Assembly (NCBI GenBank): GCA_041394985.1
Contig: JAWLBI010000001.1
Coordinates: 2,198,882-2,262,881, forward strand
Direction: 5' to 3'
DNA from: Candidatus Zixiibacteriota bacterium
Lineage (GTDB): Bacteria > Zixibacteria > MSB-5A5 > GN15 > JAAZOE01
DNA length: 64,000 nucleotides
Part shown: positions 1 to 64,000 of the stretch, piece after piece
How positions within the stretch are numbered: position 1 is the first letter of the stretch
Layout of the letters: each line of letters begins with the position of its first letter
Notes under the pieces: generated by a model
Told to the model about the DNA's origin: nothing
The model's database searches: none
Seen by the model: the letters and a program-made list of their open reading frames with translations, nothing else
Program-made: the position numbers and the translations under genes

Positions 1-1
1 C

Positions 2-196
2 AATACTGCCGATGTTCTTATCTCACTTCATGGAAAGTACGGAACGATTTCTGAAATGTCGTTCGCACTCAAGCAAAAAAAGCCGTTGATTTCTCTCGTC
101 AAATGGGATATCCTTCCTGAGGTTATTACAATAACGGATCCTCAGGAAGCGGTGGCGAAAGCCGTCGAACTCGCGGCAGACTATGTCATTAAGTAA
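2..196 (+). CDS. 3' end of a LOG/TIGR00725-like Rossmann-fold protein (5' end cut off by the window edge)
   Basis: Frame 2 is open from the window edge to TAA at 194-196. The translation ...ADVLISLHGKYGTISEMSFALKQKKPLISL... resembles the C-terminal GG-GT-E region of LOG/TIGR00725 proteins. It overlaps the next gene by 14 nt. Confidence 0.4.
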   Translation, partial: NTADVLISLHGKYGTISEMSFALKQKKPLISLVKWDILPEVITITDPQEAVAKAVELAADYVIK

Positions 197-458
197 CGTC
201 AAAATCATCGTCAGCGGCCTCGTCCAGGGGGTCAGCTTTCGCTATTTCACCTATCGCACAGCAAACAGTCTCGGCATCACCGGCTATGTCAGAAATCTTC
301 CGACCGGTCAGGTCGAAATAATCGCCAGCGCCGAAAAAGGTCTGATCGATGAACTGATCGATGCCGTCCGCGTCGGGCCGTCGTATGCATCGGTGTCGGG
401 CGTGCAGGTCGAAGAAATCCCCATGGCGGAAACCTATCAAAAATTCGATATACGATAA
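183..458 (+). CDS. acyP: acylphosphatase
   Basis: 91-aa ORF. VSGLVQGVSFRYFT and GYVRNLPTGQVEI match the two acylphosphatase signature regions. Confidence 0.85.
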   Translation: MSLSNVKIIVSGLVQGVSFRYFTYRTANSLGITGYVRNLPTGQVEIIASAEKGLIDELIDAVRVGPSYASVSGVQVEEIPMAETYQKFDIR

Positions 459-461
459 GGA

Positions 462-998
462 TTGAATCTCATGAATCTCAAAGACGTCATCCGAGAAATT
501 CCCGATTTTCCCAAGAAAGGCATTCTCTTTTTCGACCTCACGACGATTTGCACCAATCCCGACGCATATAAATACAGCCTCGATGACTTCGAGAAACAGT
601 TCAAGGCCAAAGGCATCACGCGAATTGCAGCCGTCGATGCGCGCGGTTTTTTATTCGGCGGAGCGCTCGCCGATCGCCTCAATCTCCCGCTGACCGTGAT
701 CCGCAAAAAAGGCAAACTCCCATACAAAACGATTTCCGCCAGCTATGAATTAGAATATGGCACGGATACGCTCGAGATGCACATCGACTCGGTCGACAAG
801 GGCGACAAGGTCGCAGTTATCGATGACCTGCTTGCAACAGGCGGAACGCTTGATGCCTCGTGCCGCATGGTCGAGGAGCTCGGGGGAGAGGTAGCACTGG
901 TCGCAGTCGTAGCCGAATTGACATTCCTGCCCGGCCGCAAGAAACTGGCGAAATACGACTTATACTCGCAAGTCAAGTACGACAGCGAGGCGTGTTAG
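462..998 (+). CDS. apt: adenine phosphoribosyltransferase
   Basis: 178 aa. IPDFPKKGILFFDLT and the PRPP-binding loop VAVIDDLLATGGT are typical of Apt. Confidence 0.9.
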   Translation: MNLMNLKDVIREIPDFPKKGILFFDLTTICTNPDAYKYSLDDFEKQFKAKGITRIAAVDARGFLFGGALADRLNLPLTVIRKKGKLPYKTISASYELEYGTDTLEMHIDSVDKGDKVAVIDDLLATGGTLDASCRMVEELGGEVALVAVVAELTFLPGRKKLAKYDLYSQVKYDSEAC

Positions 999-1016
999 AA
1001 ACGCCTCCTATACGGC

Positions 1017-1157
1017 ATTCCGAATGAGGCCCGTCTTCGGGCCGATTGAGGAATCTGTTCTTGTCATCCCCTCTGGAGAGGGGTGCCCGAAGGGCGGGGT
1101 GTGTTCTCTTCTTTCTTCCCCTTTTTAGACCAGTCCGTACCCCACCCACTGGGTGGG
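1017..1157. repeat. cluster of four short GC-rich hairpin modules (dispersed repeat family)
   Basis: Hairpins: ggcccg-tctt-cgggcc (1028-1043), cccctc-tgga-gagggg (1068-1083), gccc-gaa-gggc (1085-1095) and cccaccc-act-gggtggg (1141-1157). The first module (1017-1055, cattccgaatgaggcccgtcttcgggccgattgaggaatc) recurs at 52716-52757. Confidence 0.75.
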
Positions 1158-1236
1158 AAATAGAGGCGATCTTTCTGATATAATCTCATCTCATTATTCC
1201 ATTGTAACTCACTCGTAAATCTCGTACATTCCATCC

Positions 1237-2424
1237 ATGTATCCGATCGTGCGAATAAAGAAAAACGCGGGCGCCCAATTTCGCCCATATCATCCATGGA
1301 TTTATACCGGTTCGCTGGAGAAGCCGTCCGATGATATTCAGCATGGAGATTTTGTTCATGTCGAATTAGACGGCACCATCATCGCCACAGGGATGTATTC
1401 GCGCCATTCGATGATTGCGGTACGCTTGATGGCGTATAAACGGACAACGATTGATAAAGAGTGGGTGCGCGAGCGCATCCAAAAGGCGATTCGCCTCCGA
1501 CAGGATTTTGGGCCGTTGCCGCTTCCTCAGACGACCGGTTGGCGTGTGATATTTGGTCAATCCGATGCCCTTCCCGGGCTGGTTGCGGATAAATATGGAG
1601 ATACCGTCGTCATCCAAATCTCGACGGCGGGAATGGATACCCTAAGAGATATCATTGTCGAATGTCTGATCGAGGAACTAAAGCCTCGCTGCATTTACGA
1701 GCGTAGCGACATGGTTGCCCGCTCGGAGGAAAAGCTGCCCAATCGCACCGGTCTGTGTTATGGCGAGGATTTCGAATATGCGGAATTCCTGGAATCCGGT
1801 CGACGATATCTGGCCGATTTTAAGGCCGGTCAGAAAACCGGTTTTTATCTGGATCAGCGAGAACTCCGCAATGCAATTGGAGAATTTAGCCGAAATAAAA
1901 AGGCCGTTGATATATTTTCTTATACCGGGGCAGCAGGCATTGCTGCATTGGCCGGCGGCGCCTCATCTGTCGAATTCGTCGATTCCTCGGCTTCCGCGCT
2001 TGATTTGTGTAGAAGGCACACTATACTGAACAATTTCCCGGAACAGAATATTACGACGACCGAGGCCGATGTTTTTCAGTGGATCGCAGATAAAAAGGAG
2101 CCGGAGTATGACCTCGTCATGCTTGACCCGCCGGCATTAATTAAATCTCGCAAACACATCGAGGCGGGGAAGAAGGCATATCATTTCCTCAACCGAGCCG
2201 CCCTGCGCATAATAAAGGACGGGGGGCTGTTCGTTACCTCGAGTTGTTCTGCCTACATGACCCATGATATGATGGTCGAGATGCTAATCAATGCCTTAAA
2301 ACAGGCCAATGTCGGATTAACTATTTTTAAAACGGTACAACAGAGTCCTGATCATCATGTGCCTGTATTTTTCCCCGAGGCGTTCTATTTGAAGTCAATC
2401 TTTTGCACTGTCCAGAGGTTTTAG
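1237..2424 (+). CDS. class I SAM-dependent rRNA (cytosine-C5) methyltransferase, RlmI-like
   Basis: 395 aa. It has an N-terminal PUA-like region, the SAM-binding DIFSYTGAAG motif and MLDPPALIKS (the DPP motif of RlmI/RlmK-type enzymes). Confidence 0.75.
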   Translation: MYPIVRIKKNAGAQFRPYHPWIYTGSLEKPSDDIQHGDFVHVELDGTIIATGMYSRHSMIAVRLMAYKRTTIDKEWVRERIQKAIRLRQDFGPLPLPQTTGWRVIFGQSDALPGLVADKYGDTVVIQISTAGMDTLRDIIVECLIEELKPRCIYERSDMVARSEEKLPNRTGLCYGEDFEYAEFLESGRRYLADFKAGQKTGFYLDQRELRNAIGEFSRNKKAVDIFSYTGAAGIAALAGGASSVEFVDSSASALDLCRRHTILNNFPEQNITTTEADVFQWIADKKEPEYDLVMLDPPALIKSRKHIEAGKKAYHFLNRAALRIIKDGGLFVTSSCSAYMTHDMMVEMLINALKQANVGLTIFKTVQQSPDHHVPVFFPEAFYLKSIFCTVQRF

Positions 2425-2482
2425 AACCATCTTTCCCTTGAGTTAGCTCTCTATTTTATATATACTGGCAGTGCCGAAACAT

Positions 2483-2556
2483 GCCCCCGTAGCTCACCTG
2501 GACAGAGCGGAGGTTTCCTAAACCTTAGGTAGCAGGTTCAAGTCCTGCCGGGGGTA
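2483..2556 (+). tRNA. tRNA-Arg (anticodon CCT)
   Basis: Hand-folded cloverleaf: acceptor gcccccg/cgggggt (G1-U72 wobble), D arm gctc-acctggaca-gagc, anticodon arm gaggt-ttCCTaa-acctt, 5-nt variable loop, T arm gcagg-ttcaagt-cctgc, discriminator A. No encoded CCA. Confidence 0.85.
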
Positions 2557-2681
2557 TTAAAATCGTTATTTCTCTATTTGTCATATAGCACTGCGATTTA
2601 AATTTCTTTATCTTGTAAACTGTCATTCGGCAGAACGAAACTCCAAAGGGGCTTTTACATTACTCTTTCAAGGGGTGTTAT

Positions 2682-3626
2682 ATGTTTTCAATCAATGCGA
2701 AACGGGAATATCTCGTCAAAACGGTAATGGTGTGTGCGCTTTCACTCTTTTTCCTTACTGCATTTATTATTGCCGGAGATGTGTCGTCTCAATTGAAAAT
2801 ACCGGCCGAGGGGAATAAGCAGATTCTGACGCTCACTGACGGTTCAACGCTTATCGGCAAAATCAAGGAAGTCCAGGAGAATACGATCGTTTTTGTCACC
2901 GACATGGGCGAAATCACGGTCGATATCGAGAAGATTGTCGAAGTGAAGGAGATCGCTGAGAAGTCCATTAAGGAAGGGAAATACTGGTTTGATAATCCGA
3001 ACCAGACGCGTCTGTATTTCGGTCCCACAGGGAGAATGCTGAAAAAAGGCGAAGGATACTTTGCCGATGTCTATCTCTTTTTCCCCAGTGTGACATACGG
3101 TGTGACCGATAATATTACCGTATCCGGCGGCGTGTCTATTTTCCCGACCGACGATATCGGTGAACAGATTATTTATTTCACACCCAAAATCGGTTTTAAT
3201 TCATCGCCCAAGTTGGCGTTCGCGGCGTCGGCCTTCATTGTTCGAGTTCCCGACTGGTTCGGCGATGATGATGACATCGACAATGATGGCGACGATGACA
3301 TTGTCGATGTGCTCGGGATTCTGTTTGCCACGACGACATATGGCACACCGGATAAAAGCATAACATTCGGCCTTGGCTTCGGATTCGCCGACAGCGAAAT
3401 CGCCGATAAGCCGGCCGTGCAAATCGGAGGCGAATATCGCCTGGCCCGGCGCATGTCTTTCGTTACCGAGAACTGGGTGTTTCCGGAAGTCGATCAACCG
3501 CTGCTTTCATATGGTCTGCGATTCTTTGGCGAGAACATGGCAGTCGATCTGGCGCTGTTCAATGTACTTGACGAAGATGCCGTCGTTCCCGGCATACCGT
3601 ATATCGACTTCGTGTATAATTTTTAA
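2682..3626 (+). CDS. hypothetical secreted/outer-membrane protein with a poly-Asp loop
   Basis: 314 aa with an N-terminal hydrophobic signal/anchor and alternating beta-strand-like C-terminal sequence ending in aromatic residues (FVYNF). It contains the acidic stretch DWFGDDDDIDNDGDDDIVD. Confidence 0.5.
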   Translation: MFSINAKREYLVKTVMVCALSLFFLTAFIIAGDVSSQLKIPAEGNKQILTLTDGSTLIGKIKEVQENTIVFVTDMGEITVDIEKIVEVKEIAEKSIKEGKYWFDNPNQTRLYFGPTGRMLKKGEGYFADVYLFFPSVTYGVTDNITVSGGVSIFPTDDIGEQIIYFTPKIGFNSSPKLAFAASAFIVRVPDWFGDDDDIDNDGDDDIVDVLGILFATTTYGTPDKSITFGLGFGFADSEIADKPAVQIGGEYRLARRMSFVTENWVFPEVDQPLLSYGLRFFGENMAVDLALFNVLDEDAVVPGIPYIDFVYNF

Positions 3627-3641
3627 AGATAACATCCATTG

Positions 3642-3711
3642 AGGTGCGGGAAGATTTTGTGTACACTTGATATATATTCCCGCACCTGACCGGGAAGAGA
3701 TTAGTTCCCGG
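3642..3711 (+). other. tandem stem-loops downstream of the 2682-3626 gene
   Basis: aggtgcgggaa/ttcccgcacct forms an 11-bp perfect stem (3642-3687). It is followed immediately by ccgggaa/ttcccgg (3690-3711). There is no T-run, so a terminator role is uncertain. Confidence 0.35.
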
Positions 3712-3771
3712 CGAGTTTACCGGCATAACCGATTCCTGCCGGGAGGATTAGTTTATTGGGAGGGCTGACTT

Positions 3772-4365
3772 TTGAAGTCAATCGTTATATTCATTCTTAT
3801 CTTTGGATTTTTGGCGACTATTGCATTTGCCCAGAGCGAGTATGTCGAGTACGGGCAAAATTCCGTCGGCGGGGCGGTTTCCTTTGGCACGTACAATAAA
3901 ACCACGAGCGGCTATGAGTTTTCTCTCGGCATGTCATCCAATGGGACGACAGATATAAATGCGTCTTACCTCTATATCAAACATCGCCAAAGCCATGCGG
4001 AAGTGAAGTCGGTTACACTATCGCATCTCCTGTTAAAAGAAGGGCGCTGGGGCGTACCCTTTTCATTTGGTCTCGGAGTCGGGTATACGATGACAGGGCT
4101 GGATAATTATCCGTCGGCGCTGGTGGCATTATTCAAGAAGATTCGCATCAATGACGGTACGTATCTACAGCCATCGGTTATCGGCGCGTATCTCGATCCG
4201 ATGGGGGACGAGCAAAAGAGATTGGGGCAGTGGGAAATCGGTGTTTCGCTGTTCTTTAGCAGTCCCAAACAAGTGTACTTCATCAAACCGGCGGTCGTCG
4301 TAGGCAAGGGGGATGACTTTATCGGTATCTCTGTCGGATTCTTATATAAGACTCACCACAGGTAA
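3772..4365 (+). CDS. hypothetical signal-peptide protein, small beta-barrel-like
   Basis: 197 aa with a TTG start 8 nt after the RBS gggaggg. Signal peptide ends FLATIAFAQ, and the sequence is Gly/Tyr-rich with alternating residues. Confidence 0.45.
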   Translation: MKSIVIFILIFGFLATIAFAQSEYVEYGQNSVGGAVSFGTYNKTTSGYEFSLGMSSNGTTDINASYLYIKHRQSHAEVKSVTLSHLLLKEGRWGVPFSFGLGVGYTMTGLDNYPSALVALFKKIRINDGTYLQPSVIGAYLDPMGDEQKRLGQWEIGVSLFFSSPKQVYFIKPAVVVGKGDDFIGISVGFLYKTHHR

Positions 4366-4374
4366 AAAACTATT

Positions 4375-5085
4375 ATGTGCGAAATATTCAAATGTCCATA
4401 CTGTGGCGCAACAATTGATTCAAAATATATTCAGGAGCAATTCCGGACCATGCGCTGCCCGGGGTGCGAGGTGCATATCGAAATTCCGGATGAAGTCAGA
4501 GAGAGACTTGCTACGCCAACTCAGGAAGTCATTACTCCCAAAAAGAAAAGACGACCGCTATTCATACCTTGCAATAGGGATCCCATTCCGCTTCTTAATT
4601 TGTATAAATACGACAAGTACATCCTTATCGCGATAGGGATAATGTTATCGATGGGGAGCGTTTATGGCCTTTACCGGACATTATTTTCAATTAGACTCCA
4701 AGTGGCCTGTTTCGGTTCTGTTCTCATTCCGATTATTGGGAGTATTCTGTTAATTGGGTGTCTTTTAACCGGTATCGGATTGATACGAAATAATCCCCGA
4801 TCAATAACATGGGCCAGGTTTTTCTATTTGCTTCAAATTCCGGTCATCCAATCCGGTGTAATGTGGTATGCCTTTTATGCGGGTGCAGCGGGGGTTCTCT
4901 TGATATTCGTCGATTTTAACCCGGTGATATCTCATTCTTTAATGTTTGGAGGACTCCTATATCTGACTTTAGCCGAGGGATTTTTGCTGTCTATTGGAAT
5001 CAATTACATTGCACTTGCCTGCTGGGGGTATTTTATTTATCGCGGCAAATACAGGGCTGCGCTGGACAGGATTGCCTCCGAGTAA
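4375..5085 (+). CDS. zinc-ribbon membrane protein, hypothetical
   Basis: 236 aa. N-terminal CPYCG...CPGCE zinc ribbon followed by about five hydrophobic helices. Confidence 0.5.
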   Translation: MCEIFKCPYCGATIDSKYIQEQFRTMRCPGCEVHIEIPDEVRERLATPTQEVITPKKKRRPLFIPCNRDPIPLLNLYKYDKYILIAIGIMLSMGSVYGLYRTLFSIRLQVACFGSVLIPIIGSILLIGCLLTGIGLIRNNPRSITWARFFYLLQIPVIQSGVMWYAFYAGAAGVLLIFVDFNPVISHSLMFGGLLYLTLAEGFLLSIGINYIALACWGYFIYRGKYRAALDRIASE

Positions 5086-5159
5086 AAAGTTTTAGTTGTC
5101 TCACACGCTCTCTTTTCTGAAGTTATTCTAATCATTTCATTTCACCAGTAGGATGTTGT

Positions 5160-5987
5160 ATGCGAATTCTTGTATTGTCTTTCATGTTGTGTTTGCTGTC
5201 TGTCGTTGCCTGCGAAAAATCCAAGCCGGAAGTCTGGTATCCCAAGGTCACATATGAAATGCGCCAATTGGAGCGGACTATCGGCGTCGATGTCGATACG
5301 TCCAAATCCTATGCCATCATTCAGGTCGCATATCCGGAAATCACCATGGCCGACCGCGACACCGTCAAGACGCTCATCAATCAATATATCTATTGCCATA
5401 TCCTCGATCAGTTCGAGGACAGTCTGTGTCAGACGACGATTGAATCGCAGATGGATAATTTTATCGCCGAATATAAAGACTTCAAGGATTTCGTGCCGGA
5501 TTTGTCTCAGCACTGGGAGAGCCGGACGACGGTGTCGGTTATTAACGACACCCTTGGTATCTTCTCAATCGGCTTGACGACATACAGTTACACGGGCGGC
5601 GCTCATCCCAATGCGTCGTCGTTTTTTGCGAATTTCAGCTCCTACAATGGGGACTATATCAGGCTTGAGGATGTCCTAATTGAGGGATATCAGGAAGAGC
5701 TCACGAAAATCGCCGAAATTCAATTCCGACAGGCGAAGAATATCGGCTTGAATGACAGCCTCAGTTCGGCAGGATACTGGTTCGCAGATGATACATTTTA
5801 TCTGAATGACAATTATTTATTCGGGAAGGATAATCTAATATTCTTTTATAATCTGTATGAGATCGCGCCGTTCTCGATGGGTTCATCGGAGATTAAAATA
5901 CCATACAAGCTTATGGGAAGTCTGATAAAACCGGAGAGCGTGCTCGGGCAATATTTCTATGGACGGTACGGCTATGAAAAAAAATAA
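5160..5987 (+). CDS. DUF3298/DUF4163-type lipoprotein
   Basis: 275 aa. Lipobox LSVVAC. YSYTGGAHPN and FFYNLYEIAPFSMG match the conserved GGAH and Y-x-IAP motifs of DUF3298 proteins. Confidence 0.6.
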   Translation: MRILVLSFMLCLLSVVACEKSKPEVWYPKVTYEMRQLERTIGVDVDTSKSYAIIQVAYPEITMADRDTVKTLINQYIYCHILDQFEDSLCQTTIESQMDNFIAEYKDFKDFVPDLSQHWESRTTVSVINDTLGIFSIGLTTYSYTGGAHPNASSFFANFSSYNGDYIRLEDVLIEGYQEELTKIAEIQFRQAKNIGLNDSLSSAGYWFADDTFYLNDNYLFGKDNLIFFYNLYEIAPFSMGSSEIKIPYKLMGSLIKPESVLGQYFYGRYGYEKK

Positions 5988-6726
5988 AGAATGGTGGCAG
6001 GATTTCTTCGATGATTTCGCCCCCGCGTTCGATCTGGTTCCGGCCAAAATTGTCAATCAGGATGTTCGCTTTTTTATTAAAAAACTGAAGCTGTCAAAAG
6101 GGAAATCATTTCTCGATTGCCCATGCGGTATCGGACGAATTTCCATCCCTATGGCGAAGCGGGGCATTCGTGTCACGGGTGTGGATTTCATGCAGCCCTA
6201 TCTCGATATCCTGGCCGATCGCACAATAAAAGCTGGCGTGAAAATAACGACCGTCCGGCGGGATATGCGACGGATTCAATATACGAATCAGTTCGATGCC
6301 GCTGGTAATATCTGGACATCTCTGGGGTATTTCCAAAAAGAGAGCGATAATTTCCTCGTCGTCAAGAACCTGTACCGGGCTCTCAAACCGGGCGGGCGAG
6401 TCCTGTTTCATATGATAAACCGGGACTATGTCATAGCCAATTTCCGCCCGCATATATGGGAACAGGTGTCCGGGATGTATATCCTCAATGACAATTCGTT
6501 CGATTTCCAAACGTCGCGCGGCGACACGAATTGGCTGTTCATAAAAGACGGTCAGGAAAAGCGGCTGCACTCCGACTTACGAATTTATTCCTATCATGAA
6601 TTATATGCCATGATGCGCAAGGCGGGCTTTGTCGATATCGAGGGGTTCTCATCCGTAAAAGAGGAACCTATTTCTCAACAGAATCGCATGATGTTCGTAT
6701 TTGGTACAAAGCCAAAATCTCGATAA
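5959..6726 (+). CDS. class I SAM-dependent methyltransferase
   Basis: 255 aa. Motif I is LDCPCGIGRISIPMAKRG followed by VTGVD. The start may instead be the ATG at 5974. It overlaps the stop of the upstream gene. Confidence 0.75.
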   Translation: MDGTAMKKNKEWWQDFFDDFAPAFDLVPAKIVNQDVRFFIKKLKLSKGKSFLDCPCGIGRISIPMAKRGIRVTGVDFMQPYLDILADRTIKAGVKITTVRRDMRRIQYTNQFDAAGNIWTSLGYFQKESDNFLVVKNLYRALKPGGRVLFHMINRDYVIANFRPHIWEQVSGMYILNDNSFDFQTSRGDTNWLFIKDGQEKRLHSDLRIYSYHELYAMMRKAGFVDIEGFSSVKEEPISQQNRMMFVFGTKPKSR

Positions 6727-6735
6727 GCGAGGCGT

Positions 6736-7431
6736 ATGTCCGAACAAGCCAAGGCCAACCGTCAGTATAAATATTATGATTTCATCATGGCGATTTTCGT
6801 TATGGTGCTGCTTTGTTCCAATCTCATCGGCCCCGCGAAAATCTGGAGTATCTATGGTCTGTCGTTCGGGGCCGGGATTCTGTTTTTCCCAATCAGTTAT
6901 TTATTCGGCGATATTCTGACTGAAGTCTATGGGTATGCTCGCACCCGGAAAGTTATCTGGGCGGGATTCGGAGCGCTCGTCTTCGCAACGATTATGACTC
7001 GGGTCGTTCTGGCATTGCCGCCGGCTGAAGGGTGGGTCGGGCAGGAGGCGCTTGATTTCGTCTTCGGCAGTACGCCGCGTATCGTGTTCGCATCGATTAC
7101 GGCTTACTGGGTCGGCGAATTTTCCAACTCATATGTTCTGGCGAAGATGAAATTGTGGACGAAGGGGCGATTCCTTTGGATGAGGACAATCGGTTCGACT
7201 ATCGTCGGAACCGGAATCGACTCGGCTATTTTTTATCCGGTTGCATTCTGGGGCGTATGGACGAATGAACAGGTGATATCGGTGATGCTCGGTAATTATG
7301 CGCTGAAAGTGCTATGGGAAACGGTTGCGACTCCGTTCACATACAAAATAATCGGCTTTCTCAAGCGAATCGAGCATGAGGATTATTACGACACCAATAC
7401 GGACTTTACGCCGTTTTCGGTTAAGACCTGA
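6736..7431 (+). CDS. yhhQ: queuosine-precursor transporter (YhhQ/DUF165 family)
   Basis: 231 aa multi-pass protein. FPISYLFGDILTEVYGYARTRKVIWAGF is characteristic of the family. Confidence 0.8.
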   Translation: MSEQAKANRQYKYYDFIMAIFVMVLLCSNLIGPAKIWSIYGLSFGAGILFFPISYLFGDILTEVYGYARTRKVIWAGFGALVFATIMTRVVLALPPAEGWVGQEALDFVFGSTPRIVFASITAYWVGEFSNSYVLAKMKLWTKGRFLWMRTIGSTIVGTGIDSAIFYPVAFWGVWTNEQVISVMLGNYALKVLWETVATPFTYKIIGFLKRIEHEDYYDTNTDFTPFSVKT

Positions 7432-8361
7432 TTATCGGTACCAGACACCGCCGATAAATGCGCTGTCGAGGACCATATCTCCGTTATCAAGAAGCCCAAT
7501 TCCTGGGGCATAGAATTCGCTGTATGGCGGGTCTTCAGGGTCGTCACCGGTGGGATCATAGTATAATTCGGCAACGCTCTCGAATGTTCCGGCCGGGACC
7601 GTTTTGCTTTCATAATTAATGAAGGTCAAAGTCCCTTCAATATCAACGTCTTGATATACACAATTAATCCCACTTCGAATCCATATGCCTGAACTATAGT
7701 TATGCGTTCCCGTCGATGGCAGGTTAAATGGTATTTCCAATGGGTCTATTACTTCAATTGATATTGCTCCGGTTAAAAGATGTACAAAAAAGCCCGAGTC
7801 GTTTATTGACCAGGCCTCTGCAATTTCATTGTTATGATAGATTTTTGTAGCGGTCACTGTGCATAATGTGCTATCTGCCTCAACCGTACGCTTAATCGTA
7901 TGGCCGCTGTCATTGGTGTAGTACCAGGTATCGCCGAGAGCCATCGGGAAGTACTCCTCGCCGAAAGTCACGATTTTACCGGCCGAGACGGTGATGGAAT
8001 CGTCCCCGCCGTTTGAGGATACCGTTATTTTTCCGGAGGACGATCCGAGTTTCATTGCGGTGCGATCGAGAGTGATCGTCACCGTCGTCGGGGTAGTCGT
8101 CACGCCGCCACTGTCGACGTCGACCGTCATCCAGGACGAATCGATGTCGATTTCCCAGGCCAATTCTCCCGTACCGGCATTGGAAATCGTAAAGGAGCGA
8201 GTCAAATCGGTATTCCCAAAGGCGATGATATCGACCGATACTGCCAGTACCGGTTCGGTCGGAATCGGCGGCGTCGGTTTGTCGTCTCCGCAGCCAAAGA
8301 AACCGGTCGAGGTCAAAAACACTATGAATAACAGTATTGTGCATCGTATTTGCTGATTCAC
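7432..8361 (-). CDS. hypothetical lipoprotein with a BACON-like N-terminal domain
   Basis: 309 aa. Lipobox GFFGCG. FTISNAGTGELAWEI...WMTVDVDSGG...TVTITLD resembles BACON domains. Its stop abuts the yhhQ stop with zero spacer. Confidence 0.5.
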   Translation of the reverse strand: MNQQIRCTILLFIVFLTSTGFFGCGDDKPTPPIPTEPVLAVSVDIIAFGNTDLTRSFTISNAGTGELAWEIDIDSSWMTVDVDSGGVTTTPTTVTITLDRTAMKLGSSSGKITVSSNGGDDSITVSAGKIVTFGEEYFPMALGDTWYYTNDSGHTIKRTVEADSTLCTVTATKIYHNNEIAEAWSINDSGFFVHLLTGAISIEVIDPLEIPFNLPSTGTHNYSSGIWIRSGINCVYQDVDIEGTLTFINYESKTVPAGTFESVAELYYDPTGDDPEDPPYSEFYAPGIGLLDNGDMVLDSAFIGGVWYR

Positions 8362-8603
8362 GACAACTCTCTCCGAAATAGGTTACAATTCTCCTGCATG
8401 CCCATAATATATACTCTATCGGCTCGATTTCGACCATACTTTTTCGTCGGAATGGACAGAATTGCGCGATTTTCGGATTTGACGTATCCGTATCGGGCGG
8501 AATTATTTATTTCACAATTTCGGCCGTGAAACGTCTGCACTGTAAGCGGCAGGGGCGGTGGGCGACGGAAGAGGAAAATAGGGAAGATTAAACAATAAAC
8601 CGA

Positions 8604-8632
8604 TTGACAGCAAATTGCGGAATTGTTATATT
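8604..8632 (+). promoter_or_regulatory. sigma70-type promoter for the 8697 outer-membrane gene
   Basis: TTGACA (8604-8609), a 17-nt spacer, then TATATT (8627-8632), about 65 nt upstream of the ATG. Confidence 0.6.
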
Positions 8633-8696
8633 TTCGCTCTGTCTGAGGATGATGGGTGAGAAAATCGGCCCGTGATAAATGGGAGGAATGTCCTGT

Positions 8697-10163
8697 ATGA
8701 AAACGTTGGTAAGTGTCTTTGCCTTGGTTATACTACTCAGTTTTACCTCATTTGCTATGGGGCAGGAGAGTTACTATAGTACTTATCCGGCAATGACGGA
8801 ATTGAGCTATGGATATTATGGCGGCGGCTCTCGTGCGTTCGCAATGGGCAGCGCCAATATCGGGATAGCCGACGATGTCAATGGGGGTGCCTGGAATCCC
8901 GCGGGCATTTGGGTGATCGAATCTCCGACGGTGTCTGCTTCATATAGCATGTTCAATCCGGATGGTGATTTTACCCTGGATAGATCCTTTGGGATTAAAA
9001 GATCATTCGGTACGACTAATAAAATAGATATGAGCGCTATCGGGCATTTTTCGTTTGTGACGCCGGTTCGAATCAAAGGGCATCCCTTTGTATTCACCTT
9101 TAACTATGTTCGCAACAATGAGCGCACTGAAGAGAGCGTCGTCGACGATGACGATTCGTTTAATGATAGTCAGGATAAATCGTTTTTGCGGACCTATGCT
9201 CTCGGCTTTTCGACTCGCATTTATAAGCAATTGTCATTTGGAGCGCTTGCGAACATTTATGATGGCCGACGGATCAAAAACGCGATATCGTCAACCTCCA
9301 GAGATACGTCAATCCTCGTGAATTCGACATACATTACCCAGGAACTTGCCGAAACCGCGACCGCTCTTGATTCGGTCAGCGCCAACGGCTTCAATTTCAC
9401 CCTGGGATTGTTGTATAAATTCGAAAAATTCAGCATCGGTGCATCGGTACATACTCCGTTCGATATGAAGAATGACAACGATCGTTCGGAATTCGAAGTG
9501 ACGACGATCGGTGGTCTCCCGAGCATAAACAATTCGGATACGACTTATATTCAAGACTTGAAAACGAAGACGGGAATGCCGCTTTCTCTCGGATTTGGTG
9601 TCGGTTTTTATCCGAATGAAAAACTGACCTTCGCGGTTGATGCGAATTATCAAAAATACGGATCGGTCGATTATTATTATCTCGATTCGACGTTTATTTC
9701 TCCCGGTGGTGACCGGTTCGATTTCTTCGAAACGATTCCGATTGACTGGAACAATACGTTCAGTTTCGGTGGAGGAGCCGAGTACAAATTGACTACCGGT
9801 TTTGGCCAGATTCCGCTTCGCGCAGGTGTCCGATACAATCAACTCCCCAAACCGGAAAAGTTCACTGTCGATACGTATGCTCTGTATGATGATGACGATG
9901 TTTATACCGGTGTCAACAATGTGGATTTTACGGCTCAGGATCGTCAGAGTGAAGTGTGGATTACGCTGGGAACAGGTATTCACTGGGAACAGCTTGGATT
10001 CGATATTTCCTATCGCATTGTCAGCGGTCAAAAAGAGACGACGGAACACAACTACTATAATTCCTTCGAGAGTGATGGAAGTGTTGTGAGTACCGGACAA
10101 TCGACTGAAGTCGTCGAAGGAAAAGCGAACGAGTTTTATATTTCCTTTACGGGACGTTTCTAA
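8697..10163 (+). CDS. outer-membrane beta-barrel protein (FadL/PorV-like superfamily)
   Basis: The ATG at 8697 lies 9 nt after gggagga. Signal peptide ends SFAMGQ. GGGSRAFAMGSANIGIADDVNGGAWNPAGI is typical of this barrel family, and the C-terminus ends in F. Confidence 0.6.
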   Translation: MKTLVSVFALVILLSFTSFAMGQESYYSTYPAMTELSYGYYGGGSRAFAMGSANIGIADDVNGGAWNPAGIWVIESPTVSASYSMFNPDGDFTLDRSFGIKRSFGTTNKIDMSAIGHFSFVTPVRIKGHPFVFTFNYVRNNERTEESVVDDDDSFNDSQDKSFLRTYALGFSTRIYKQLSFGALANIYDGRRIKNAISSTSRDTSILVNSTYITQELAETATALDSVSANGFNFTLGLLYKFEKFSIGASVHTPFDMKNDNDRSEFEVTTIGGLPSINNSDTTYIQDLKTKTGMPLSLGFGVGFYPNEKLTFAVDANYQKYGSVDYYYLDSTFISPGGDRFDFFETIPIDWNNTFSFGGGAEYKLTTGFGQIPLRAGVRYNQLPKPEKFTVDTYALYDDDDVYTGVNNVDFTAQDRQSEVWITLGTGIHWEQLGFDISYRIVSGQKETTEHNYYNSFESDGSVVSTGQSTEVVEGKANEFYISFTGRF

Positions 10164-10186
10164 ACTGTTAGAGTAAAAGACCGGAA

Positions 10187-10232
10187 AAGAGGCGGGGTAC
10201 ATCGAATTATGTCTTCCGCCTTTTTTCTTCTT
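10187..10232 (+). terminator. possible intrinsic terminator
   Basis: Stem ggcgg/ccgcc, extended by A-T pairs, with a large 20-nt loop and then ttttttcttctt. Confidence 0.4.
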
Positions 10233-10286
10233 GCATTTTCCGGGGATTCTTCCGATACAGGGTGTAAGATTAGGAGAGAAGCTTAA

Positions 10287-10967
10287 ATGAGTCAGAAAGT
10301 CAAAATCACCAAGAAAGACCTGAGGCAGGATAAATTCACGATGACCATGCTTCAGGCGAAGGACAATATCGTTGAGCATTGGATTTACTATGTCGGCGGT
10401 CTCGTTGTCCTCTTCTTACTGGTATTCGGAATTACGTATGTCAAACAGGAAGGCCAGACCAAAAACGTTCATGCCTCGGAATTATTCAATCGCGGCATGA
10501 GCGAGTTTATGAATAAAGACTATGAACTGGCGGCCTCGACCTTTATTTCGGTGATCGACGAGTTCGGTTCCTCGGTATCGGCTGAAAAGGCCATGTTCAA
10601 TCTCGGAAACGCCTATTTCAACAACAATAATTTCGATAAGGCGATCGAGACGTTCCAGGAATATTTAAAAAAATACGGCGGCAAGGATAAGTACTTTACG
10701 ACTTCCGCCATGGCCGGTATCGCGGCATCACTGGCGGCGAAAGGCGAGCCGCAGCAGGCTGCCGATACATATCGTGAAGCCGCCGAGCGATTCGAGAACT
10801 TTAATCTTGCCGGTCGATATTACATCAAGGCAATAGAACAATACGTTGCCGCCGATAAAGTTGAATCCGCCAAAGTCGTTTTCGCGAAGCTGAAAAAGGA
10901 TTATGTGAATACTGCGTACTACGATGAAGCATTAGTTGTTGCCGCAGAAAACAATTTGACGCAATAG
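10287..10967 (+). CDS. membrane-anchored TPR protein (YfgM-like)
   Basis: 226 aa with one N-terminal TM helix followed by TPR-like repeats (AMFNLGNAYFNNNNFDKAIETFQEYL). Confidence 0.6.
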   Translation: MSQKVKITKKDLRQDKFTMTMLQAKDNIVEHWIYYVGGLVVLFLLVFGITYVKQEGQTKNVHASELFNRGMSEFMNKDYELAASTFISVIDEFGSSVSAEKAMFNLGNAYFNNNNFDKAIETFQEYLKKYGGKDKYFTTSAMAGIAASLAAKGEPQQAADTYREAAERFENFNLAGRYYIKAIEQYVAADKVESAKVVFAKLKKDYVNTAYYDEALVVAAENNLTQ

Positions 10968-10985
10968 TCGTCGGCGGGGGCTTAT

Positions 10986-13124
10986 ATGCTCAAAGTAGCC
11001 TTTCTGTGGCATATGCATCAGCCGTACTATCGAGACCCGATAACCGGCGATATGATTTTGCCCTGGGTACGGCTGCATTGTCTCAAAGATTATTACGATC
11101 TTCCGCACCGGGTTGGAAAATACCCCAACCTCAAGATGACATTCAACCTGGTGCCGTCACTCATAGAACAAATCGACCTGTATTGCCGGCGGCAGACAAC
11201 CGACCGGCATCTTCAATTAACGGTCAAACCGACGCGCGACCTCAGCCGCGAAGAGCGGGCCGAGGTCTTTCGGCTGTTTTTCTGGGCCAACCCGGATACC
11301 ATGATAACCCCGTTTCCCCGGTATCGCAGGCTTTACAAAAAACTGAAGGACTGCTCGATGGACGCCGAGATGGCCGCTCGTACGGCGTCGGTTCAGGAAC
11401 TGCGCGATTTGATCGTCTGGGGTTCTCTTGTCTGGGTCGATCCCGTCCTGAGGACAACCGAACCGTACCGGCGACTATTTCAAAAGGGCGAGGGGTTCAG
11501 CGAGGACGACAAGTTGGAGTTGGTCGAGGCCCAATATAAGACGATGGCCGAAGTCATCCCTATGTACAAACGGCTGATGGACGAGGGGAAAATAGAAGTC
11601 TCATTCACGCCGTATTATCATCCTATTCTGCCGCTTTTGTGCGATACCGAATCGGCACACGAAGCATTGCCTGACTTGCCGTTGCCGAAACATCGCTTTC
11701 GCCATCCTGAAGATGCCGCGCTCCAGATACGGTTGGCGGCAGAGATGTACAAAGAGAAATTCGATCGCCCCCTGACCGGGATGTGGCCGTCAGAGGGGTC
11801 CGTTTCTGAGGAAATGGCGGCGATACTGGCCGCTCAGGGAATCAAGTGGATGGCATCCGACGAACAGGTGTTGTATCGTTCGGCAACCAAATCCGGATCG
11901 TTTGCAGGGCGACCATCGCCGCATTGCATCTATCGCCATGACACGAAAAACGGTGCGGTCAATATCGTCTTTCGCGATCACGCCTTGTCCGATAAAATAG
12001 GATTTGTCTATTCCGGCTGGGAGCCTGCCAAGGCTGTCAATGATTTCGTCGGTCAATTACATCGGCTGCACGATCTACTTGGCAGCGAAGCAGATAGTTC
12101 AGTCATTCCGGTCATTCTTGATGGTGAAAATTGCTGGGAATATTTCCCAAATGACGGCGACGAGTTTCTCAACCTCTTTTTTGATCGTCTGTCAACCGAT
12201 CCGAAAATTCAAACGGTTACGATCAGCGAGGCATGTGAACTTCTCAAGCCGCAGCCGCTCAAACATATTCTCGCCGGTTCCTGGATAAATAACAATTTCC
12301 GCATATGGATCGGGCATCCGGAAGATAACACGGCCTGGGATTTACTCTGGGAAGCGCGACAGGCACTGACCCAATTCAAAGAGGCACATCCCGATTATGA
12401 TAAAGTCAAATTGGCGGCGGCGGAAAAGTCACTGCTTGTTGCCGAGGGGTCCGACTGGAACTGGTGGTATGGTGACGAGCATACCAGTAATCAGAGTGAA
12501 ATATTCGATCAGATCTATCGCGCTCACCTTCAATCCGTATATGACAATCTCGGTCTTGAGCCGCCGCAAAGCCTGTCGACACCAATCAAATCCGGAGTGC
12601 CTGAATCGTTTGTGACGGCTCCTGAAGGTACTATTACGCCTATAATAGACGGGAAACTGACTCATTATTATGAATGGCTCGGGGCCGGCACGTATGATTG
12701 TAAGAAAGCGGGCGGGGCCATGCATCGCGTCGACCGAATCCTGACCCAATTCTCGTATGTTTCCGATGATGATTATGTTTATATTCGAGCTGATTTCGAT
12801 GAAAAAGGTTTTTTGGTTGACAATCGCGATAAAGCGTTGAAAATTGAAGTTCTGCAACCGGGCCGGGGCGATTTTATATTCTCTGCCTCTGGTCTGATAA
12901 AACATCCCGATTGGGTGCAGAACAAGGAAGATATCACGTTCGCAACCGGGGACATTGCCGAGGTGGCTTTGAAGAAAACGATTTTCTTCCCGGACGGACG
13001 GGGAACCCTGCACTTTCGAGTCGGAATATCCGAGAAAAAGCGGGATGTCGAGTTGTGGCCGCATGGAGATCCGGTGAAATTTACCGTTACCGGGAGCGGC
13101 GAAGACATAGTCTGGGATTTGTAA
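10986..13124 (+). CDS. glycoside hydrolase family 57 protein (alpha-amylase/4-alpha-glucanotransferase type)
   Basis: 712 aa. The N-terminus VAFLWHMHQPYYRD and the downstream WPSEGSVS and GSDWNWWYG regions are typical of GH57. Confidence 0.85.
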   Translation: MLKVAFLWHMHQPYYRDPITGDMILPWVRLHCLKDYYDLPHRVGKYPNLKMTFNLVPSLIEQIDLYCRRQTTDRHLQLTVKPTRDLSREERAEVFRLFFWANPDTMITPFPRYRRLYKKLKDCSMDAEMAARTASVQELRDLIVWGSLVWVDPVLRTTEPYRRLFQKGEGFSEDDKLELVEAQYKTMAEVIPMYKRLMDEGKIEVSFTPYYHPILPLLCDTESAHEALPDLPLPKHRFRHPEDAALQIRLAAEMYKEKFDRPLTGMWPSEGSVSEEMAAILAAQGIKWMASDEQVLYRSATKSGSFAGRPSPHCIYRHDTKNGAVNIVFRDHALSDKIGFVYSGWEPAKAVNDFVGQLHRLHDLLGSEADSSVIPVILDGENCWEYFPNDGDEFLNLFFDRLSTDPKIQTVTISEACELLKPQPLKHILAGSWINNNFRIWIGHPEDNTAWDLLWEARQALTQFKEAHPDYDKVKLAAAEKSLLVAEGSDWNWWYGDEHTSNQSEIFDQIYRAHLQSVYDNLGLEPPQSLSTPIKSGVPESFVTAPEGTITPIIDGKLTHYYEWLGAGTYDCKKAGGAMHRVDRILTQFSYVSDDDYVYIRADFDEKGFLVDNRDKALKIEVLQPGRGDFIFSASGLIKHPDWVQNKEDITFATGDIAEVALKKTIFFPDGRGTLHFRVGISEKKRDVELWPHGDPVKFTVTGSGEDIVWDL

Positions 13125-13136
13125 GCTGGAGGATAC

Positions 13137-13532
13137 ATGTCAAACTCGTTTTTTGATAATGAAGAGAGCCGGGATCAGTTTTCCGGCGAAAGCGGTATTC
13201 CGGAGTTAAACGCCGAGCCGGAAAAGTCTCGTCCGACCGAGGATCGGCGGATGATGGCCATCATGGCATATATACCGTTTCTCTGTTTCCTGCCGCTTAT
13301 CAAAATGAAGGATGATCCCTACGCCTATTTTCATGCCCGCCAGGGATTAATTCTGTTCTTCATTGAAATCATCGCGTTTATCTTTTCGTTTCCCCACATC
13401 AGCCAATTATTCTGGGTGGCGATAATTATCGCGTGTATCGGTTCGGCGGTTGCCGGCATCATGTTTGCCGTACAGGGGAAAACGCATCGCCTGCCGATTA
13501 TTGGAGAACTGGCCGATAAACTGAAATTGTAA
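13137..13532 (+). CDS. small membrane protein (DUF4870-like)
   Basis: 131 aa. MAIMAYIPFLCFLPLI...FHARQGLILF followed by two TM helices. Confidence 0.5.
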   Translation: MSNSFFDNEESRDQFSGESGIPELNAEPEKSRPTEDRRMMAIMAYIPFLCFLPLIKMKDDPYAYFHARQGLILFFIEIIAFIFSFPHISQLFWVAIIIACIGSAVAGIMFAVQGKTHRLPIIGELADKLKL

Positions 13533-13551
13533 GTGTCTCGAGAGGTCTCTC

Positions 13552-14352
13552 ATGAAATCATATAAATCATTGGTTGCGGTATTCGTGTGCGCCGTCGTTT
13601 TGCTTTCGTGTACGACGACCGGTCCCGGCGGCAAGAAATCCTTTATCTTCCTTTCGACGGCCCAGGAAGTGTCCATCGGGCAGGGGATGGATCAGCAGCT
13701 TCGTGAGACCGAGAAGGTCCTGGCTGATCAGGAGTGGCAGGCATACATCACAGAAATCGGCCAGCGCATCGTCAACGTGTCGGATCGCAAGGATATTGAA
13801 TATCATTTTGCCGTCATTGAATCGGATCAAATCAATGCCTTTGCCGCTCCCGGCGGATATGTCTATTTTTACACCGGCCTGATCAAGAAAATGCACTCCG
13901 AGTCCGAACTGGCGGCTGTGATGGCTCATGAAATCAGCCATGTCGTTGCCCGGCATGGCGTCAAGCGGCTCCAATCGGTTTTGGGGTTGTCGCTTGTTCT
14001 CGATCTGGCGCTGGGAGATAAGCCGGAGCAGACACAGCAAATTGCCGGTGCGGCCCTTGGGGTGGTCATGTCAGGGTATTCACGGTCGAATGAGCATGAG
14101 GCCGATGAATTCGGACTAATTTATATGACTCGAGCCGGTTGGCATTCGGATGGGATGTTGACAATGTTTCAGACGCTGCAGGAGCTCGAAGGGGATCACC
14201 AGAGTAGTGTCTTCGAGATGCTGGCTTCCAGCCATCCTCAGACCAATGACCGTATTGCAGCTACCCGTGACAGAATTACGGCTCTGGGGATCAATACCGC
14301 GAATTTGAGTCACGATACACAAAGGTTTCAGCGTTTAAAAAGTAAGCTGTAA
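13552..14352 (+). CDS. M48 family metalloprotease lipoprotein
   Basis: 266 aa. Lipobox LLSCTT. HExxH motif in AVMAHEISHVVARHG, with a downstream E in NEHEADEFG. Confidence 0.85.
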   Translation: MKSYKSLVAVFVCAVVLLSCTTTGPGGKKSFIFLSTAQEVSIGQGMDQQLRETEKVLADQEWQAYITEIGQRIVNVSDRKDIEYHFAVIESDQINAFAAPGGYVYFYTGLIKKMHSESELAAVMAHEISHVVARHGVKRLQSVLGLSLVLDLALGDKPEQTQQIAGAALGVVMSGYSRSNEHEADEFGLIYMTRAGWHSDGMLTMFQTLQELEGDHQSSVFEMLASSHPQTNDRIAATRDRITALGINTANLSHDTQRFQRLKSKL

Positions 14353-14519
14353 AAATAAGGCGGACTCACCCGATTGTGGTGAGCGCTACCCGCAATTTGT
14401 GCTCCGAGTGAACGTAAACGTGCGATTGCGTTCGAACTTTGCACATGATCTCGTAAGTTATTTTCAGTCAATATCTTAATTTGGTTAGTGTCGGATTTTC
14501 TCCGGTTTTTGTTCAATGT

Positions 14520-14535
14520 TGGTACAGGTATGGCA
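14520..14535 (+). promoter_or_regulatory. candidate sigma54 (-24/-12) promoter
   Basis: TGGTAC-aggta-TGGCA. GG (14521-22) and GC (14533-34) are 12 nt apart. There is one mismatch in each half relative to TGGCAC-N5-TTGCA. Confidence 0.35.
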
Positions 14536-14732
14536 AAATACGCCGTGCAGAATAACGGAATTGTCCAACAGTCGAAGGAAATTAGATTCTGAGTTTATCC
14601 CATTAAGAATCAATATCACAATGAGTTATGGGCTAATAGCCGGCCGTGAGATTTTTTGAAATATTATGCGCGATTGCAATCTACGGCGGCATGCAGATTG
14701 CAAATACAATATTGTGTCGAAAGGGTTGAGGT

Positions 14733-14816
14733 ATGAAGACGATTAAGGTTATCATCGGTATCTGGGTTCTGGCAGCCATCGTGGCCGGAATTTTCGGAAA
14801 CGTATCGATTAGCTGA
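14733..14816 (+). CDS. 27-aa hydrophobic micro-ORF (MKTIKVIIGIWVLAAIVAGIFGNVSIS)
   Basis: ATG sits 5 nt after gagg. It encodes a single predicted TM helix, is bracketed by two copies of the palindrome acaatattgt, and is below the ORF-track length cutoff. Confidence 0.3.
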   Translation: MKTIKVIIGIWVLAAIVAGIFGNVSIS

Positions 14817-15069
14817 CAGGCGTGATCCGGATGTGTCCTGACGTATGAAACTCAGTCAGGCAAAAGATTTTGGAAAAACAATATTGTGCACGCAAACGTT
14901 GTTACGAAATTCATCGTGCCTGCTAATGTCGGCCTCGGGTCGGTTAGTGGGACGGGTGGTGCATGACCCACTTGAGATGAGCGGTACCGAATCGTTTGCA
15001 ATTATTCTCCACTCGCGGTTGAGATAACCCACTGTCACCGTTGAGTTGAACACTTTCTCTGCCTGCAAG

Positions 15070-15102
15070 CCGCCGGTTCTTCGGAGCCGGCGGTTTCTTT
15101 TT
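15070..15102 (+). terminator. strong intrinsic terminator with a UUCG tetraloop
   Basis: A 10-bp stem ccgccggttc/gagccggcgg (one G-U pair), loop ttcg, then tttcttttt. No credible CDS ends upstream of it. Confidence 0.65.
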
Positions 15103-15157
15103 ACCTGCAAGACAGTGCAACAAAGAAATGGCCGGGGTTGCATAGAATTGCAGGTAA
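15101..15157. promoter_or_regulatory. nested inverted repeats, possible enhancer (UAS) for the downstream sigma54 promoter
   Basis: The outer 10-bp perfect inverted repeat ttacctgcaa/ttgcaggtaa encloses tgcaac-N15-gttgca. It lies about 180-230 bp upstream of the 15334 promoter. Confidence 0.35.
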
Positions 15158-15333
15158 TATGACCAGGCATTCATGAGAAAAGCGGCAGCGTTATTGGCTG
15201 AAAAACCTCGCGCGAAATTATAGTTCTAATCAATCCATAATTAGAATAGTAAGGCATTGTTATGCAAAATCTTATGCTATGCATATTTTATTAGTACCGA
15301 ACACATGGATGGAAATACAATTCTTAAACCACT

Positions 15334-15349
15334 TGGCAGTCTATTTGCT
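15334..15349 (+). promoter_or_regulatory. sigma54 (-24/-12) promoter upstream of the sugar transferase
   Basis: TGGCAG-tctat-TTGCT with exact GG-N10-GC spacing, 73 nt upstream of the ATG at 15422. Two sigma54 activators are encoded in the window. Confidence 0.55.
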
Positions 15350-15421
15350 CAATACTCCTTCGATGTTTGGATATATTTACATACTCGACTTTTCCGTTAG
15401 ATCTCTTATGGGGGACTGGAA

Positions 15422-16327
15422 ATGATTTCCAATTCGTTAAGTGCGCGAACTGTGAAAGTGGCAATTAACGGCACGAACATTCGGCAGCAGTATCAGGCAA
15501 AGACTTCTCATCAACATACCGCGGCGACGCGGCGTTTTGCGATGCCGAGTCCGGGTTATATCTTTGGCGAGTATATCTGGGGTACGATGGTCCTCGTCCT
15601 CAGCGTCGTCAGCCGTATGGCCAACTCGATTAACGTGTCAATGCCGCTTAAGGGAATCGACAACAGCTTCGTCAAACGGTGTATTGATATTTTCGGTGCT
15701 CTGGTCGGTTTGACGCTGACAGCGCCGTTATTTTTGATTCTGCCGATTCTGATTAAGCTCGATTCACCCGGCCCGGTTTTCTACAAACAGCTGCGTACCG
15801 GACACAATCGCCGTCGTGGTCAGCGCCGTGTTTCCGGTGTCTCCGACCTCGGCCGCTGCAACCGTGATCGCCGTCGCCAGAATCTGCACGGCCGCCCGTT
15901 CGAAGTCATTAAATTCCGAACGATGGTTGCCGACGCCGAGAAGAAATGCGGAGCCGTCTGGGCCACCAAGAATGACCCGCGAATCACGACGCTGGGACAT
16001 ATCATGCGCAAGACTCGCATGGATGAAATCCCGCAGTTCTTAAACATTCTTATCGGCGATATGTCGCTGGTAGGTCCTCGCCCGGAACGTCCGGTGTTTG
16101 TCGAAGAACTGTCCGAGAAGGTAGAAAACTACAAGAAACGCCTCGATGTCAAGCCGGGCCTCACCGGTCTTGCACAGGTCGAAAACGGCTATGACTCCTC
16201 GATCGCCTCGGTCGTCAAGAAGGTCCAGTATGACCTGCAGTACATCCGGAACTGGAGCGTTTGGCAGGATGTGAAAATCATGCTCAAAACGGTTGTGGTC
16301 GTCGTCACGGGTAAGGGTGCCTTCTAA
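15422..16327 (+). CDS. polyprenyl-phosphate sugar transferase (bacterial sugar transferase family, EpsB/WbaP C-terminal type)
   Basis: 301 aa. KRCIDIFGAL...LDSPGPVFYKQ, KFRTM, DEIPQFLNIL.GDMSLVGPRP and the C-terminal region are typical of the family. It contains an Arg-rich insert. Confidence 0.85.
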   Translation: MISNSLSARTVKVAINGTNIRQQYQAKTSHQHTAATRRFAMPSPGYIFGEYIWGTMVLVLSVVSRMANSINVSMPLKGIDNSFVKRCIDIFGALVGLTLTAPLFLILPILIKLDSPGPVFYKQLRTGHNRRRGQRRVSGVSDLGRCNRDRRRQNLHGRPFEVIKFRTMVADAEKKCGAVWATKNDPRITTLGHIMRKTRMDEIPQFLNILIGDMSLVGPRPERPVFVEELSEKVENYKKRLDVKPGLTGLAQVENGYDSSIASVVKKVQYDLQYIRNWSVWQDVKIMLKTVVVVVTGKGAF

Positions 16328-16356
16328 GCCGCCTTGAGCTGGACAAAGACTTATAA

Positions 16357-16385
16357 AACCGCACTTTACGGGTGCGGTTTTTTTA
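16357..16385 (+). terminator. intrinsic terminator
   Basis: aaccgcac/gtgcggtt 8-bp stem, 7-nt loop and an 8-T run directly after the sugar-transferase stop. Confidence 0.7.
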
Positions 16386-16466
16386 TTGGCGAGGCCTTGT
16401 TTTTATTGCCCTGTCTCTAAGTAAAATTTATATTTACCCGAAATTAAGCAAAAAGGATATTTGCAC

Positions 16467-17198
16467 ATGAAAGTGGCCTTCAAATGGATTCTGGCTCTGG
16501 TTGCTTTTTGCCTGCTCTGGCAGACTCCGGCAGCTATGGCTCAATCTAACGGAAACGTTGTCATCAACTCCACCCCTCAGGGCGCCCTGGTTACGATTAT
16601 CGGCGAATTTCAACTGTCAGGCGTAACCCCGGTGAAGTTTGATGTTCCGTTATCGGGGAAATACGATATTATCGTGACCCGCGAGGGGTATGAAACCTAT
16701 AGGTCGACCTCGTATTTTTCGGAAACGCAGAATGCGCAGCTCGATATTACCCTGAAGAAAAAGACGCGGACGAAAGCCTTTTTCCGTTCGGCCATTATCC
16801 CCGGGTGGGGACAGCGCTATTACGGCAGTTCCAAAAAGTCGACTCTTATTACTATGGGCGCCATCGGCGCCGTAGCCGGGTATTTAATCGTCAAAGATGA
16901 TTATGACAACAAGGTCGACGAATACAACACTGCCCGGCGGGCCTATGCCGATGCGACACAATGGGAGGATCTCGTCCGCCTGGAGGCGGATGTCCGATAC
17001 ACGCAGGGGAGGGCCAATGATGCCGAGGACAAGGTCAATATCATGATCGCGGCCGCGGCAGGCATTTATATCTTTAACCTGCTCGATACGATACTCTTTT
17101 TCCCGGAACACAGTTCGTATACCGAATATAAAGCGATAACCGCCGCGCCGTCTGTGCAAGGCGACCGGGTGGGCTTAACTCTTTCGGTGAGGTTTTAA
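16467..17198 (+). CDS. PEGA domain protein with a DUF5683-like C-terminal region
   Basis: Signal peptide, then a PEGA-like segment (VVINSTPQGALVTIIG...YDIIVTREGYETY), then RSAIIPGWGQRYYG, which is typical of DUF5683. The ATG at 16467 is preferred over the TTG at 16461. Confidence 0.65.
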   Translation: MKVAFKWILALVAFCLLWQTPAAMAQSNGNVVINSTPQGALVTIIGEFQLSGVTPVKFDVPLSGKYDIIVTREGYETYRSTSYFSETQNAQLDITLKKKTRTKAFFRSAIIPGWGQRYYGSSKKSTLITMGAIGAVAGYLIVKDDYDNKVDEYNTARRAYADATQWEDLVRLEADVRYTQGRANDAEDKVNIMIAAAAGIYIFNLLDTILFFPEHSSYTEYKAITAAPSVQGDRVGLTLSVRF

Positions 17199-17200
17199 TC

Positions 17201-18724
17201 ATGGGTACGGCAGTGAAATTTCTAACAGGCATAGTGCTCGGCGCATTTCTTATATTGGCCGGGTGCAGTACCGAGATTGATCCTCCCAACAGCGTTTCCA
17301 GTTTGCCGGATCAGCCGGAGACCCCGCGCGGATTGACCGCAGCCATCGGCGACGGCACGATTGCCTTGAGCTGGACAGTCAGTACGCCGTCGGCTATCAG
17401 CCGTTACAAAATTTATTACACTGATGTGGAAGATGACGAGCCGATGCTGCTCGATTCATCCACGACAACGACTTATACCGCCGCCGGATTGACCAATGGC
17501 CGCGCCTACTATTTCAGCGTCGCCGCCGTGACGACCGGACATATTGAAGGAGTCAAATCGTCGGCTCTCCAGGCCACGCCGGGGATATTCTCCATCAATA
17601 TCAATCAAGGAAACGAGTTCACGAACAGCCGATCGGTGTCGGTCGGGTTGACGGCTCCGTCAGGTGTGTCGCTGGTGCAATTATCCGAAAGCAATACCTT
17701 TGTCGGCGCGCACTGGGAAAATTACGCGGCGACAAAGTCATTCCAGCTGTCCGATGGTGACGGCGTCAAGCATGTTTATGCGCAATTCCAGATCAACGGC
17801 GGTGGGCTGTCTACCGGATCGATAACCGATGATATTATACTCGATCGCGTTGCTGCCATTGATTCCGTAACGGAAAACACCGGCGGTACCGTGTTGGGCC
17901 CCGGGGATGAAGTGATCTTTACGGTATATACCAAAGAAACCGGAGGAGAGGCCTCAGCCACGATCGAAGGTATCGGAACACTTGAACTGCAGGAATCTAC
18001 GGCGGGTGTTTATTCTTATACTTACATCGTTCCGATCGCAACGGAATTGACGGATGCCGAAATCACCGGTCACTTCACCGATGCCGCGGGAAACGATGCT
18101 CCGGATGTCAAGGCGACGACGCTGTTAAACGCGACGTATCCGCCGGAAGCGGTGACGGCGAGTGGATTTGCCGAATCGTCTCTCGAAATATTACTCGAGT
18201 GGACGAAATCGAATGCGGTAGATTTCTCAAGTTATCGGATTTTCAGGAGTATGTCTGCCGGAGTGACCGAACACTCGACGCTGGTAACCACGATAACGAA
18301 TCAATCATCGCTGACGTATCGCGATACGGCGCTGGCCGACACGACCGAATATTTCTATCGCGTCTATGTGTATGATGCAAATGGCAATTTTACGCCGTCA
18401 AATGAACTGTCGCTGACGACGATGCAGAATCAGCCGCCGCGGGCGGTATCAATTGCGGTGACGCTGAACAGTGAAGCCTTATCGTCGACAGTGAGCTGGG
18501 AGCGTTCGAACGAAACCGATTTTCAGGCGTATCATGTCATTCGGAGTGAGAATGTCATCACCGGCTATAACAGCGATGATGTTATCAGTATCGTCAATGA
18601 ACAGGGAACGACATCGATTACGGATTATGTGCCTTCGGCGAGTAATTACTATTATCAGGTGTATGTCGTCGATAAGCAGGGACTCATGACCGGTTCGAAT
18701 GTGATTTCTATAGTGATTCAATAA
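17201..18724 (+). CDS. fibronectin type III repeat lipoprotein
   Basis: 507 aa. Lipobox ILAGCS. It has at least three FN3-like units (LSWTVS...YKIYY...YYFSVAAV; LEWTKS...YRIFRS...YFYRVYVY; VSWERS...YHVIRS...YYYQVYVV). Confidence 0.7.
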   Translation: MGTAVKFLTGIVLGAFLILAGCSTEIDPPNSVSSLPDQPETPRGLTAAIGDGTIALSWTVSTPSAISRYKIYYTDVEDDEPMLLDSSTTTTYTAAGLTNGRAYYFSVAAVTTGHIEGVKSSALQATPGIFSININQGNEFTNSRSVSVGLTAPSGVSLVQLSESNTFVGAHWENYAATKSFQLSDGDGVKHVYAQFQINGGGLSTGSITDDIILDRVAAIDSVTENTGGTVLGPGDEVIFTVYTKETGGEASATIEGIGTLELQESTAGVYSYTYIVPIATELTDAEITGHFTDAAGNDAPDVKATTLLNATYPPEAVTASGFAESSLEILLEWTKSNAVDFSSYRIFRSMSAGVTEHSTLVTTITNQSSLTYRDTALADTTEYFYRVYVYDANGNFTPSNELSLTTMQNQPPRAVSIAVTLNSEALSSTVSWERSNETDFQAYHVIRSENVITGYNSDDVISIVNEQGTTSITDYVPSASNYYYQVYVVDKQGLMTGSNVISIVIQ

Positions 18725-18748
18725 TCCGACTTTTCAGGATGTGAAGAT

Positions 18749-19606
18749 ATGTCGCAAGCCGTCCGATTCGGTGAATTCTCTTTTCTCTATCGTCAGGTAT
18801 TGCGGCAGATGTTGCGCATTGCGCTCTGGCTGCCGCTTCTGCTGCAAGGGCTGTTGACCATCGGTCTGGCCTTCGCCCATGAGAATATGTTTTCCACCGT
18901 TTTCGGACCGATTCTCGAAGGTTGGGTGAAGTTCTTGTATACGCCCGAGGCGGCTCGGGCCTTTTTCTTTTATCCCGATCATTACCTGATTCTCCCGGCG
19001 ATTTTCAGCGCCTCGACGCGCGTATTCAGTTTTATCTGTGAAGCATTTTTCTTTGCCGTCTTCAGCGATCTTCTGATTGCGCTGTATCGCGGCGAAAAGC
19101 CGATTATCGGGCAGGCGTTCAGCCATGCCTTTAAAAGCTATATCAAGCTGACGGTATCATGGGCGGTGCTGCTCCTGGTTCTCTATTTCGTCTCGACTTA
19201 TTTTTATTCGTTTCTGGAGAACGTCCTCGGATTTTCACTGCATACTGCTCCGAGGCGGCAGTTTCTTGCCCTCATAATGCTGCACGGTGTGAATGTCCTG
19301 ATATATATGCCGTTTATATATGTCATTCCCAGTATCATGGCCGGGGGGGCCGCATGGTGGCCGGCGATAACACGAGCCGTCCGACTGACTATCAAGCATC
19401 CGTTCATAACGTTGGCCATCGTCGCCATTCCCTACACGATTGCCGCAGTTCCCTCGTTGCCGCTTTCCTATACGCGAAAAATTATTTCAATTTTCAATCC
19501 GGAGTTGGTATTCCAGTTGATGCTGGTGGTAATCGTCATCAATATCCTGGCCAACTTCGTTCTGCTGGGAGCGGCCGTGAAATTCTTTATGGATAAAAAC
19601 GAATAG
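18749..19606 (+). CDS. hypothetical polytopic membrane protein
   Basis: 285 aa with about 7 hydrophobic helices and no recognisable motif. It lies 3 nt upstream of the histidine kinase gene. Confidence 0.5.
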   Translation: MSQAVRFGEFSFLYRQVLRQMLRIALWLPLLLQGLLTIGLAFAHENMFSTVFGPILEGWVKFLYTPEAARAFFFYPDHYLILPAIFSASTRVFSFICEAFFFAVFSDLLIALYRGEKPIIGQAFSHAFKSYIKLTVSWAVLLLVLYFVSTYFYSFLENVLGFSLHTAPRRQFLALIMLHGVNVLIYMPFIYVIPSIMAGGAAWWPAITRAVRLTIKHPFITLAIVAIPYTIAAVPSLPLSYTRKIISIFNPELVFQLMLVVIVINILANFVLLGAAVKFFMDKNE

Positions 19607-19609
19607 GAC

Positions 19610-21712
19610 ATGGATACCTCACTCCAGTCAGCGTTGTCGCTTTCCAGTATACTCCAAATCATTATAATTGCATTTACTGCCGTGCGCAGCCGCTTGAAGC
19701 GCTATGCGCTGCCGCTTATGGCCTTCGCCATCGTCAACCTCATCGGCATTGCTTCGATGTATTTCGAAACCGGCGATTCGATCTCGCTGTGGGCGATAGG
19801 ATATTACCTGCTGTTTATTTACCTCGCCTGGATGCCCGGCGTGTGGCTCTGGTTATGCGCGAGGTGGGCCATAGATGCCAAATCGTATCCGAAGCATCGC
19901 AAGATTGCCGTCTGGATCGGGTTTGTTGCCTCCTGTCTTTTCACGATAGGATTCATTTATATTCGCGAAATCGACGTGTCGATGATTAATAATCGCTGGT
20001 TTATTACGCTCGGCGGCTGGCGATACTGGTACGGCGCGTACTTCGTGCTGGCCTTAACGACCGGTATTTATTTTATCGAAACCTGTTACCGGTCGGCATT
20101 GGGGCTGTCTCGGGAAAAAATTAAAAAATCATTCTTCCTCCTGATTTCGGCCGGTGTTTGCTATTTATCCGTCATAACCGTCGGCTTCCTGTACGGGCAA
20201 ATCAGCGACTGGATTTTCGTCTTTGTCACGATCATGATAATGGTTGATTCGGTGCTTCTTACGCGGCACTTCCTGCGTTTTAATTTCAATGCAAACAGCG
20301 TCATTCTGACGAAAAAAGGCGTGTATTCTTCGCTGACTATTGTTTTACTGGGGATCTATTTTCTTATAATCGGATCCGTGGGCGAATTTTTGGTGTCGTT
20401 TGACCTCGATGAGGGGTTGTTTTTTACACTTGTCGTGTTGTCCCTCATTGTCGTAACGTTGGCGATTTTGCTGTTTTCGCAAGTGTATCGGGCGCGCACG
20501 GAATCCATCACCGAGGATTCATCTCCATACAAATCGGAATCTGTGTACGGCGTCGAATGGAAGGAGTTCGCTGAAGAGATTTCCGTTCTCCTCAGCATCG
20601 ACAAGATATTCGATCGCAGCAGTCATTTGCTGTACCGGTTGTTGAAAATTGAGGACTGCTTCTTTGTCATTAAAGAACCGCTGCCGTCGCCGAATTACAC
20701 GCTGTATGTCAAGGGCGAAGCGAGCCGCGGCATTTCCGGGCAGCATATCGAAAATCTCGGCGAATGGCTGTATCGATATGCCCGGCCGATAGAACTGGGA
20801 ACGCTCAAGGAACAGGCGCCGAGTGAATTCGAGCAGATCGAACACATCACCGGGCAGTTGTCATTCGAGCCGTTTATTCTTGTTCCGCTGGCGGCCCGCC
20901 AGCAATTGTTAGGATTTTGGGGCGTGGGGACGCATGCATCGGGACGCGATTTGGCATCCGAGGAGATCGCGTTTATCGAGGCCGCGGCCAGCCCGCTCGC
21001 ACTGACGATCCTGACTGCGCGCATTACCGATGAACTCATCGTCTCGCAGGAGATCGAATCCTATCATCGCTTCTCGTCGTTCGTTTTGCATGATTTGAAA
21101 AACTCCGTCGGTATGCTCTCGATGCTGTTGCAGAACGCCGAGAACAACATGGATGATCCCGAATTCCAGCGCGAGGCGCTCATTACCATAAAACGGGCGG
21201 TCGAAAGGCAGCAGAAAATTATATCGCGTCTGACCGAGCAAAAGACCGACGAGCGGTTGGCGCTCGAATCGGTCGAATTGAAAGCGCTTATTGACGATGC
21301 TCTTAATCGAATCAGGTTCGAGACAATATCGAAAATCGAATTGTCCAGTGATGTGCCGGCCGGATGCCCTGTCAAGGTCGACCGAGAAAAGGTTGGCTCC
21401 GTCTTCGATAATTTGCTGATGAATGCAGTCGAGGCCATGCCGAACGGCGGCTCGTTGAAAATTCGGCTCTCTGTTGAATCGGCCGAGAATTCACTTCGTG
21501 GCGTCTCATTTACTGATACGGGAGGCGGCATGGACGAGGAGTTTATCGCGACTCGTTTGTTCAAGCCGTTCAGCTCAACGAAAAAGCATGGACTGGGAAT
21601 CGGCATGTACCAGTCGCGAGAAATCATAAAGCAACACGGCGGCCGACTGGATGTTGCCAGTCAGCCGGGACAAGGAACGACATTCACGGTATATTTGCCT
21701 GCGGTGGAGTAA
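19610..21712 (+). CDS. prsK: polytopic sensor histidine kinase, PrsK-like (PEP-CTERM-system type)
   Basis: 700 aa. About 300 aa of N-terminal TM helices, a GAF-like middle region, H-box FSSFVLHDLKNS, and HATPase N/G boxes (LLMNAVEAMP, DTGGGM, GLGIGM). Confidence 0.7.
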   Translation: MDTSLQSALSLSSILQIIIIAFTAVRSRLKRYALPLMAFAIVNLIGIASMYFETGDSISLWAIGYYLLFIYLAWMPGVWLWLCARWAIDAKSYPKHRKIAVWIGFVASCLFTIGFIYIREIDVSMINNRWFITLGGWRYWYGAYFVLALTTGIYFIETCYRSALGLSREKIKKSFFLLISAGVCYLSVITVGFLYGQISDWIFVFVTIMIMVDSVLLTRHFLRFNFNANSVILTKKGVYSSLTIVLLGIYFLIIGSVGEFLVSFDLDEGLFFTLVVLSLIVVTLAILLFSQVYRARTESITEDSSPYKSESVYGVEWKEFAEEISVLLSIDKIFDRSSHLLYRLLKIEDCFFVIKEPLPSPNYTLYVKGEASRGISGQHIENLGEWLYRYARPIELGTLKEQAPSEFEQIEHITGQLSFEPFILVPLAARQQLLGFWGVGTHASGRDLASEEIAFIEAAASPLALTILTARITDELIVSQEIESYHRFSSFVLHDLKNSVGMLSMLLQNAENNMDDPEFQREALITIKRAVERQQKIISRLTEQKTDERLALESVELKALIDDALNRIRFETISKIELSSDVPAGCPVKVDREKVGSVFDNLLMNAVEAMPNGGSLKIRLSVESAENSLRGVSFTDTGGGMDEEFIATRLFKPFSSTKKHGLGIGMYQSREIIKQHGGRLDVASQPGQGTTFTVYLPAVE

Positions 21713-21713
21713 T

Positions 21714-23072
21714 ATGGGTACGGATAAATTCACGATATTGATAGTCGACGATGACGAAGGATTCCGCTCGCAATTGAGGTGGGCGCTCAAGGGCGAATAT
21801 GATGTCGTCGAGGCGGAAAACGTCGAAGACGCCATTGCTGCCGCCAATGAACATCGCCCGTATGTCGTTCTTCAGGATATCGCATTGAGCAGCAGGGAAG
21901 ATGCCGCCGAGGGGCTCGAACTGATCGGCAAGTACCTGAAAATCCAGCCATACTGTAAAGTCATGATGGTCACCGGTCACGGGCACAATGAAAACGCCAT
22001 CGCCGCCATTGGTTTGGGAGCATATGATTTTTTCAGCAAGCCGGTCGATATCGATCAGTTGAAAATTATGATAAGGCGCGGGACGCGCGTCGCCAAACTG
22101 GAGCAGGAAAACAACGAATTATCGGCGCGACTGGCCCAAGTAAAAAGCTATGAGAGTCTCATCGGGGATTCTCAGGCGATGCTCGAAATTTATAGGATTA
22201 TCGACACCGTTTCGACGACCGATTATACCGTATTAATAACCGGTGAATCAGGTACCGGTAAAGAACTTGTGTCTAAGGCCATCCATTCCGCCAGCCCGCG
22301 AGCCAAGCATCCATTCATCACTATTAATTGCGGAGCCATTCCGGAAAACCTGCTGGAGTCCGAATTGTTCGGGCATGAAAAAGGCGCCTTCACCGATGCC
22401 CATGCCCAGAAAATCGGGAAATTCGAACTGGCTGACAAAGGAACGATTTTCCTCGATGAAATCGGCGAGTTGTCTCTCAGTTTACAGGTTAAACTCCTGC
22501 GCGTTCTGGAAGACCATAAGATCGAGCGAATCGGCGGGCGAGAGATGATTTCATTGGATGTCCGCGTCCTTGCCGCTACGAACCGCAATCTTCTCACTGA
22601 GGTATCCAACGGCAGATTCCGGGAAGACCTCTATTATCGCCTCTCCGTTATCGCCATCGACATGCCGCCCCTGAGGGACCGCGGTGACGATATCCTGCTT
22701 CTGGCGAATACGTTCCTGAAGCGGTACGGCGCCGAGAACGGCCGCCCGAATTTGTCCTATACCGAGGCGGCGGCGCGGTCGATTGCATCATATAATTGGC
22801 CGGGAAATGTCCGCGAGCTCGAGAATAAAATCAAGCGGGCCGTTATTATGGCTCAGGATAAGAAAATCAAGCCGAAAGATCTCAATCTGCCGACCGTCTC
22901 CGGCGGCGGCGAGCGCCCGACGCTGCAATCGGTCAGGGAAGATGCCGAGCGGGAATATCTGGTCGAATCATTGGTTCGAAATAACTGGAATATCTCGCGG
23001 GTCAGCCGGGAGATAGGGACATCCAGGACGACTCTGTATGATCTTATTGAGAAGTATAATTTGAAAAAATAA
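21714..23072 (+). CDS. prsR: sigma54-dependent response regulator, PrsR-like
   Basis: The ATG at 21714 is 2 nt after the kinase stop. It has a REC domain with the unusual segment DIALSSREDAAEGLELI seen in PEP-CTERM-box regulators, an AAA+ domain (GESGTGKE, GAFTDA, ESELFGHEKGAF) and a C-terminal HTH. Confidence 0.75.
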   Translation: MGTDKFTILIVDDDEGFRSQLRWALKGEYDVVEAENVEDAIAAANEHRPYVVLQDIALSSREDAAEGLELIGKYLKIQPYCKVMMVTGHGHNENAIAAIGLGAYDFFSKPVDIDQLKIMIRRGTRVAKLEQENNELSARLAQVKSYESLIGDSQAMLEIYRIIDTVSTTDYTVLITGESGTGKELVSKAIHSASPRAKHPFITINCGAIPENLLESELFGHEKGAFTDAHAQKIGKFELADKGTIFLDEIGELSLSLQVKLLRVLEDHKIERIGGREMISLDVRVLAATNRNLLTEVSNGRFREDLYYRLSVIAIDMPPLRDRGDDILLLANTFLKRYGAENGRPNLSYTEAAARSIASYNWPGNVRELENKIKRAVIMAQDKKIKPKDLNLPTVSGGGERPTLQSVREDAEREYLVESLVRNNWNISRVSREIGTSRTTLYDLIEKYNLKK

Positions 23073-23264
23073 GTCCGGCAATTACCCTCTCCATAAATAC
23101 GCCACTGTCCAAATGACAGCGGTGAAGCAGCTTAAGTATCCTTGCTCGATTTATCTGTTCAAAATACCAGTTTTTGCACATTTACCGCTAAATCTTATAA
23201 CCCAAGCAACCGATTATATAACTATACCATAGTGTGTTACGGGTTTTTTTGTGGGAAGTAACGG

Positions 23265-24698
23265 ATGAAAAAAGTACTCCTTGTAGACGACGATGTTGAA
23301 CTGTCACAGTCACTTATGAACTTATTTGACCCGGACAAATACAGTTTTCATCATCTCGCAGACGGTCAGGATACTGCTCGATATGTCGAAGACAATCGAG
23401 AGGATCTCGATCTTATCATGCTTGACGTCAACTTACCTTCCTGTTCCGGACTGGATGTCCTTAAGAATATAAAAGATATCAGTAAGGAAACGCCGGTGAT
23501 CGTTATCTCCGGTTTCGTTTCCACTGAGAACGCCATGGAGGCGATGCGCGAAGGTGCCTATGAATATTTGACCAAGCCGTTCGAATTGAGCAAGCTGATC
23601 GACATCGTCAATAAGGCCTGCGGATACTCGCATGAAGCGACGAGAAAAGCGATCGAAAAGCCGACTCATGATGAAGAAGCCATGGCTGACGAAATCATCG
23701 GTCAGTCACCGGAAATCGTGGAGATCGCCAAGCTCATCGGCCAGGTTGCCAAAACCGATGCTTCGGTGCTCATCTTCGGCGAGTCGGGTACCGGTAAGGA
23801 ACTCGTCGCCCGCGCGATTCATCGCAACAGCCTCCGCAGAAACAACATGATTCTGTCGGTCAACTGCGCGGCTCTGTCCGACACGCTCCTTGAGTCCGAA
23901 TTATTCGGTCACGAAAAAGGCGCCTTTACCGGAGCCTATTTCAAACGAATCGGTAAATTCGAGCAGTGCGACAAGGGCACGATATTCCTCGATGAAGTCG
24001 GCGATATGTCCATGCTGACGCAGGGGAAAGTCCTGCGCGTATTGCAGGAAAAGCAGTTCGAGCGCCTGGGCGGCAACGACCCGATTAATGTCGATGTTCG
24101 CGTCATCGCCGCGACGAATAAGTCGCTGGTGCAGTCGATGAAGGACGGCTCGTTCCGAGTCGACCTGTTCTATCGTCTTAAGGTTGTCTCGATTTACATC
24201 CCGCCGCTGCGGGAACGCAAAGAAGATATTCCTCTTCTGATAGATCATTTCATTCAGCGTTATAATAATACGCTCAGCAAGAACATCCGCGGCGTATCCA
24301 AAAAAGCCAAGGCGCACCTGACGAAGTACATCTGGCCGGGCAATGTCCGTGAACTGGAGAATAATATCCACACGGCCATGGTGATGTCCAAGAATGATAC
24401 CCTCGATGTCGAGGACTTCCCGGTGTGCAACGAAGACGCCAATACGGTGGAAATCGACCTCGAAGGATTGCAGGACAATTATACCGAGATGTTCAGCCGA
24501 ATCATCGACCCGGTATTCCCGAAACTGGTCAGCAATTCCGAGGGGCGGATTTATCACCTGATGCAGTCTTCAATGGAGAAGGCACTCATCGCCGCCTGCC
24601 TGAAACATTTCAATTCGAATCAGGTCAAGGCGTCGGATATGCTGGGGATTTCCAGAAACACGCTGCGCGACAGGATTAGCAAATACGGCATTTACTAA
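23265..24698 (+). CDS. sigma54-dependent Fis-family response regulator (NtrC-like)
   Basis: 477 aa. REC domain (LDLIMLDVNLP), AAA+ domain (GESGTGKE, ESELFGHEKGAFTGA), and Fis-type HTH (ASDMLGISRNTLRDRISKYGI). Confidence 0.85.
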   Translation: MKKVLLVDDDVELSQSLMNLFDPDKYSFHHLADGQDTARYVEDNREDLDLIMLDVNLPSCSGLDVLKNIKDISKETPVIVISGFVSTENAMEAMREGAYEYLTKPFELSKLIDIVNKACGYSHEATRKAIEKPTHDEEAMADEIIGQSPEIVEIAKLIGQVAKTDASVLIFGESGTGKELVARAIHRNSLRRNNMILSVNCAALSDTLLESELFGHEKGAFTGAYFKRIGKFEQCDKGTIFLDEVGDMSMLTQGKVLRVLQEKQFERLGGNDPINVDVRVIAATNKSLVQSMKDGSFRVDLFYRLKVVSIYIPPLRERKEDIPLLIDHFIQRYNNTLSKNIRGVSKKAKAHLTKYIWPGNVRELENNIHTAMVMSKNDTLDVEDFPVCNEDANTVEIDLEGLQDNYTEMFSRIIDPVFPKLVSNSEGRIYHLMQSSMEKALIAACLKHFNSNQVKASDMLGISRNTLRDRISKYGIY

Positions 24699-24737
24699 AC
24701 CTGCGCGAAACCTCATGATTTAGTCTTTTCTTTCCGG

Positions 24738-24766
24738 TTGCGGCTCAGAATGTGACTGCGTATATT
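24738..24766 (+). promoter_or_regulatory. possible sigma70-type promoter giving a leaderless nurA transcript
   Basis: TTGCGG, a 17-nt spacer, then TATATT ending 5 nt before the ATG at 24772. There is no Shine-Dalgarno sequence in between. Confidence 0.3.
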
Positions 24767-24771
24767 TTTCC

Positions 24772-25842
24772 ATGCAGTCGGAAACCCGCGAATACAATGT
24801 CATAGATGATACCATCGTGCGCCGCACGGCCTCGGAGATTCAACTCCTGTTTCGGCCGGATGCGCCGCAGCCTGCCCTCTCAGGTACCGGGACGACGGAG
24901 AAAGCCCCTCCGCTGATTGATGATATTACATCAGTGCCGCCGGTGACAATACGCTCAATAGAATCAGATGCTGTCGTTTACGCAATCGACGGCGGCTCAT
25001 CGGTTATCGCCAAGGGCGGCAATGTCGAGGTTATCTGCTGGCGGGCCGGATATGTATGCTTCAAAGGCATTCACCGGGAGGGCGAATTCTGCGAGTCCCC
25101 AAACATCCTTGCCTATAACCGGCTTAACATAAACTCAATCATCAATGATTTTCTCGCGGGAACGGATTTCAAACGAGTAATGGATGAAACTCCACTCAGC
25201 CCCGTCAATGAATTGCGCTGGATGAGTGAATGGATGCTGTTGCGGCGATTAATCGATGAAGCGCCCGAAGGGTCACTAATCCTCATGGACGGCACTCTGC
25301 GGGCCAATCCGTTTTTCGATGTCAAGCCTCAGCATGACCTATTCAAAAAGGCGGCCCAAAACGGCATTCATATCGCATCCGTCACAAAGACAAGTTCGCT
25401 TTCATTGGACAAAGCTATCCCGATAGATATTATGGAGATCGGAGCGGATGAGCAAAGTAAAACATGGTATCGCCAGCTCAACATGTCATTGCCAAAGGAT
25501 TCCCCGTGGCTGGGCGATGTGTATCTGGCCGGACTGCATCCCGGCGCAGACAAACGATACCGTGTGGATATCAATCGCTATGACACCGAGGCGGTCGACA
25601 GGATTTTCTCGATACTGGTTTCGGTATCGGACGATACCGAATTCGCCGGATACCCATATCCTTTGGTAGCGGCGCATCGGCAGGCGCGAATCGATTTACT
25701 GTTCAAACAATCAATCATCGAGGCACTCGGTGAGGAATTGAACCGCCTTGACTTTTCCGATGGCTTGTGGCATTTTCTGACCGGTGATATTCACGATAAA
25801 CTCAACGCAGATGTTCTGGAGATAGCGGCGCATGAGCAGTAA
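24772..25842 (+). CDS. nurA: NurA-domain nuclease
   Basis: 356 aa. AIDGGS, ELRWMSEWMLL, ILMDGTL, SVTKTSSL and GYPYPLVAAHRQARI match the conserved NurA catalytic and structural motifs as I recall them. It overlaps herA by 11 nt. Confidence 0.65.
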   Translation: MQSETREYNVIDDTIVRRTASEIQLLFRPDAPQPALSGTGTTEKAPPLIDDITSVPPVTIRSIESDAVVYAIDGGSSVIAKGGNVEVICWRAGYVCFKGIHREGEFCESPNILAYNRLNINSIINDFLAGTDFKRVMDETPLSPVNELRWMSEWMLLRRLIDEAPEGSLILMDGTLRANPFFDVKPQHDLFKKAAQNGIHIASVTKTSSLSLDKAIPIDIMEIGADEQSKTWYRQLNMSLPKDSPWLGDVYLAGLHPGADKRYRVDINRYDTEAVDRIFSILVSVSDDTEFAGYPYPLVAAHRQARIDLLFKQSIIEALGEELNRLDFSDGLWHFLTGDIHDKLNADVLEIAAHEQ

Positions 25843-27394
25843 AATCATCGGGCGGCTGATAGGGAAATCGGTTGCGGAGTTATCATTCCGCTCATTCCGC
25901 GATAGCTATATCTCCATTGGGAGCATCGTTACGGTCAATGATGAATCGCGCGACCGGACATATTTGCTGCGAGTCATCGATGTCAGCTACGGGCACGAGA
26001 GCAGCGAGGCGAACTGGGCGGAAAAGGCGGCCGGGCGCATGATGGAAGAGGATACTCGCGGCAACGCATATCGCATCCATGACCCCGATCGGCGATTGTA
26101 TAAATTGGTCAAGTGTTCGCCGCTGGGATATGTTTCGAATAATGCCTTTCATCGACCACGCTCGATACCCGAACATTTCTCTCGAGTGCTGACTCCGGAC
26201 GAGGAAACAATGGCATTCCTCCGGGAGTACAGCGGCGATCTTATTGTCGGCCATCTTCGCTGCGGCGAGGATACGCTCAATATTCCTCTCGGCATCGACG
26301 GCACGACACTGTCACAGCATGTCGGTATTTTTGCCACGACCGGTATGGGCAAATCGAATTTGATGAAAGTCCTGGCGGCAGCAATCATGGAACACCCATC
26401 GTATGGATTGCTCATTTTCGACCCGCATGGCGAATATTTCGATGGTGGACAGGGAGGGAAGCGCAAAGGTCTGAAGCATCATCCCTTGGCTGAGAAAAGG
26501 CTCTTTACGCGCAGCTTGAGGAAACTTTCCGGCAATAAAGACACGCTGGCGATACCGCTCAAGGATATCGAAATCGAGGACATCACCCAGATTTTCGGAT
26601 TTTCTCAGGCACAATACGAAGCGCTCCAGGCGATTCGTATCAAATACGGCAAGGAATGGCTGATTAAGCTCATCTCGATCGATATCGAAACGCTCATCGA
26701 GGAACTCCGCGACAGCCGCCTGAATTTCCATGAATCGACCATGGCGGTACTTATTCGCCGAGCCAATCATCTGGCGGAATTCCGAACGGTCACCAAAGAC
26801 AATGACTATGCATCGGTCGGCGATATTGTCGCCAAGGTTCAAAGCGGCAAGGCAGTGTTGATTGATACCGCCAATTTATCTCAGGACGAGGATTTACTCG
26901 TGACATCGGTTATCACTCGCTCTGTACTCAAGAGCTACAAATACAAGTACCAACAGGCCGAAGGGGAATTCGACAAACTTTCGCCTTGTCTGATTATGCT
27001 CGAAGAGGCCCAACGTGTTCTCATGGCATCGGCGGGCGATACCAATATCTTCCACCGCGTCGTCAGGGAAGGCCGTAAATTCAAGGTCGGCCTTGGCGTT
27101 ATTACGCAGCAGCCGAAGCTGCTGTCCGAGGAGCTCCTTTCGCAGCTAAACTCTATGTTCATTCTCGGTCTTGCCGATGAGCGCGACCGCACGATTATGC
27201 GGTCATCATCCAAGCAGGACATTTCATCACTGGGAACCGAAATCCAAACCCTGGCTGCGGGCGAGGCCATATTGACATCTCCGACCGTGCCGTTTGCCCT
27301 GCCATTGAAGATATTCCTCTATGAGGACTACCTTGCACGATTGCCCAAGGATATTGCCAAACCGGCCGAACGACCGGCGGAGGGTTTCTTCTGA
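25832..27394 (+). CDS. herA: HerA-type (DUF87) hexameric ATPase/translocase
   Basis: 520 aa. Walker A is GIFATTGMGKSN and Walker B is CLIMLEEAQ. REGRKFKVGLGVITQQP is typical of HerA/FtsK-like ATPases. Confidence 0.8.
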   Translation: MSSKIIGRLIGKSVAELSFRSFRDSYISIGSIVTVNDESRDRTYLLRVIDVSYGHESSEANWAEKAAGRMMEEDTRGNAYRIHDPDRRLYKLVKCSPLGYVSNNAFHRPRSIPEHFSRVLTPDEETMAFLREYSGDLIVGHLRCGEDTLNIPLGIDGTTLSQHVGIFATTGMGKSNLMKVLAAAIMEHPSYGLLIFDPHGEYFDGGQGGKRKGLKHHPLAEKRLFTRSLRKLSGNKDTLAIPLKDIEIEDITQIFGFSQAQYEALQAIRIKYGKEWLIKLISIDIETLIEELRDSRLNFHESTMAVLIRRANHLAEFRTVTKDNDYASVGDIVAKVQSGKAVLIDTANLSQDEDLLVTSVITRSVLKSYKYKYQQAEGEFDKLSPCLIMLEEAQRVLMASAGDTNIFHRVVREGRKFKVGLGVITQQPKLLSEELLSQLNSMFILGLADERDRTIMRSSSKQDISSLGTEIQTLAAGEAILTSPTVPFALPLKIFLYEDYLARLPKDIAKPAERPAEGFF

Positions 27395-28503
27395 TGCGCT
27401 TCTGCCATTTCGCCGATAATCATCTTGGCGCCGGTTCAGGCGCTCGTGAGGATGATATCCTCCGGAGCTTCGCTGTTTCTATTGACCGGATAATTGACCT
27501 CAAACCCGATTTTGTCATCAATGCCGGTGATTTATTCCATGTGGTTCGTCCTACGAACCGGGTAATTGCATTTGCCTCGGAACAACTGCTTCGATTGGGC
27601 CGCGACGCGAAAATTCCAACGTTTATTATATCGGGCAATCACGATGCCCCAAAGCAGCGCAATATCGGGTCGGTACTATCGATTTTTAAAGATTTCGAAA
27701 ATATCTCTGTTATTTATAAATCACAATATGAGCGCCTGCGCTACGGAGACGTTTCTATCTCGGCCGTGCCGCACTGCCTGACAACCGATATCCTCCACGA
27801 GGAACTGGATAAAATAACGCCCGATCCGGACGCCGAGTTCAATATTCTTGTCCTGCACGGAGTCGTCGCCGGAATCAAAGAATTCCAGATGGCTGATTTG
27901 TCGGAGCAGGAAATATCATCGGAGTATTTTGAGCGGGGATTCGATTACGTCGCCCTTGGGCATTATCATAATTACACCAGGGTGGCGCCGAATACCTATT
28001 ATTCCGGATCGACCGACCGCCTCTCGATGTCCGAGGCGAATCATTCAAAAGGATTCGTCGAGGTCGATCTGGCCAATCCCGATTTGGACGGGCGGATTAC
28101 CTTCCACGAAATTCACACGAGGGAAATGGTTGATTTGCCGGCAGTAAAGGCGAAAGGGCGCTCGGTCGAGGACATAATGTCCGAACTGGAAGGCAAAATC
28201 GCCCAAAGACAGCCCGAAGATAAGATCATCCGCCTGAAAATAACCGACATCCCGGAGGAAACCTACCGGGCGCTCCCGTTCACGAAAATCGCCGAATTGA
28301 AAAACGGGTCATTTTCCCTCGATATCAAATTCGAGAAAGAGGAAAAACCGGAAGAAAACCTGTATGCCGATATCAACCTGGGGCGTCTGGATATCGCGTT
28401 CGAGAAATTCATGGAAAAAAAGACCGTGGAAGACCTCGATAAAAAGCGGATTTTCTCTATGGCGCTTGATCTGTTCAACCGGGTTGAAGGGGACGAGGCA
28501 TAA
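27394..28503 (+). CDS. mre11: Mre11/SbcD-type metallophosphoesterase nuclease
   Basis: 369 aa. Phosphoesterase motifs are FADNHLG, NAGDLFH, SGNHD, VLHG and GHYH. The start overlaps the herA stop (TGATG). Confidence 0.8.
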   Translation: MRFCHFADNHLGAGSGAREDDILRSFAVSIDRIIDLKPDFVINAGDLFHVVRPTNRVIAFASEQLLRLGRDAKIPTFIISGNHDAPKQRNIGSVLSIFKDFENISVIYKSQYERLRYGDVSISAVPHCLTTDILHEELDKITPDPDAEFNILVLHGVVAGIKEFQMADLSEQEISSEYFERGFDYVALGHYHNYTRVAPNTYYSGSTDRLSMSEANHSKGFVEVDLANPDLDGRITFHEIHTREMVDLPAVKAKGRSVEDIMSELEGKIAQRQPEDKIIRLKITDIPEETYRALPFTKIAELKNGSFSLDIKFEKEEKPEENLYADINLGRLDIAFEKFMEKKTVEDLDKKRIFSMALDLFNRVEGDEA

Positions 28504-28625
28504 TCGTTTTTTTATTGCATTAAACCGTTTCTTGATTAATTTATATCTATAGTGTGCCAAGTCGTTTTGCAATTCCGAACGTATTAAATAAAAAGCTCAG
28601 TGAAAACGTTCACCTGGGGGTAGTT

Positions 28626-29393
28626 ATGCAGACATTTGTTTCTGCCGACAAACGCCGAATGTACGGCGATCTATCCTGGACATGGCCGATTATCAGCCCG
28701 CCCGAGGACTATAAAGAAGAGACCCAGGAATATATCCGGCTCATTAAGGACCAGTCCCGAATCCCGGTCAAGAAACTCCTCAATATGGGCTGCGGGGGCG
28801 GCCACAATGACCATACCCTGGCGACTGCTTTCGAAGTGACCGGCGTTGATCTGAGTCAGGAAATGCTGACCCTCGCCAAGGAGCTCAATCCGCATGTTTC
28901 CTATATCAACGGGGATATGAGGGCGATTCGACTGGGGCAGGGATTCGATGCCGTGACCGTTTTCGATTCCATTTCATATATGCGGACGCCTGAGAGCCTC
29001 AAAGCGGCCTTTTTGACGGCGTATACGCACCTGAGACCGGGTGGCGTGTTTATTACTTGTATCGAGGAGACGGCGGAGAACTTCGAGCAGAATAAAACGA
29101 TCGCTACGACAAGAAAAAAAGATGATATCGAGATAACTCTCGTAGAAAATTACTATGATCCCGATCCAAAGGACAATATGTACGAGGCGAACTTCGTATA
29201 TTTTATACGCCGGTCGGGACAACTGACTATAGAGACCGATTGCCATTTGCTGGGATTATTCCCGTTTCATGTCTGGGTGGAAGTAATGGAGTCGGTCGGG
29301 CTGGAAGTATTTAAGCGGGAATCATTAATGCAAACGGTAAACGGAAAACCGCTGCAAATACTTATCGGTGTTAAACCGGTTACCCACGAGTAA
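28626..29393 (+). CDS. class I SAM-dependent methyltransferase (small-molecule/sugar N-methyltransferase-like)
   Basis: The ATG at 28626 is preferred. Motif I is LLNMGCGGGH, followed by VTGVDLS, with a TylM1-like N-terminal region (YGDLSWTW...DYKEETQEY). Confidence 0.7.
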   Translation: MQTFVSADKRRMYGDLSWTWPIISPPEDYKEETQEYIRLIKDQSRIPVKKLLNMGCGGGHNDHTLATAFEVTGVDLSQEMLTLAKELNPHVSYINGDMRAIRLGQGFDAVTVFDSISYMRTPESLKAAFLTAYTHLRPGGVFITCIEETAENFEQNKTIATTRKKDDIEITLVENYYDPDPKDNMYEANFVYFIRRSGQLTIETDCHLLGLFPFHVWVEVMESVGLEVFKRESLMQTVNGKPLQILIGVKPVTHE

Positions 29394-29575
29394 GAATGGA
29401 AACACGCAATACAGGACTGAAAACTCTATTGTACAAATCCTAATTCTCGTGCCGAATAACGCACAATAACCGCGGAAAAAAAGTAGTTTTTGATATTAAT
29501 ATATGCGGTTTAGATGTGTATGAACCGATATCTAAGAAGTATCGTCAGCACTGCTAGTATTTTAAGAGGAAATAC

Positions 29576-31450
29576 ATGTACGGAATCCTGGTGGGATTAG
29601 GCCGGCCGGCCGGTTTGGTCAGTCATCAGCTTATCTCTCGATTATGGCCTACGAGCGAGAAGTTCGTCGTCCATAATCCCGGCCCGAACATCTCGATGGC
29701 GATTTTGACGCCGAAGGGTGACAATCCGGAAGATTACTGCGCAATATCTCCCGACAGTCGCTTTTTGCTCGGTTTGAACGGGTATATTCTCGCCGATTCC
29801 AACGTGTCCGGACAGGCAAGACACCTCCAGCTCCTGGCCGAATCTTTCCAAAAAGGAGATTTCGCCAAGGGACTGGAAGGCCTGGTTGCCGGAAGCTTCA
29901 ATCTGGCCGTTATCGATACATCCCGCATGAAAATTCGGGTATATTCCGACCCTGCCGGTTCGGTACCGCTCTACTATAGTCAAGTCGAAGGCGGAGTTTT
30001 GCTGTCCAACAACCCGGTTGCACTGATTAAAACCGGATTGGTTGATACGGCGCCCGATATAACCGCCTGTGCCGAATGGGCGCTGTTTTCCCATACCATC
30101 GGGGATAAATATCCGATAAAAGCGATCCGTACACTTCGCGTCGGTGAGTTTTACGAGTGGAATGGTGATGGCAGCCGCATTATGTCATATGATCGTTTGT
30201 GGGATCGGTTGCCTACCGTTAAGGCTCCCGAGTTATCCGATATTGCCGATGAATTCAAGGCGGCCTGCGGTCGTATTCGACTGATAGATGACAACCCGGC
30301 CCAGTTACAGAGCGCCGGGATGGATTCTCGCCTCATTGCTGCCGCCTGGCCGGATGAAAAACGATTACGAAGTTATTCCTATGGCAATCCCGACTCACAC
30401 GAGATTATCATTGCCAAACAGATCGCAATGACGCGTGGCGCCTCCTGGACACACACCTGGCAGCACGGTGATCTCGTTGCCGACAAACTGCAGGATATGT
30501 ATGACAACACCGGAATGATTATCTGGCCCGATCGCTTTTTTGTCGCCGAGAAAATGGCTGCCGAAGGGCATCGCGGGACACTCGATGGATTGGCCGGCGA
30601 TGCGCTGTTGGGTGGCTCCGATTATATACATAATAGATATCTCGGAAAGAATAAGCAGCTCAATCGCTGGCTGTGTCGCTTCGAGGATTACGATATCAAA
30701 GATGTAGGGCTTGATTTTCTAACGGAAATCATGTATGACAAACACCTGCAGATTCCATCGGCAGATTATCTGCGCCCTTATGTGAGCGATGAGTATATTC
30801 AGCAACTAAATAATGCCATTGATGATATTAAGGCTTCCATACATGCCGAGATGGAATACCTGATGCCTCCCAATAATTCCGTCGCCCTGCTCTGGCGGAA
30901 TTTCATCTATGCAAATCGGGCGCCTCATATGACCATCCACCAGGGACTCATGTGTAATCGGTTCGTACAAGTATATTACCCGTTTATCAGCGATTTCCGG
31001 TTTCATGATATGGCATTCCGCCTGCGGCCGGAAGACACGGCTTATCGGCGGCTATATCGCAAGCTGTATTGTAATTGTTTCCCGGAATTCGCGAATATAC
31101 CATATGGCGCATCGCTATTGCCTTTGACTCGCCCGAACTGGAACCACAAACTGGCCGCCATGATGGCCTCGAAGCACAAATCAATACCCTGGCTGACTGC
31201 GCCGACCAACGGTCGGCCGCGAGATCCTAACGGGTGGGCGATTTGGATGAAGGAGAGCGCCAAGATGCGCGATTTCGTATCGACGGCCCTCGCAGAGGGC
31301 GGTATTATTGATCGCCAACGGTGCGATACATTTATGCAGGATGTCGCGGAAGGACGGGCGCAGGCAGGCGGAAAGATATTCCATGTTGCCAGTCTGGCCA
31401 AATGGCATTCATTTTCCAATGTCAATAAAATCTCACCAGTCATACAATAA
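29576..31450 (+). CDS. asparagine-synthase-family adenylating enzyme lacking the N-terminal Cys nucleophile
   Basis: 624 aa with RBS aagagga. The N-terminus is MYGI instead of MCGI. A PP-loop-like SAGMDSRLIAA lies in the C-terminal synthetase domain. Confidence 0.65.
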   Translation: MYGILVGLGRPAGLVSHQLISRLWPTSEKFVVHNPGPNISMAILTPKGDNPEDYCAISPDSRFLLGLNGYILADSNVSGQARHLQLLAESFQKGDFAKGLEGLVAGSFNLAVIDTSRMKIRVYSDPAGSVPLYYSQVEGGVLLSNNPVALIKTGLVDTAPDITACAEWALFSHTIGDKYPIKAIRTLRVGEFYEWNGDGSRIMSYDRLWDRLPTVKAPELSDIADEFKAACGRIRLIDDNPAQLQSAGMDSRLIAAAWPDEKRLRSYSYGNPDSHEIIIAKQIAMTRGASWTHTWQHGDLVADKLQDMYDNTGMIIWPDRFFVAEKMAAEGHRGTLDGLAGDALLGGSDYIHNRYLGKNKQLNRWLCRFEDYDIKDVGLDFLTEIMYDKHLQIPSADYLRPYVSDEYIQQLNNAIDDIKASIHAEMEYLMPPNNSVALLWRNFIYANRAPHMTIHQGLMCNRFVQVYYPFISDFRFHDMAFRLRPEDTAYRRLYRKLYCNCFPEFANIPYGASLLPLTRPNWNHKLAAMMASKHKSIPWLTAPTNGRPRDPNGWAIWMKESAKMRDFVSTALAEGGIIDRQRCDTFMQDVAEGRAQAGGKIFHVASLAKWHSFSNVNKISPVIQ

Positions 31451-31558
31451 TTTCCATAAACTATCAAATACAATTAAATCGATAGCGTATAACAGGTGCC
31501 ATCTGCCGGACATCTTATTCGGCGAACTTCTATCACGGACAAACAAGGCAGGGATGAT

Positions 31559-33058
31559 ATGATTTCACAGGATGATATCATTTATTTCGTGCTCACCGAT
31601 CGATTCAAAAACGGCGAGGCCGCCAACGATGCCGGAGTCGATGTCTCCCGGGACAAGGCATTTCACGGCGGCGATTTCGCGGGGCTGATCGAAAAGATTC
31701 CATATTTCCAGACGCTCGGCGTGACGACTATTTGGATTACGCCGGTATATGTCAATATTACCGACTTCTTCGGTTCGGCCGGATATCATGGCTATTGGCC
31801 GATTGACTTCGAACTCGTCGACGGGCATTTATACAGCGCGAAGGAGCGGCGTAAAAAAGGCAGCAAGGCGTATCTGAAAGATCTCGTCACGGCTTTTCAC
31901 GCCAAAGGTCTCAAGCTCATTCTCGATATGGTCGTCAACCACACCGGGTACCATACACCTGAGTATAATGCCTATCCCGATAAGCGATTCGATGATTCTC
32001 ATTTCAATGCGCCGAATCAATGGGATGATGTCAATCAATGGCTCTATGGTTTGCCCGATCTCGATCACGACAATCCCGATGTCGGGGATTATTTCGTGCA
32101 GAATATCCTCGAATGGATTGCCGCCACCGGTATCGATGGAATACGCATGGATACCGTGCGCCATGTCGAGGATCGTTTCTGGTATTTGTTCAAGTCGCAG
32201 ATTAAGACGAAATATCCGAACCTGACGCTGCTCGGCGAAATCCTCGATTGGAATCCCGACTACATCGGCCAATTCCAACAGAAACATGATTTCGATACCG
32301 TATTCGATTTCCCGCTGTGCGGCGCGATCAAGGCGTGTCTGATTTATGATGCGCCGATGACATCGCTGGCCAGACCGCGCCTGCATGATGCCGAGCCGCA
32401 GGGGATGCTCGATCGCAATAAAGAATATTCGAATGCAAACCGCCTCGTCACTCTGCTCGACAATCATGACCTCAGCAGCCGCATTATGACGGAGATTTTG
32501 GACCGTGTCGGGCATTGGGATCGAGAACTGGCTAAGGCAATACTCAAGACCTGCCTGACAATTATATTTACGACGCGGGGAATTCCGCAGGTGTATTACG
32601 GAACGGAAATCGGTATGGAAGGCGGGGGAGATCCCGACAATCGCCGCGATATGCCCTGGGATGTTTTCGGAGCCGATAACAGGCCGACACCGACCAATAC
32701 CTTTCAGCGCGATATATTTGATCATGCGGCGGCGCTGTGCAAAATCCGAAGCGGTAACCCGGCCATTCGAACCGGATACTTATTGACCTTGTATGTCGAT
32801 ACATTCGTGTATGTATACTTGCGGGAGTTTCAGGGGAATATCGTCATTGTAGCCATCAATAATGGGCACGAGGCGATGCCGTTTCCATTGCCGGTGAAAG
32901 TCACCGAGAACGGCAATATCCCATCGCGTATCAAATCGCTTCTTGCCGATGGTACAAGGCTGGAGAGTAAACTTCCCGGCAGCCTCGACATCACGATGCA
33001 GGGTGGAAAATTCGAAATACAACTGGGCCGCAAATCGGCCGGAGTATGGTGCAAATAA
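31559..33058 (+). CDS. GH13 alpha-amylase-family glycosidase
   Basis: Conserved regions I-IV are DMVVNHTG, GIRMDTVRH, LGEIL and LLDNHD. The start at the ATG 31559 (MISQDDIIYFVLTDRF) is preferred. Confidence 0.85.
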   Translation: MISQDDIIYFVLTDRFKNGEAANDAGVDVSRDKAFHGGDFAGLIEKIPYFQTLGVTTIWITPVYVNITDFFGSAGYHGYWPIDFELVDGHLYSAKERRKKGSKAYLKDLVTAFHAKGLKLILDMVVNHTGYHTPEYNAYPDKRFDDSHFNAPNQWDDVNQWLYGLPDLDHDNPDVGDYFVQNILEWIAATGIDGIRMDTVRHVEDRFWYLFKSQIKTKYPNLTLLGEILDWNPDYIGQFQQKHDFDTVFDFPLCGAIKACLIYDAPMTSLARPRLHDAEPQGMLDRNKEYSNANRLVTLLDNHDLSSRIMTEILDRVGHWDRELAKAILKTCLTIIFTTRGIPQVYYGTEIGMEGGGDPDNRRDMPWDVFGADNRPTPTNTFQRDIFDHAAALCKIRSGNPAIRTGYLLTLYVDTFVYVYLREFQGNIVIVAINNGHEAMPFPLPVKVTENGNIPSRIKSLLADGTRLESKLPGSLDITMQGGKFEIQLGRKSAGVWCK

Positions 33059-33115
33059 AACCCCCCGCATCCTGAGGGACCGGGGGTAAAGTCAATTACT
33101 CTTCGATTTGCGGTA

Positions 33116-33232
33116 CTACAACTGCAAATCGGATTCATCGTCGCCGGATAAAATTCGTTTGAAGCAGAACCCGCTAATGACCAGCACGAATCCCCAGACG
33201 AATATGAGCATCAGCCATCCTCCCCAAGTCAT
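33116..33232 (-). CDS. 38-aa NSS-transporter small subunit (MetS-like)
   Basis: MTWGGWLMLIFVWGFVLVISGFCFKRILSGDDESDLQL. It has a single TM helix. Its ATG overlaps the transporter stop (ATGA). It is absent from the ORF track because it is shorter than 60 aa. Confidence 0.5.
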   Translation of the reverse strand: MTWGGWLMLIFVWGFVLVISGFCFKRILSGDDESDLQL

Positions 33233-34773
33233 GACTGTTCCTCCTTTCCGGCCTGCCGTTTACGTTTGCTCCATGCAATTTTGACTAATACGCACAGGAA
33301 TACAAACAAGAGGACGATACCAAGTCTGGTTCCCAGAACATATGGAATGTTTTCGTCGGCCACACCTTTCATCGTGATCGTATCCCACCAGTCCTGAGCA
33401 ATCCAGAACACAAGAATGCCGATGAGGAACACCGGCGTGACATACTTCGTGATATACTTAAAGATGATCGGCACTCGCATTGCCGATCCGACATGCATCT
33501 CGGCCCAGAATTTATCGATGCCGAATATCCATGCCACCAGAATAATTTCGATGGTAGCGCCTAACACGATAAAGAAATTGCCGCCCCAGAAGTCAAGATC
33601 ATCCATGACTCCGTTGGCCAGCCACCACACCGCCGGCTGACAGAGAATGAATGTCATTAAAGCGAATAGCCAAACCGCTTTCTTGCGAGAAATCCTGAAT
33701 TCATCCTGAAAGAATCCGACCAGCGGTTGGGCCAGCGAAATCGATGAGGTAATTCCGGCAAGGAACAGCATCAGAAACCAGAGGAACGAAAACAATGCGC
33801 CCATCGGCAAATGTTCGAAAATACCCGGCATGGTGACAAAACCGAGATTAAACGAGCCCGAATTGGCGATATCGACAATGTTTTCCGGTCCGAAGAAGAT
33901 GAATGCCGCGGGGATAATCAGGGAACCACCCAGTATGACTTCCGCGAACTCATTCGTGCTGGCCGCCGATAAGCCAGCCAGTGGCACATCATCCGTTTTT
34001 CGCAGATAACTCGAATATGTAAGAATCACTCCGATGCCGACGGATAGTGTGAAGAACACCTGCCCCGCCGCGGCCAGCCAGATTTTGGCCGATTTGAGCT
34101 GCGATAAATCGGGATTCCAGAGAAATCCAAGGCCTTTGAATTCGCTCCAGTCCATTGCCAGGACGCGGACGGTTAGCAGTATTCCGAAAAGAATCAAAGC
34201 GGGGAGAGCTATTTTACAGACCTTTTCAATGCCGCCGCGGATTCCGAAATACGTGACGGTGACATTCAACACAAATGTGATGATGAAAAAGGTAAATGCG
34301 GCCGTCATCCCGGAGAACCATTGATTGTGTTCCAGCCCCTGCAAACCGGACAGGAAGTTGGGCAATTGGTCGCTGGCCGAAGCCTGTGACAGAGCGCCGG
34401 TGGCAGAGTAGAAACAATAGGCCAGCGTCCACGATTCGATGTAGACATAGTACATGTAAATAATGAGCGGTCCGAGAATACCCAGGACGCCGATGTACTT
34501 GATGGCGGGGTTGTTTTTCCAGAGTGACTGCAAAATGCCGGGGGCCGAAGAATGTCCGAAACTGCCGCCGTGGCGGCCGGCCGTCCATTCGACCCACATC
34601 ATGGGAATACCGATGAGAAGCAGGGCGATGATGTACGGAATCATAAACGATCCGCCGCCGTTTTGCGCCGCCTGGACCGGGAATCTCAGGAAATTTCCCA
34701 GACCGACGGCCGAACCGGCAACGGCCAGGACGACTCCGATTTTCGTGCCCCATCGTTCTCTTGCTCGAGCCAT
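33229..34773 (-). CDS. sodium-dependent transporter, neurotransmitter:sodium symporter (SNF/NSS) family
   Basis: 514 aa. RERWGTKIGVVLAVAGSAVGLGNFLRFPVQAAQNGGGSFMIPY is the hallmark NSS N-terminus. About 12 TM helices. Confidence 0.9.
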   Translation of the reverse strand: MARARERWGTKIGVVLAVAGSAVGLGNFLRFPVQAAQNGGGSFMIPYIIALLLIGIPMMWVEWTAGRHGGSFGHSSAPGILQSLWKNNPAIKYIGVLGILGPLIIYMYYVYIESWTLAYCFYSATGALSQASASDQLPNFLSGLQGLEHNQWFSGMTAAFTFFIITFVLNVTVTYFGIRGGIEKVCKIALPALILFGILLTVRVLAMDWSEFKGLGFLWNPDLSQLKSAKIWLAAAGQVFFTLSVGIGVILTYSSYLRKTDDVPLAGLSAASTNEFAEVILGGSLIIPAAFIFFGPENIVDIANSGSFNLGFVTMPGIFEHLPMGALFSFLWFLMLFLAGITSSISLAQPLVGFFQDEFRISRKKAVWLFALMTFILCQPAVWWLANGVMDDLDFWGGNFFIVLGATIEIILVAWIFGIDKFWAEMHVGSAMRVPIIFKYITKYVTPVFLIGILVFWIAQDWWDTITMKGVADENIPYVLGTRLGIVLLFVFLCVLVKIAWSKRKRQAGKEEQS

Positions 34774-35052
34774 ATAAACCTCGCAATGTGCAAAACAAAA
34801 ACTTTGGAGTTTTTAACTTAATGCGGGATCTCGCTGCCGCTATTTATTAATCGCGCAGACGACTTTTTGCGTACAATGTCACGTACAAAAAGGTGTCATA
34901 CGTATATGGCTATACGATTTGTCAATAAAGGCATTCGCTTCAGTTTAAGTCAAGGTCAAAATCTTTTGGCGGCGAATTTTAGTTTTTGTTGACTATACAT
35001 GAGAGTGAAATTTTAATATGCTTGAACCATAATAAGCCACAAGGAGTGACTC

Positions 35053-35712
35053 GTGAAAAAGCAATACATCATCCTGACCCTTCTCGCAGTACTGGTATTT
35101 GCCGCCTCTTCATCGGCTCAATTCCTGGGACAAATGTCGCCGGCCAGCGTAATTCCTACCGGTTCGAGCAAAATTGACAGTTATCTCATGGTTGGAGAAA
35201 ACAGCATCGGAGTGGCGGGACAATTCCGCTATGGATTCTCGCAGTTCGTCGAAGGTCGCGCGAGACTCGGATTCATCGATCCCGAATACGGCGATATGAA
35301 CGTCATTCTCGGCGGCGACCTGAAGTATTTGATTATGCCATACGACGAGCAGAAGAATAAATTCGATATGGCCCTCGGCGGCGGATTCGAATACACGAAA
35401 CTCGGGGGTACCTCATTTCTTGGTATTACCGGATCGGTTCTTGGTTCGATCCCGATGCAGCTCGAGAACAACAAATCCATTACGCCGTATGCCCGCGTCG
35501 GACTGCGTGTCCAACGTGTATCAATCGATGATCAGAACATCAATACCGGAGCTGGGACGGTAACTGTTGAAGGCGGTTCGGATACGAAGCTGAAAATCGG
35601 AGCCAATATCGGTGCGGAATTCAGCGTTATCGACCTGACCGATTTTATGGCCGAAATCCAGATCGATGATGAATTCGGATTCTTCTTCGGCATTAACCTC
35701 TTTGAATTTTAA
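35053..35712 (+). CDS. outer-membrane beta-barrel (porin-family) protein
   Basis: 219 aa. GTG start 6 nt after aaggag. Signal peptide ends ASSSAQ. Alternating strands, ending in F. Confidence 0.6.
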   Translation: MKKQYIILTLLAVLVFAASSSAQFLGQMSPASVIPTGSSKIDSYLMVGENSIGVAGQFRYGFSQFVEGRARLGFIDPEYGDMNVILGGDLKYLIMPYDEQKNKFDMALGGGFEYTKLGGTSFLGITGSVLGSIPMQLENNKSITPYARVGLRVQRVSIDDQNINTGAGTVTVEGGSDTKLKIGANIGAEFSVIDLTDFMAEIQIDDEFGFFFGINLFEF

Positions 35713-35733
35713 AAAGAATCGAGTTTTCGATAG

Positions 35734-36522
35734 ATGACAGTCTGGGATGCGATAATACTCGGTATCGTGCAGGGATTGACGGAATTCCTGCCGATTTCCT
35801 CATCGGGACATCTGGTCATTAGCGAACACCTTCTCGGAGTCACGATGCCGGGTATCAGTTTCGAAGTGTGGCTGCATTTTGGAACTCTCATTGCAGTCCT
35901 GGTGTATTTCTTTAAGAGAATCGTGCTTTTGCTGACCGCTTTAATCCCCGGCGGTGGGGAAGACGCGACCTATCGTCGCACGACAGTTTGGGCGATTGTT
36001 GTCGGTACGGTGCCTGCGGTCGTAGTCGGGCTGTTGCTGAAGTCGACCATCGAGGAGGCCTTTTCTTCGCCGGTGTTCGCATCATCAATGTTGCTGGTGA
36101 CCGGAGCGTTCTTGTTACTGAGTGTTCTGGCAAAAAATAAACAACTGGGTGTGACGATTCCAAAGGGACTTTACATCGGCCTGGCTCAGGCTTTTGCGAT
36201 TCTGCCCGGTATTTCGCGGTCGGGAAGCACGATTACGATGGCGATGTTTCTGGGAATGAAGCCGTCCGAAGCGGCCGAGTTTTCATTCCTCTTGGCCATC
36301 CCGGCGGTCGGCGGCGCCTTTTTGCTGGATATGCTCTCGGCCGGCGGTGAATTGTTTACCGGCGATGCCTTTATGTTGTATATTGTCGGTACGATGGTTT
36401 CTTTTGTCTTTGGATTACTGTCGATACACTATTTGCTCAAAATAGTGAAAAAAGGTTCGTTCTACTTCTTTGGATTCTATTGCCTGGCAGCGGGCATTGT
36501 CTCGCTGATTTATGTGAGCTGA
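35734..36522 (+). CDS. uppP: undecaprenyl-diphosphate phosphatase
   Basis: 262 aa. GIVQGLTEFLPISSSGHLVI and PGISRSGSTI are the UppP/BacA motifs. Confidence 0.9.
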   Translation: MTVWDAIILGIVQGLTEFLPISSSGHLVISEHLLGVTMPGISFEVWLHFGTLIAVLVYFFKRIVLLLTALIPGGGEDATYRRTTVWAIVVGTVPAVVVGLLLKSTIEEAFSSPVFASSMLLVTGAFLLLSVLAKNKQLGVTIPKGLYIGLAQAFAILPGISRSGSTITMAMFLGMKPSEAAEFSFLLAIPAVGGAFLLDMLSAGGELFTGDAFMLYIVGTMVSFVFGLLSIHYLLKIVKKGSFYFFGFYCLAAGIVSLIYVS

Positions 36523-38093
36523 TGAAAACTATTTTGATAATACGACTCGGGCGGCTCGGCGATGTACTCCTCACCGGACCGACCATTAAAAATCTGCGGT
36601 TTTTATTCCCGACCGCGCAGATCGTGTACGTGACGCGCGAGGCATACAAACCGATTGCGGAGAATTTATTCGGCGTCAACCGGGTGCTGACATTTCCGGA
36701 TGAAGGCAGCTACCTTGACCTGGTCCGGCTGTCCAGCGAATTGGATGATTTCCAGCCCGAACTGGTCGTCGATCTGCATAAGAATTTCCGCTCGTTTCAT
36801 CTGGCGAACCTGAGCAAAGCCCCATACAAAGTCGTATACAAAAAACGTCGTCGCGAGCGTCAGGCGGCGGTCAATGACAAGGAATTCAAAAACTACATCC
36901 CTCACACGACCGATTTATATAATCTGGTTATCGATCAACTCAAAGGGGAGCGGCTGGCCCGCCGCCCCGATATCGTGCTGCCTGATTCTATCCTGATCGG
37001 ACCGGAGGCGGATCGCGACGGCATTTCGCTGGCGCCGGGAGCCGGATCACCGGTCAAGGCCTGGCCGCTTGAGAACTATGCCGCCATTGCCGAGCGCGTC
37101 ATTTACGATTTTCGCAAAGACGTACATGTTTTCGTCGGGGACCGGGAACGGGAGTTTGAATCGAAGTTTGCGCATTTGCCGCAGGAACTCTTGCACATGC
37201 ACCACAATCTTCCGGTTATGGATGTTGCGGCTGAAATGTCAAAAACACTCCTGAGTCTGACGAATGACTCCGGATTAATGCACATGTCGGCCGCGGTTGG
37301 TACTCCGACTATTGCCATATTCGGACCGACGCATGAGCAACTGGGCTTTTACCCGCTCGGCGTCCACGATATTATGCTGGCAACTGATGAAAAATGCCGG
37401 CCGTGCTCGTTACATGGTAACAAGCCATGCCATCGGGAACAACAGTACTGCCTGACCCGCCTGACGATCGATTTCGTTTACAGCAAACTCGTCGAGCGGC
37501 TGGAGGATGAACCGCTCGCCAAGGCCGCATTCATTGACCGCGACGGAACACTCATCGTCGATAAAAACTATCTGGCCGATCCGGACAAAATCGAATTCAT
37601 TCCCGGATCGCTCGATGCCGTTCGCGGACTTAAAGAGTGCGGGTATAAAATCGTTATCATCTCCAATCAATCAGGAGTGGCGCGAGGATTTTTCACTGAG
37701 GAAGCCGTCGAAAAAGTCCACAGCCGCCTCTGGGATTTAATGATTGCAAAAAACTGCGAACCGGACGATATCCTCTTCTGCCCCTATCACCCCGACGGCG
37801 ATATTTCCGAGTACACGCGCGAGCATGGCTGTCGCAAGCCGCGAGCAGGAATGATTGAGGAATCGGCGTTGCGGCTCGGTATCGACGTCAAACGCTCGTT
37901 CATGATAGGCGATAAGCTGAGCGATGTGCAATGCGGACAGGTGGCCGGCGCCATCCCGATTCTCGTTCGCACCGGAAAGGGAGCGAAAGCCGAGGAGGAA
38001 TATCCCGCAGAACCATACCCGCGGCCTTACTTTACTTGTGATACCCTCGGCGACGCCGCAGAACATATCTTATCCGTATGTCATGAAACATAA
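36522..38093 (+). CDS. fusion protein: GT9 (heptosyltransferase-like) glycosyltransferase plus GmhB-type heptose bisphosphate phosphatase
   Basis: N-terminal half: ILIIRLGRLGDVLLTGP and NDSGLMHMSAAVGTPTIAIFGPT (GT9). C-terminal half: FIDRDGTL, ISNQSGVARG, CRKPRAGM and GDKLSD (HAD/GmhB). The ATG overlaps the uppP stop. Confidence 0.75.
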   Translation: MKTILIIRLGRLGDVLLTGPTIKNLRFLFPTAQIVYVTREAYKPIAENLFGVNRVLTFPDEGSYLDLVRLSSELDDFQPELVVDLHKNFRSFHLANLSKAPYKVVYKKRRRERQAAVNDKEFKNYIPHTTDLYNLVIDQLKGERLARRPDIVLPDSILIGPEADRDGISLAPGAGSPVKAWPLENYAAIAERVIYDFRKDVHVFVGDREREFESKFAHLPQELLHMHHNLPVMDVAAEMSKTLLSLTNDSGLMHMSAAVGTPTIAIFGPTHEQLGFYPLGVHDIMLATDEKCRPCSLHGNKPCHREQQYCLTRLTIDFVYSKLVERLEDEPLAKAAFIDRDGTLIVDKNYLADPDKIEFIPGSLDAVRGLKECGYKIVIISNQSGVARGFFTEEAVEKVHSRLWDLMIAKNCEPDDILFCPYHPDGDISEYTREHGCRKPRAGMIEESALRLGIDVKRSFMIGDKLSDVQCGQVAGAIPILVRTGKGAKAEEEYPAEPYPRPYFTCDTLGDAAEHILSVCHET

Positions 38094-39102
38094 AGCGTCA
38101 TTTTCTCATTCGCTGTCGGAGGAAATCGTCCAATGCCGACTGTGCCCCTCGAATTGCCGGCTGACGCCGGGGCAGCGGGGGCTCTGCCATAATCGCTTCA
38201 ACGAAAACGGGGAATTATTTACCGAAAACTTCGGCGAAACCGTCACGATCGCAATTGATCCGATCGAAAAGAAGCCCCTCTATCATTTCCTTCCCGCATC
38301 GGATATCGTTTCCATCGGCGCCAATGGCTGTAATCTGTTTTGTAAGCACTGCCAGAATTGGCAAATCTCCCAGCGGAGAGCGCCGACGACCTATATTGCC
38401 CCGGAAGATTTACCTGAAGTAGCCGGGCAGAAGGACTCGGTCGGTGTCGCTTATACCTATACCGAACCGATGATCTGGTACGAGTACATCATGCAAGCAG
38501 CGCCGAGGATTAAAGATGCAGGTCTGGTAAATGTCATGGTCTCGAATGGATATATTAATCCCGAACCACTCAAGTCACTTCTACCTCACATCGACGCTTA
38601 TAATATAGACATTAAGGGAATGCGTCCCGAATTCTATCGGAGAGTCTGCAAGGGAAAGCTTGAACCGGTGCTGGAAACAATTCGGGCCATCGGTGCCTCG
38701 CAGGCGCATATGGAGCTGACCAATCTGGTTATTACGGATTTGAACGACAGCGACGAGGATTTTCACAAACTGGGTGAATTCATTGTCTCGGTAGATAAAA
38801 ACATCCCTCTGCACATTTCCGCATATTATCCGACTTACGAGCTGGACAATCCGGCGACATCTACGGAAACACTCCTGCGCGCCTATAACATACTCAAGGA
38901 CTATCTCACGTATGTATTTGTAGGCAATAGAAATCTCCCGGGATGCTCCGACAGCACTTGCCCCTCGTGCAATGCCGCGCTGATTCGGCGTGTCGGATAT
39001 CAAATCAGAGTCGTTGGCCTCAACGATAACGGAACCTGTAGCGAGTGCGGAGCGGTAACAGGGATTGTAACGAAGAGCTCCGCTTCATCAAAAACTCTAT
39101 AG
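38083..39102 (+). CDS. AmmeMemoRadiSam-system radical SAM enzyme
   Basis: 339 aa from the ATG at 38083. VQCRLCPSNCRLTPGQRGLCHNR plus the CNLFCKHCQNW cluster are typical of this family. No AMMECR1 or Memo gene is adjacent. Confidence 0.7.
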   Translation: MKHKASFSHSLSEEIVQCRLCPSNCRLTPGQRGLCHNRFNENGELFTENFGETVTIAIDPIEKKPLYHFLPASDIVSIGANGCNLFCKHCQNWQISQRRAPTTYIAPEDLPEVAGQKDSVGVAYTYTEPMIWYEYIMQAAPRIKDAGLVNVMVSNGYINPEPLKSLLPHIDAYNIDIKGMRPEFYRRVCKGKLEPVLETIRAIGASQAHMELTNLVITDLNDSDEDFHKLGEFIVSVDKNIPLHISAYYPTYELDNPATSTETLLRAYNILKDYLTYVFVGNRNLPGCSDSTCPSCNAALIRRVGYQIRVVGLNDNGTCSECGAVTGIVTKSSASSKTL

Positions 39103-39207
39103 GAAATAGAGACAAAAGTCGATATAATTTAGTATCAAGCAATATAGCGGTATCGCACGTCATATATGGGACATCGGGGGAACAGCCGCATTGGAGCGCA
39201 TGCCTGC

Positions 39208-42012
39208 ATGAAAGTTATTTTTCGCCATAGTACAGTCTTGTTTTTGCTCGTTACCGTCTGTTGTGTCGTCGGCAACCTGCAGGCGCAATACTATTTCGGG
39301 AAAAACAAAGTTCAGTATACCGATTTCGATTGGTATATGATGACGACCGAGCACTTCAATGTGTACTACTATTCCGATGAGGCTGAACTGGCGGAAATCG
39401 CCGCCGAATCCGCGGAACGCTCATACAAGGCGCTGGCGGCAAAATTCAATCACGAAATCTATTCGAAAATCCCGCTGATTATCTACAGCACGCCGAATCA
39501 CTTCGTGCAAACCAATGTGACGTTCTCATTTCTGCCGGAAAATGTCGCCGGATTCACCGAATTTATCAAGGGCCGCGTCGTTGTCCCTTTTAACGGTTCG
39601 TATTTTGACTTCGACCGCGTTATTCGCCACGAAATGGTGCACGTGTTCACGATTTCGCGCATCAACCGGCACGGTCGCGAATCGGGCCGGTTTTCTGCCG
39701 CGTATCCGCCGCTGTGGTTCACCGAGGGATTAGCGGAATACTGGTCGCGCGAATGGGGAAGCGAGGCCGACCTTATCGTGCGCGATATGGTCATTAACGG
39801 CACCCTGCCGAAAATAGACGAGTTGTGGACGGTTCACGGCACGTTTTTCATGTACAAATTGGGGCAGTCTATCTGTGAATTCATCGCCATGGAATACGGC
39901 GAGGATAAACTCACGCGAATGTTCGACAACTGGTATGTCGGGAAACGGTTCGAGGAAATCGTAAAATTCACGCTTGGCGAAGACCTGAAAACGGTCTCGG
40001 ACAAGTGGCAGTACCATCTCAAGAAAAAATACTATCCGCAGATAGAAGAGCTCGATTTACCGGATAAACAGGCTGACCGCCTCACCGAACATGTCTTCGC
40101 CGTGCGACCGGTGCCCGTGCAGGTAATGAACAGCCAGGGTGAAGAAGAACCCTGGGTTATTTATAAGGCCAATAAGACCGGCTATTCTGCGATCTACATG
40201 CAGCCGGCGGACAAACTCAATGCCAAACCGATCACGCTGCTCAAAGGCGAACGCTCGTCGCGCTATGAATCATTGCACTTACTCTCCAGCGGCGTCGACC
40301 AGTACAACGACAGTCTGCTGGTATTCGCATCGAAATCAAAAGAACGAGACGTTCTGTATATCTATGATTTGACGAAACGCGAAGTCGTCCGCAGATATGA
40401 ATTCGACAGCCTCATAGCAGTGACCTCGCCGCGTTTTTCGCCCAATGGGGATTTCGTCGCCTTTACCGGTAATCACCCGAACGGCTATGCCGATTTATTC
40501 GTACTCGAACTGGCCACCGGAGGCCTCCGCCAGATTACCGATGATATATACAACGACCTTGACCCGAGTTTCGGCCATGACGGCAAATCTCTATTGTTCG
40601 CCTCCGACCGAGGCGGCGCCGGCTATGATGGCTACACGTCGATCTATCGCATTGATCTTGAATCAAAACAGATAACCCGCCTCACGAGCGGAACATACAC
40701 CGATCGGTATCCGTCCGAAAACCCCCTCGGCTCACAGATCGTATTCACCTCCGATCGGGGAGACGAGCGTGCGGTGAATATCTTCATGCTGGAAGACAAT
40801 CAGACGCTCTCACAGGTGACGGCCTATATTACCGGCGCATTTGATCCGCGCTTCTCCGCAGACGGCAGTGAATTATACTTCTATGGGTATCAAAATCGAG
40901 GCTTTCACCTGTTCCGGTCAGATATTAAAGATATTCGCTCCGTTCCTGCGGAGCCACCCGCCTATACTGATGCTCAATGGTTTCCGGGAAAAATCGGCAG
41001 CGAATCGACCGTCAGTAATGTGAAATATAAAACGGATTATTCACTCGATATCGCTCAGTCGACGATTGCATACGATGGCGTCTTCGGGACGCTGGGCGGC
41101 ATACAGGCGGCAATGAGCGATGTTCTCGGCAATAATACATTCGTGTTTCTGCTCTCGAATACGGCTCGGGAAAAAGACGATTTACTGACCAGTTTCAATG
41201 TCGGCGTTACCTATCTCCGCCGTACGAAACGCGTCAATCTCGGTATCGGCGGATTTCATCTGTACGACGAATATTACAACGACTATGACGGATATTACTA
41301 CGAGCGGCTCATCGGCGGAATGTTTTTGGTCAGCTATCCGTTTTCGAAATTTACTCGTGTCGAAACATCGGTCTTTGCCCGCCACAGCGACAAGGATACC
41401 TATGCCGGGCTGGTAAATCGAAAGGCATTCCCGGCCACTCATCTGGTGAGTTTCGTCACCGATAATACGCTCTGGTTGCCGACCGGTCCGATAGACGGGC
41501 GACGATTGAATCTGACGGCAGGTTATTCGTATGATTTTAGAAACGGTCGTAGTTTTAATCGCCTGGCTTCGGCCGATCTCCGCATCTATCAGCGACTGAG
41601 AACCTATTCTTGTATTGCAAGCAGGTTCTTCGCCTTTACTTCAGCGGGTATTGAACCGCAGCGTTTGTATTTGGGGGGCAGTTGGTCATTCCGTGGTTAT
41701 AATCGCCGCCACTGGTATAATCGCAATATCTTGTTTAACTCGGTTGAAATCCGCTTCCCGCTCATCAATGCGCTGATTCTGGCAACGCCCCCCGGCGTAA
41801 TGCGCTTCGGCGGCATTCAAGGAGCCATATTTCACGATCTCGGGACGGCCTGGGATGACCGCTGGGATGGCTGGCACGGATCGTTCGGATTATCGTTCCG
41901 ACTGGCCCTCGGTTACCTGGTTACCCTACGGCTGGACATTTCGCGGACGCATGATTTTCATTATATTGCCTCCCGCAACCGAACCGACTTCTTTTTCGGC
42001 TGGAATTTCTGA
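39208..42012 (+). CDS. multidomain outer-membrane protein: peptidase-MA-like (HExxH) plus PD40/TolB beta-propeller repeats plus Omp85/BamA-type C-terminal barrel
   Basis: Signal peptide ends NLQAQ. It has VIRHEMVHVF...WFTEGLAEYWS. Four or more PD40-like repeats are present (SPRFSPNGDFVAFTG, DPSFGHDGKSLLFASDR, VFTSDRGD, DPRFSADGSELYFYG). The C-terminus has GGSWSFRGY...VEIRFPL and ends FFGWNF. Confidence 0.7.
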   Translation: MKVIFRHSTVLFLLVTVCCVVGNLQAQYYFGKNKVQYTDFDWYMMTTEHFNVYYYSDEAELAEIAAESAERSYKALAAKFNHEIYSKIPLIIYSTPNHFVQTNVTFSFLPENVAGFTEFIKGRVVVPFNGSYFDFDRVIRHEMVHVFTISRINRHGRESGRFSAAYPPLWFTEGLAEYWSREWGSEADLIVRDMVINGTLPKIDELWTVHGTFFMYKLGQSICEFIAMEYGEDKLTRMFDNWYVGKRFEEIVKFTLGEDLKTVSDKWQYHLKKKYYPQIEELDLPDKQADRLTEHVFAVRPVPVQVMNSQGEEEPWVIYKANKTGYSAIYMQPADKLNAKPITLLKGERSSRYESLHLLSSGVDQYNDSLLVFASKSKERDVLYIYDLTKREVVRRYEFDSLIAVTSPRFSPNGDFVAFTGNHPNGYADLFVLELATGGLRQITDDIYNDLDPSFGHDGKSLLFASDRGGAGYDGYTSIYRIDLESKQITRLTSGTYTDRYPSENPLGSQIVFTSDRGDERAVNIFMLEDNQTLSQVTAYITGAFDPRFSADGSELYFYGYQNRGFHLFRSDIKDIRSVPAEPPAYTDAQWFPGKIGSESTVSNVKYKTDYSLDIAQSTIAYDGVFGTLGGIQAAMSDVLGNNTFVFLLSNTAREKDDLLTSFNVGVTYLRRTKRVNLGIGGFHLYDEYYNDYDGYYYERLIGGMFLVSYPFSKFTRVETSVFARHSDKDTYAGLVNRKAFPATHLVSFVTDNTLWLPTGPIDGRRLNLTAGYSYDFRNGRSFNRLASADLRIYQRLRTYSCIASRFFAFTSAGIEPQRLYLGGSWSFRGYNRRHWYNRNILFNSVEIRFPLINALILATPPGVMRFGGIQGAIFHDLGTAWDDRWDGWHGSFGLSFRLALGYLVTLRLDISRTHDFHYIASRNRTDFFFGWNF

Positions 42013-43130
42013 TGATACGATTCCTGTTGTACAGCCTGTTATTAGTGGCGTTGATCGGATGCACCGCTCCCAAAAAGCTCAACCGAAAATTGGGCTATTT
42101 CGAGCCGAAAAACTCCTCAGGGGAAACCATTGTTAATACGAACGGCGGCTCGACCGACTCATTTAGCGGTCGCCTCAACCTATTGTATGAAAAGAAAATA
42201 CGAGGGGCTATCAACAGCCCGATTTATGCCGGTGATGATTTCATCGGCTTTTTGACGACTCGCAACAGATTTCTCTTTTTCGACCCCGAAACCGGTAAGC
42301 GGATTTGCCGGGTCAAAAAGGGGAAAGGCTATATTCTCAATCCGGTCGTCACCGATTCTCTCATTGTCCTGGTCCGAAAGATCCCACTCGGGGAAATCCG
42401 TGTCAGGAACCTATTTACCAACAAAACAATACAGGAACGGACAGTAAATCAAATCCGTTCCGGGCCGATACTATGTAATAACAGCCTGGCCATCGGCACG
42501 ACAACCGGTATTGAACTGTTGTCGCTGCCGGAATTGCGAACCGAATGGACGTTTGATGTAAAAACGATTATTGACCTGACACCCCAAACCGACGGCGAGA
42601 CGGTTTATTTTGCCGGAGGAGGTGGATTAGTCGGGGCGGTCAATGCGTCTGATGGCGGGCTGGTTTGGAAGCAGGAGTTGAAACGGGATATCGTTTCCGA
42701 GATGACACTCGGAACATATCTGTATCTGGGATTAGACGATGGCGCTGTGCTTGCCCTGGATGTTCGAACCGGTCGAGAAGTGTGGGAAACCCAACTCGAG
42801 TGTGAGGTACACGGTCAGTTCAGCGAGGCAAACGGGCTTTTGTATTTCGGAGGAACCGATACGAAAGTGTATGCGCTGTCAGTTAACACCGGAGAAATCG
42901 TATGGTCGTTCGCCACGGCAGGTATCGTGACTGCGCCGCCGATTACATTTGGTAACTCCGTGATAGTCGGTTCTTACGATCGTCATCTTTACAGCCTGGA
43001 TCGTGAAACCGGACAACTTCTGGACAAGCAACTACTCGAAGGGCCCGTTAATTTTGCCGCGATGGTGCACAAGAACAAGATACTCGTCGCCTGCCGCAAA
43101 AACAGATTGTATTGTTTTGAGGGTAACTAA
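42012..43130 (+). CDS. PQQ-like beta-propeller lipoprotein (BamB-like)
   Basis: 372 aa. Lipobox ALIGCT. Repeated G-x-x-W motifs (GGLVWKQEL, GREVWETQL, GEIVWSFAT). Start overlaps the upstream stop by 1 nt. Confidence 0.7.
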   Translation: MIRFLLYSLLLVALIGCTAPKKLNRKLGYFEPKNSSGETIVNTNGGSTDSFSGRLNLLYEKKIRGAINSPIYAGDDFIGFLTTRNRFLFFDPETGKRICRVKKGKGYILNPVVTDSLIVLVRKIPLGEIRVRNLFTNKTIQERTVNQIRSGPILCNNSLAIGTTTGIELLSLPELRTEWTFDVKTIIDLTPQTDGETVYFAGGGGLVGAVNASDGGLVWKQELKRDIVSEMTLGTYLYLGLDDGAVLALDVRTGREVWETQLECEVHGQFSEANGLLYFGGTDTKVYALSVNTGEIVWSFATAGIVTAPPITFGNSVIVGSYDRHLYSLDRETGQLLDKQLLEGPVNFAAMVHKNKILVACRKNRLYCFEGN

Positions 43131-45322
43131 TGAATCGATCGATTAATCTCAGTGAAAAAAGCCTGACCACCGATATCAGAGACATCTCTCGGGAAGTCGC
43201 TCACGAGTTATTTCTTATCTGTCGCAAAGCGGGAATCTATACCGTCGATCATCCGATGGTTGTCAAGGGAGTTGCCAAACCGTTCCTTGGCCTGCAAAAA
43301 GTTTTTTCATATAAGAAGTATTTTGATCTGTACTTCATCGAGGGGCGTCTGTACGCCAACAATATCCTGATCACGGATATCGGGGCATCCACATTTCTCA
43401 AAGACCGTATGCATGAGTTCGATATCAAGTCGATTCTATTCTCCGCGGAATTGACGACGGACGAATTGCTGTCATTTATCAGCCGTCTCGTGACGAAAGT
43501 TTCTCCGGCGCATCCTGAATATAAAATTGAAGAATTTCTCAGACGCCGCCGGATTGACCATATTCTTATCAATCACCCGCTCGCTGAAAAGATTTTCAAT
43601 GCCGGGTTGAAATATCGCGACGGCCAGTACAATGAATACACCGTTCGACGTATCGTCTCCGATTATTTTGCCGGCGATATTTACCTTGCGGTTAAGGCGC
43701 TGACCGAAAAATATGCCAGTACGACGGAACAGATCGAGGAGACCGGCATCGATTATTACCGCGAAATCGTTGCCTATCTGTTACCGGAAAAATTCGCGCA
43801 ATTACCGCCCTCGGAATTAATGGATATCGCCAGAGAAATCATTACCGGCTGCGAATCATTCGATGATGATGCCTGCACACGCCTCAATCAACTTATCAGT
43901 GCCCTCGATTATCATCCTCGGCGCATCGAATTGTACGAGAAAATCAAACAACTGTTGACCGAGTACAACATCGACCGCGGTATCCTGAAAAGATCATTGA
44001 GCGGTTCGATTGTACTTCAGAAAGAAGTCGGCAGCGAAATCGATCGTATCGTCAACAAATTCTTTTCAAAGCAGAACGAAGAGCCGCTGTTCGATTCATT
44101 CCATGACCATTTCATGCGCCTCGTGAGAACCCGCCAGATGGGGAAGGCGTCGTCGATTGCCGAACAGGTGATTTCGTATTTGTCCTCCGAGGATGCCCTC
44201 TATCGGCAATACTCGATGATTCTCACGAAGGATCTCACCAAATCGGCCGTGGATGTCGGCGAAATCGCCTTTTTGGATGTATTGTTGACGCAATTAAAAT
44301 CACTCTTCACTCGCGGCCTCGAGACAATCGAATTTGCCGAAGTGGCGGTATTTCTCATTCGCATCGCAATCTCCAATCGCCGCTATGCTGCCGTTGCCGA
44401 TTTCCTGCATATCATCCGGGCAGGGCGAAAGCAGCAGGATGATGTCATGGTGTACGATTCGATTGCCATTCGCCGGGTGTTCGAGCAACTAAATGATCGT
44501 GAACTGATCTCGTTCCTCATCAGAGAAATACACCAAAACGACAATAATTCAATCAAGGCGACCCGGGATATTCTCATTGCCATGCAATCGGACGAAGTCG
44601 CCCTGCAACTGGCGCAGATTGTAGCCCATCACGAGCGGCATGTCCGGCAGCACAGCCTGAAAATTCTTTCTGCTTTGGGTAAACCGGCCGTCACGATTTT
44701 CTCTGAGGTCCTGCGCGATGAAACGAATTTCTATCGGCCGGCTGACAGACGCGAGCTTCCTGATGAAAAATGGTATCTCATCCGCAATGCCATCTTTGTT
44801 CTCGGCAATCTCCGAGACAGTGATGCCTGCAATGCCCTGCGGTTGCGATTGACCGATTCGGATATTCGCGTACGCATGGAAATTATCAAGGCGCTGGAAA
44901 AAATCGACGGCGACGACGGTGTCGATTTGTTGATGATCCTCTGTGAAGATTCCGACGAAACAGTCCGCGAGGCGGCGATAATAGCCCTTGGTTTGTTCAA
45001 CAGGCAAGACCTGTTGCCATTCTTCAAGGACCTGCTTATGAAGCAGAAAAACGAGGTCTACCGCATAGTGAATGCCATCGCTCAGACGGGAAATCCCGAG
45101 GCATATCAATTCCTCGAAGAGCTTGCCAAAGACAAGGATCGAATTAAGGACCTGTCCTCCGGCAAAGCCTCAGCTTCTGACATAAAGAAAATGATTCTTG
45201 CGGCCATGGAAAAATTCGGCGACGACACGACCAAAAAGCGCGTCGAGGAACTCCAGCAGCAATCGACCGGTCAGCTATCAAAGACAGCCAGAATGCTTCT
45301 TGGCAAGATGAATAGTAAATAA
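43130..45322 (+). CDS. HEAT-repeat protein, hypothetical
   Basis: 730 aa with no signal peptide. C-terminal HEAT/PBS-lyase-like repeats (DSDIRVRMEIIKALEKI, DSDETVREAAIIALG). Start overlaps the upstream stop by 1 nt. Confidence 0.6.
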   Translation: MNRSINLSEKSLTTDIRDISREVAHELFLICRKAGIYTVDHPMVVKGVAKPFLGLQKVFSYKKYFDLYFIEGRLYANNILITDIGASTFLKDRMHEFDIKSILFSAELTTDELLSFISRLVTKVSPAHPEYKIEEFLRRRRIDHILINHPLAEKIFNAGLKYRDGQYNEYTVRRIVSDYFAGDIYLAVKALTEKYASTTEQIEETGIDYYREIVAYLLPEKFAQLPPSELMDIAREIITGCESFDDDACTRLNQLISALDYHPRRIELYEKIKQLLTEYNIDRGILKRSLSGSIVLQKEVGSEIDRIVNKFFSKQNEEPLFDSFHDHFMRLVRTRQMGKASSIAEQVISYLSSEDALYRQYSMILTKDLTKSAVDVGEIAFLDVLLTQLKSLFTRGLETIEFAEVAVFLIRIAISNRRYAAVADFLHIIRAGRKQQDDVMVYDSIAIRRVFEQLNDRELISFLIREIHQNDNNSIKATRDILIAMQSDEVALQLAQIVAHHERHVRQHSLKILSALGKPAVTIFSEVLRDETNFYRPADRRELPDEKWYLIRNAIFVLGNLRDSDACNALRLRLTDSDIRVRMEIIKALEKIDGDDGVDLLMILCEDSDETVREAAIIALGLFNRQDLLPFFKDLLMKQKNEVYRIVNAIAQTGNPEAYQFLEELAKDKDRIKDLSSGKASASDIKKMILAAMEKFGDDTTKKRVEELQQQSTGQLSKTARMLLGKMNSK

Positions 45323-45364
45323 CCGACATTCTGGCAGTCGGTCTGCCATAATGAGCCATATTGA

Positions 45365-45402
45365 CGCACTGTCTCTGCCACAGAGACAGTGCGCTTGTGT
45401 TT
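45365..45402 (+). terminator. intrinsic terminator after the HEAT-repeat gene
   Basis: 13-bp perfect stem cgcactgtctctg/cagagacagtgcg with a 3-nt loop, followed by cttgtgttt. Confidence 0.55.
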
Positions 45403-45454
45403 AGATTCTATCCTATTCTTCCTAACTTCTTATATCCCAGACAATTGAGTCTTT

Positions 45455-45470
45455 TGGCACGCTCTTTGTT
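45455..45470 (+). promoter_or_regulatory. sigma54-like promoter candidate upstream of hsp20
   Basis: TGGCAC-gctct-TTGTT. The -24 element is perfect, but the -12 element has GT instead of GC. It lies 50 nt upstream of the ATG. Confidence 0.3.
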
Positions 45471-45520
45471 TAATCCCTCTACAGAAAACATAAAAAAGGA
45501 ATTAAAAAGGAGATCAAAAA

Positions 45521-45946
45521 ATGAGATTCGTCATTAACAACCCGATGCCGCGATTTGCTCAGTGTGGATTCGATATGCCGGAGGCGGCTATGCGCAGACA
45601 TCATGTCCGCGGACACGGCGAATTCCCGATTAACATGGAACTGGTTGAAAGCAAAGATTCATACACGATCATCGCCGATTTGCCGGGCATGACCAAAGAA
45701 GACATCTCGATTAAGGTCGAAAACGGCACTCTCTCCATCCAAGGTGAGCGTAAGCGCGAAGAGAACGAAAACACGAACGTCGTCTGGTCCGAGCGGTTCT
45801 TCGGCAAATTCCGCCGTGACTACAAACTTGGTGAAAAAGTCAATGTCGAGAAAATAGGCGCCGAGTTCAAAAACGGCATGCTGATGATTACTCTGCCGTT
45901 TAAGGACGAGATCAAGCCGAAAAACATTGAAGTGCAAGTCAACTAA
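45521..45946 (+). CDS. Hsp20/alpha-crystallin small heat-shock protein
   Basis: 141 aa with RBS aaaaggaga. DLPGMTKEDISIKVENGTLSIQGER...FGKFRRDYKL...A.FKNGMLMITLP is the alpha-crystallin domain. Confidence 0.9.
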   Translation: MRFVINNPMPRFAQCGFDMPEAAMRRHHVRGHGEFPINMELVESKDSYTIIADLPGMTKEDISIKVENGTLSIQGERKREENENTNVVWSERFFGKFRRDYKLGEKVNVEKIGAEFKNGMLMITLPFKDEIKPKNIEVQVN

Positions 45947-45977
45947 TTAACTGGGTTACTTGATTGATTTGCAAACT

Positions 45978-46004
45978 GAAGGCTCCGGTGATATCGGAGC
46001 CTTC
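45978..46004 (+). other. perfect 10-bp stem-loop between hsp20 and dnaK
   Basis: gaaggctccg-gtgatat-cggagccttc. With no T-run, it could be an attenuator, a processing site or a stabiliser. Confidence 0.4.
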
Positions 46005-46030
46005 ACTATGAAATAAAGAGGTGAATTGAT

Positions 46031-47959
46031 ATGGCAAAGAAAATAATTGGAATAGATTTAGGGACGACCAACTCCTGCCTTGCGGTTATCGAGGGACAGG
46101 AAGCTCGTGTCATAAACAATCCGGAAGGCGGCCGTACGACGCCGTCAGTCGTCGCAATCGACAAAAAAGGCGACCGCTTGGTCGGCGCCGTGGCGAAACG
46201 CCAGGCCGTGACCAATCCGGAAAATACGATATTCTCGGTCAAGCGCCTCATGGGACGCACCTTTGACGAGGTGACCCAGGAGCTGAAAAACTTCCCGTAC
46301 AAGGTCAACCGCAGTTCCAGCGGCGAGCCCGCTGTATTAATCAATGGGCAGGAATATGCCCCGCAACAGGTATCGGCGATGGTGTTGTCTTACTTGAAGA
46401 AGGCCGCCGAATCGTATCTGGGATATGAAGTTAAAGAAGCCGTTATTACCGTGCCTGCTTACTTCAATGACCGTCAGCGGCAGGCGACTAAAGACGCCGG
46501 AAAGATCGCCGGTCTGGAAGTCAAGCGTATCATCAACGAACCGACTGCGGCCGCACTGGCCTATGGTCTGGACAAGAAGAAAACCGGCAAAATCGCCGTC
46601 TATGACCTCGGCGGAGGTACCTTCGATATATCGATTCTCGAACTGTCCGACGGTGTCTTCGAGGTCCTCTCGACTAACGGCGACACACACCTCGGCGGCG
46701 ACGATTTCGACAAGCGCATCATCGATTGGCTCGTCGACGAGTTCAGGAAAAGTGACGGCATTGACCTGTCCCGAGACCCGATGGCCCTCCAGCGACTCAA
46801 GGAAGCCGCCGAAAAGGCCAAGATCGAACTGTCCAGCACGCTGGAGAGCAGTATCAATCTGCCGTTTGTCACGGCCGATGCAAATGGCCCGAAGCATCTC
46901 AATCTGACGCTGTCGCGCGCCAAATATGAGCAGCTGACCGATGACCTGGTCGAACGGACGATTGAACCGGTGCGCAAGGCTATCGAGGATGCAAAAATCA
47001 ACTTCACCGATATCGACGATGTCGTGCTTGTCGGTGGTATGACTCGCATGCCCAAGGTTGTCGAGCGGGTATCCAAGCTGTTTGGTCGCGAGCCGAATAA
47101 GTCGGTCAACCCGGATGAAGTCGTGGCTCTCGGTGCTGCCCTCCAGGGCGGTGTTCTCACCGGTGATGTGCACGAAATGCTGCTTCTGGATGTGACCCCG
47201 CTGACGCTCGGTATCGAGACCCTCGGCGGTGTCAGTACCCCGATTATCGAACGTAACACCACGATTCCGACCAAGAAGTCGCAGGTGTTCTCGACGGCAG
47301 CGGATAATCAGCCCGAGGTCGAAATCCACGTCCTGCAGGGCGAGCGCAAGATGGCGATGGACAACAAGACTATTGGTAAATTCCATCTTGATGGTATTCC
47401 GCCGGCGCCTCGCGGTCTGCCGCAGATCGAGGTAACCTTCGATATCAACGCCGACGGTATTCTCGAAGTCTCGGCACTCGACAAAGGCACGAATAAGAAA
47501 CAGTCGGTGCGCATCGAGGCATCCTCGGGTCTGTCGCAGTCCGAAATCGAAAAGATGGTCAACGATGCCAAATCGCATGCGGCCGAGGACGAACAGAAGG
47601 CCAAAAAGGTTCAGATTCGCAACGAGGCCGATCAGGCTGTGTTCATGGCCGAGAAGAATCTCAAGGAAATGGGCGATAAGATTGACGCCACGACCAAATC
47701 GAAAATCGAGGCGGCTATGGAGCGTGTGAAGGAAACGCTCAAAGGAGACAACACTGATGAGATCAAGTCGGCCAGCGATGATTTAACTGCGGCCTGGCAT
47801 GCGGCGGCTCAGACGATTTATCAGCAGCAAGCTCAACAGGGCGGCCCGCAGCCGGGTCCGGACCCGAATATGGGCGCCGGTCGCGGCCAGCAGGCCAGTG
47901 AATCATCTGGTGATCAAGCCGTGGACGCCGACTTTGAAGTCGTCGACGACGAGAAGTAA
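46031..47959 (+). CDS. dnaK: molecular chaperone DnaK (Hsp70)
   Basis: 642 aa. [18 protein letters not shown] and [10 protein letters not shown] signatures, with an acidic C-terminus. Confidence 0.97.
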
Positions 47960-48119
47960 TCGGTTAAGCTGATAGAGAGACGAAATCTCTTTGAATAAAA
48001 CGAACCGTTCTCTGATAGATTGGTATGAACCCCGCGGCCACCCGCCGGGTATCATAAACCGTAAGGCAGATATCGTGCCCGGTACGCCGCGGCGGATCCA
48101 CATCTGCCGGGAAGGATTT

Positions 48120-48337
48120 GTAGGTCAAGACCCTTGTGGTCTTGACAAAACCGTAGGGCAGGAGCCCTGCGCTCCTGCCAACGCGCGCAGACATGTCGGT
48201 CAAAACCCTTGTGGTCTTGACAAAACCGTAGGGCAGGTCCCCAATGGGACCTGCCATCGCGCGAAGCGCGAAATCAAAATTGGTAGCCCGACCCTTTAGG
48301 GTCGGGAGAACTGGTACCCCAAGGCTTTAGCCTTGGT
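48120..48337. repeat. array of modular GC-rich hairpins (dnaK-dnaJ spacer, left block)
   Basis: Two tandem composite units (48120-48190, 48195-48275) are built from gtcaagacc/ggtcttgac, ggcaggagc/gctcctgcc or ggcaggtccc/gggacctgcc, and cgcgc-gaa-gcgcg. They are followed by cccgaccc-ttta-gggtcggg and ccaaggc-ttta-gccttgg. Confidence 0.85.
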
Positions 48338-48364
48338 CAAAAATCAACAGGGAAGACGTACAAC

Positions 48365-48535
48365 ATGAACAAAGAGAAACCGGTTTTCTCGAAAGTCCGC
48401 GAGTTCTATGAGAAGCACTTTGAGTCCTTCCGAGACTTCTTATCCGGCAAAGGACAGCCGGAACTAATCCCGGTCGAGAACTCGTCCGATCGACAGAAGA
48501 AGAAATTAGGCAAGTATTACATCGAGCGGACATAA
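48365..48535 (+). CDS. possible 56-aa basic protein (MNKEKPVFSKVREFYEKHFESFRDFLSGKGQPELIPVENSSDRQKKKLGKYYIERT)
   Basis: A clean ATG-to-TAA ORF between the two hairpin blocks. Its composition is non-repetitive. The RBS is weak (gggaag) and no homology is recognised. Confidence 0.3.
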   Translation: MNKEKPVFSKVREFYEKHFESFRDFLSGKGQPELIPVENSSDRQKKKLGKYYIERT

Positions 48536-48544
48536 TCTCAGTCT

Positions 48545-48726
48545 TTGTAGGCATACATTGATAAACCGAGGGCATCGCATGCCCGCATCGAAAGGGGCCC
48601 CCGCGGCCCCTTTTGCATGCAAAATTGTAGGTCGAACCCCCTGCGGTCTTGACAAAAGCCGTAGGGCAGGTCCCCAATGGGACCTGCCATCGCGCGGAGC
48701 GCGAAAAAACCACGGCCGTGCCGTGG
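48545..48726. repeat. array of modular GC-rich hairpins (dnaK-dnaJ spacer, right block)
   Basis: gggcat-cgc-atgccc (48570-84), aggggcc-cccgc-ggcccct, a third copy of the composite unit (48627-48705), and ccacgg-ccgtg-ccgtgg (48710-26). Confidence 0.85.
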
Positions 48727-48774
48727 GATGATGAAACCCTTGACCGAAAGGAGTCCATACCGTAGTTTGTTCGA

Positions 48775-49359
48775 ATGATCGATCCGTACGAAATGCTCGG
48801 TATCGGCCGCAACGCCGATCCGGCTCAGATTAAAGCCGCCTTCCGACGACTGGCGAAGAAATATCATCCCGATGTCGGCGGCACGCATGAAAAATTCAAG
48901 CGGATTCTCTGGGCCTACGAGCAACTCGGCGGATACGGCAAACCAACGGGGAGAGAGGAAACCGAGGCGTTCGATTATGAAATCGATGTCAAGATAGACA
49001 GGCGTCGCCAGGTGCAGGATCTCTTCGATGACCTCACCGATGGCGTGTTGACCTTCTTCGATGTCGACAAGCCGGAATACCTGAATTTGTTTTTACAGCT
49101 GACGCCCGATGAGGCCAAACGAGGCGGCAAGATTCGCCTCAACCTGCCGCTGACGCGCAAATGCCGGCGGTGCTACGGATTCGGACAAATTCTCTTCATC
49201 TCCTGCAAGCAGTGCGGGGGAGTGGGCGAGGAAACATATACCAAGGCTTCGGTGTTAGAAATACCGGCCGGAGTAAGCGACGGATGGCGCGCGAAACAGC
49301 ACATCGACAACCTGTTTCTGACCGTCATCTTCAAAATAGAAGGAAACGATCGAAAATAA
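48775..49359 (+). CDS. J-domain protein with a single zinc-finger pair (DnaJ paralogue)
   Basis: 194 aa. DPYEMLGI...KYHPDVGG (HPD motif), CRRCYGFG...CKQCGGVG. It lacks the G/F region and most of the DnaJ C-terminal domain. Confidence 0.75.
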   Translation: MIDPYEMLGIGRNADPAQIKAAFRRLAKKYHPDVGGTHEKFKRILWAYEQLGGYGKPTGREETEAFDYEIDVKIDRRRQVQDLFDDLTDGVLTFFDVDKPEYLNLFLQLTPDEAKRGGKIRLNLPLTRKCRRCYGFGQILFISCKQCGGVGEETYTKASVLEIPAGVSDGWRAKQHIDNLFLTVIFKIEGNDRK

Positions 49360-50499
49360 ATGGCCAGGGATTATTATCAAATCCTCGGCGTGGATGAAAA
49401 GGCGAGCAAGGACGAGATCAAGAAAAAGTATCGCACCCTCGCCAAGAAATATCATCCCGACCGCAACAAGGGCGATGCGAAAGCCGAAGAGAAGTTCAAG
49501 GAAATCTCGGAAGCCTACGACACCCTCAAGGACGACAAGAAGCGCCAGCAGTACGATATGCTCAGGCGCTACGGCGGTGATCCACGCATGGCCGGAGCCC
49601 GCGGCGCAGGATTCCCCGGCGGCGGTTTCGGCAACGGCAATTTCCAGCAGTCGTTCGGCGGTGATTTCGACATCAATGATTTGTTCGGCGGCGGGGGACT
49701 GGGTGACCTGTTCAGTTCGCTCTTCGGCGACAATGTCCGCACTCGAGCCAGACAGCGGCAACAACCGCCGAATCGTCCGACCAATGGCCGTGACATCAAG
49801 ATCGACATGAAAATCTCGGTCGAGGAATCGGCCTCGGGCACACAGAAGAAAATCCGCATCATGCTTCCCAATGAATGTGAAACCTGCGGCGGTTCTGGGT
49901 TTACCAAAGGCGGCGGCAACCGCGTCTGCTCGCGCTGTAACGGTACCGGGCAGGTATCGTTCGCACAGGGCGGTTTCGCCATCTCGCGGCCGTGCCCGAC
50001 CTGTTTCGGCCGAGGTGTGGAGCAGGGACAGATTTGCGACCGCTGTCGCGGCACCGGAGCGGTGAAAAAACGCAAGACGATTACGGTCAAGATTCCGGCC
50101 GGAATCGAGGACGGCGGTTCGGTGCGCCTGCGGGGTATCGGTTTTCCCGGCAGGAACGGCGGTTCCAAGGGTGATTTATTAATAAAGGTGAAGATTATGA
50201 GCGATCAGAAATTTGAGCGCGACGGCAAGCATATCAAAACGACGGTGGATGTGACCTTCCCGCAGGCGGCGCTGGGGGCGAAGATCCCGGTCCAGACGCT
50301 GACAAAGAAGGTGATGCTCAACATCCCGGCGGGCACCCAACCCGGCGCGGTATTGCGCCTGAGAGGCGCAGGCATCAAAGTCGGCGACGACACAGGGGAT
50401 TTATTAGTAACGATAAACCTGACAGTCCCAAAGAACCTCTCCGCCCGCCAGAAAGAATTACTGGAGGAATTCGAGGAATTGTCGAAGCAGGCAGCGTGA
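49360..50499 (+). CDS. dnaJ: molecular chaperone DnaJ
   Basis: 379 aa. J domain with HPD, a G/F-rich region, four CxxCxGxG motifs, and C-terminal domains. Confidence 0.93.
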
Positions 50500-50529
50500 T
50501 ATAATGAGATGTTAAGGTGATATTATTAA

Positions 50530-51375
50530 ATGTGCGAAAAAGAGAATCAAAAACTGCCCAAATATCTCTATAAATATATAGATTGGGAAAAACTATATCA
50601 TAGAAGGATGTTAGCCGATAGAGAATTCTTCTTTGCAAAACCAAGTTCGTTTAATGATCCCTTTGATTGTTTGTTAGAACCTGATTATTCTCTCCTTAAT
50701 AAAGCACAAATATATAAAATTTATATAAGCCATTTAAAGAGAGATTTACCAATGGCCAATAGGAGTGAGATACGAAAAAGAGCGAAAGATTGGCAAAAAA
50801 AAGGGCTCTGGAAAAACGAAGCGAATAAGAAGCGATCTGAAGAGTGGTCATATAACTATAAAAATGAGAATCTGGGATTATTCTGTCTATCATCAAAACA
50901 TGATGAAATTTTGATGTGGTCTCATTATGCAAAAGGGCATTCTGGTTTATGTTTACAATTCGATACAAAAAGGTTGATGGATGATTTTGAAAATCAGCTA
51001 ATAGTTGAGGGAAAACTCTTTGAAATAATTCCTATTGAATATCACCTTGACATGCCAATAATAAATCCATCGGAGGAAGGAGATGATTATTTTAAAAGAC
51101 TGGTTACAATAAAAGCAAAGAGATGGGAATATGAAAACGAATATAGAATTGTCCTATTGGGTTTTAAAGATAATGATAAGTTTTTAGAAAATAACGAAAG
51201 AATATATAAATATCCATCAAAGGCAATAACAGGCGTCTATTTTGGTTATAATACTACTATAGAGACTGAACAGAGCATCATGGCAATACTGCGAGAAGGA
51301 AGAATCCAACCTTACTTTTTTAAGTCAAAAGTAAAAAAGAATAAATTTGAATTAGAGTTTATACAAATTAATTAA
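50530..51375 (+). CDS. DUF2971 family protein
   Basis: 281 aa. FFAKPSSFNDPFDC and MWSHYAKGHSGLCLQFD match the conserved DUF2971 motifs as I recall them. The gene is visibly much more AT-rich than its neighbours. Confidence 0.6.
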   Translation: MCEKENQKLPKYLYKYIDWEKLYHRRMLADREFFFAKPSSFNDPFDCLLEPDYSLLNKAQIYKIYISHLKRDLPMANRSEIRKRAKDWQKKGLWKNEANKKRSEEWSYNYKNENLGLFCLSSKHDEILMWSHYAKGHSGLCLQFDTKRLMDDFENQLIVEGKLFEIIPIEYHLDMPIINPSEEGDDYFKRLVTIKAKRWEYENEYRIVLLGFKDNDKFLENNERIYKYPSKAITGVYFGYNTTIETEQSIMAILREGRIQPYFFKSKVKKNKFELEFIQIN

Positions 51376-51398
51376 AAAAGTAATATGTCCTGGGATTG

Positions 51399-51435
51399 CC
51401 CGGTGCCCCAACCCTTCTTAAGGATTGGGATGAGA
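51399..51435. repeat. hairpin module cccggtgccccaaccc-ttctta-(a)gg(a)ttggg-atgaga
   Basis: A degenerate copy of the module found at 52650-52685, which has a perfect 8-bp stem cccaaccc/gggttggg. Confidence 0.7.
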
Positions 51436-51536
51436 TGCCATGACACCGAGATGGACAAAGTTATCAGATAAATAATTTATGTCATGGCAAAATGTGATGT
51501 CCTTTTCTTCTTCAAAGCATTTATGTATTCATACAT

Positions 51537-51917
51537 TTGGTCTGGTTTAATAACTTTTATAAAGGTAGCGGTCATTGCGAGGAGCGCGTCCGCCTGGGCG
51601 GACCAGCGACGTCGCAATCTCAGGGTATTATCTTGAAATATGGATATGTATATATACTCACAAACAAGGCACATACTGTTTTATATACCGGCGTAAGTTC
51701 TAATCTTAAAACGCGAATACTTCAGCATAAAGAAAAATATCATTCCGGTTTCACCGGCAAATACAATGTCGATATGCTCGTTTACTATGAATCATGCGAT
51801 GGTATCAGAGGCGCTATTGAACGAGAAAAGCAGATTAAGAATTTCTCACGAGAGAAAAAGGAAGATCTAATCAATTCCATGAATCCTGATTGGAAAGACT
51901 TGTGTAGTGAAATCTGA
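51537..51917 (+). CDS. GIY-YIG nuclease family protein
   Basis: The core YVYILTNKAHTVLYTGVSSNLKTRILQHK...REKQIKNFSREKK is a GIY-YIG (UPF0213-like) domain. The conserved part begins near the TTG at 51633. The upstream 32 codons are read through a hairpin repeat and may not be translated. Confidence 0.8.
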   Translation: MVWFNNFYKGSGHCEERVRLGGPATSQSQGIILKYGYVYILTNKAHTVLYTGVSSNLKTRILQHKEKYHSGFTGKYNVDMLVYYESCDGIRGAIEREKQIKNFSREKKEDLINSMNPDWKDLCSEI

Positions 51918-51958
51918 CACCCTGAGATTGCGACGCCCTAAGAAGGGCTCGCAATGAC
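51571..51958 (+). mobile_element. candidate GIY-YIG selfish element bounded by inverted hairpin modules
   Basis: The left module is at 51571-51625 (gtcattgcgag...cgcaatctcaggg). The right module is at 51921-51958 (cctgagattgcgac...tcgcaatgac). The outer arms are the same sequence in opposite orientation, and a truncated second copy lies 1 kb away. Confidence 0.35.
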
Positions 51959-51988
51959 ACCGAGTTCGATTAATGCTAGTAATATACA

Positions 51989-52318
51989 TCAAAGCATATC
52001 AGCCATCCACAGGCGGCGGAGCATAATTCCCGCCAGCATCAGCGCCAGCAGCACATTCCAAAACCAGGGGCGCATCCAGAACCGTTTCAAATTATCTTTA
52101 GACTTCTTATTCTTCGCGAGCGTGTACTCAAATCCGGTCAATATCAAAGCGGGGAGGGCCGCCTCGATAGGCGGGACCTCGGACAAGCCGATAACTTTCT
52201 TGAAAAACAGCGCCAACAGGATAACGCTGATCCCGGTCCCCAGGGACATCTGTATATATTCATTGCAAAGAAATTCCCAGACCTTCTTCATCATGCGACC
52301 CCATATGTTCTTACTCAA
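51989..52318 (-). CDS. hypothetical small membrane protein
   Basis: 109 aa with three hydrophobic helices (GISVILLALFF, ALPALILTGF, WFWNVLLALMLAGIML). It is preferred over the overlapping + strand ORF, which has junk-like composition. Confidence 0.4.
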   Translation of the reverse strand: MSKNIWGRMMKKVWEFLCNEYIQMSLGTGISVILLALFFKKVIGLSEVPPIEAALPALILTGFEYTLAKNKKSKDNLKRFWMRPWFWNVLLALMLAGIMLRRLWMADML

Positions 52319-52513
52319 TACTACCCCTCAAATCTAAATCAATTCACCGGCTTGGCAAGATAATAAATTTGTAATTCCCGAGAGAGAATATTCGTAGGGC
52401 GGATTCTTCTTATAATCCGCCAATTCATATATCAGGATGGTAGATTTGAAGACAAATCTGCCATACAGTATAATGTGATTCTCTCGTTTTGAAAAAGGTA
52501 TTTATTTCCTCTA

Positions 52514-52648
52514 CGTTTGGTCTGTTTTAACAACTTTTATAGAAGCACCAGTCATTGCGAGGAGCGCGTCCGCCTGGGCGGACCAGCGACGTCGCAATCT
52601 CAGGGTTTTATCTTGAAATACGGATTTGTATATATACTCACAAACAAA
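52514..52648 (+). pseudogene. truncated second copy of the GIY-YIG left end (leader, hairpin module and first ~12 codons)
   Basis: About 135 bp aligns by eye to 51535-51655 with few mismatches, including LKYGFVYILTNK. Homology stops abruptly at about 52649, where another hairpin module begins. Confidence 0.7.
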
Positions 52649-52649
52649 G

Positions 52650-52685
52650 CCCGGTGCCCCAACCCTTCTTAGGGTTGGGATGAGA
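52650..52685. repeat. hairpin module cccggtgccccaaccc-ttctta-gggttggg-atgaga
   Basis: Perfect 8-bp stem. A paralogue lies at 51399-51435. Confidence 0.75.
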
Positions 52686-52715
52686 CTTGGTACCCCTGAA
52701 ATCCCCACGACTCCC

Positions 52716-52757
52716 GTCATTCCGATTGAGACCCGTCTTCGGGCCTACTGAGGAATC
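52716..52757. repeat. hairpin module gtcattccgattgagacccgtcttcgggcctactgaggaatc
   Basis: About 48 nt is alignable with 1017-1064, with roughly six mismatches. Confidence 0.75.
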
Positions 52758-52774
52758 CGCTCTTGCCTCTTCGT

Positions 52775-52927
52775 AGGTCAATCCGCCTAGGCGGATTGTG
52801 GTCTTGACATGCGCGAAGCGCAAACTTCCTTTCCCGTGGTTGGTGTACGTCCCCGTGCATCAACAAAAGACCGGAGGTCAATCCGCCCAGGCGGATTGTG
52901 GTCTTGACATGCGCGAAGCGCAAACTT
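52775..52927. repeat. two 53-bp direct repeats at an exact 100-bp period
   Basis: aggtcaatccgcc(t/c)aggcggattgtggtcttgacatgcgcgaagcgcaaactt occurs at 52775-52827 and 52875-52927 with one mismatch. It is built from the same sub-modules as the dnaK-dnaJ spacer repeats (ggtcttgaca, gcgcgaagcgc). Confidence 0.85.
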
Positions 52928-53323
52928 TCATTTTCACCCTAACTCCGCTCCAGATTCCCACCTCACCTTCTATAGTAGAAAGGATATTCTACCAGTATGT
53001 CCAAAAACGCAAAAACACCGAAAAAAATTTTTCCTATCCGAGGGATAACTCTTTGTCTCCCAACGGCAGTTTATCCACATTTCGGCCCCCGAAACGATAA
53101 CTCCCTACACGACAACGAGATAATAAAATCCGCCCCAAAACAACATTTATGTTACACCACAACGACTTATCCCTCCATCGCAATTGTTAGGAAATCGCAT
53201 ATCGGTACAAGAACAATATCAAATCTGCATATATGTGGCCTGAATTCTCCACAAAATGCAATCCATGGCACAGACGACTCCCCCTCCTTCCCGGGCGTGT
53301 TGAAAAACCTATTACAAGCACGA

Positions 53324-53362
53324 GTCATTGCGAGCCCTTCTTAGGGCGTCGCAATCTCAGGA
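53324..53362. repeat. hairpin module gtcattgcgagcccttcttagggcgtcgcaatctcagga
   Basis: Identical over 39 nt to 63534-63572 and the reverse complement of 51921-51958. Confidence 0.85.
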
Positions 53363-53495
53363 TATTTGCGACAAGCACTTGCGATTGATTTTTGCCTGTG
53401 TTCCTAAGGCGATACCTTTGGGAAATGACTTTTTCAACAAGCCCTCCCAAGGAGGGGGCGGGGGGGTGGTTGATTGATCTTTGTCAAGTATCGCG

Positions 53496-54185
53496 ATGTT
53501 GACTTTCATCGCATGGCCCGGCTGGGTTCCCGCCATACATGGATTGTTGGTGCACGAGGACGTACACGGACACAAAATAATTCTATTTGCACATCACTCA
53601 CCACACTCGTACCATACCGCCATGGACGATTCACCGATTCTCATCAACACGACCAACGATGCGTTCTTCCTCGATATCTACCGCCCGAAGAACCATCCGC
53701 TCCGAGCCGGACACGAGCACTCGCAACTCATCGATATCCTCCGCGAGAAGCGGGCCGAGGAGGTCATCAAACGATTCGCCGATGTCCTCAAGCCGTACCT
53801 GACGACGGGAATCTGTGTCTCGGCTGTGCCGCCGGCCGTAGCCGTCACACACAAGACGGGGATACAACTCGTCGCCAAGTTGCTGGCGTCGGGCAAGCGC
53901 ATCGATGCGACCGATTGCCTCGTGCGAATGAAGCGCGTTCCGACCGCGGCAGAGACGGCTCACCGCACGGAGCAGACGCATCTTGATTCCATCACGGTCC
54001 GCCGCCCCGAATTAATTCGCGATTTTCGATTTTTACTGCTTGATGATATCTATCACACCGGCACGAGCCTCAACGCCTGCAGAAAACTCCTGCTCGATGC
54101 CGGGGCAAGACAGGTTCGTATTTTAGTCCTCGGCCGCACCTGGCGCGATGAGGAATTACCGGATAGGGGATGGTTGAAAGTTTGA
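53496..54185 (+). CDS. ComF-like phosphoribosyltransferase-domain protein
   Basis: The C-terminal PRPP-binding loop FLLLDDIYHTGTSLNACRKLLLDAGARQVRILVLGRT is present. There is no N-terminal zinc finger. The start is uncertain (ATG 53496 or 53622; the ORF track uses TTG 53481). Confidence 0.55.
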   Translation: MLTFIAWPGWVPAIHGLLVHEDVHGHKIILFAHHSPHSYHTAMDDSPILINTTNDAFFLDIYRPKNHPLRAGHEHSQLIDILREKRAEEVIKRFADVLKPYLTTGICVSAVPPAVAVTHKTGIQLVAKLLASGKRIDATDCLVRMKRVPTAAETAHRTEQTHLDSITVRRPELIRDFRFLLLDDIYHTGTSLNACRKLLLDAGARQVRILVLGRTWRDEELPDRGWLKV

Positions 54186-54186
54186 C

Positions 54187-55647
54187 CTACTCATCCATAT
54201 CCGCCCCATAGTGTCTTGCACTGTCGAGACAGGTATTCGCTTCATTATAACGCCTGAGTTCTCGAAGAAGGCGGCCTTTGTTTAGCCAGGCATTGGCATA
54301 TGTATTATCGTAAACAAGACAACTATCATAGCTGTCTAATGCAGACATTTTCTTGCGGGCATGCCATAATTCATTGCCTCTGTTAAACCAACCATTCGGA
54401 TCATCGGGGACAAATGACAAATATCTGTCGTATGTCGCAACAGCGGAATTATATCGTTTCAATTCGCCTTCCGCGTATGCCCTCCCGAATATTGCCTCAT
54501 AGTATGTCGTATCAGCCGCCAAAGAACTATCAAAGTAAATCAGACCCTGTTCGTAAGCACCGGTCTTGACCAGCGACCAGGCAATAATATCTAAGGCGAA
54601 ATGAGAAGTCGGATACTCCTTCACATATCGCCGCATGCAATCTAATGCCTTTTCATAGTTACCCAACTCATAGTAACAATAGCCTCGACCATACCAGTTA
54701 ATATTGTCATACTTAAATGCACTGTCATAACATTCAAGGGCACTGGTATAGTCATCTATTAGTCGATAAGAATATGCGAGTTCGCCCCATGTATCACCAG
54801 ATTCCCCATAATACGATAAAGATGCAATAAAATCCTCTATTGCCGCGTCGTAATGCTCGATGTACTGATTTGCGAGACCCCGATTGAAGAACTCATACCA
54901 TAAATGGGTCGAATCATTTTCCAATGCGATAACCATATCATAACAGGCAACCGCCATCGAATCTGATGAATTATTCAGATATATGCACCCCAGGGTATGC
55001 CATGCCAATGGGGATAATGAATCAGTCGCAACCGCTTGTTTGCCGCAGATTATCGCCAACGACTCATTGTTCAGTTTTGAATACGCAAACGCCTTCCGAG
55101 AACTTAGTCGTACATCTTCACCGCCCCTATGGACCAAGGCTGAATCCGCATAGGCGATACTAGGTTCATACAGTCCGGAATCGTACAATGCTTCGGCTTT
55201 CCACAACCATCCTCGATAGTCATTCGGTTTCTCTCGTATTAGGCTATCGCAAATTAAAAGCGCTTGCACTATACTGTCATTTTTAAGCTGAATTTTCGCC
55301 AGGGCAAGGCGTGATTCAAAGTGGGCGGGCAAGCATTGAAGCGCATGAGTAAAACATTCTGTTGCTTCGTTGTACATATCTTGATCATAATTGTGCAAGC
55401 CTCGGGAATAATTTAATTGGAAATCATATTGCTCTAACGGAGCGGGGGGGGAATATCTACCTGACTCAACTCTGAAGTCCGAAATTGTGAGCTGTAACAG
55501 CCCATCAATAAGATCGCCCGTTTTGGCTGCGCAATGATCTGCATGTGACAATAGAAGGGGAAAGGCTATAAATAAAACCATAATTACAGTTAATACCCCG
55601 AGATTTCGTTTTGAGCGCATACGATTGGTGTCCATCGCATGCAACAT
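54187..55647 (-). CDS. secreted tetratricopeptide-repeat protein
   Basis: 486 aa with a signal/anchor helix and then about 10 TPR units (repeated W..G..Y....Y..A...Y..A pattern). Confidence 0.75.
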   Translation of the reverse strand: MLHAMDTNRMRSKRNLGVLTVIMVLFIAFPLLLSHADHCAAKTGDLIDGLLQLTISDFRVESGRYSPPAPLEQYDFQLNYSRGLHNYDQDMYNEATECFTHALQCLPAHFESRLALAKIQLKNDSIVQALLICDSLIREKPNDYRGWLWKAEALYDSGLYEPSIAYADSALVHRGGEDVRLSSRKAFAYSKLNNESLAIICGKQAVATDSLSPLAWHTLGCIYLNNSSDSMAVACYDMVIALENDSTHLWYEFFNRGLANQYIEHYDAAIEDFIASLSYYGESGDTWGELAYSYRLIDDYTSALECYDSAFKYDNINWYGRGYCYYELGNYEKALDCMRRYVKEYPTSHFALDIIAWSLVKTGAYEQGLIYFDSSLAADTTYYEAIFGRAYAEGELKRYNSAVATYDRYLSFVPDDPNGWFNRGNELWHARKKMSALDSYDSCLVYDNTYANAWLNKGRLLRELRRYNEANTCLDSARHYGADMDE

Positions 55648-55705
55648 AGTACATCAGAAAAATTATGTCAAATGATGAAATATAAATTAGTAGGCAATTA
55701 CCGCA

Positions 55706-56365
55706 TTATTGATCGGATCCCTGGGTGCCACCTGGAAAAATAACCGGATTCTGTCTCAATTGATCGACTCGTCTATTGAATGTCTGAAGAGTCTGTGTGG
55801 TCGGTTGATTACCGGCATCCCTGATTATCGCATCCAATTCCATTACCGCCGCACGTTTGTCCGTTATTTCTTTGTTTAAGTTGAGTCTGTTCTGCTCCAA
55901 TTCGGCATAGGATGTCTGAGCATATTTGATGGAATCTGCGTACTGTGCAAGGGTTGCTTTGGAACTCCGGATTTCGCCTTTTGATTGTTCTGCCTGTTGA
56001 GCCAACGTGACTAACTCCTCTTCAAGGCCTTGAATCACGAGATTCAGGCTGTCCTGCAAAATATTGAAATTATGATTGGCCATTTCCAATCGTTGTTCGG
56101 CGAGAGTGGTCATTTGTCCAGCCGCGCCAATAATCTCTTTTGTGAAGCTGATATACCAGGTGAGAATGGCCAACCCCGCAACGATTCCGGCTACGAACCA
56201 TTTAATGAATTGTTCTGTAGATATGAATTTTCTTTTGTGCGACTTCTCGAGTATCCTTGTTTCCATCGTGATTTTTTCTGCTTCGGCGAGTATCTTTTGC
56301 TTTTCCGCTTGTACAATAATGGGGTCCTTCGGTTGGGGCGCGGAATCATTGGCTTGGTCGCCCAT
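55706..56365 (-). CDS. hypothetical single-pass coiled-coil membrane protein
   Basis: 219 aa with one TM helix (FVAGIVAGLAILTWYISF). Long heptad-like Q/E/L-rich segments flank it. Confidence 0.45.
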   Translation of the reverse strand: MGDQANDSAPQPKDPIIVQAEKQKILAEAEKITMETRILEKSHKRKFISTEQFIKWFVAGIVAGLAILTWYISFTKEIIGAAGQMTTLAEQRLEMANHNFNILQDSLNLVIQGLEEELVTLAQQAEQSKGEIRSSKATLAQYADSIKYAQTSYAELEQNRLNLNKEITDKRAAVMELDAIIRDAGNQPTTQTLQTFNRRVDQLRQNPVIFPGGTQGSDQ

Positions 56366-56804
56366 AAGACACCTCCATTTGCGATACTATGAAGAGAATT
56401 AAGAATGATGTATATTACATTATACGCACAGGATATCCGAAGTAATGGCGCCATTAATTTCGTTTGTATAAATTCGTCCTGTGTGATATCGAAAATTGTA
56501 ATTAAATTGGACAATGCCCAACTGTTTAAAAACTGAAAATTATATAGTTTTCTTGATCTTTTGATTGGCGACCTACTTGCCTTTTTGATTGCGACTCATT
56601 ATATTACCACTCTTTATGACAAACGGGTTGATACACAAGACAGTGGTACGGGACAACAGGGAAGAGGCGCGAGTCTGCATATGAGGTGGAGTGCGTCTTT
56701 TTTTGTAGTGTTATTCGTATGCGATACAAAAGGATGTGAGAATAAAGAATCTACGAGTGTATAAAATTTCGTTTAACTTCAAGACTCATAACTGAGGTAC
56801 CCAC

Positions 56805-57851
56805 ATGGTTGGAATAGTTGGATATGGAGCGCATATCCCCCGGCATCGAATCAAAGTCGAGGAGATTGCTAAGGTTTGGGGAGCCGATGCGCCCAGCTAC
56901 AAAAAGGGTCTCATGCTTCGCGAAAAATCGGTACCGACACCGGACGTCGATACGATTACCCTGTCGGTCGGAGCGGCCAGAAATGCCTTGAAACGAGCCC
57001 TCATCGATCCGAAGGAAATCGGAGCCGTTTATGTCGGTTCGGAATCTCACCCGTATGCGGTAAAACCGTCCGGAACGACGGTTGCCGAAGCTATCGGCTG
57101 TGTGCCGGACTGTCATTGCGCCGACTTCGAATTCGCCTGTAAGGCCGGTTCGGAAGCAATGTTCGTGACCCTCGGTCTCGTCAAATCAGGATATTGCAAA
57201 TATGCCCTCGCTATCGGCGGCGATACATCGCAGGGTGCGCCCGGCGATGCCCTCGAATACAGCGCGGCGGCTGGTGCGGCAGCCTTTATCATGGGCAAAA
57301 AAGATCTCATCGCCGAGTGTCTGCACACCTATTCGTTCATGACCGATACGCCCGACTTCTGGCGGCGCGAACATGAATTTTATCCGCAACACGGCGGTCG
57401 TTTCACCGGCGAACCGGCCTATTTCCGCACCGTTACGGGCGCGGCGGCCGGCATTCTGAAAAAGGCCGGAATGAAACCTAAAGATTTCAAATACGTCATT
57501 TTCCATCAACCGAACGGGAAATTCCCTCAGCGCGTCGGCAAGATGCTCGGTTTCACCAAAGAACAGATTGAACCGGGTTGGCTCGCGCCGCGCCTCGGTA
57601 ACACCTACTCGGGTGCGTCGCCCATCGGGTTGACCTCGACTCTCGATATCTCCAAACCGGGCGACATGATCCTGATGATTTCCTACGGTTCCGGAGCCGG
57701 TTCCGACGCGTTCGTCTGGAAAGTCACCGATCGCATCAACGAAGCGCGCGATCTGGCCGTCCACACGACGACGCTTCTGGACAAGAATGTAACCTATGTC
57801 GATTACGGCACCTATGCCAAGTACCGGCACAAAATCCTGAAGAACAAGTAG
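56805..57851 (+). CDS. archaeal-type hydroxymethylglutaryl-CoA synthase
   Basis: 348 aa. [46 protein letters not shown] and HQPNGKFP match the archaeal/UPF0219 HMGCS family. Confidence 0.88.
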
Positions 57852-57864
57852 GAGGATGGAAAAG

Positions 57865-59025
57865 ATGAGAGATGTTGCTGTAGTCGGCATTGGCATTATG
57901 AAATGGGGAGAGCTGTGGGAGAAATCGTTCCGCGATATCTTCGTCGAAGCAGGTCTCAATGCCATGGATGATGCCGGCATTGATAAAATCGATTCTCTGA
58001 TCGTCGGTTGCATGACCGGCGGCCTGTTCGTCGGTCAGGAACACATCGGCGCATTGATGGCCGATTATCTCGGCCAGAAAAACATTCCGGCGGCGCACGT
58101 CGAATCGGCCTGCGCGTCAGGCGGTCTGGCTTTCCGCCAGGCGATGATCGAAGTCGCATCCGGCATGTCCGATATCGTCATGGCCGCGGGCGTCGAAAAG
58201 ATGACCGATACCTCCGGTGACGGCGCGACCTATGCGCTGGCCGGCGCGGCCGACCAGGAATACGAGGTATTCCACGGCGCGACCTTCCCGGGACTCTATG
58301 CGATGATGGCTCGGGCCTACATGGACAAATATAAAGTCACTCGCAAGCAGTTGTCGGCGATTCCGGTCAAAGCGCACCACAACGGTTCCATGAACCCGTA
58401 TGCGCAATATCCGTTCCCGATTACGCTCGATGCGGTCGCCGAAGGCGTCCTCGTGGCCGATCCGCTTCACATTCTGGACTGCTCACCGATTACCGACGGC
58501 GCAGCCGCCTGTATTCTGACGACAGTCGAAAACGCCAAGAAAATGAAAAAGCCGTATGTGAAAATCACCGGCTCGGCACTGGCGACCGATACGATTTCGC
58601 TCACGCAGCGCGAGAGCCTGTATTGGCTGAAATCGACCGAAATCGCCGGCAAGAAGGCATTGGCGATGGCCGGTCGCAAGCTGTCCGACATCAACTGCGT
58701 CGAGGTACACGACTGTTTCTCGATTGCTGAAGCGCTCGTCACCGAAGCGCTCGGTTTCTTCAAACCGGGTCAGGGTGTCAAGGCTGCTGCGGCAGGCGAG
58801 ACTGCGCTCGACGGCAAGATTCCGGTCAACCCGTCCGGCGGTCTGAAATCCAAAGGCCATCCGGTCGGCGCTACCGGCATCGGACAGGTCGTGGAGATCG
58901 TCAAACAGCTCCGCGGCGAAGCCGAAAACGGTCGGCAGATAAAAGGGTCTCCGAAAATCGGGATGACTCAGAACATGGGCGGCTCCGGCGCGTCAGCGGT
59001 GGTGCATATTCTGGAGGTGGTGTGA
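57865..59025 (+). CDS. archaeal-type acetoacetyl-CoA thiolase (SCP-x-like thiolase)
   Basis: The start [15 protein letters not shown] lies about 9 nt after aggagg. Catalytic Cys is in ESACASGG. The C-terminus has [14 protein letters not shown]. Confidence 0.85.
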
Positions 59026-59420
59026 TGTTTCCATCAAGAATTTGGCGAGAAATGCCTCAGCGGTACCGCCTCGAAGCGTCGAAGTGCAAAAAGTGCGGGA
59101 AGTCATTTTATCCCCCGCGTCTGATCTGCGACAAATGCGGCAGCCGCAAGTTCGAATCTTACACTCTGCCCGAAGAAGGCAAACTGATGACGTTTACGGT
59201 TATCCGTACACCCGCGTCGCAGTTTTCCGACGAGGCTCCGTATGCCCTCGGTATCGTGAAATTTCCCGATGGCGTACAGATGATGGGACAGATTGTGGAT
59301 TGCGAATTCGATAAACTCAAAATCGGGCAAGCCATGCGCCTCGAATTCCGACGGATTCAGACGCACGAAAAGCACGGTGTTTTGAGTTACGCACACAAAT
59401 TCGTACCCAAATGGTATTAG
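59025..59420 (+). CDS. DUF35 zinc-ribbon/OB-fold protein (thiolase-HMGCS scaffold)
   Basis: CKKCG...CDKCG rubredoxin-like ribbon followed by an OB-fold region. The ATG overlaps the thiolase stop (TGATG). Confidence 0.85.
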   Translation: MFPSRIWREMPQRYRLEASKCKKCGKSFYPPRLICDKCGSRKFESYTLPEEGKLMTFTVIRTPASQFSDEAPYALGIVKFPDGVQMMGQIVDCEFDKLKIGQAMRLEFRRIQTHEKHGVLSYAHKFVPKWY

Positions 59421-59553
59421 AGAGTATGAGGGGGTTTCGTTGATGCGAAGCCCCCTTTTTCCTTTTGCGGCTCGCCCGCAGGGGTAAAAATCCATACGTT
59501 TACCGATTCACAGTCGCAGGACTTTGTCCGGGCGATCACACCGATGGTGAAGC

Positions 59554-61161
59554 ATGTTTAGAATTGATTCGAAAATCGATACCAACTCCGCCGCCTTCAA
59601 AGATAACGACAGATTGAACCGCGAAGCGGCCAGACTTTACAAGGAACGCCTCGAACAGATACAACTCGGCGGACCGGAAAAATCCCGCAAGCTCCACACC
59701 GATCGAGGAAAAATTCTACCGCGCGAGCGGGTCGAGCGGCTGCTCGATAAAAACACGCCGTTTCTGGAATTGTCGCCGCTGGCCGCATACGACATGTACA
59801 AGAATGAAGCCCCGGCCGCGGGAATGATCTCCGGCATCGGACTCATTCATGGCCGCGAGTGTATGATTGTCGCCAACGATGCGACGGTCAAAGGCGGCAC
59901 TTATTTCCCCGAGACGATTAAAAAGCATATTCGCGCGCAGGATATCGCTCTGGAAAACAATCTGCCCTGTATTTATTTGGTCGACTCCGGCGGCATCTTC
60001 CTGCCACAGCAGGCGGGAGTATTCGCCGACAAGGAACACTTCGGGCATATCTTCTTCAATCAGGCCCAATTATCGGCGCATCGCATTCCGCAGATTTCCG
60101 TCGTCATGGGCTCGTGTACCGCTGGTGGCGCATATGTTCCTGCAATGTCAGACGAGGCGGTCATTGTCCGTAAACAAGGCACAATTTTCATTGGCGGCCC
60201 GCCACTCGTTAAAGCAGCAACCGGCGAAGAAGTCTCCGCCGAAGACCTCGGCGGCGCCGATGTCCACTGCCGCATCTCCGGCGTGGCCGACCATTATGCA
60301 CAGAATGATGAACATGCCATTGCCATCACTCGAAATATTGTTGAAAATCTCGAACGACCGATAAAATTCCCGCTCGATATCTCTGATGTGGAAGAGCCGT
60401 ATTACGATCCCGAGGAACTCTATGGCGTCGTGCCGAATGATTTACGGCAACCCTATGATTGCCGAGAAGTCATCGCGCGACTGGTTGATGGTTCCAAATT
60501 CCAGGAGTTCAAAGAGCTCTATGGCGCGACTCTCGTCACCGGTTTTGCTCGAATCATGGGTTACCCGGTCGGTATCGTCGCCAACAACGGTATCCTGTTC
60601 AGCGAATCATCGCGCAAAGGCGCGCACTTTATTGAACTTTGCTCGCTGAGAAAAATCCCGCTGTTGTTCCTGCAAAATATCACCGGCTTCATCGTCGGCA
60701 AGCAGTACGAACACGGCGGTATCGCCAGCGACGGGGCCAAGATGGTCCATGCGGTCGCCAATGCGCAAGTACCGAAATTCACCGTCGTTATCGGCGGTTC
60801 TTACGGCGCAGGCAACTATGCCATGTGCGGCCGAGGATACGAACCGCGCCTCATGTGGATGTGGCCGATGGGCAAAATCGCCGTTATGGGCGGCGAACAG
60901 GCGGCCGGAGTGCTCGCCGATGTCCGCGTCGCGATCGAGGCGCGCAAAGGCAAAACACTGTCCGATGATGAAATCAAAGCCATCAAGCAGCCGATTCTGG
61001 ATCAATACGATTACGAATCATCGCCGTACTATGCGACGGCTCGCCTGTGGGACGACGGTATCCTCGATATGACCGAAACCCGCGAGGCCATCGCGCTGGG
61101 CATTGCGATGTCGCTCAACAAGCAGATTCCGGATCACAACTTCGGCGTCTTCAGGATGTAG
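59554..61161 (+). CDS. mccB: methylcrotonyl-CoA carboxylase carboxyltransferase (beta) subunit
   Basis: 535 aa. [53 protein letters not shown] and [26 protein letters not shown] closely follow MCC-beta sequences. Confidence 0.88.
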
Positions 61162-61164
61162 ACT

Positions 61165-61956
61165 ATGGTAAAAGCATATACAACAGTAAAATTGGAAAAG
61201 AAGGGCCCGGTCGCATATGTCAGCTTCTGCCGACCGGAGATTCACAACGCCTTCAACGATACGCTCATCTTCGAGATGACCGACCTGTTTCAATCGTTGA
61301 AAGATGATAAGGACCTCCGGGTTATCGTACTGACCGGCGAAGGAAAATCGTTCTGCGCCGGGGCCGATTTGAACTGGATGCGCCGCGTCAAAGATTACAG
61401 CTACGAGAAAAACCTCGAGGAATCCCTCGCGCTGGCCGATCTGTTCTACCTGATATATACGATGCCGCTACCGGTCATTGGACGTATCAATGGAGCGGCC
61501 ATCGGAGGCGGCACCGGATTCGTATCCGTGTGCGATATTGCCGTCGCGGCCGAATCTGCCAAGTTTTCATTTTCCGAGGTAAAAATCGGCGTCGTTCCGG
61601 CCTGCATCGGGCCGTATGTGATTAAGAAAATCGGCGAGGGGAAAGCTCGCGAATTTTTCATCTCGGGCGAAAGGCTCACCGCTGCCGAGGCATATCGCAT
61701 CGGGCTGGTCAATCGGTATTATCCCGATTATGAACTCGATGAGGAAATCGATAATCTCATCAAGACGATTCTCTCGTCAGGACCGAATGCGATTAAAATG
61801 GCCAAGGAGTTAATCTCGAATGCGCCGCTTATGAAGCCGGATGAGTTCAAGCCGTATACCGCGGAAATGATTGCCAGACTCCGCAAGTCCGACGAGGGAC
61901 AGGAAGGCATGGACGCATTTTTGAACAAACGCAAACCAAACTGGGTGATGGAATAG
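61165..61956 (+). CDS. enoyl-CoA hydratase/isomerase family protein, probably methylglutaconyl-CoA hydratase
   Basis: 263 aa. Crotonase motifs are RPEIHNAF, TGEGKSFCAGADL and INGAAIGGG. The position between the MCC subunits matches liu-type clusters. Confidence 0.75.
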   Translation: MVKAYTTVKLEKKGPVAYVSFCRPEIHNAFNDTLIFEMTDLFQSLKDDKDLRVIVLTGEGKSFCAGADLNWMRRVKDYSYEKNLEESLALADLFYLIYTMPLPVIGRINGAAIGGGTGFVSVCDIAVAAESAKFSFSEVKIGVVPACIGPYVIKKIGEGKAREFFISGERLTAAEAYRIGLVNRYYPDYELDEEIDNLIKTILSSGPNAIKMAKELISNAPLMKPDEFKPYTAEMIARLRKSDEGQEGMDAFLNKRKPNWVME

Positions 61957-61957
61957 T

Positions 61958-63481
61958 ATGCCGGAATTATTCAAAAAAATATTAGTCGCCAACAGGGGAG
62001 AAATCGCGGTGCGTGTGCTGCGAGCCTGCCGCACGCTGGGCATCAAGACCGTGGCCGTCTATTCGACCGCCGACCGCTTCGCCGTCCACACCGTCATGGC
62101 CGATGAGTGCTATGAAATCGGACCGCCCCCGCCGCTGGAATCATATCTGTGTATCGAAAAAATCATCGATGCCGCCAAGAAGTCCGGTGCCGATGCCATC
62201 CATCCGGGATATGGATTCCTCGCCGAAAACGCGGCCTTTTCACAAGCGTGTATCGATTCCGGGATTGCCTTCATCGGGCCGTCGCCGCATTCGATCAAGC
62301 TCATGGGCAACAAGGTCGAATCGCGCAAGAAAATGGTCAATGCCGGAGTGCCGCTGATTCCGGGGATGAAAGGCGCAGGCAATAGTATCGAGGAATTCAA
62401 AAAAGTCGCCGATGAAGCCGGCTATCCCGTCCTCATCAAGGCCGCCGCAGGCGGCGGTGGTAAGGGCATGCGAGTCGTCCACAAGGCCGAAGACCTCGCT
62501 GATGCCGTCGACGGCGCCAAGCGCGAGGCGAAATCCGCCTTTGGTGATGATACCGTCTATCTGGAAAAATATATCATCGATCCGCGGCATATCGAATTTC
62601 AGGTCTTTGCCGATTCGTATGGCAATGCCGTGCATGTGTTCGAGCGGGAATGCTCGATTCAGCGCAGACATCAGAAAATCATCGAGGAAACGCCATCGGT
62701 CGCGGTTACTCCGGAGCTCCGCAAAAAGATGGGCGAGGCCGCCGTGGCCGTCGTCAAGGCCGCCGATTATGTCAATGCCGGGACGGTCGAATTCCTGCTC
62801 GATAAAGCGGGCAAGTTCTATTTCCTCGAAATGAACACCCGAATTCAGGTCGAACATCCCATCACCGAGGAAGTCGCCGGGGTGGATCTGGTCGCCGAGC
62901 AAATTCGTGTCGCATCGGGATTCCCGCTGTCCGAGCAGTTCAAAAATCTCACTCAGCGCGGTCATGCGATTGAGGCTCGAATCTATGCCGAGGATGCCGG
63001 TAATAATTTCATGCCGTCAATCGGTAAGATTCTGCTCTATCAGGAACCGACCGGACCGGGTGTACGAATCGATTCCGGCGTGCGGCAAAACTCCGAGGTC
63101 GGTATCGACTATGATCCGATCATGGCCAAGTTGATTTGCTGGGGCGAAGACCGCGATGCGGCCCGCGCCCGCCTGATTCGCGCGCTGTCCGAATACAAGA
63201 TTCTCGGCCTGCGCCATTCGATAAAATATCTGTCCGATATCGTCGCGCACGAGAAATTCGCGGCGGGCGAAACCTACACCGATTTCATTCCCCGGAATTT
63301 CGCCGACTGGTCGGATGGTGTCGAGGATAATCTGGAACCGGCACTGGCCGCTGCTGCAGTAGCGACTGCATCGGCCAAACCGGCCGCGGCCGCATCCGGC
63401 AATGGGCATATGATCGGTCGCAGTGAATACAACCCCTGGAAAACAATCGGCACCTGGCGCATCGGACAGAAAATCGGATAG
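61958..63481 (+). CDS. mccA: biotin carboxylase component of the acyl-CoA carboxylase alpha subunit (BC domain only)
   Basis: 507 aa. ILVANRGEIAVR, GYGFLAEN, KAAAGGGGKGMR and EMNTRIQVEHPITE. It stops after the BC domain, with no biotinyl domain in this ORF. Confidence 0.88.
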   Translation: MPELFKKILVANRGEIAVRVLRACRTLGIKTVAVYSTADRFAVHTVMADECYEIGPPPPLESYLCIEKIIDAAKKSGADAIHPGYGFLAENAAFSQACIDSGIAFIGPSPHSIKLMGNKVESRKKMVNAGVPLIPGMKGAGNSIEEFKKVADEAGYPVLIKAAAGGGGKGMRVVHKAEDLADAVDGAKREAKSAFGDDTVYLEKYIIDPRHIEFQVFADSYGNAVHVFERECSIQRRHQKIIEETPSVAVTPELRKKMGEAAVAVVKAADYVNAGTVEFLLDKAGKFYFLEMNTRIQVEHPITEEVAGVDLVAEQIRVASGFPLSEQFKNLTQRGHAIEARIYAEDAGNNFMPSIGKILLYQEPTGPGVRIDSGVRQNSEVGIDYDPIMAKLICWGEDRDAARARLIRALSEYKILGLRHSIKYLSDIVAHEKFAAGETYTDFIPRNFADWSDGVEDNLEPALAAAAVATASAKPAAAASGNGHMIGRSEYNPWKTIGTWRIGQKIG

Positions 63482-63533
63482 AGACAGGATAAGGACACGA
63501 AAGAATTATAGGCTATTAAGTCAGAAGAACCTC

Positions 63534-63572
63534 GTCATTGCGAGCCCTTCTTAGGGCGTCGCAATCTCAGGA
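63534..63572. repeat. hairpin module gtcattgcgagcccttcttagggcgtcgcaatctcagga
   Basis: Identical to 53324-53362. It lies in the 123-bp gap between the BC ORF and the BT/BCCP ORF. Confidence 0.85.
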
Positions 63573-63604
63573 TGCTGTGACAAGCTGAATGGCTGGAGAT
63601 TACC

Positions 63605-64000
63605 ATGAACTTCGAATTTATACACAACGGCGAACTCAAGACTGTCGACCTTAAGGACAACCGCATCGCGACCTTTCCCGATGGCAACAAAACCATCGAA
63701 ATAGATCGCACCCCCGACGGCCGGTATTTCATGAAGACGGGCGAGGGGACGACCGAGGTGTTCGTTGTCAGCAACGGCAAGACGACTTTTGTCGATGTCA
63801 ACAGCGTCCTCTATGAATTCACCCAGCCGACCCAAGATGGCGCGGCCGGTGGCGGCGGGGCGGGAGATTTATCCGATCCATCCAAAGTGTTCGCTCCCAT
63901 GCCGGGCAAAGTCGTCAAAGTGATGGTCTCGGTGGGCGATGAAGTGGCCGAAAAGGCGCAGCTCATCATTGTCGAGGCGATGAAGATGGAGCATGTCTGT
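63605..64000 (+). CDS. BT plus biotinyl (BCCP) portion of the carboxylase alpha subunit, 3'-truncated by the window end
   Basis: ATG sits 7 nt after ggag and the frame is open to the window end. It ends ...APMPGKVVKVMVSVGDEVAEKAQLIIVEAMKMEHV, which contains the biotinylation motif EAMKM. It is not in the ORF track because there is no stop within the window. Confidence 0.8.
   Translation, partial: MNFEFIHNGELKTVDLKDNRIATFPDGNKTIEIDRTPDGRYFMKTGEGTTEVFVVSNGKTTFVDVNSVLYEFTQPTQDGAAGGGGAGDLSDPSKVFAPMPGKVVKVMVSVGDEVAEKAQLIIVEAMKMEHVC

Follow-up and report, generated by a model that had tools for sequence, protein, structure and literature searches.

The ORF-poor gap of 1.07 kb studied here probably contains two sigma54-dependent transcription units: what remains of a gene for an outer-membrane protein of the PorV/PorQ family, followed by the enhancer and promoter (P2) of a surface-polysaccharide cluster. 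The gap occupies positions 14353-15421 of the window, the whole 64,000-nt stretch of DNA analysed, which belongs to a Candidatus Zixiibacteriota bacterium (GCA_041394985.1, JAWLBI010000001.1, 2,198,882-2,262,881, forward strand). The window was compared with 23 related loci (24 loci), of which 22 have a porV-like gene or the 27-aa micro-ORF derived from it. The clade of the window comprises seven genomes, all with the truncated ORF and with sugar-transferase identities to the window of 71-100%; a scan of metagenome contigs contributed just three extra close relatives, none of the truncated type. Most of the features listed in an initial annotation of this DNA are present in the sequence, and the comparison across loci shifts which of them matter. 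A literature search returned no paper tying Zixibacteria to sigma54 and none on signal-peptide-only genes.

Origin of the micro-ORF and selection on it

The 27-aa hydrophobic ORF reported in the initial annotation, MKTIKVIIGIWVLAAIVAGIFGNVSIS, was located at 14733-14816 on the plus strand, preceded by a Shine-Dalgarno-like AAGGG/GAGG at 14721-14730. What had been overlooked is its descent from a PorV/PorQ-family gene that is still full-length in more distant relatives. In at least 16 of these, the same position is occupied by an ORF of 307-308 aa, and over its whole length the micro-ORF product aligns with the first 27 residues of these ORFs (loci L005-L008, L010-L016, L085 and L169-L171). All five full-length proteins that were scanned (L005, L008, L011, L013 and L015) score 146-193 bits with the PorV/PorQ model NF033709, whose cut-off is 90. 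In all seven genomes of the clade the ORF stops after codon 27, with codon 28 corresponding to the inferred start of the mature protein; the putative signal-peptidase cleavage site of the full-length homologues was placed by its Ala-X-Ala pattern. Judged from these alignments, the micro-ORF represents a signal peptide orphaned from the gene for a PorV/PorQ-family outer-membrane protein. The full-length homologues at the locus belong with the PorV/PorQ barrels and the micro-ORF is homologous to their first 27 residues, whereas the product encoded in the window stops there; it is a derivative and not a PorV/PorQ protein, because the entire barrel of ~300 aa is missing.

Among the loci compared, truncation is seen solely in the seven closest genomes. 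A remnant of the mature domain was sought in the seven truncated gaps with tblastn and with a profile HMM run on all six frames, and residues 1-27 alone were matched; in the rest of the window the mature domain has a single, weak match, to a FadL-like protein (8679-10163) that is unrelated. The locus occurs in single copy, keeps its synteny and has been inherited vertically. In one relative (L009) the whole porV-derived unit has been deleted while the downstream enhancer and P2 are retained, so the unit is dispensable in some lineages.

The initial annotation had proposed checking the conservation of the micro-ORF and its synonymous and non-synonymous pattern in relatives, and this comparison reveals strong purifying selection across all seven genomes. 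Each has 27 codons with the stop at the identical codon, and the variable columns fall 12/5/25 on codon positions 1/2/3, with a minimum of 42 substitutions at third positions vs. 5 at second positions. The dN/dS ratio is 0.04-0.24, with dS ranging from 0.6 to saturated. The peptide evolves as slowly as the neighboring enzyme (mean identity of 0.75 vs. 0.77 for the sugar transferase), and flanking non-coding DNA drops to pairwise identities of 0.22-0.35 in the same seven genomes. The conserved frame, start and stop, together with the three-base periodicity of substitutions, are those of a small coding ORF. No other frame of the gap is conserved, the micro-ORF frame being the only one common to the seven genomes. 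ORFs of 104 aa and 60 aa that overlap the region downstream were considered as genes and rejected for lack of conservation.

Within its ~27 aa the peptide combines a positively charged N-terminus with a single hydrophobic helix, consistent with a small protein that would still be translated, retained by selection and most likely inserted in the inner membrane. Free signal peptides are normally degraded by signal-peptide peptidases, and it is therefore not evident that this peptide could have a stable role. In the full-length proteins the signal peptide is not clearly conserved to an unusual degree relative to the mature part (identity of 0.61 vs. 0.57).

Promoter, terminator and structured tail of the first unit

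A sigma54-type promoter, P1 (CGGCAT-GCAGA-TTGCA, CGGCATGCAGATTGCA, with the -24 GG and -12 GC elements), lies at 14687-14702 on the plus strand, with a predicted start site near 14712-14714. Both P1 and the downstream promoter P2 (TGGCAGTCTATTTGCT) have the GG/GC spacing of TGGCAC-N5-TTGCW, and the pattern GGCA-N6-TTGCW occurs at only these two sites in the 64-kb window. A match to P1 precedes the porV-like gene or micro-ORF in 22/22 loci having one, with 28-88 nt between the end of the 16-mer and the start codon, and within the seven-genome clade P1 is nearly invariant. The initial annotation had read part of this promoter as structure: the arms of its 9-bp hairpin ttgcaatct/agattgcaa exist, at 14674-14682 and 14695-14703 and not at 14684-14702 as it had placed them, and the -12 element of the conserved P1, a promoter that had gone unnoticed, makes up the 3' arm.

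Upstream of P1, a candidate enhancer region spans 14405-14535, containing TGAAC (14409-14413), GTTCGAAC (14431-14438) and GTTCA-N5-GGTAC (14511-14525). In most of the 22 loci, half-sites of the GTTCA/TGAAC type occupy similar positions relative to P1 (about -320/-310, -258/-248 and -178/-167), against a background of ~0.6 per 340 nt, and this positional recurrence suggests that the region may act as an enhancer for P1.

The initial annotation was right that a strong intrinsic terminator with a UUCG loop and a T-run is present, although the terminator scan gives a stem of 13 pairs and not 10. The element extends over 15067-15102 on the plus strand, with the stem at 15067-15096 and the T-run reaching 15102. 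Across the seven genomes, 5/12 predicted pairs still pair after changes on both sides. The accompanying view that the terminator has no credible protein gene ahead of it is contradicted by the micro-ORF, which is a real, selected gene that would lie on the same transcript. As a separate observation made by eye, full-length relatives likewise show a T-run behind a terminator-like hairpin at the corresponding place downstream of the 308-aa gene.

Between the micro-ORF and the terminator lies a non-coding tail of ~250 nt whose structure was derived with RNAalifold. A conserved structured RNA element in this tail, absent from the initial annotation, occupies 14913-14984 on the plus strand and consists of a nested hairpin (14919-14951) with a near-invariant apical GCCUCRGG, followed by a second hairpin (14955-14974). 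Of the cells of the alignment assigned to pairs, 89.5% are paired (22-50% in slid-partner controls), both sides have changed in 8/17 pairs, and the covariation score was reached by 0/500 shuffles; the plus strand pairs better than the minus strand (89.5% vs. 75.2%). Compensatory substitutions thus appear to maintain the pairing, which is suggestive and not proof because only six informative sequences were available, these being related to one another and the same ones from which the structure was derived. A covariance model of the tail finds one match per truncated locus and none elsewhere in 288 kb.

The initial annotation could not assign the transcript to a known non-coding RNA family by eye and had suggested an Rfam scan; a search of Rfam 15 found none at gathering score, and the best sub-threshold matches of a permissive search of the region (E 2.6-4.8) are at the level of chance. 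An nhmmer search with the tail profile for the origin of the tail gave no match in 16 loci (15 full-length plus L009, where the gene is absent). The fold stability of the whole transcript is unremarkable (z = -1.2). No base-pairing target for the tail emerged among its own 5' UTR and the sugar-transferase 5' UTR: pairing between the 5' UTR and the tail, or between the two 10-nt palindromes discussed below, was inconsistent across genomes and in none of them clearly exceeded that of shuffles (z about -2.0 to +1.9), and duplexes of the tail with the sugar-transferase 5' UTR gave no signal above background (z -0.6 to +1.0).

Combined, these features outline a first unit of about 14713-15102 (~390 nt), in which P1 and its upstream activator sites, the RBS, the 27 signal-peptide codons, the ~250-nt tail and the terminator would be what survives of the PorV/PorQ-family beta-barrel gene. 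In the proposed history, an ancestor of this Zixibacteria clade had its gene truncated at codon 28, and loss of the mature domain followed. Conservation points to transcription from P1, translation of the ORF and termination at 15102, so that unit 1 may be described as a sigma54-dependent small-protein mRNA from a truncated gene, possibly of dual function; the structured tail could stabilize the short mRNA or confer a second, regulatory RNA role.

Promoter P2, its enhancer and the candidate activators

The second unit would begin directly 3' of the terminator with two TGCA-N6-TGCA dyads, TGCAAGACAGTGCA at 15106-15119 and TGCATAGAATTGCA at 15139-15152, which form the putative P2 enhancer and are the core of the nested inverted repeats (present at 15096-15162). 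The 64-kb window contains no other TGCA-N6-TGCA site, the composite pattern being expected 0 times, and within each locus the P2 dyads are almost the sole such sites. Both dyads are found at -225..-236 and -194/-195 from P2 in 18/24 loci, with at least one in 20/24. Between the enhancer and P2, an AT-rich block at 15211-15260 (AAATTATAG, TCCATAAT and GTAAGGCATTGT in order) stands out in the seven-genome alignment with a conservation peak of 0.58-0.61, and its TCCAYRAT motif recurs among more distant relatives; the block may be a DNA-bending or architectural site.

P2 (TGGCAG-TCTAT-TTGCT) lies at 15334-15349 on the plus strand, ends 72 nt before the sugar-transferase ATG at 15422, and is conserved in 24/24 loci, including a 20-nt exact match in L009. 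The initial annotation had correctly called this near-consensus sigma54 promoter, and its assignment of 15101-15157 as enhancer and 15334-15349 as promoter for the sugar-transferase cluster is supported in outline by the conserved dyads and P2. The genes that P2 would drive are that of the priming sugar transferase and those for surface polysaccharide downstream of it.

The activators that the initial annotation had placed downstream are present: PrsK (19610-21712), PrsR, and an NtrC-like protein (23265-24698). PrsR matches TIGR02915 at 548.6 bits (cut-off 502.6) and adjoins PrsK and the NtrC-like activator. Both PrsR and the NtrC-like protein have a Sigma54_activat domain, with GAFTDA in place of GAFTGA in the sigma54-contact loop of PrsR. 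These two candidate activators are encoded 6-8 kb downstream, and P1 and P2 are probably served by different activators because their upstream motifs differ. An RpoN-box is absent from the 64-kb window, and the presence of rpoN in the genome is implied by the two activator genes alone. Overall, the locus has the element spacing, the positional conservation, and the enhancer sites with AAA+ activator genes expected of sigma54 promoters.

Alternative readings and relation to known systems

The model of the initial annotation, in which a sigma54 promoter at 14520-14535 (TGGTAC-N5-TGGCA) produces a ~0.5-kb transcript and the ACAATATTGT palindromes are activator sites, is highly improbable. The motif does exist, has the correct GG/GC spacing and scores 9/11, and both copies of the palindrome were found (14706-14715 and 14878-14887) and occur nowhere else in the 64 kb, against an expectation of 0.07; however, neither element is conserved in the alignment with the six closest relatives, and P1, 167 nt downstream of 14520, is kept in 22/22 loci. 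In the alignment the TGGTAC at 14520 falls on the TGAAC half-site of a conserved dyad, GTTCA-N5-TGAAC, of which it is the degenerate right half; in the relatives this dyad lies ~170 nt upstream of P1. Both palindromes fall inside a 19-nt direct repeat found in the window alone and are therefore not shared enhancer sites. What stands of this model, and is very probable, is a short sigma54-dependent transcript that includes the micro-ORF and ends at 15102, albeit one starting at P1 and of ~390 nt. Equally little credence can be given to an inert pseudogene, in which the micro-ORF and tail are decaying without function and only the enhancer and P2 matter. The complete loss of the mature domain and the deletion of the unit in L009 fit such decay, but with synonymous sites near saturation the frame, start, stop and residues are kept in all seven genomes, P1 is near-invariant, the terminator and tail hairpins pair through compensatory changes, and the flanking non-coding DNA has diverged to the low identities given above.

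A cis-acting leader, in which termination at 15067-15102, and hence P1 read-through into the sugar-transferase operon, is governed by micro-ORF translation, would suit a layout where a short ORF, structured RNA and a terminator precede an operon of the same orientation. It is nevertheless improbable: the stop codon is ~250 nt from the terminator, the entire amino-acid sequence is conserved and not merely a few regulatory codons, beyond the terminator the operon is equipped with an enhancer and P2 of its own, both conserved, and the hairpin and T-run seen by eye after the 308-aa gene accompany full-length genes as well. Type I toxin-antitoxin loci such as those of the Hok, Ldr and TisB type encode a small hydrophobic peptide on a structured mRNA with a strong terminator, and the 27-aa peptide and its transcript resemble them in size, hydrophobicity and structure. 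A membrane toxin under antisense RNA control is hardly plausible here, given that the peptide is by descent an ordinary Sec-type signal peptide, that the locus is single-copy, syntenic and vertically inherited, that a scan for sigma-70-type promoters on the minus strand of 14353-15421 gave 0 sites, that the pairing favors the plus strand, and that the promoter appears to be sigma54-dependent and enhancer-controlled.

Retention of the two-unit reading leaves the role of the peptide to be considered. One speculative and rather doubtful proposal is that the signal peptide has an inner-membrane role of its own, e.g., modulating PrsK (a multi-pass kinase) or other surface-polysaccharide machinery; when the cargo was lost, the signal-peptide-only gene would then have been kept, on a sigma54-controlled, structured and possibly regulatory RNA, because of that function.

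The arrangement resembles the PrsK/PrsR-linked PEP-CTERM/exopolysaccharide regions in its large intergenic region, its upstream activator site, the adjacent PrsK/PrsR and exopolysaccharide genes, and a -24/-12 site whose end is 72 nt from the start codon, the mean end-to-start-codon distance of PrsK/PrsR-linked sigma54 sites being 71 nt (Haft et al. 2006, PMC1569441). The PrsR activator motif described in Proteobacteria only is 17 nt long, ends in TTTACA and lies ~63 nt upstream of the sigma54 site (PMC1569441). This motif was not found at P2, where the ~50-90 nt upstream are poorly conserved (0.32-0.47) and the only nearby TTTACA lies downstream of the promoter (15375-15380). The locus instead has TGCA-N6-TGCA dyads at ~-195/-227 (P2) and GTTCA/TGAAC half-sites (P1), and the genes driven are a sugar transferase and a PorV-like remnant, not PEP-CTERM genes, in the phylum Zixibacteria.

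Dual-function small RNAs that also encode a peptide include Staphylococcus RNAIII/hld (26 aa), SgrS/SgrT, SR1/SR1P and AzuCR. Unit 1 shares with these a transcript of a few hundred nt, a conserved ~27-aa ORF, a structured non-coding part and an intrinsic terminator, and differs from them in its negative duplex predictions (own 5' UTR and sugar-transferase 5' UTR), the absence of sequence or Rfam kinship, its sigma54 promoter and the descent of its ORF from a signal peptide. Single-helix small membrane proteins such as YohP (27 aa), KdpF, MgrB and AcrZ are likewise of ~27 aa with a positive N-terminus and one hydrophobic helix, a size that escapes standard gene callers; they have no homology to the micro-ORF, which arose by truncation of a gene for a secreted protein. 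YohP features in PMC12719787. The sex pheromones of Enterococcus are released from lipoprotein signal peptides. There too the conserved entity is a signal peptide, which at the present locus is conserved like the neighboring enzyme with or without cargo; in contrast to the pheromones, it is encoded alone, with no cargo and no need of cleavage.

The locus provides a clean, datable example of small-protein gene birth, in which a gene for a secreted protein was truncated at the inferred signal-peptide boundary. It also exposes an annotation gap, as both the gene and the structured RNA are missed by standard gene callers, in a phylum without cultured representatives. The dyads upstream of P1 and P2 (GTTCA-N5-TGAAC and TGCA-N6-TGCA) offer binding-site hypotheses for PrsR, whose site was previously undefined outside Proteobacteria, and for the adjacent NtrC-like activator. 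That selection on a 27-codon remnant is as strong as on the neighboring enzyme suggests functions other than targeting for some signal peptides. If the tentative proposal of an inner-membrane role were true, this locus would document a Sec signal peptide turned into a free-standing small-protein gene or dual-function RNA.

Three states of the locus

The gene-less gap separates an M48 peptidase gene (13552-14352, + strand) from a polyprenyl-phosphate sugar transferase gene (15422-16327, + strand; TIGR03025, 299.7 bits, cut-off 295.55) whose product is short, at 301 aa. The flanking proteins were found in identical form on a Logan contig and in an NCBI metagenome-assembled genome (P0001), and the closest named relatives were Zixibacteria without exception. 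The sugar transferase matches best to only the C-terminal ~150 positions of the 445-aa TIGR03025 profile, and this short form is common to the relatives (298-326 aa). In nearly all relatives, as in the window (10986-14352), the M48 peptidase gene is preceded by one for a 131-aa protein that has a weak match of the MamF/MmsF type, and this in turn by the gene of a 712-aa GH57 glycoside hydrolase.

Sorting 23 related loci by their content between the M48 and sugar transferase genes shows three states of the locus: the complete gene, the signal peptide alone, or neither. The truncated state, with a gene-less gap of ~1.05 kb in each, comprises the window and six loci (L164, L165, L166, L167, L168 and L004) whose sugar transferases are 71-87% identical to the window's. 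Sixteen more distant relatives (L005-L008, L010-L016, L085 and L169-L171) encode a protein of 304-315 aa instead, the nearer ones one of 307-308 aa, and all five of the full-length proteins scanned were PorV/PorQ-family outer-membrane beta-barrels (NF033709, 146-193 bits, cut-off 90). The full gene is present in these more distant relatives, outgroups L013-L016 among them, which makes the truncated state the derived one. One locus, L009, has lost the unit, with nothing between the two genes apart from TGCA dyads and the sigma54 promoter P2; here (L009:5472-5868) these directly follow the M48 gene, with neither porV-like gene nor micro-ORF. Another (L086:1-966) has a different upstream context outside all three states and retains one dyad and P2.

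The micro-ORF as a retained signal peptide

The 27-aa micro-ORF (14733-14816) can be aligned over its whole length with residues 1-27 of the full-length proteins (e.g., MRTIKIILAIWVLAAIIAGVFGNISVA|AENG in L011), which are their signal peptide. Codon 28 is a stop (TGA, TAG or TAA) in all seven truncated genomes and GGN or GCN in full-length relatives, where by the Ala-X-Ala rule the mature protein would begin with it, so that one substitution, GGA to TGA, could have begun the truncation. No remnant of the mature domain was detected in any frame, either by tblastn or by a profile HMM on six frames of the seven truncated gaps. When PorV-like proteins were compared with the window, the sole matches were the micro-ORF and, weakly, a 494-aa FadL/Toluene_X-type outer-membrane protein (8679-10163), whose own similarity to the PorV/PorQ and BamG models is weak and below threshold.

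If the gap were an inert pseudogene, this remnant would be a relic, a reading that is much less likely; the micro-ORF is not decaying. In the seven genomes, the three codon positions have 12/5/25 variable columns (each out of 26) and at least 15/5/42 substitutions, and pairwise dN/dS is 0.04-0.24 with dS from 0.6 up to saturation. No other conserved frame was found in the seven truncated gaps. The peptide has diverged as little as the sugar transferase in the truncated clade (mean identity 0.75 vs. 0.77), and the corresponding values in the full-length clade are 0.66 for the signal peptide and 0.64 for the sugar transferase. From these results we conclude that the 27-aa product is probably translated and functional.

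In two distant relatives, L015 and L016, a 247-248-aa ORF directly 3' of the sugar transferase, in the place that the PEGA-domain gene has in closer relatives, begins M(K/E)TVKLIIGKWV (L015:6850-6909, L016:6854-6910). This resembles the micro-ORF/signal-peptide start and is probably a chance similarity between signal peptides.

Two sigma54 promoters and their probable activators

Just two sites in the 64-kb window match GGCA-N6-TTGCW. The first, P1 (CGGCAT-GCAGA-TTGCA, 14687-14702), was overlooked in the initial annotation, whose motifs are otherwise nearly all present. The 9-bp hairpin reported there exists, with its arms at 14674-14682 and 14695-14703 rather than at 14684-14702, and its 3' arm forms the -12 half of P1. 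All 22 loci with a porV-like gene or micro-ORF have a sigma54-type site shortly 5' of it, 28-88 nt from 16-mer end to start codon, and in the truncated clade this site is nearly invariant (GGCATGCAnATTGCAATAC). Relative to P1, GTTCA/TGAAC half-sites return near -320/-310, -258/-248 and -178/-167. The alternative that transcription starts from a promoter proposed at 14520 is much less likely: its motif is present but not conserved, and its "TGGTAC" is the right half of GTTCA-N5-GGTAC (14511-14525), the window's degenerate version of the proximal dyad. The twin ACAATATTGT palindromes are statistically unusual in the window, but the comparison does not support them: they are part of a window-specific 19-nt direct repeat (TTGCAAATACAATATTGTG / TTGGAAAAACAATATTGTG; 14698-14716 and 14870-14888) that is absent from the six closest relatives. 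Its first copy overlaps the P1 -12 element and start region.

The other site is P2 (15334-15349), already recognized as a promoter and present in all 24 loci. The previously noted nested inverted repeats have as their core two conserved TGCA-N6-TGCA dyads, located at -225 to -236 and -194/-195 from P2 and in the window at 15106 and 15139 only; both occur in 18/24 loci and at least one in 20/24, almost the sole such sites per locus. An AT-rich conserved block (15211-15260) separates this enhancer from P2. The 72 nt from P2 to the sugar-transferase ATG agree with the mean of 71 nt for PrsK/PrsR-linked sigma54 sites (PMC1569441). The proteobacterial activator motif, which ends in TTTACA ~63 nt upstream (PMC1569441), is absent from the P2 region.

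The sugar transferase is followed by genes for a PEGA-domain protein, an fn3 protein and a 285-aa protein, and then by PrsK (19610-21712), PrsR (21714-23072; TIGR02915, 548.6 bits vs. cut-off 502.6) and an NtrC-like activator (23265-24698). Because the motifs upstream of P1 and P2 differ and two activators are encoded nearby, the arrangement suggests one activator per promoter. PrsR has GAFTDA in place of the GAFTGA contact loop usual in sigma54 activators, and the adjacent NtrC-like protein has the canonical GAFTGA (encoded at 23919), a contrast that may bear on which is competent at P1 and P2. Directly 3' of both come two further ORFs, an unannotated one of 356 aa and one for a 520-aa HerA-like ATPase (25832-27394) whose matches fall far short of the family cut-offs.

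A probably structured tail and the proposed transcript

In the seven-genome alignment, conservation peaks at P1, the ORF, 14922-14941, the terminator and enhancer, 15211-15250 and P2, and pairwise identity between peaks falls to 0.22-0.35. Within the tail, the ~250-nt non-coding stretch between micro-ORF and terminator, RNAalifold on the sequence-based alignment predicted two hairpins, the first nested (14919-14951) and the other just 3' of it (14955-14974). In this structure 89.5% of cells are paired (22-50% in slid controls), 8/17 pairs have two-sided change, and the covariation score was reached by 0/500 shuffles. The + strand fits better than the other (75.2% paired) because of seventeen G.U cells. 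A covariance model matched once per truncated locus, with no further match in the window or among 16 other loci; the Infernal/Rfam scan advised for the region returned no credible match at gathering or permissive thresholds. The structure is supported, not proven, since L165, a member of the truncated clade, has deleted most of it and the sample is small. The terminator (15067-15102) is kept by compensatory changes. Consistent pairing of the 5' UTR with the tail, or of the tail with the sugar-transferase 5' UTR, was not found.

Combined, these results are consistent with two units. The first would be a sigma54-dependent mRNA of ~390 nt encoding a 27-aa single-helix membrane peptide, whose structured 3' part would either stabilise the mRNA or supply a second role. 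That it instead acts as a leader-peptide attenuator, or encodes a type I toxin, is much less likely in either case. The second unit would be a conventional enhancer and sigma54 promoter for the polysaccharide cluster.

P1, P2 and the enhancer belong to an already known kind. The signal-peptide-only gene with a structured tail would be a new form among small-protein or dual-function RNA genes, known from a single clade in a phylum that has no cultured members.

Follow-up and report, generated by a model that had tools for sequence, protein, structure and literature searches.

The 64,000-nucleotide stretch of DNA analysed here (the window) contains a real and intact nurA-herA-mre11 operon for DNA end processing in a Zixibacteria chromosome (Table 1), which as a whole is best explained, at a probability of roughly 0.68, as a cut-down four-gene nurA-herA-mre11-rad50 operon that has lost rad50 from the locus. 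In all domains of life, Mre11 is regarded as inseparable from Rad50. Among the relatives of the window, a natural series occupies one conserved slot, consisting of four genes, three genes without rad50 and mre11 alone, with strong selection on mre11 throughout. Should Rad50/SbcC be encoded elsewhere in these genomes, the series would represent an ordinary operon rearrangement, while its absence would provide a ready system for asking what Mre11 does alone and whether HerA-NurA substitutes.

Table 1. Features of the nurA-herA-mre11 locus and its neighbours; positions refer to the window.
Feature	Position	Strand	Basis or product
Second sigma54-dependent response regulator	23265-24698	+	Pfam Response_reg, Sigma54_activat, HTH_8
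Sigma70-like promoter footprint	24738-24766	+	Alignment of nurA upstream regions
nurA	24772-25842	+	356 aa
herA	25832-27394	+	520 aa
mre11	27394-28503	+	369 aa
Mre11 helix-loop-helix (residues 329-366)	28378-28491	+	AF2 helices, conservation
Class I SAM methyltransferase	28626-29393	+	Pfam Methyltransf_25/11; NCBIfam daptide-MTase-like

In the ORF listing of the window, the three genes are present with the overlaps claimed in the preliminary description, i.e., 11 nt between nurA and herA (25832-25842) and a TGATG joining the herA stop to the mre11 start at 27394, and these overlapping frames bear out the translational coupling proposed there. Likewise, every motif quoted for the three proteins was found in the translations, and the identities assigned to them proved correct according to Pfam and matches to solved structures, with all catalytic motifs intact. 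An assembly artefact is ruled out by recurrence of the same layout in independent assemblies and samples (the NCBI MAG, Logan SRR28338172 and several other MAGs).

The NurA translation, bearing the motifs AIDGGS, ILMDGTL, SVTKTSSL and GYPYPLVAAH, is matched by Pfam NurA (PF09376) above the curated threshold (28 versus 21 bits) over profile positions 2-254 of 254, and a profile from 20 homologues aligns in three collinear segments with S. solfataricus NurA (2YGK, E 5.8e-11). Residues D73, E153, D173, K206, D288, GYPYPL, H302 and H341 are invariant in these homologues, with D73 (AIDGGS), D173 (MDGT) and GYPYPL..H aligning with the SsoNurA motifs. An RNase H-like/PIN-like active site with its conserved catalytic acidic residues and histidines is thus in place, and the product is predicted to be a NurA-family 5'-3' nuclease. 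An AF2 model from the single sequence reached a pLDDT of 35 and is unusable for fold or dimer. In the window, the gene directly precedes herA, as it does in nearly all of 80 related loci. TdpB is also matched by the NurA profile, albeit weakly (E 0.008).

For HerA, showing the motifs ATTGMGKSN, LIMLEEAQ and REGRKFKVGLGVITQQP, Pfam DUF87 (PF01935) gives 108 bits. Walker A (GMGKS), Walker B (EEAQ) and REGRKFK do not vary over 20 homologues, and both Walker motifs as well as the arginine finger are found in the window protein. The top NCBIfam match is HerA_Thermprot, a HerA of DSB repair, and in a profile search, S. solfataricus HerA (4D2I, E 6.6e-37) outranks defence-type HerAs as the top solved relative. 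Judged from its sequence, the product is a HerA/FtsK-class hexameric translocase ATPase, for which hexamer formation, complex formation with NurA and translocation can be predicted.

The third product is an archaeal-type Mre11/SbcD nuclease. Its five calcineurin-like phosphoesterase motifs (DNH, GDLFH, GNHD, LHG and GHYH) contain the positions D8/H10, D46/H49, N82/H83, H155 and H190/H192, which are invariant or nearly so in 47 homologues. Pfam Metallophos (PF00149) matches at 48 bits and NCBIfam Mre11_Sulfo at 96 bits along the entire length, while an Mre11 profile matches M. jannaschii Mre11 (3AUZ/3AV0, E 2e-33) and also PfMre11. In line with this, the AF2 model (pLDDT 86.8) shows the nuclease and capping domain fold, with MjMre11, PfMre11, TmMre11 and SbcD as top Foldseek matches (E down to 5.8e-21) and 3AV0_A, the MjMre11 chain of an Mre11-Rad50 complex, as best PDB match, aligned structurally over the full length.

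Of the four genes of the mre11-rad50-herA-nurA cluster, three are present at the window locus and rad50 is missing. This absence in cis, already stated in the preliminary description, is corroborated by Pfam scans, revealing no SMC-like protein among the large ORFs of the window, and by an HMM trained on Rad50 from 34 related loci, which found nothing in its six frames; in the window genome, the search for Rad50/SbcC covered these 64 kb of a 4.46-Mb contig. Furthermore, no Rad50/SbcC is encoded within 8-10 kb of the locus in 14 clade loci, and no rad50 accompanies mre11 in cis in an entire clade of about 48 Mre11 clusters. The 120 matches listed in a search of the protein database with the Rad50 profile are all closely related to the query and none is on the window contig, a result weighing neither way.

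Among the 46 judgeable related loci having mre11 after herA, 40 encode Rad50 directly behind mre11. These loci belong to Actinomycetota, Zixibacteria, Ignavibacteria, Thermoplasmatota and one Proteobacteria MAG, and the linked proteins of about 800 aa show SMC_N, SbcC_Walker_B and a CxxC zinc hook. Hence, nurA-herA-mre11-rad50 is the ancestral unit, and the Rad50-less state represents a lineage-specific loss from the operon. The six loci without rad50 comprise five of the window's clade (100% bootstrap) and one other (L024), all sharing the slot fn3-membrane protein-HK-RR1-RR2-operon-SNF transporter-BacA, in which the operon follows a histidine kinase and the two sigma54 regulators. In at least eight sister lineages, which are further members of the Mre11 clade, mre11 stands alone in the same slot behind the same conserved promoter, and no remnants of nurA, herA or rad50 were found in eight of these solo-mre11 loci. 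Solo-mre11 and trio loci are also interspersed in the tree. Hence, nurA-herA were lost more than once, and the three genes do not form an obligate unit. Consequently, the Rad50-less architecture noticed in the preliminary description is real, but it does not constitute a distinct machine, since the operon of the relatives has four genes. Neither the idea of a self-contained three-part machine nor the expectation that the trio is conserved as a unit could be sustained.

Progressive gene loss from the locus among relatives might also suggest that the three genes are non-functional leftovers of the four-gene operon or the product of misassembly. Such a decaying remnant is, however, effectively refuted by the selection analysis and has a negligible probability. 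Besides the recurring layout, the three ORFs are intact and their catalytic residues invariant, and in HerA and Mre11 synonymous sites are saturated while dN is only 0.10-0.30. Where omega could be computed, it amounts to about 0.06-0.13, with a value of about 0.12 in the C-terminus of Mre11, demonstrating strong purifying selection on HerA and Mre11.

This constraint extends to the C-terminal segment of Mre11, for which AF2 predicts helices 329-342 and 350-366 behind a flexible linker of low confidence (316-328), resembling in position and shape the domain by which characterised Mre11s bind Rad50. Whether Rad50-linked, trio or solo, all Mre11s compared share L332 and F336, while G330 and L361 reach at least 90% conservation. 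Measured against the nuclease domain, the constraint on this helix-loop-helix is not relaxed, with conservation ratios of 0.70 in the Rad50-less clade versus 0.72 in the Rad50-linked group. When the segment alone was compared with PDB sequences, no significant match to solved Rad50-binding domains was obtained. Its place in the protein, its predicted shape and its orthology to the segment of Rad50-linked Mre11s suggest a putative Rad50-binding domain. As it includes residues that are invariant in Rad50-linked relatives, retention of the helix-loop-helix suggests a partner of the Rad50/SbcC type which is probably encoded elsewhere in the genome. Counting against a partner in trans, mre11 and rad50 normally stay paired, and a rad50 moving away alone is unusual.

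That the lineage is devoid of any Rad50/SbcC, so that Mre11 would be naturally Rad50-independent, acting solo or with optional HerA-NurA and with its helix-loop-helix re-used for another partner, appears rather doubtful. As an explanation for the locus, a system of this kind, in which Mre11 would work alone or be recruited by HerA, with HerA-NurA providing motor and second nuclease, is unlikely. It would be consistent with the lack of rad50 in cis across the about 48 Mre11 clusters despite persisting purifying selection on mre11, and with a deletion of about 10 residues after Mre11 motif I, present in all clade members and absent in Rad50-linked relatives. Elsewhere, mre11 and rad50 travel together, both being missing in 17 nurA-herA loci, and their separation is exceptional. 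Mre11 of Sulfolobus acidocaldarius co-precipitates with HerA as well as with Rad50 (PMC2288612), and PMC12977600 cites a repair function of Halobacterium NRC-1 Mre11 reported without Rad50. However, solo-mre11 lineages without HerA still keep the helix-loop-helix with L332 and F336, so its interface is not a cis-encoded HerA contact, and neither the unrelaxed constraint after rad50 loss nor the dispensability of the trio favors an independent system.

A role in destroying invading linear DNA, with HerA-NurA and Mre11 forming an antiphage or anti-plasmid module like other HerA-scaffolded defence systems, was also raised in the preliminary description, but finds no support and is highly improbable. 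Admittedly, nurA-herA are patchily distributed among close relatives, as is usual for accessory and defence genes, a part of HerA is matched by PADLOC HerA models, and T. kodakarensis HerA-NurA, which degrades both strands, has been proposed to act in defence (PMC12977600, PMC3326311). On the other hand, the PADLOC hit to HerA is partial and generic, NurA gives none, and Mre11, at its N-terminal phosphoesterase, and the methyltransferase show only generic domain matches. HerA matches 4D2I with 131 bits versus 54-69 bits for Sir2-, DUF4297- and Tdp-associated HerAs, and the nearest solved and curated relatives are of the repair type. Pfam revealed no Sir2 or DUF4297 domain, no other effector is present at the locus, which is not part of a defence island, and the adjacent methyltransferase is of the small-molecule type and variably present. 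Moreover, the operon has long occupied one fixed site amid conserved housekeeping neighbours. HerA antiphage systems (Sir2-HerA, DUF4297-HerA, TdpAB) likewise combine a HerA-family hexameric ATPase with a nuclease, but compared to these and MADS, the window locus lacks the system-specific effector, shows weaker HerA similarity and has an Mre11 partner in a stable core-genome position.

Rather, the trio is a variant of a known repair system. After rad50 loss, HerA would, by homology, form a hexamer docking a NurA dimer, resulting in a translocase-nuclease that is driven by ATP and degrades DNA from its ends (mechanism described in PMC3326311 and PMC9960219), and an Mre11 dimer would supply Mn-dependent 3'-5' exonuclease and endonuclease activity for clipping blocked or structured ends. 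With a helix-loop-helix of the kind clamping the Rad50 coiled coil, Mre11 most likely works with a trans-encoded Rad50/SbcC-type ATPase. NurA-HerA are an accessory and dispensable addition, as both were repeatedly deleted in sister lineages always keeping mre11. Recent work, however, doubts a role of archaeal HerA-NurA in resection altogether (PMC12977600).

The archaeal mre11-rad50-herA-nurA operon of Sulfolobus, Pyrococcus and Thermococcus shares the three families, the tight organization and the same inferred mechanism (HerA6-NurA2 translocase-nuclease plus Mre11 dimer), and its proteins (2YGK, 4D2I, 3AUZ/3AV0) are the closest solved relatives of the trio. In contrast, the window locus lacks rad50, has the order nurA-herA-mre11 and belongs to a mesophilic uncultured bacterium, with nurA-herA being dispensable in sister lineages. 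Orthologous four-gene clusters (L007-L080) from uncultured Actinomycetota, Zixibacteria, Ignavibacteria and Thermoplasmatota have the gene order of the trio (HerA 44-50%, Mre11 35-48% identical), and some of the Zixibacteria ones are also near kinase and sigma54-regulator genes, but they carry the zinc-hook Rad50 which the window lineage is missing. Uncultured mesophilic bacteria, above all Actinomycetota, thus widely carry the complete archaeal-type cluster, whereas bacterial HerA-NurA is discussed only for Deinococcus-Thermus in the accessible literature. The pairs of Deinococcus radiodurans and Thermus thermophilus, likewise bacterial operons of archaeal origin implicated in recombination, are two-gene units to which no mre11 is linked, DrNurA has an extended N-terminal region, and the window proteins are nearer to the archaeal ones. 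Bacterial SbcD shares the phosphoesterase nuclease, capping domain and predicted C-terminal helix-loop-helix of the window Mre11, which is annotated by NCBI as 'exonuclease SbcCD subunit D'. Nevertheless, the latter matches archaeal Mre11 with 119 bits versus 51-56 bits for E. coli SbcD, and an adjacent sbcC is absent.

Transcription of the operon apparently relies on a sigma70-like promoter of its own, with a -35-like TTGCGG (24738-24743) and a -10-like TATATT (24761-24766) separated by a spacer of 17 nt. When nurA upstream regions from seven loci are aligned, TTGC and TAT..TT remain invariant although the regions diverge otherwise, and the same footprint is kept ahead of mre11 in solo-mre11 loci, while in a generic promoter scan the nurA footprint falls under the threshold. 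With 5 nt between the -10-like box and the nurA ATG, an mRNA with no leader or almost none, as suggested in the preliminary description, is plausible, from which the three genes would be translated in a coupled manner. The neighbours are also as described there, with two sigma54 response regulators upstream and a class I SAM methyltransferase and an AsnB-like protein downstream. No sigma54-type promoter (GG-N10-GC) was found upstream of nurA, and the second regulator, a left-hand neighbour with synteny kept in all clade loci, is not demonstrably a regulator of the operon. The methyltransferase gene stands where relatives have rad50. Missing from the same slot in L002, L005, L087, L088 and L094 and present in L082, L083, L085, L089, L090, L092 and L093, this insertion varies between loci and lies outside the nurA-herA-mre11 system.

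The products of all three ORFs are matched by the Pfam families expected from the preliminary description (NurA, DUF87/HerA and Metallophos), the motifs quoted there are found in the ORF translations, and the 11-nt and TGATG overlaps joining the ORFs are present exactly as described. Best NCBIfam matches are a repair-type HerA and, at full length, a Sulfolobus-type Mre11, all below the equivalog cut-offs. At the level of homologue profiles, NurA matches the S. solfataricus enzyme (2YGK, E 5.8e-11), HerA that of the same organism (4D2I, E 6.6e-37) with defence-associated HerAs far behind, and Mre11 the M. jannaschii and P. furiosus proteins (E about 1e-33 to 1e-27) with E. coli SbcD far behind; catalytic residues of all three do not vary across homologues. 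An AF2 model of NurA, obtained from the single sequence only, reached pLDDT 35 and was discarded. Pfam also corroborates the neighbours: two sigma54 response regulators (RR1 and RR2) with a histidine kinase upstream, and on the downstream side a class I SAM methyltransferase followed by an AsnB-like protein. No SMC-like Rad50/SbcC ORF is present in the 64-kb window, in agreement with the absence noted earlier for the cassette and its flanks, and an HMM built from Rad50 of related loci finds no match in any frame. An independent assembly of SRR28338172 contains the same locus.

Coordinates of the operon, its surroundings and features of related loci
Locus	Feature	Position	Strand	Remark
Window	sigma54-like -24/-12 element	15334-15348		TGGCAGTCTATTTGC
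Window	sugar-transferase gene	from 15422		74 nt downstream of the element
Window	RR2	23265-24698	+	sigma54 response regulator
Window	nurA	24772-25842	+	356 aa; Pfam NurA 28 bits (cut-off 21)
Window	herA	25832-27394	+	520 aa; Pfam DUF87/HerA 108 bits
Window	TGATG overlap	27394		herA/mre11
Window	mre11	27394-28503	+	369 aa; Pfam Metallophos 48 bits
Window	Mre11 loop deletion	27430-27435		residues A13-G14; clade GAGSGARE versus GAGGFGNKLSKNGINQRE in L024 and Rad50-linked loci
Window	insertion hot spot	28626-33058		
Window	class I SAM methyltransferase	from 28626		daptide-MTase-like; in the place of rad50
Window	AsnB-like amidotransferase homologue	29576-31450		between mre11 and SNF transporter gene
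Window	GH13 alpha-amylase	31559-33058		between mre11 and SNF transporter gene
Window	low-GC stretch	50-52 kb		GC 0.40 versus about 0.50 elsewhere
Window	DUF2971 ORF	50530-51375		directly after dnaJ
L020	four-gene cluster	8420-15089		
L019	four-gene cluster	8811-14971		
L070	four-gene cluster	9932-15235		
L020	extra small ORF	9494-9988		unannotated
L006	extra small ORF	9121-9708		unannotated
L007	extra small ORF	11709-12284		unannotated
L087	solo mre11	4623-5747		
L088	solo mre11	884-1993		
L089	solo mre11	10001-11104		
L090	solo mre11	2418-3581		
L091	solo mre11	8001-9107		
L092	solo mre11	8001-9125		
L093	solo mre11	8001-9104		
L094	solo mre11	2333-3499		
L093	RR2-mre11 spacer	7038-8000		963 nt

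Scanning a HerA alignment against one genome per species yielded 80 loci (HerA identity 44-70%) from Zixibacteria, Ignavibacteria, many Actinomycetota, one Proteobacteria MAG and Thermoplasmatota archaea, among which the gene order nurA-herA-mre11 is recurrent. The window's own genome is not represented in this set. Together with three loci fetched by protein look-up from the window's Rad50-less Zixibacteria group (the clade), mre11 following herA is accompanied by rad50 in 40 cases and lacks it in six with sufficient downstream sequence to judge; 17 loci hold nurA-herA only, without mre11 or rad50 within 4 kb downstream, while the sequence is too short to judge downstream of mre11 in nine and for the locus as such in 11. 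The ORF of about 760-800 aa found directly 3' of mre11 in the 40 loci is a bona fide Rad50, since it combines an N-terminal Walker A motif, Pfam SMC_N and SbcC_Walker_B matches and a central CxxC zinc hook. As rad50 directly follows mre11 in these loci and both genes are missing together in all 17 nurA-herA-only loci, the ancestral unit is nurA-herA-mre11-rad50. Hence, the earlier idea of a self-contained Rad50-less machine is not supported, because relatives regularly carry rad50 after mre11, and its absence from the window is a local loss. The full cluster with a zinc-hook Rad50 occurs in 28 loci of uncultured Actinomycetota and also in Zixibacteria, Ignavibacteria, the Proteobacteria MAG and Thermoplasmatota. 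This unexpectedly broad bacterial distribution of an archaeal-type cluster is of interest in itself; in the accessible literature, bacterial herA-nurA is mentioned for Deinococcus-Thermus only. Some Rad50-linked loci of Zixibacteria and Ignavibacteria show an extra small ORF (160-195 aa) inserted at either the nurA/herA or the herA/mre11 junction.

The six loci with mre11 but without rad50 (L002, L005, L082, L083, L085 and L024) share with the window a fixed chromosomal slot in the order fn3 protein, membrane protein, kinase, RR1, RR2, operon, SNF transporter gene, BacA, GT9 and radical SAM genes. In HerA+Mre11 trees, the window's group is monophyletic (bootstrap 100%) and L024 is placed among Rad50-linked loci (support 76%); the operon thus lost rad50 on one or two occasions. 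The site downstream of mre11 is an insertion hot spot, as the methyltransferase gene is variably present in sister loci (L002 and L005 are among those without it) and the AsnB-like and amylase genes are found only in the window and L082 among the slot loci compared; all three are variable insertions outside the system. Being of the small-molecule class I type and variably present, the methyltransferase was rejected both as a functional stand-in for Rad50 and as a defence component.

Reduction of the operon proceeds further within the clade. Searching with the window's Mre11 gives about 48 clusters of at least 55% identity, followed by a gap down to the Rad50-linked group at 49% or less, with only about 20 HerA clusters at the corresponding level. 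In all eight clade members looked up outside the known set of three-gene loci (L087-L094), mre11 stands alone in the slot, and tblastn finds no remnants of nurA, herA or rad50 in these solo loci. Conservation of the trio as a unit is thus not borne out. The solo loci are scattered among trio loci in the tree, forming at least three separate groups with good support, and one solo locus lies within a 91%-supported group containing trio contigs; therefore, repeated deletion of nurA-herA, with mre11 kept every time, would be the simplest reading of the trees. Accordingly, nurA-herA act in this lineage like an optional addition to mre11 that can be dispensed with, and the window operon is a lineage-specific rad50-less derivative of the widespread four-gene operon and a midway stage of a reductive series ending in mre11 alone, a finding that is real, yet less exotic than proposed in the preliminary description. 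In L093, the enlarged spacer between RR2 and mre11 holds an approximately 37-nt element (GGGGCACCCATACTCAGTAAATTGGTTAGGTGAATGT) repeated twice, along with a number of hairpin-like, GC-rich stretches; these may represent miniature mobile elements.

Within the clade, synonymous sites are saturated, with dS above 1.8 or not computable even for the closest pair examined, while dN amounts to 0.10-0.30 for HerA and Mre11 and to 0.34-0.75 for NurA; the omega values that could be computed for HerA and Mre11 lie at about 0.06-0.13. The combination of saturated dS and low dN and omega shows the genes to be functional and long maintained without an adjacent rad50. The window's Mre11 is not truncated. Its AF2 model (pLDDT 86.8) comprises a nuclease domain, a capping domain, a linker of low confidence (residues 316-328) and two helices (329-342 and 350-366), a C-terminal helix-loop-helix (HLH) resembling the Rad50-binding domain in position and shape; structurally, the model aligns best, and over the full length, with M. 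jannaschii Mre11 as solved in complex with Rad50. Within the first HLH helix, L332 and F336 are invariant across 47 Mre11s, Rad50-linked, trio and solo alike, HLH omega is about 0.12, and constraint relative to the nuclease domain is 0.70 in the Rad50-less clade versus 0.72 in the Rad50-linked group. Since HerA is missing from solo loci as well, a cis-encoded HerA is not what this conserved surface contacts. The predicted HLH, retained and equally constrained without rad50, hence suggests a partner whose gene lies at another site, with an ATPase of the Rad50/SbcC type as the likeliest candidate. A profile of the last 85 Mre11 residues gave nothing significant against PDB sequences, so that no solved Rad50-binding domain is matched at the sequence level. 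Searching a protein database with a profile of five Zixibacteria/Ignavibacteria Rad50s, the matches listed (at least 120) are all close relatives of the query at 971 bits or more, where a diverged orthologue or SbcC would rank lower, and none of them is from the window's contig or other clade contigs. Counting against a Rad50-type partner in trans is a deletion of about 10 residues after phosphoesterase motif I, present in all clade Mre11s and absent in L024 and Rad50-linked relatives, which coincides with the absence of rad50. A naturally Rad50-independent Mre11 is a less probable alternative and, if real, would be one residual interest of the locus beside the broad four-gene distribution.

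Between RR2 and nurA, little sequence is conserved apart from TTGC(G/C)N and TATATTT, set 17 nt apart. In every trio locus this -10-like box stops 5 nt short of the nurA ATG, and the same footprint lies 5' of mre11 in solo loci, which supports a sigma70-type promoter and, as guessed earlier, a transcript with no leader or almost none. In generic scans, neither promoters nor terminators were enriched relative to shuffles, and the conserved footprint was not picked up; a convincing terminator after mre11 was not found (z -0.28). Likewise, no sigma54 GG-N10-GC element is found near nurA, and the position beside sigma54 regulators is conserved synteny without sign of control. A sigma54-like element is seen upstream of the sugar-transferase gene heading the EPS-like cluster that ends in the kinase and the two regulators; although such sites in the window do not exceed the chance count, the regulators may thus serve this operon rather than nurA.

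By analogy with characterised archaeal and Deinococcus systems (PMC3326311, PMC9960219, PMC2288612), a HerA hexamer would dock a NurA dimer through its N-terminal barrel and, driven by ATP, feed duplex DNA to the NurA active sites for processive degradation from DNA ends, while the Mre11 dimer, as Mn-dependent 3'-5' exonuclease and endonuclease, would open blocked or hairpin ends. Physical hand-over is plausible, as Sulfolobus Mre11 is co-precipitated with HerA as well as with Rad50 (PMC2288612). For Thermococcus HerA-NurA, degradation of foreign DNA has recently been argued (PMC12977600), and the operon might serve the same purpose. However, the surrounding genes are chromosomal housekeeping ones (dnaK, dnaJ, acyl-CoA carboxylase subunits, undecaprenyl-diphosphatase, glycosyl hydrolases and an EPS-like sugar-transferase cluster), constituting neither a defence island nor a mobile element. 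Because this position in the core genome is stable and the locus has no component specific to defence, recombinational repair is favoured as the physiological role. Elsewhere in the window, the low-GC stretch holding the DUF2971 ORF may be a small foreign insertion.

Follow-up and report, generated by a model that had tools for sequence, protein, structure and literature searches.

The locus lies within a 64,000-nucleotide stretch of DNA of a Zixibacteria genome, hereafter the window, and comprises three genes on the plus strand, to which all coordinates below refer. ORF1 (39208..42012) encodes a WD40-like Omp85 fusion of 934 residues, counted from MKVIF; an ATG at 39166 offers a longer start option. 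ORF2 (42012..43130) encodes its conserved partner, a PQQ/BamB-type propeller lipoprotein of 372 residues with the lipobox LIGC, and ORF3 (43130..45322) encodes a HEAT/ARM solenoid of 730 residues, which has a small N-terminal α/β domain and no signal peptide. The stop codon of ORF1 (TGA, 42010-42012) and the start codon of ORF2 (ATG, 42012-42014) overlap by 1 nt in TGATG, and the TAA of ORF2 (43128-43130) overlaps the ATG of ORF3 (43130) by 1 nt in TAATG. The first-pass annotation had described the three ORFs as coupled by such overlaps, and we found both junctions again, with all three ORFs on the plus strand. A terminator-like hairpin with a 13-bp stem, including 8 G-C pairs, is located 43 nt 3′ of the ORF3 stop (45365..45393); it is present after ORF3 only and likely represents the end of the transcription unit. 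A sigma-70 promoter scan scored like shuffled sequence and not better, and therefore we claim no promoter for ORF1.

The region upstream contains the envelope-related genes uppP and a GT9-GmhB fusion, which are shared phylum-wide and show no cross-phylum association, while the chaperone genes hsp20-dnaK-dnaJ lie downstream. We searched for a CIRCE operator upstream of hsp20/dnaK and found none, and neither a PEGA homologue nor a second Omp85 was found in the window. ORF1 is 100% identical to the deposited protein P0001 from a Candidatus Zixiibacteriota MAG; matches occur in 269 species-representative genomes, and the gene order is kept across the 80 loci listed. The identical deposited protein and the conserved gene order confirm that the operon is genuine and not a product of chance. 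In the Zixibacteria loci listed, the region from uppP to dnaK is syntenic as a whole.

The N-terminal part of ORF1 consists of a Sec signal peptide (residues 1–26, 39286 being the first position after it; 39208..39285), read from the sequence, and a peptidase MA (gluzincin) domain (residues 27–296, 39286..40095), which is identified by Peptidase_MA_2 and M9 profile matches and is helical in the AlphaFold model. The mature N-terminus, QxYFGKNKVQY, directly follows the signal peptide and is highly conserved: Gln27, Tyr29, Phe30, Gly31, Lys32, Asn33, and Lys34 are invariant in an alignment of 44 homologues, and Asn33 and Lys34 are also invariant in a diverse homologue set. We considered ORF1 as a lipoprotein and rejected this, as the Cys residues of its signal peptide are neither conserved nor compatible with a lipobox. 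The Pfam model Peptidase_MA_2 scores 27-31 bits on ORF1, just below its cut-off of 32.4, and matches 23 of 25 ORF1 family members with a best E value of 1e-16. In the zinc-binding/catalytic motif HEMVH (residues 141–145, 39628..39642), His141, Glu142, and His145 are invariant in the 44 homologues and the diverse set, and HExxH is kept in all 348 family-like proteins. Downstream, WFTEGLAEYW (residues 170–179, 39715..39744) contains Trp170, Glu173, and Gly174, which are invariant in the same two sets; Glu173, 28 residues C-terminal to His145, is the presumed third zinc ligand. Together, His141, Glu142, His145, and Glu173 are invariant in homologues down to 28% identity. The catalytic domains of M9 collagenases give weak profile matches, in which HEYTH and WFDEGTAEF of ColG align with the two ORF1 motifs. 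With HExxH and a downstream Glu, the domain is, as judged from its sequence, a gluzincin of clan MA(E) with a predicted intact zinc site. No M48 or TPR domain was matched in ORF1 by Pfam.

Following the peptidase, ORF1 contains a six-bladed β-propeller of the TolB/PD40 type (residues 297–580, 40096..40947), supported by PD40 and TolB HMMs, TolB structures, and AlphaFold. PD40 scores 56 bits against a cut-off of 20.9. The NCBIfam TolB model TIGR02800 reaches 101.1 bits versus an equivalog cut-off of 343.15, and only over model positions 204-302; thus ORF1 resembles the propeller part of TolB and not full-length TolB, which includes an N-terminal α/β domain. TolB structures are the top matches of ORF1 both by sequence and by fold (Foldseek), and the ORF1 family profile matches TolB in the PDB with an E value of 7e-33. 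The AlphaFold model (pLDDT 76) includes the helical peptidase, 24 propeller strands forming six blades, where at least four PD40 repeats had been noted in the first pass, and 15-16 barrel strands. Confidence is low at residues 21–40, 95–125, and 601–622, which leaves both the geometry between the domains and the first strand of the barrel uncertain.

The C-terminal part of ORF1 forms an Omp85-type β-barrel (about residues 610–934, 41035..42009) ending with FFFGWNF, the key residues of which are invariant in the 44 homologues, as indicated by AlphaFold, Foldseek, and the family profile. In the model, 15 strands are clear, preceded by a first strand of low confidence (residues 612–614). Foldseek retrieved BamA (9ccg, E 1.2e-9) and TamA (8us2, r.m.s.d. 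of 4.8 Å over 341 columns), and the family profile matches the BamA barrel of F. nucleatum with an E value of 5.4e-15 over residues 609–928. NCBIfam Omp85_fam covers residues 813–933 with an E value of 3.3e-6 and 26.9 bits versus a cut-off of 200, and PF01103 (Omp85/Bac_surface_Ag) gives no match on ORF1 at E<=0.1, while many homologues carry precomputed PF01103 matches. The sequence SFRGY (residues 827–831, 41686..41700) corresponds to Omp85 motif 3, (V/I)RG(F/Y), which lies at the tip of loop L6 and defines the Omp85/TpsB superfamily. According to the AlphaFold strand map, it sits inside a long loop (residues 815–839) between strand 11 (802–814) and strand 12 (840–860), and Arg829 and Gly830 are invariant or nearly so in the 44 homologues and the diverse set. 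FHDLG (Phe875–Gly879, 41830..41844) corresponds to motif 4, (F/G)xDxG, which belongs to a C-terminal barrel strand; Asp877 is invariant and Phe875 and Gly879 are at least 90% conserved among the 44 homologues, and FxDxG is present in 14 of 14 distant family members checked. On the basis of the model, with its predicted 16-strand barrel and motifs 3 and 4, we assign the ORF1 barrel to the Omp85/TpsB superfamily. No POTRA family was matched in ORF1 by Pfam or NCBIfam, and the linker of residues 580–630 contains no β-α-α-β-β element in the AlphaFold model. The architecture proposed in the first-pass annotation, a signal peptide, a metallopeptidase-like module, PD40 repeats, and an Omp85-like barrel without POTRA, is therefore borne out by HMMs, AlphaFold, and Foldseek, and the check that it had suggested for a 16-strand Omp85 barrel came out in favor of one, given the 15-16 modelled strands and the BamA/TamA matches.

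ORF2 begins with LLVALIGC, which contains the lipobox, and a lipobox is also present in the downstream ORFs of other loci. PQQ_2, the Pfam family of BamB, scores 86 bits on ORF2 against a cut-off of 27.6, in line with the PQQ/BamB-type lipoprotein expected from the first pass. The BamB equivalog models TIGR03300 (101.6 versus 285.2 bits) and NF008351 (63 versus 423) both remain below their cut-offs, and BamB proteins are the closest natural solved structures (E 5e-17). A lipobox ORF follows ORF1 in every Zixibacteria locus with room downstream and, in most cases, overlaps the stop codon of ORF1. Overlaps of 13 nt between ORF1 and ORF2, apparent at other loci, were discarded as an artefact: the start codon had been set mechanically to the earliest one in frame, which falls within the conserved GWNF-stop codons. 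Beyond this phylum, the gene directly after the fusion is an ORF2 homologue in Gemmatimonadota, Calditrichia, Bacteroidota, and further contigs, with flanks that differ between loci; this holds for L081, L082, L083, L086, and L087, with phmmer E values from 1e-42 to 5e-16, and in L089 and L090 the fusion is followed by PQQ_2 proteins. At least four phyla thus conserve the ORF1-ORF2 pair, frequently overlapping by 1 nt and amid unrelated flanking genes, and the earlier suggestion that the fusion is paired with its own BamB-like partner holds across phyla.

Such a pair could operate as a specialised insertase or translocase, in which a BamA/TamA-like ORF1 uses the propeller in place of POTRA domains, ORF2 acts as BamB, and the peptidase matures one dedicated substrate. 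This would agree with the two retained Omp85 motifs, with BamA and TamA as the closest structures to the barrel, with the similarity of ORF2 to BamB above all other natural solved structures, and with the NCBI annotation of some family members as 'BamA/TamA family outer membrane protein'. However, BamB binds BamA via the POTRA domains, and ORF1 contains neither POTRA nor a POTRA-like linker element. In addition, no conserved candidate substrate gene was found with the fusion across phyla, the PQQ lipoprotein and the PEGA protein being its sole recurrent neighbours, and the universal conservation of the zinc site argues for catalysis as the core activity. We therefore regard the insertase reading as unlikely.

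ORF3 is a cytoplasmic HEAT/ARM solenoid that appears to be co-transcribed with ORF1-ORF2. HEAT_2 of Pfam scores 92.6 bits, and neither an N-terminal signal peptide nor a membrane segment was found, consistent with the HEAT repeats and missing signal peptide noted in the first pass. For ORF3, the only matches from Foldseek and from a profile search of the PDB were generic ARM/HEAT solenoids and designed alphaRep proteins, which give no functional clue, and its N-terminal α/β domain was matched by nothing. ORF3 could still be a subunit or regulator of a three-part machine that connects the envelope complex with the cytoplasm or with hsp20-dnaK-dnaJ, as the TAATG overlap with ORF2, its position close behind ORF2 in about 60 of the 80 Zixibacteria loci listed, and the hairpin that follows only ORF3 would suggest. 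Since the whole uppP-to-dnaK region is syntenic, however, adjacency of ORF3 alone is weak evidence, and the generic solenoid has no signal peptide or membrane segment. Moreover, its homologues (26 matches) were found only in Zixibacteria, at least 8 of the loci listed lack it and keep ORF1-ORF2 with hsp20 directly following ORF2, and outside this phylum a PEGA-domain protein usually occupies the third position. ORF3 is therefore placed outside the core unit, the three-gene unit of the first-pass annotation is not supported, and a role for ORF3 in the complex seems very improbable.

ORF1 belongs to the 'WD40-like' Omp85 subfamily defined by Heinz & Lithgow in 2014 (Front Microbiol 5:370, PMC4104836), having a barrel preceded by a TolB-like PD40 propeller and a peptidase, and no POTRA. 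The members listed there include H1XQ58, D0MEQ5, B0VIY2, A9FGN9, and B4UC98, and the supplement (Table S3) reports Phyre2 matches to BamA/TamA, TolB, and an aminopeptidase, so that the Omp85 barrel, the TolB-like propeller, the aminopeptidase-like domain, and the lack of POTRA all correspond to ORF1. The architecture itself is thus not new. Different from ORF1, the members in PMC4104836 do not include Zixibacteria, the peptidase domain is not discussed in its main text, and term searches of the paper turned up neither a lipoprotein nor a PEGA gene described as a neighbour. Furthermore, that study suggests a sporadic, horizontally transferred distribution of the minor Omp85 subfamilies, whereas the ORF1 gene lies within the syntenic core region in 80 of the 80 Zixibacteria loci listed. 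The architecture is widespread, with 1023 clusters (50% identity) at E<=1e-30, among them clusters named in Zixibacteria, Calditrichia, Bacteroidota, and Gemmatimonadota. Usable taxonomy for the clusters is nearly absent, and two of the names, 'Saccharimonadales' and 'archaeon', look like mis-binned MAGs. Searches of the literature gave nothing relevant on Omp85 combined with PD40 and a peptidase, on Omp85 with PEGA, or on BamA in Zixibacteria. The first pass had allowed that the architecture might prove to be a widespread, already characterised family: it is widespread, but catalogued rather than studied by experiment, and the subfamily is still termed uncharacterised in 2024 (PMC11116518). 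What is added here is the cross-phylum ORF1-ORF2 pair, the PEGA gene in the third position elsewhere, and the restriction of the HEAT gene to Zixibacteria.

The N-termini of Omp85 proteins face the periplasm. As the enzyme domain of PlpD, a patatin-like Omp85 of Pseudomonas aeruginosa, is likewise described as exclusively periplasmic in PMC11116518, the peptidase and propeller of ORF1 are expected in the periplasm. By analogy, we slightly favor the view that ORF1 and ORF2 form a protease complex that is anchored in the outer membrane, faces the periplasm, and acts on envelope proteins. In this complex, the peptidase and propeller would hang into the periplasm from the barrel, their anchor, which might also offer substrates a docking seam, and the propeller or propellers may gate the zinc site or present unfolded polypeptides to it. 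The likeliest substrates would be envelope proteins in transit, with a putative role in the quality control of outer-membrane or periplasmic proteins or in their processing, and the arrangement could represent a cis-fused analogue of BepA-BAM.

Conversely, the barrel might export its own peptidase and propeller in a type V-like manner, displaying them on the surface, where they would digest extracellular proteins as nutrients. PlpD was originally modelled in this way, the idea was raised for Omp85 enzyme fusions in PMC4104836, and one contig (L086) has TonB-dependent receptor and T9SS-tail genes in the vicinity of the locus. The later periplasmic placement of the PlpD enzyme domain speaks against it; some 580 residues would need to cross the membrane, a closed six-bladed propeller among them, and the ORF2 partner has an ordinary lipobox. 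Surface display is accordingly quite improbable in our estimation. Returning to the periplasmic protease complex, a more specific version, which we put forward as a rather doubtful extension, is that ORF1-ORF2, joined by the PEGA protein in most other phyla sampled, would be a self-contained outer-membrane proteolytic machine, whose Omp85 lateral gate captures stalled or misfolded β-barrel or envelope polypeptides and feeds them via the propeller to the zinc peptidase. If true, BAM-BepA would have a counterpart in which protease and barrel are covalently fused, found widely in the FCB group and Gemmatimonadota, and degradation would join assembly, translocation, and the PlpD-type roles among the functions of Omp85 barrels.

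Omp85 proteins are central to outer-membrane biogenesis. Enzyme-fused subfamilies beyond BamA, TamA, TpsB, and PlpD are called functionally unknown in PMC11116518. Our data place the WD40-like subfamily among the vertically inherited core genes across Zixibacteria, with a universal zinc site and a dedicated BamB-like lipoprotein, and often a PEGA protein, travelling along. A catalogue entry thereby becomes a testable two- or three-component system with named partners, and Rhodothermus, Caldithrix, and myxobacteria provide culturable carriers for pull-down, structural, and genetic work.

Compared with known systems, ORF1-ORF2 shares with BamA-BamB a 16-strand barrel with RG(F/Y) and (F/G)xDxG and a PQQ-type propeller lipoprotein partner, but ORF1 carries a peptidase and its own propeller instead of POTRA, and ORF2 scores 101.6 bits on the BamB equivalog model, short of its 285.2-bit cut-off. 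TolB has the same six-bladed PD40 propeller; ORF1 matches this propeller part only, with the domain forming part of an outer-membrane protein. PlpD (PMC11116518) also joins an N-terminal enzyme domain to an Omp85 barrel, but contains one POTRA, is a lipase rather than a protease, and forms a homodimer, and the abstract reports no propeller or partner lipoprotein. The zinc metalloprotease BepA, as described in PMC13478230 and PMC13655028, binds BAM for quality control of outer-membrane proteins; with its M48 and TPR domains docked on BAM, it places a periplasmic HExxH protease and a repeat scaffold at an Omp85 barrel, as is proposed for ORF1. The protease is of the M48 type in BepA and Peptidase_MA_2/M9-like in ORF1, and the scaffold is TPR in the former and a propeller in the latter. 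Finally, BepA is recruited to the barrel, whereas the protease of ORF1 is covalently fused to it.

The operon comprises three plus-strand genes, ORF1 (window 39208–42012; 934 aa, starting MKVIF), ORF2 (42012–43130; 372 aa) and ORF3 (43130–45322; 730 aa). An upstream ATG at 39166 would extend ORF1 by 14 residues. At both the ORF1/ORF2 (...TTC TGA/TG ATA) and ORF2/ORF3 (...AAC TAA/TG AAT) junctions, the stop codon and the next ATG have one base in common. A hairpin with a 13-bp stem (45365–45393) separates ORF3 from hsp20, which has its own ribosome-binding site (AGGAG). Since a sigma-70 promoter scan performed no better than on shuffled sequence, no promoter is claimed. A 934-aa protein deposited from a 4.46-Mb contig of a Candidatus Zixiibacteriota MAG matches ORF1 at 100% identity, which identifies this MAG as the source of the window.

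The AlphaFold model of ORF1, built on a 44-sequence alignment (pLDDT 76, pTM 0.68), consists of a helical peptidase domain (residues 42–290), a six-bladed propeller of 24 strands (297–579), and a C-terminal barrel with 15 clear strands and a weak first one. HMM searches gave PD40 at 56 bits, TolB TIGR02800 at 101 bits over the propeller part only, and Peptidase_MA_2 at 27.1 bits, under its cut-off of 32.4; the last family matches 23 of 25 relatives. TolB is the first Foldseek match, followed by F. nucleatum BamA (E 1.2e-9), E. coli BamA, and TamA (rmsd 4.8 Å over 341 columns). Against the BamA barrel the ORF1 family profile scores E 5.4e-15, and NCBIfam Omp85_fam covers residues 813–933 (E 3.3e-6). 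The SFRGY loop (815–839) lies between barrel strands 11 and 12, the L6 position of BamA, and both Omp85 hallmarks, (V/I)RG(F/Y) at 827–831 and (F/G)xDxG at 875–879, are present. Neither a POTRA family match (Pfam, NCBIfam) nor a POTRA-like fold in the model was found, and the window holds no second Omp85 gene.

Conservation was assessed in 44 homologues (50–80% identity) and 40 diverse representatives (28–43%). H141, E142, H145 and E173 (WFTEGLAEY) are invariant in both sets, and HExxH occurs in 348/348 family-like proteins. Profile matching aligns the M9 collagenase zinc site with the HExxH and WFxEGxAE of the family, although the matches are weak; the 28-residue spacing from H145 to E173 is that of ColG. 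In the barrel, G823–G830 (GGSWSFRG), D877 and the FFFGWNF end are invariant in the 44 homologues, as are G823, G824, G830, E847 and R849 in the 40 representatives, with R829 at least 90% conserved.

Two further stretches of ORF1 stand out. The mature N-terminus QxYFGKNKVQY is also invariant in the 44 homologues; residues 27–42 (QxYFGKNKVQYxxFxW, window 39286–39330) are among the most conserved of the whole family, and N33, K34 and W42 persist at 28% identity. Residues 21–40 are nevertheless unstructured in the model; possible roles for the conserved segment are as a docking strand, as a plug or in autoinhibition. Directly upstream of HExxH lies a second conserved, low-confidence loop (residues 95–125, window 39490–39585; F99, Q101, T102, N103, G115, F116, E118, K121, G122, R123), whose GGFTE element is similar to GxMEN, the exopeptidase motif of M1 aminopeptidases, a likeness that hints at aminopeptidase-type substrate binding.

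ORF2 carries a lipobox (LLVALIGC) and matches PQQ_2, the Pfam BamB family, at 86 bits, while staying below the BamB equivalog cut-off (101.6 vs 285.2 bits). Among natural solved structures its nearest relatives are BamB proteins (E 5e-17 to 2e-13); the same structure search also returns designed propellers and PQQ dehydrogenases. ORF3 has no signal peptide and carries HEAT_2 repeats at about 540–680; AlphaFold models it (pLDDT 88) as an ARM/HEAT solenoid that has a small alpha/beta domain at its N-terminus, and fold and profile searches return generic solenoids only. The first-pass annotation of the single-nucleotide overlaps, of a metallopeptidase-like module, TolB-type propeller and POTRA-less Omp85-type barrel in ORF1, of a PQQ/BamB-type propeller lipoprotein and of a signal-less HEAT protein thus holds throughout, and we regard the structural identity as very probable; the interpretation placed on it is partly supported.

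Searched exhaustively with HMMER, 1.84 billion representatives yielded 1023 clusters of ORF1 relatives (E≤1e-30), with members whose source names point to Zixibacteria, Gemmatimonadota, Calditrichia and Bacteroidota; of the top 150, most are full-length (about 900–1100 aa, 29–52% identity) and some are shorter, partial entries. Some members bear the NCBI name 'BamA/TamA family outer membrane protein'. Among the ten Omp85/TpsB subfamilies set out by Heinz & Lithgow (2014; PMC4104836) is 'WD40-like'; Table S2 of that study gives PF01103+PF07676 architectures, and Table S3 gives each member's match to a BamA/TamA barrel and to TolB, together with its 'best aminopeptidase hit'. Of the metalloprotease, WD40-like and patatin-like subfamilies, Hanson et al. 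(2024; PMC11116518) write that they 'have not been well characterized', and literature searches returned no functional study of the fusion. The ORF1 fusion is therefore a new member of an already catalogued, uncharacterised Omp85 kind: of the earlier caveat that the family might be widespread and already characterised, the first part applies and the second does not.

Two strict peptide patterns matched 269 GTDB species genomes, and the best 80 loci are all Zixibacteria-like. The order uppP, GT9/GmhB fusion, radical-SAM, ORF1, ORF2, ORF3, hsp20, dnaK is kept almost throughout these 80. Wherever these loci extend 1.1 kb or more past ORF1, a lipobox ORF of 373–503 aa follows it, mostly overlapping its stop. 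ORF3 is present at about 60; at eight loci around ORF1 homologues (L005, L010, L011, L013, L014, L027, L054, L061) it is missing, and hsp20 directly follows ORF2. Searches for ORF3 homologues gave 26 matches, all in Zixibacteria.

Since phylum-wide synteny cannot show functional linkage, we compared eleven more distant loci (35–42% identity to ORF1) from Gemmatimonadota, Calditrichia, Bacteroidota and contigs without phylum assignment. A PQQ_2 propeller lipoprotein is the next gene in seven (L081, L082, L083, L086, L087, L089, L090), adjacent to or overlapping the fusion although the flanking genes differ; direct phmmer comparison of five of them identified each as an ORF2 homologue (E 1e-42 to 5e-16). 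At L088 a 376-aa protein with no Pfam match on record occupies this position, and in six of these eight the gene after that encodes a PEGA-domain protein (about 255 aa). The remaining three, a third clade, carry the fusion, a PEGA-like gene, a 422–446-aa lipoprotein and, about 4 kb downstream, a second fusion paralogue (L084 13068–14814, L085 12996–14802, L091 7180–7915), with an AlaX-like gene also in between. What is conserved thus comes down to the fusion and a propeller lipoprotein, usually joined by PEGA, whereas the HEAT gene belongs to one lineage as an accessory. The alternative of a three-part unit with the HEAT protein, as first proposed, agrees with the coupled junctions but is unlikely; the eight loci lacking ORF3 and its detection in Zixibacteria alone reduce it to two genes, in which the BamB-like lipoprotein keeps its place as partner.

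Other features of these records and of the window were also observed. Many of the ENA 'binchicken' MAGs deposited under the title 'uncultured Ignavibacteriales' (L003–L007 and many others) have full Zixibacteria-type synteny with ORF1 at 50–66% identity, and these NCBI taxonomy labels are probably wrong. The ORF at 36480–38093, kept upstream across Zixibacteria with uppP and the radical-SAM gene, joins a family-9 (heptosyltransferase-like) glycosyltransferase to a HAD-type phosphatase that we read as GmhB-like. After dnaK, tandem J-domain genes (48775–50499) encode a 194-aa protein that, judged by eye, has a J-domain and a Cys-rich zinc-finger region (48775–49359), and full-length DnaJ (49360–50499); no grpE was seen among ORFs annotated near dnaK/dnaJ, and no CIRCE operator upstream of hsp20/dnaK. 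Directly after dnaJ, GC falls to 0.40 (50001–52000; about 0.50 elsewhere) in a segment that contains a DUF2971 gene (50530–51375) and may be an inserted island. Families of REP/MITE-like palindromic intergenic repeats, such as GTCAAGACCCTTGTGGTCTTGAC and GGCAGGTCCCCAATGGGACCTGCC, lie at 48119–48706 and 51398–53366; among them, a 139-nt direct repeat occurs at 51532 and 52512 (91% identity), and a 38-nt sequence at 51921 has a perfect inverted copy at 53324. A 369-aa unannotated ORF (27394–28503) abuts a HerA-type DUF87 helicase gene (25832–27394).

The N-terminus of an Omp85 barrel faces the periplasm, and peptidase-fused propellers (tricorn, S9/DPP-IV) limit entry to unfolded chains or peptides. 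The PlpD enzyme domain is given as exclusively periplasmic in a passage of PMC11116518. On the grounds of this topology and of PlpD, the peptidase and propeller of ORF1 would sit in the periplasm; surface display through the barrel, a rival reading, is unlikely. Because the zinc site is strictly conserved, it would be catalytic. A less probable role as a dedicated insertase, with ORF2 as a BamB-like helper, would suit the BamA-like barrel and the BamB relatives of ORF2, and would leave the missing POTRA domains and the conserved zinc site to be accounted for. We tentatively favor a periplasmic envelope-protein protease complex of ORF1 and ORF2, at somewhat below even probability. Its closest functional analogy is BepA, portrayed in an excerpt of PMC13478230 as an HExxH protease of the periplasm, docking onto BAM in outer-membrane-protein quality control.

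Follow-up and report, generated by a model that had tools for sequence, protein, structure and literature searches.

A probable Ssn-family nuclease gene flanked by inverted hairpin repeats of an ATTGC-stem class in a Zixibacteriota genome

The NTS/SRM-ssnA-NTS/SRM architecture, in which the gene for a small endonuclease lies between hairpin repeats, was described and biochemically tested by Chenal et al. (Nat Commun 2025; PMC11893778). Neisseria meningitidis (Nm) SsnA is a 94-aa, single-domain protein (cd10448) that binds NTS hairpins solely as single-stranded DNA (ssDNA), does not bind RNA, and cleaves upstream of the NTS (PMC11893778). Cleavage is governed by the 3 nt preceding the palindrome and binding by the C following it, and cutting is lost in Y6A, Y17A, and E64A proteins (PMC11893778). 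With tblastn E<1e-10 as the criterion for homologues, SRMs lie near 71% of Ssn homologues and on both sides in 42%, and Ssn is encoded in 81% of genomes with >200 SRMs (PMC11893778). Ssn has been tested for a single function, the restriction of incoming ssDNA in Neisseria, and the authors discuss the IS-like and REP/RAYT-like appearance of Ssn loci (PMC11893778). Searches of the literature on GIY-YIG proteins with COG2827, and with REPIN/RAYT, revealed no further earlier description, and no follow-up literature on Ssn was found to mid-2026.

Repeats of a similar plan were catalogued in 2013 as CGTC-tagged REPs, which have AT-initiated stems and no transposase and form a superfamily to which Neisseria dRS3 and Rickettsia RPE-4 and RPE-6 belong (Di Nocera et al., BMC Genomics 2013; PMC3733652). 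Here we describe a locus that combines repeats of this family with a GIY-YIG nuclease gene.

The ssn-like gene and its product

We analyzed a 64-kb stretch of DNA from a member of the Zixibacteriota (the window). A preliminary description of this DNA had reported a GIY-YIG gene bracketed by inverted hairpin modules, and this arrangement was confirmed, with all sequence features at the positions given. The features of the locus and its surroundings are as follows.

51389..51444, minus strand: module B1 and flanking sequence, probably a long SRM in degenerate form (direct sequence reading, no tool score)
51490..51570, plus strand: leader common to the intact gene and the 5′ fragment, presumed promoter / 5′ region (aligned with 52471-52550)
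51571..51625, plus strand: left SRM, long form, exact pattern match, GTC-ATTGCGA-GGAGC-[GTCCGC ctgg GCGGAC]-..GCGAC-G-TCGCAAT-C-TCAGGG
51633..51917, plus strand: ssn-like gene for a 94-aa single-domain GIY-YIG nuclease; TTG start, MKYGYVYILTNK...; PF01541 E=1.2e-14
51921..51958, minus strand: right SRM, short form, inverted; minus strand reads GTCATTGCGA-GCCC-TTCTTA-GGGC-G-TCGCAATCTCAGG
52471..52650, plus strand: 5′ part of another ssn locus, comprising leader, long SRM, and codons 1-12, joined to the module B inner hairpin
52716..52757, plus strand: second-class SRM, GTC-ATTCC...GGAAT-C, with a Neisseria NTS-like stem
53324..53361, plus strand: solo short SRM, intergenic (pattern match, repeat family D8, fold)
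63534..63571, plus strand: solo short SRM, intergenic (pattern match)

PF01541 spans residues 3-76 of the predicted protein, which carries no extra DNA-binding domain and is 100% identical to an NCBI-annotated 94-aa protein (P0001) from a Ca. Zixiibacteriota genome. In an alignment of 16 homologues, Y7, Y18, R28, H32, and E65 were unchanged, and the spacing of Y7, Y18, and E65 (11 and 47 residues) equals that of Y6, Y17, and E64 in Nm SsnA. The protein is also 58% identical (E=2e-35) to a relative, P0121; a repeat beside the P0121 gene fits the published SRM string. Searches of NCBIfam and PADLOC yielded no family-level name for the nuclease. When the protein of another related locus (L074) was used as a bridge to Nm SsnA, no Neisseria protein was among the matches listed.

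An AlphaFold model of the protein (pLDDT 90) has the GIY-YIG fold. A PDB sequence search revealed nothing at E≤0.01, and thus there is no solved Ssn structure. The best structural match to the model was 1ZG2 (BH0048; E=4e-5), and the structural neighbors were UPF0213, Slx1, and UvrC-N, with no homing enzymes among them. The UPF0213/YhbQ-type small GIY-YIG proteins and the nuclease domain of Slx1 are the closest solved folds, but they share only 15-28% sequence identity with the window protein. Slx1 carries a RING domain and cleaves branched dsDNA; its partner is Slx4. To our knowledge, no cognate hairpin repeats have been reported for the UPF0213/YhbQ-type or Slx1 families.

The GIY-YIG domain, together with a weak, sub-threshold match to TIGR01453, a family of group I intron endonucleases (16 bits, cut-off 56), could point to a classical homing endonuclease, either free-standing or located in an intron, with an empty dsDNA allele as its target. 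However, I-TevI-type enzymes combine the nuclease domain with a C-terminal DNA-binding domain and occur in an intron or phage context, whereas the 94-aa protein has no linker or DNA-binding domain and its gene lacks any intron or intein context. In addition, the gene is chromosomal, its relatives are rare in viral contigs (6 related loci among 2.9 million), and the structural neighbors are of other kinds. Since the domain architecture effectively excludes a homing endonuclease, we give this reading almost no credence.

Instead, we consider it highly probable that the locus consists of an Ssn-family gene flanked by its cognate SRMs. The window protein resembles Nm SsnA in its length of 94 aa, its stand-alone GIY-YIG domain, and its Tyr/Tyr/Glu spacing, and its gene likewise lies between oriented, mutually inverted hairpins that also occur as solo intergenic copies. 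Since this architecture and a hairpin-directed, ssDNA-only endonuclease were described and tested in 2025 (PMC11893778), the label "uncharacterised" in the preliminary description was wrong. The entry annotated "GIY-YIG nuclease family protein" can now be read as a predicted Ssn-type ssDNA endonuclease gene, with the nearby hairpins as its cognate repeats rather than parts of an unknown mobile element.

Structure of the repeats and the local gene fragment

Exactly five matches to GTCATTGCGA-N(4-34)-TCGCAATCTCAGG are present in the window, at 51571(+), 51921(-), 52551(+), 53324(+), and 63534(+); the chance expectation is none (100 shuffles). The left SRM ends 7 nt 5′ of the start codon, and the right SRM begins 3 nt past the stop codon. 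All five copies have the form GTC-ATTGCGA...TCGCAAT-C, which is to say 3 unpaired nt, a palindrome, and then C. The base preceding GTC varies (GGTC, TGTC, CGTC, and AGTC in two copies), and the stem begins with AT. In the short form, a stem of 7 bp is followed by a bulge and then by 4 more bp that close a 6-nt loop (TTCTTA); the long form consists of three helices. The identical solo modules at 53324 and 63534 belong to the same repeat family as the flanking modules. The copy at 63534 lies between a 507-aa ORF (end 63481) and an apparent ATG at 63606.

The reverse complement of module B1 is GTC-ATGGC...GCAAT-C-CCAGG, and its outer stem contains a single mismatch. The 11-nt ATGACACCGAG is found both in module B1 and in the outer flank of the right SRM. 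The inner hairpin of B1 recurs at 52650-52685 (family D9), and the hairpins at 51399 and 52650 are 90% identical over 31 nt, in agreement with the second hairpin module that had been reported at these positions.

The repeats share with the Ssn-associated NTS the unpaired GTC, the AT-initial palindrome, and the C that follows. They differ from it in stem (ATTGCGA here, ATTCCCGCG in NTS), in their CTCAGG tail, in length (38 and 54 nt versus 28 nt), in their bulged or three-helix nested design, in falling outside the published degenerate SRM string, and in their zixibacterial host. The repeats also belong to the family catalogued as CGTC-tagged REPs, as they are short intergenic palindromes that carry an unpaired (N)GTC at one end and have an AT-initial stem, a short unpaired tail, common head-to-head pairs, and no associated transposase. 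In CGTC-tagged REPs, however, the stem is 8-9 bp and the loop 4-5 nt (here 7 bp, a bulge, and 4 bp, with a 6-nt or nested loop), the tail is CCA (here CTC(AGG)), and the tag is CGTC or TGTC (here the base before GTC can be G, A, T, or C).

Folding bore out the proposal that the modules form hairpins. The short modules are strong hairpins as DNA (z-scores -4.6 to -5.3; right SRM -4.6 to -5.2), and the left and right modules also fold stably as RNA. The three-helix design is common to the left SRM and 11 metagenome copies, in which 88% of positions pair, compared to 27-41% when the partners are slid, and compensatory changes occur at 7 pairs. Thus, the hairpin structure is under selection.

This covariation fits RNA and ssDNA alike. 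A role in the transcript was considered, with the upstream module controlling translation from the 5′ UTR, the downstream module acting as a terminator or mRNA stabilizer, and the solo copies serving other genes likewise. The stable RNA folds and the positions of the modules, one in the ribosome-binding site region and the other after the stop codon, are consistent with such a role. However, no T run follows either hairpin, and in a promoter/terminator scan nothing exceeded the shuffle expectation and the SRMs were not terminator-like. A sigma-70 scan of the intact copy's leader (51490-51570) likewise gave no significant match. Since the modules are inverted, an mRNA would present the GTC strand at the upstream module but the complementary strand at the downstream one, leaving the conserved unpaired GTC and C with no common RNA reading. 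Rfam searches of the whole window at gathering thresholds and of 51300-53500 at E≤1 placed no RNA family on the modules, and Nm SsnA does not bind RNA (PMC11893778). RNA-level regulation in cis is therefore quite improbable.

The preliminary description had also noted a near-repeat of the leader, left module, and about 12 codons downstream of the gene. This repeat is real: 51532-51670 and 52512-52650 are 91% identical, the long SRM at 52551-52604 is identical to the left SRM, and codons 1-12 follow at 52613-52648. Since the part kept in the downstream copy is the 5′ end, with the leader, left module, and 12 codons, this copy is 3′-truncated (a 5′ fragment) and not, as first described, 5′-truncated. 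The homologous stretch starts at about 51490 / 52471, ~80 nt before the left module, and its other end lies within the gene. Thus, a local duplication did occur, but the duplicated unit is not delimited by the hairpin modules. In tblastn searches of the 64-kb window, nothing beyond the intact gene was detected except the 52471-52650 fragment. We regard this fragment as the scar of a rearrangement within repeat-rich intergenic DNA and not as a product of transposition.

Gene and repeats in related genomes

In related genomes, we defined an SRM as GTC plus a 5-nt stem followed by the reverse-complement stem plus C, with the background measured; a 5-nt stem was adopted because a perfect stem of 6-7 nt was too strict for other phyla. 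Among 78 relatives from many phyla, 39 carried an upstream (+) SRM, 40 carried a downstream (-) SRM (an inverted copy ≤120 nt after the stop), and 30 carried both, compared to about 3% in control windows. The downstream copy lay ≤3 nt past the stop in 12/40 loci, and the stem class was equal on both sides in 24 of the 30 doubly flanked loci. As the preliminary description proposed, the gene and its inverted hairpins behave as a unit, which recurs in Flavobacteria, CPR, Chloroflexota, WOR-3, and Kuenenia. Co-localization was also evident in metagenomes, as 4 of 12 contigs with the exact Zixi-type module have the SRM(+)-gene-SRM(-) layout.

The ATTGC-stem class accompanies 27/39 related genes. 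The published SRM string (HGTCWYN0-2YYVSBRHN0-5WNVSBRGN0-2RNCYNB), which as implemented recovered canonical NTS used as positive controls, had 0 matches in the window, fitted none of its module types, and fitted a repeat near only 1/78 related genes. The published string is an operational search tool derived from 29 genomes and not a biochemical definition. A minor new point is that this string misses the class of repeats with an ATTGC stem, among them a three-helix form of 49 nt that compensatory changes support. Since it misses the class carried by most relatives, the SRM census is probably an underestimate outside Proteobacteria.

For the closest gene pairs (81-90% nt identity), the flanks were homologous and similarly diverged. 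This was the case in Flavobacterium (4 loci), Chryseobacterium (2 loci), and the pairs L054/L055, L049/L057, and L097/L098; the L050/L069 pair had the left flank alone in common. Among the compared loci, no near-identical gene was present in unrelated flanks. One copy was found within ±3 kb in 80/81 loci, the true second copy being in L045 only, and the window contains one intact copy. Apparent tandem partial copies in L027, L030, L031, L041, and L077 were rejected, as they proved to be premature in-frame stops. By contrast, SRM presence or absence differs at orthologous sites, and hairpin repeats alone show such differences. We conclude that the gene is fixed in its locus and vertically inherited within genera, while the repeats turn over. 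At these orthologous sites, gain and loss of SRMs are indistinguishable, and replication slippage also readily loses hairpin repeats.

These comparisons bear on the proposal that SRM-ssn-SRM is an active selfish cassette, an autonomous transposon-like element copied through its GIY-YIG nuclease, with solo modules as footprints or non-autonomous derivatives. The same idea appears in PMC11893778, and the layout is IS-like, with inverted terminal hairpins and a stop codon that can abut the right repeat. A partial second copy 1 kb off, the location of the gene in a low-GC islet, premature stops in 6/81 loci, and the SRM differences at orthologous sites are also compatible with mobility. Moreover, the neighbors differ between the window and a second Zixibacteria locus (L001; 73% aa identity), and the Chryseobacterium L011 locus is elsewhere than those of L004 and L015. 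Against this proposal, the flanks diverge with the gene, near-identical genes in unrelated flanks were not found, copies are single, and the local duplicate begins outside the left SRM and ends within the gene. Relatives are scarce in viral contigs, no strand-transfer activity is known for the nuclease alone, and no target-site duplication was seen. (An ATGA duplication around an extra upstream SRM in Flavobacterium was discarded, since the left TGA is the conserved SRM tail and the right is the start codon.) We therefore regard a self-copying cassette as unlikely. The earlier designation "mobile cassette" is at best half right: at orthologous sites only the repeats come and go, and active mobility of the gene cassette is unsupported.

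The combination of a stable gene with repeat turnover fits the analogy with RAYTs and REPINs better than it fits an autonomous transposon. In both cases, a single-copy resident gene, vertically inherited within genera, lies between inverted hairpin repeats that are dispersed in the genome and turn over, and the enzyme acts on ssDNA hairpins (for the window protein, by inference from homology). The resemblance is architectural only, as RAYT is an HUH tyrosine (IS200/IS605-like Y1) transposase, whereas the window protein is a GIY-YIG hydrolytic nuclease of unrelated fold and chemistry; the REP/RAYT tag is GTAG rather than GTC; and strand-transfer activity is not known for Ssn.

A domesticated system, in which the resident nuclease spreads or maintains SRMs, is also consistent with clusters of mixed SRM classes in which the gene is absent (L092), with CGTC REPs that have no other associated transposase (PMC3733652), and with the frequent presence of Ssn in SRM-rich genomes (PMC11893778). 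However, transposition or copying activity has been demonstrated for no Ssn, restriction of incoming ssDNA is the only function tested (PMC11893778), and the turnover could reflect loss of hairpins by slippage as well as gain. We thus consider domestication possible, with less than even chances. A broader version is somewhat more tentative: Ssn nucleases, as GIY-YIG equivalents of RAYTs, may be the long-missing mobilizers of the CGTC-tagged REP superfamily, with the ATTGC class as the dominant, largely uncounted branch across non-proteobacterial phyla that is spread or maintained by ssDNA nicking and host repair or replication. Gene stability together with repeat gain and loss suggests where to seek the biological role of Ssn.

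Predicted activity of the nuclease

Each SRM is an oriented hairpin in which an unpaired GTC precedes a palindrome beginning with AT and a C comes right behind it. From its homology to Neisseria SsnA (NMV_0044 in N. meningitidis) and to the other tested homologues, those of N. elongata, N. wadsworthii, and Wolbachia, the window protein is predicted to bind this hairpin only as ssDNA and only on the GTC-bearing strand, and then to cut a few nt 5′ of the motif. For the left SRM, the predicted cut falls around 51565-51568 on the top strand and, for the right SRM, just right of 51958 on the bottom strand. The physiological role could be ssDNA restriction, recombination control, or RAYT-like spreading of repeats. 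Each further Ssn/SRM pair may also serve as a reagent for the sequence-specific cutting of ssDNA.

Further targets may include the solo SRMs at 53324 and 63534 and perhaps the ATTCC-class copy at 52716; the regions around them would be marked for cleavage whenever uptake, conjugation, replication, or repair leaves them single-stranded. A degenerate relative of the ATTCC-class repeat, 86% identical and with GGC replacing GTC, is located at 1013-1063.

A GIY-YIG nuclease gene between inverted SRMs

The ssn gene within region 51490-52690 encodes a single GIY-YIG domain (PF01541, E=1.2e-14), and its product matches, at 100% identity, a protein of a Candidatus Zixiibacteriota genome that NCBI annotates as "GIY-YIG nuclease family protein". 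N. meningitidis SsnA is a 94-aa, single-domain GIY-YIG protein (CDD cd10448) (Chenal et al. 2025, PMC11893778), and the window protein shares its length and its Tyr/Tyr/Glu spacing (Y7, Y18, E65); Y6A, Y17A, and E64A abolish cutting by SsnA (PMC11893778). The predicted structure (pLDDT 90) has a GIY-YIG fold, to which UPF0213 protein 1ZG2 is nearest, followed by Slx1 and by the N-terminal domain of UvrC. The PDB copy searched contained no Ssn structure. The protein's 94 aa in a single domain and the chromosomal location of its gene rule out a classical homing endonuclease.

SsnA binds its hairpin repeat, the NTS (CGTCATTCCCGCGMAVGCGGGAATCYRG), only as ssDNA and on one strand only, and cuts a few nucleotides upstream, with cleavage governed by the three nucleotides before the palindrome and binding by the C just past it (PMC11893778). 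The 64-kb window holds exactly five matches to the pattern GTCATTGCGA-N(4-34)-TCGCAATCTCAGG, where none is expected by chance. These modules read GTC-ATTGCGA...TCGCAAT-C, which fits exactly the functional logic of Ssn-related motifs (SRMs): three nucleotides, palindrome, C. The short-form module is a strong bulged hairpin (DNA fold z-score about -5).

The ssn gene and hairpin repeats in the window
51633-51917: ssn ORF, 94 aa, TTG start
51571, + strand: module, ends 7 nt 5′ of the ssn start codon
51921, - strand: module, begins 3 nt past the ssn stop codon
52551, + strand: module, inside the partial second copy of ssn
53324, + strand: solo module, intergenic
63534, + strand: solo module, intergenic
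52716-52757, + strand: second SRM class, Neisseria-like ATTCC/GGAAT stem (GTC-ATTCC...GGAAT-C)
1013-1063, + strand: relative of the ATTCC-class SRM, GGC replacing GTC
51389-51444, - strand: module B with flanks, probably a degenerate long SRM with one outer-stem mismatch
52772-52832, 52872-52932, 48119-48273, and 48626-48706: nested hairpin repeat families starting (C/T)GTAGG, GTAG-tagged, REP-like

Searching with tblastn revealed no further ssn paralogue in the window besides the intact gene and the partial copy; therefore, any partner enzyme of the ATTCC-class SRM lies elsewhere in the genome.

Such repeats were catalogued earlier as "CGTC-tagged REPs", a group with AT-initial stems to which Neisseria dRS3 and Rickettsia RPE-4/6 belong and for which the lack of an associated transposase was stated explicitly (PMC3733652). 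The published degenerate SRM string, built from 29 genomes and permitting only 26-35 nt, gave 0 matches in the window and, of 78 related genes, had a match close to just one; the canonical NTS and the repeat at locus L074 were recognized as positive controls. Neither the ATTGC-stem class nor the long nested form fits the string, and the same goes for the ATTCC copy at 52716. The best indirect link to the published system is a homologue, P0121, with 58% identity to the window protein (E=2e-35) and a string-matching repeat beside its gene. A separate homologue search, intended as a bridge to N. meningitidis SsnA, listed no Neisseria sequence. We conclude that the window unit most probably belongs, as an ordinary new member, to the recently characterized Ssn/SRM system. 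The Neisseria enzyme restricts incoming transforming ssDNA bearing the NTS (PMC11893778). By homology, the window protein would cleave ssDNA at predicted positions, and it presumably has a physiological role in Zixibacteriota. The novelty is modest: an SRM class and a nested form outside the published pattern, and a stable gene set against dynamic repeats.

SRMs around related genes

Homologues at 60-70% identity are spread over a great many phyla. On a second Zixibacteria contig (L001), a gene with 73% aa identity and other neighbours has the same module-gene-inverted module layout. Across 80 loci sampled from one-genome-per-species contigs, upstream flanks carry GTCATTGCGAGG...GAAGCAATCTC, and the stop codon often leads straight into GAGATTGCTTCG...CTCGCAATGAC downstream. 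We defined SRMs by structure (GTC, 5-nt stem, up to ~65 nt, reverse-complement stem, then C) and scored the 78 loci having enough flank. A + SRM lay within 150 nt upstream at 39/78 loci and a - SRM within 120 nt downstream at 40/78, with both at 30/78; at least one SRM in either orientation was present at 59/78. Background in control windows 0.6-2.4 kb away was ~3% per strand. The published values are 71% of SsnA homologues with nearby SRMs and 42% with SRMs on both sides (PMC11893778). Together with L001, the two-sided loci bear out the preliminary description of the gene and its inverted hairpins as a unit.

ATTGC stems predominated upstream (27 of 39; ATTCT 3, ATTCC 2, seven others once each), both sides shared a stem class in 24/30 loci, and 12 of the 40 downstream SRMs began within 3 nt of the stop codon. 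N-terminal extensions of several annotated homologues are the translated upstream module (RHCEERSDEAI, VIARS...DEAI, SLRGAKRRGNL); public gene starts placed too early translate the upstream SRM in many homologues, such as P0039, P0086, P0091, P0096, and P0103.

Scanning metagenome contigs, we found the exact Zixi-type module on 12. An ssn-like gene in the SRM(+)-gene-SRM(-) layout was present on four of these, the others having solo copies or mixed clusters; this supports co-localization of module and GIY-YIG gene. The ~49-nt metagenome modules and the window's left module share a three-helix nested design. In an alignment of 12 such long-form sequences, 88% of cells were paired, versus 27-41% with partners slid, and seven pairs showed compensatory double changes. 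The outer stem, as the selection criterion, carries no weight in this comparison; the inner helix, which had no role in sequence selection, was 98% paired. Thus, the hairpin is under selection. Regulation by the modules at the RNA level is unlikely, as they show no T-run, terminator call, or Rfam match, their inversion leaves the conserved unpaired bases without a common RNA reading, and N. meningitidis SsnA does not bind RNA (PMC11893778).

Two contigs carry SRM clusters. A metagenome contig (L092, 1448-8944) has at least nine SRMs of four stem classes in ~7.5 kb without ssn, and on a viral contig (L095, 1887-2495) ssn lies between arrays of alternating + and - SRMs, like BIME clusters.

Stable genes and variable repeats

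We compared all ssn genes and flanks with one another. Every closely related gene pair (81-90% nt) had homologous flanks of similar divergence, two-sided for four Flavobacterium loci, two Chryseobacterium loci, L054/L055, L049/L057, and L097/L098, and left only for L050/L069; no near-identical ssn occurred in unrelated flanks. A second copy within 3 kb was present at only 1/81 loci, an in-frame premature stop at 6/81 (L027, L030, L031, L041, L051, and L077, likely pseudogenes), and only six ssn relatives among 2.9 million viral contigs. These data point to a resident gene, vertically inherited within genera, with relocation or transfer over long timescales only.

Single SRMs, in contrast, are cleanly present or absent around the syntenic gene at the orthologous Flavobacterium loci, gain and loss being indistinguishable: L016 lacks the SRM(-) found just 5′ of the ATG in L006, L007, and L023, and one or two additional SRMs lie downstream in L007 and L023. 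Presence/absence differences at orthologous sites were thus seen for the repeats only. The proposed "uncharacterised mobile element" has partial support: the repeats vary, the system was already described, with an NTS-ssnA-NTS layout called insertion-sequence-like and reminiscent of REP/RAYT (PMC11893778), and the gene is stably placed within genera. Because the gene is vertically inherited while SRMs vary at orthologous positions, the RAYT/REPIN analogy is a better fit than an autonomous cassette.

The partial copy and neighbouring genes

The repeated features first described, the modules, the local duplicate, and a hairpin at 51399 and 52650, are all present. Positions 51532-51670 recur at 52512-52650 with 91% identity; the module B hairpin is repeated too. 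The copy, described as 5′-truncated, is instead a 5′ fragment that retains the leader, left module, and 12 codons. Since homology starts ~80 nt 5′ of the left module, the duplicated unit is not delimited by hairpins. By direct reading, the fragment (~52471-52650) breaks off within ssn, meeting the inner hairpin of another module via 2-nt microhomology; this second module B copy (52650-52685) is the inner hairpin only, fused to ssn codon 12. An 11-nt sequence, ATGACACCGAG, is common to module B with its flanks (at 51440-51450) and to the outer side of the right SRM (at 51954-51964). We read the fragment, which lies in a ~1.1-kb intergenic stretch crowded with several repeat families, as a rearrangement scar. 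The GTAG-tagged nested families are distinct from SRMs.

A low-GC stretch (29-41% GC versus 55-60% in flanks) holds ssn and its upstream neighbour. This DUF2971 gene (50530-51375, +), directly 5′ of ssn in the same low-GC (29-33%) islet after dnaJ, encodes a match (E=9e-62) to PDC-S31, a family that PADLOC lists as candidate anti-phage defence, so ssn adjoins a candidate defence gene. A 109-aa ORF convergent with ssn (51989-52318, -), hydrophobic by eye and with no match in Pfam, NCBIfam, or PADLOC, could encode a small membrane protein or be no gene at all. Just 3′ of the solo SRM at 53324, a gene (53481-54185, +) encodes a phosphoribosyltransferase domain with weak ComF/GntX similarity (25 bits versus a cut-off of 234); this adjacency, notable only given the Ssn effect on transformation in Neisseria, may well be coincidence.
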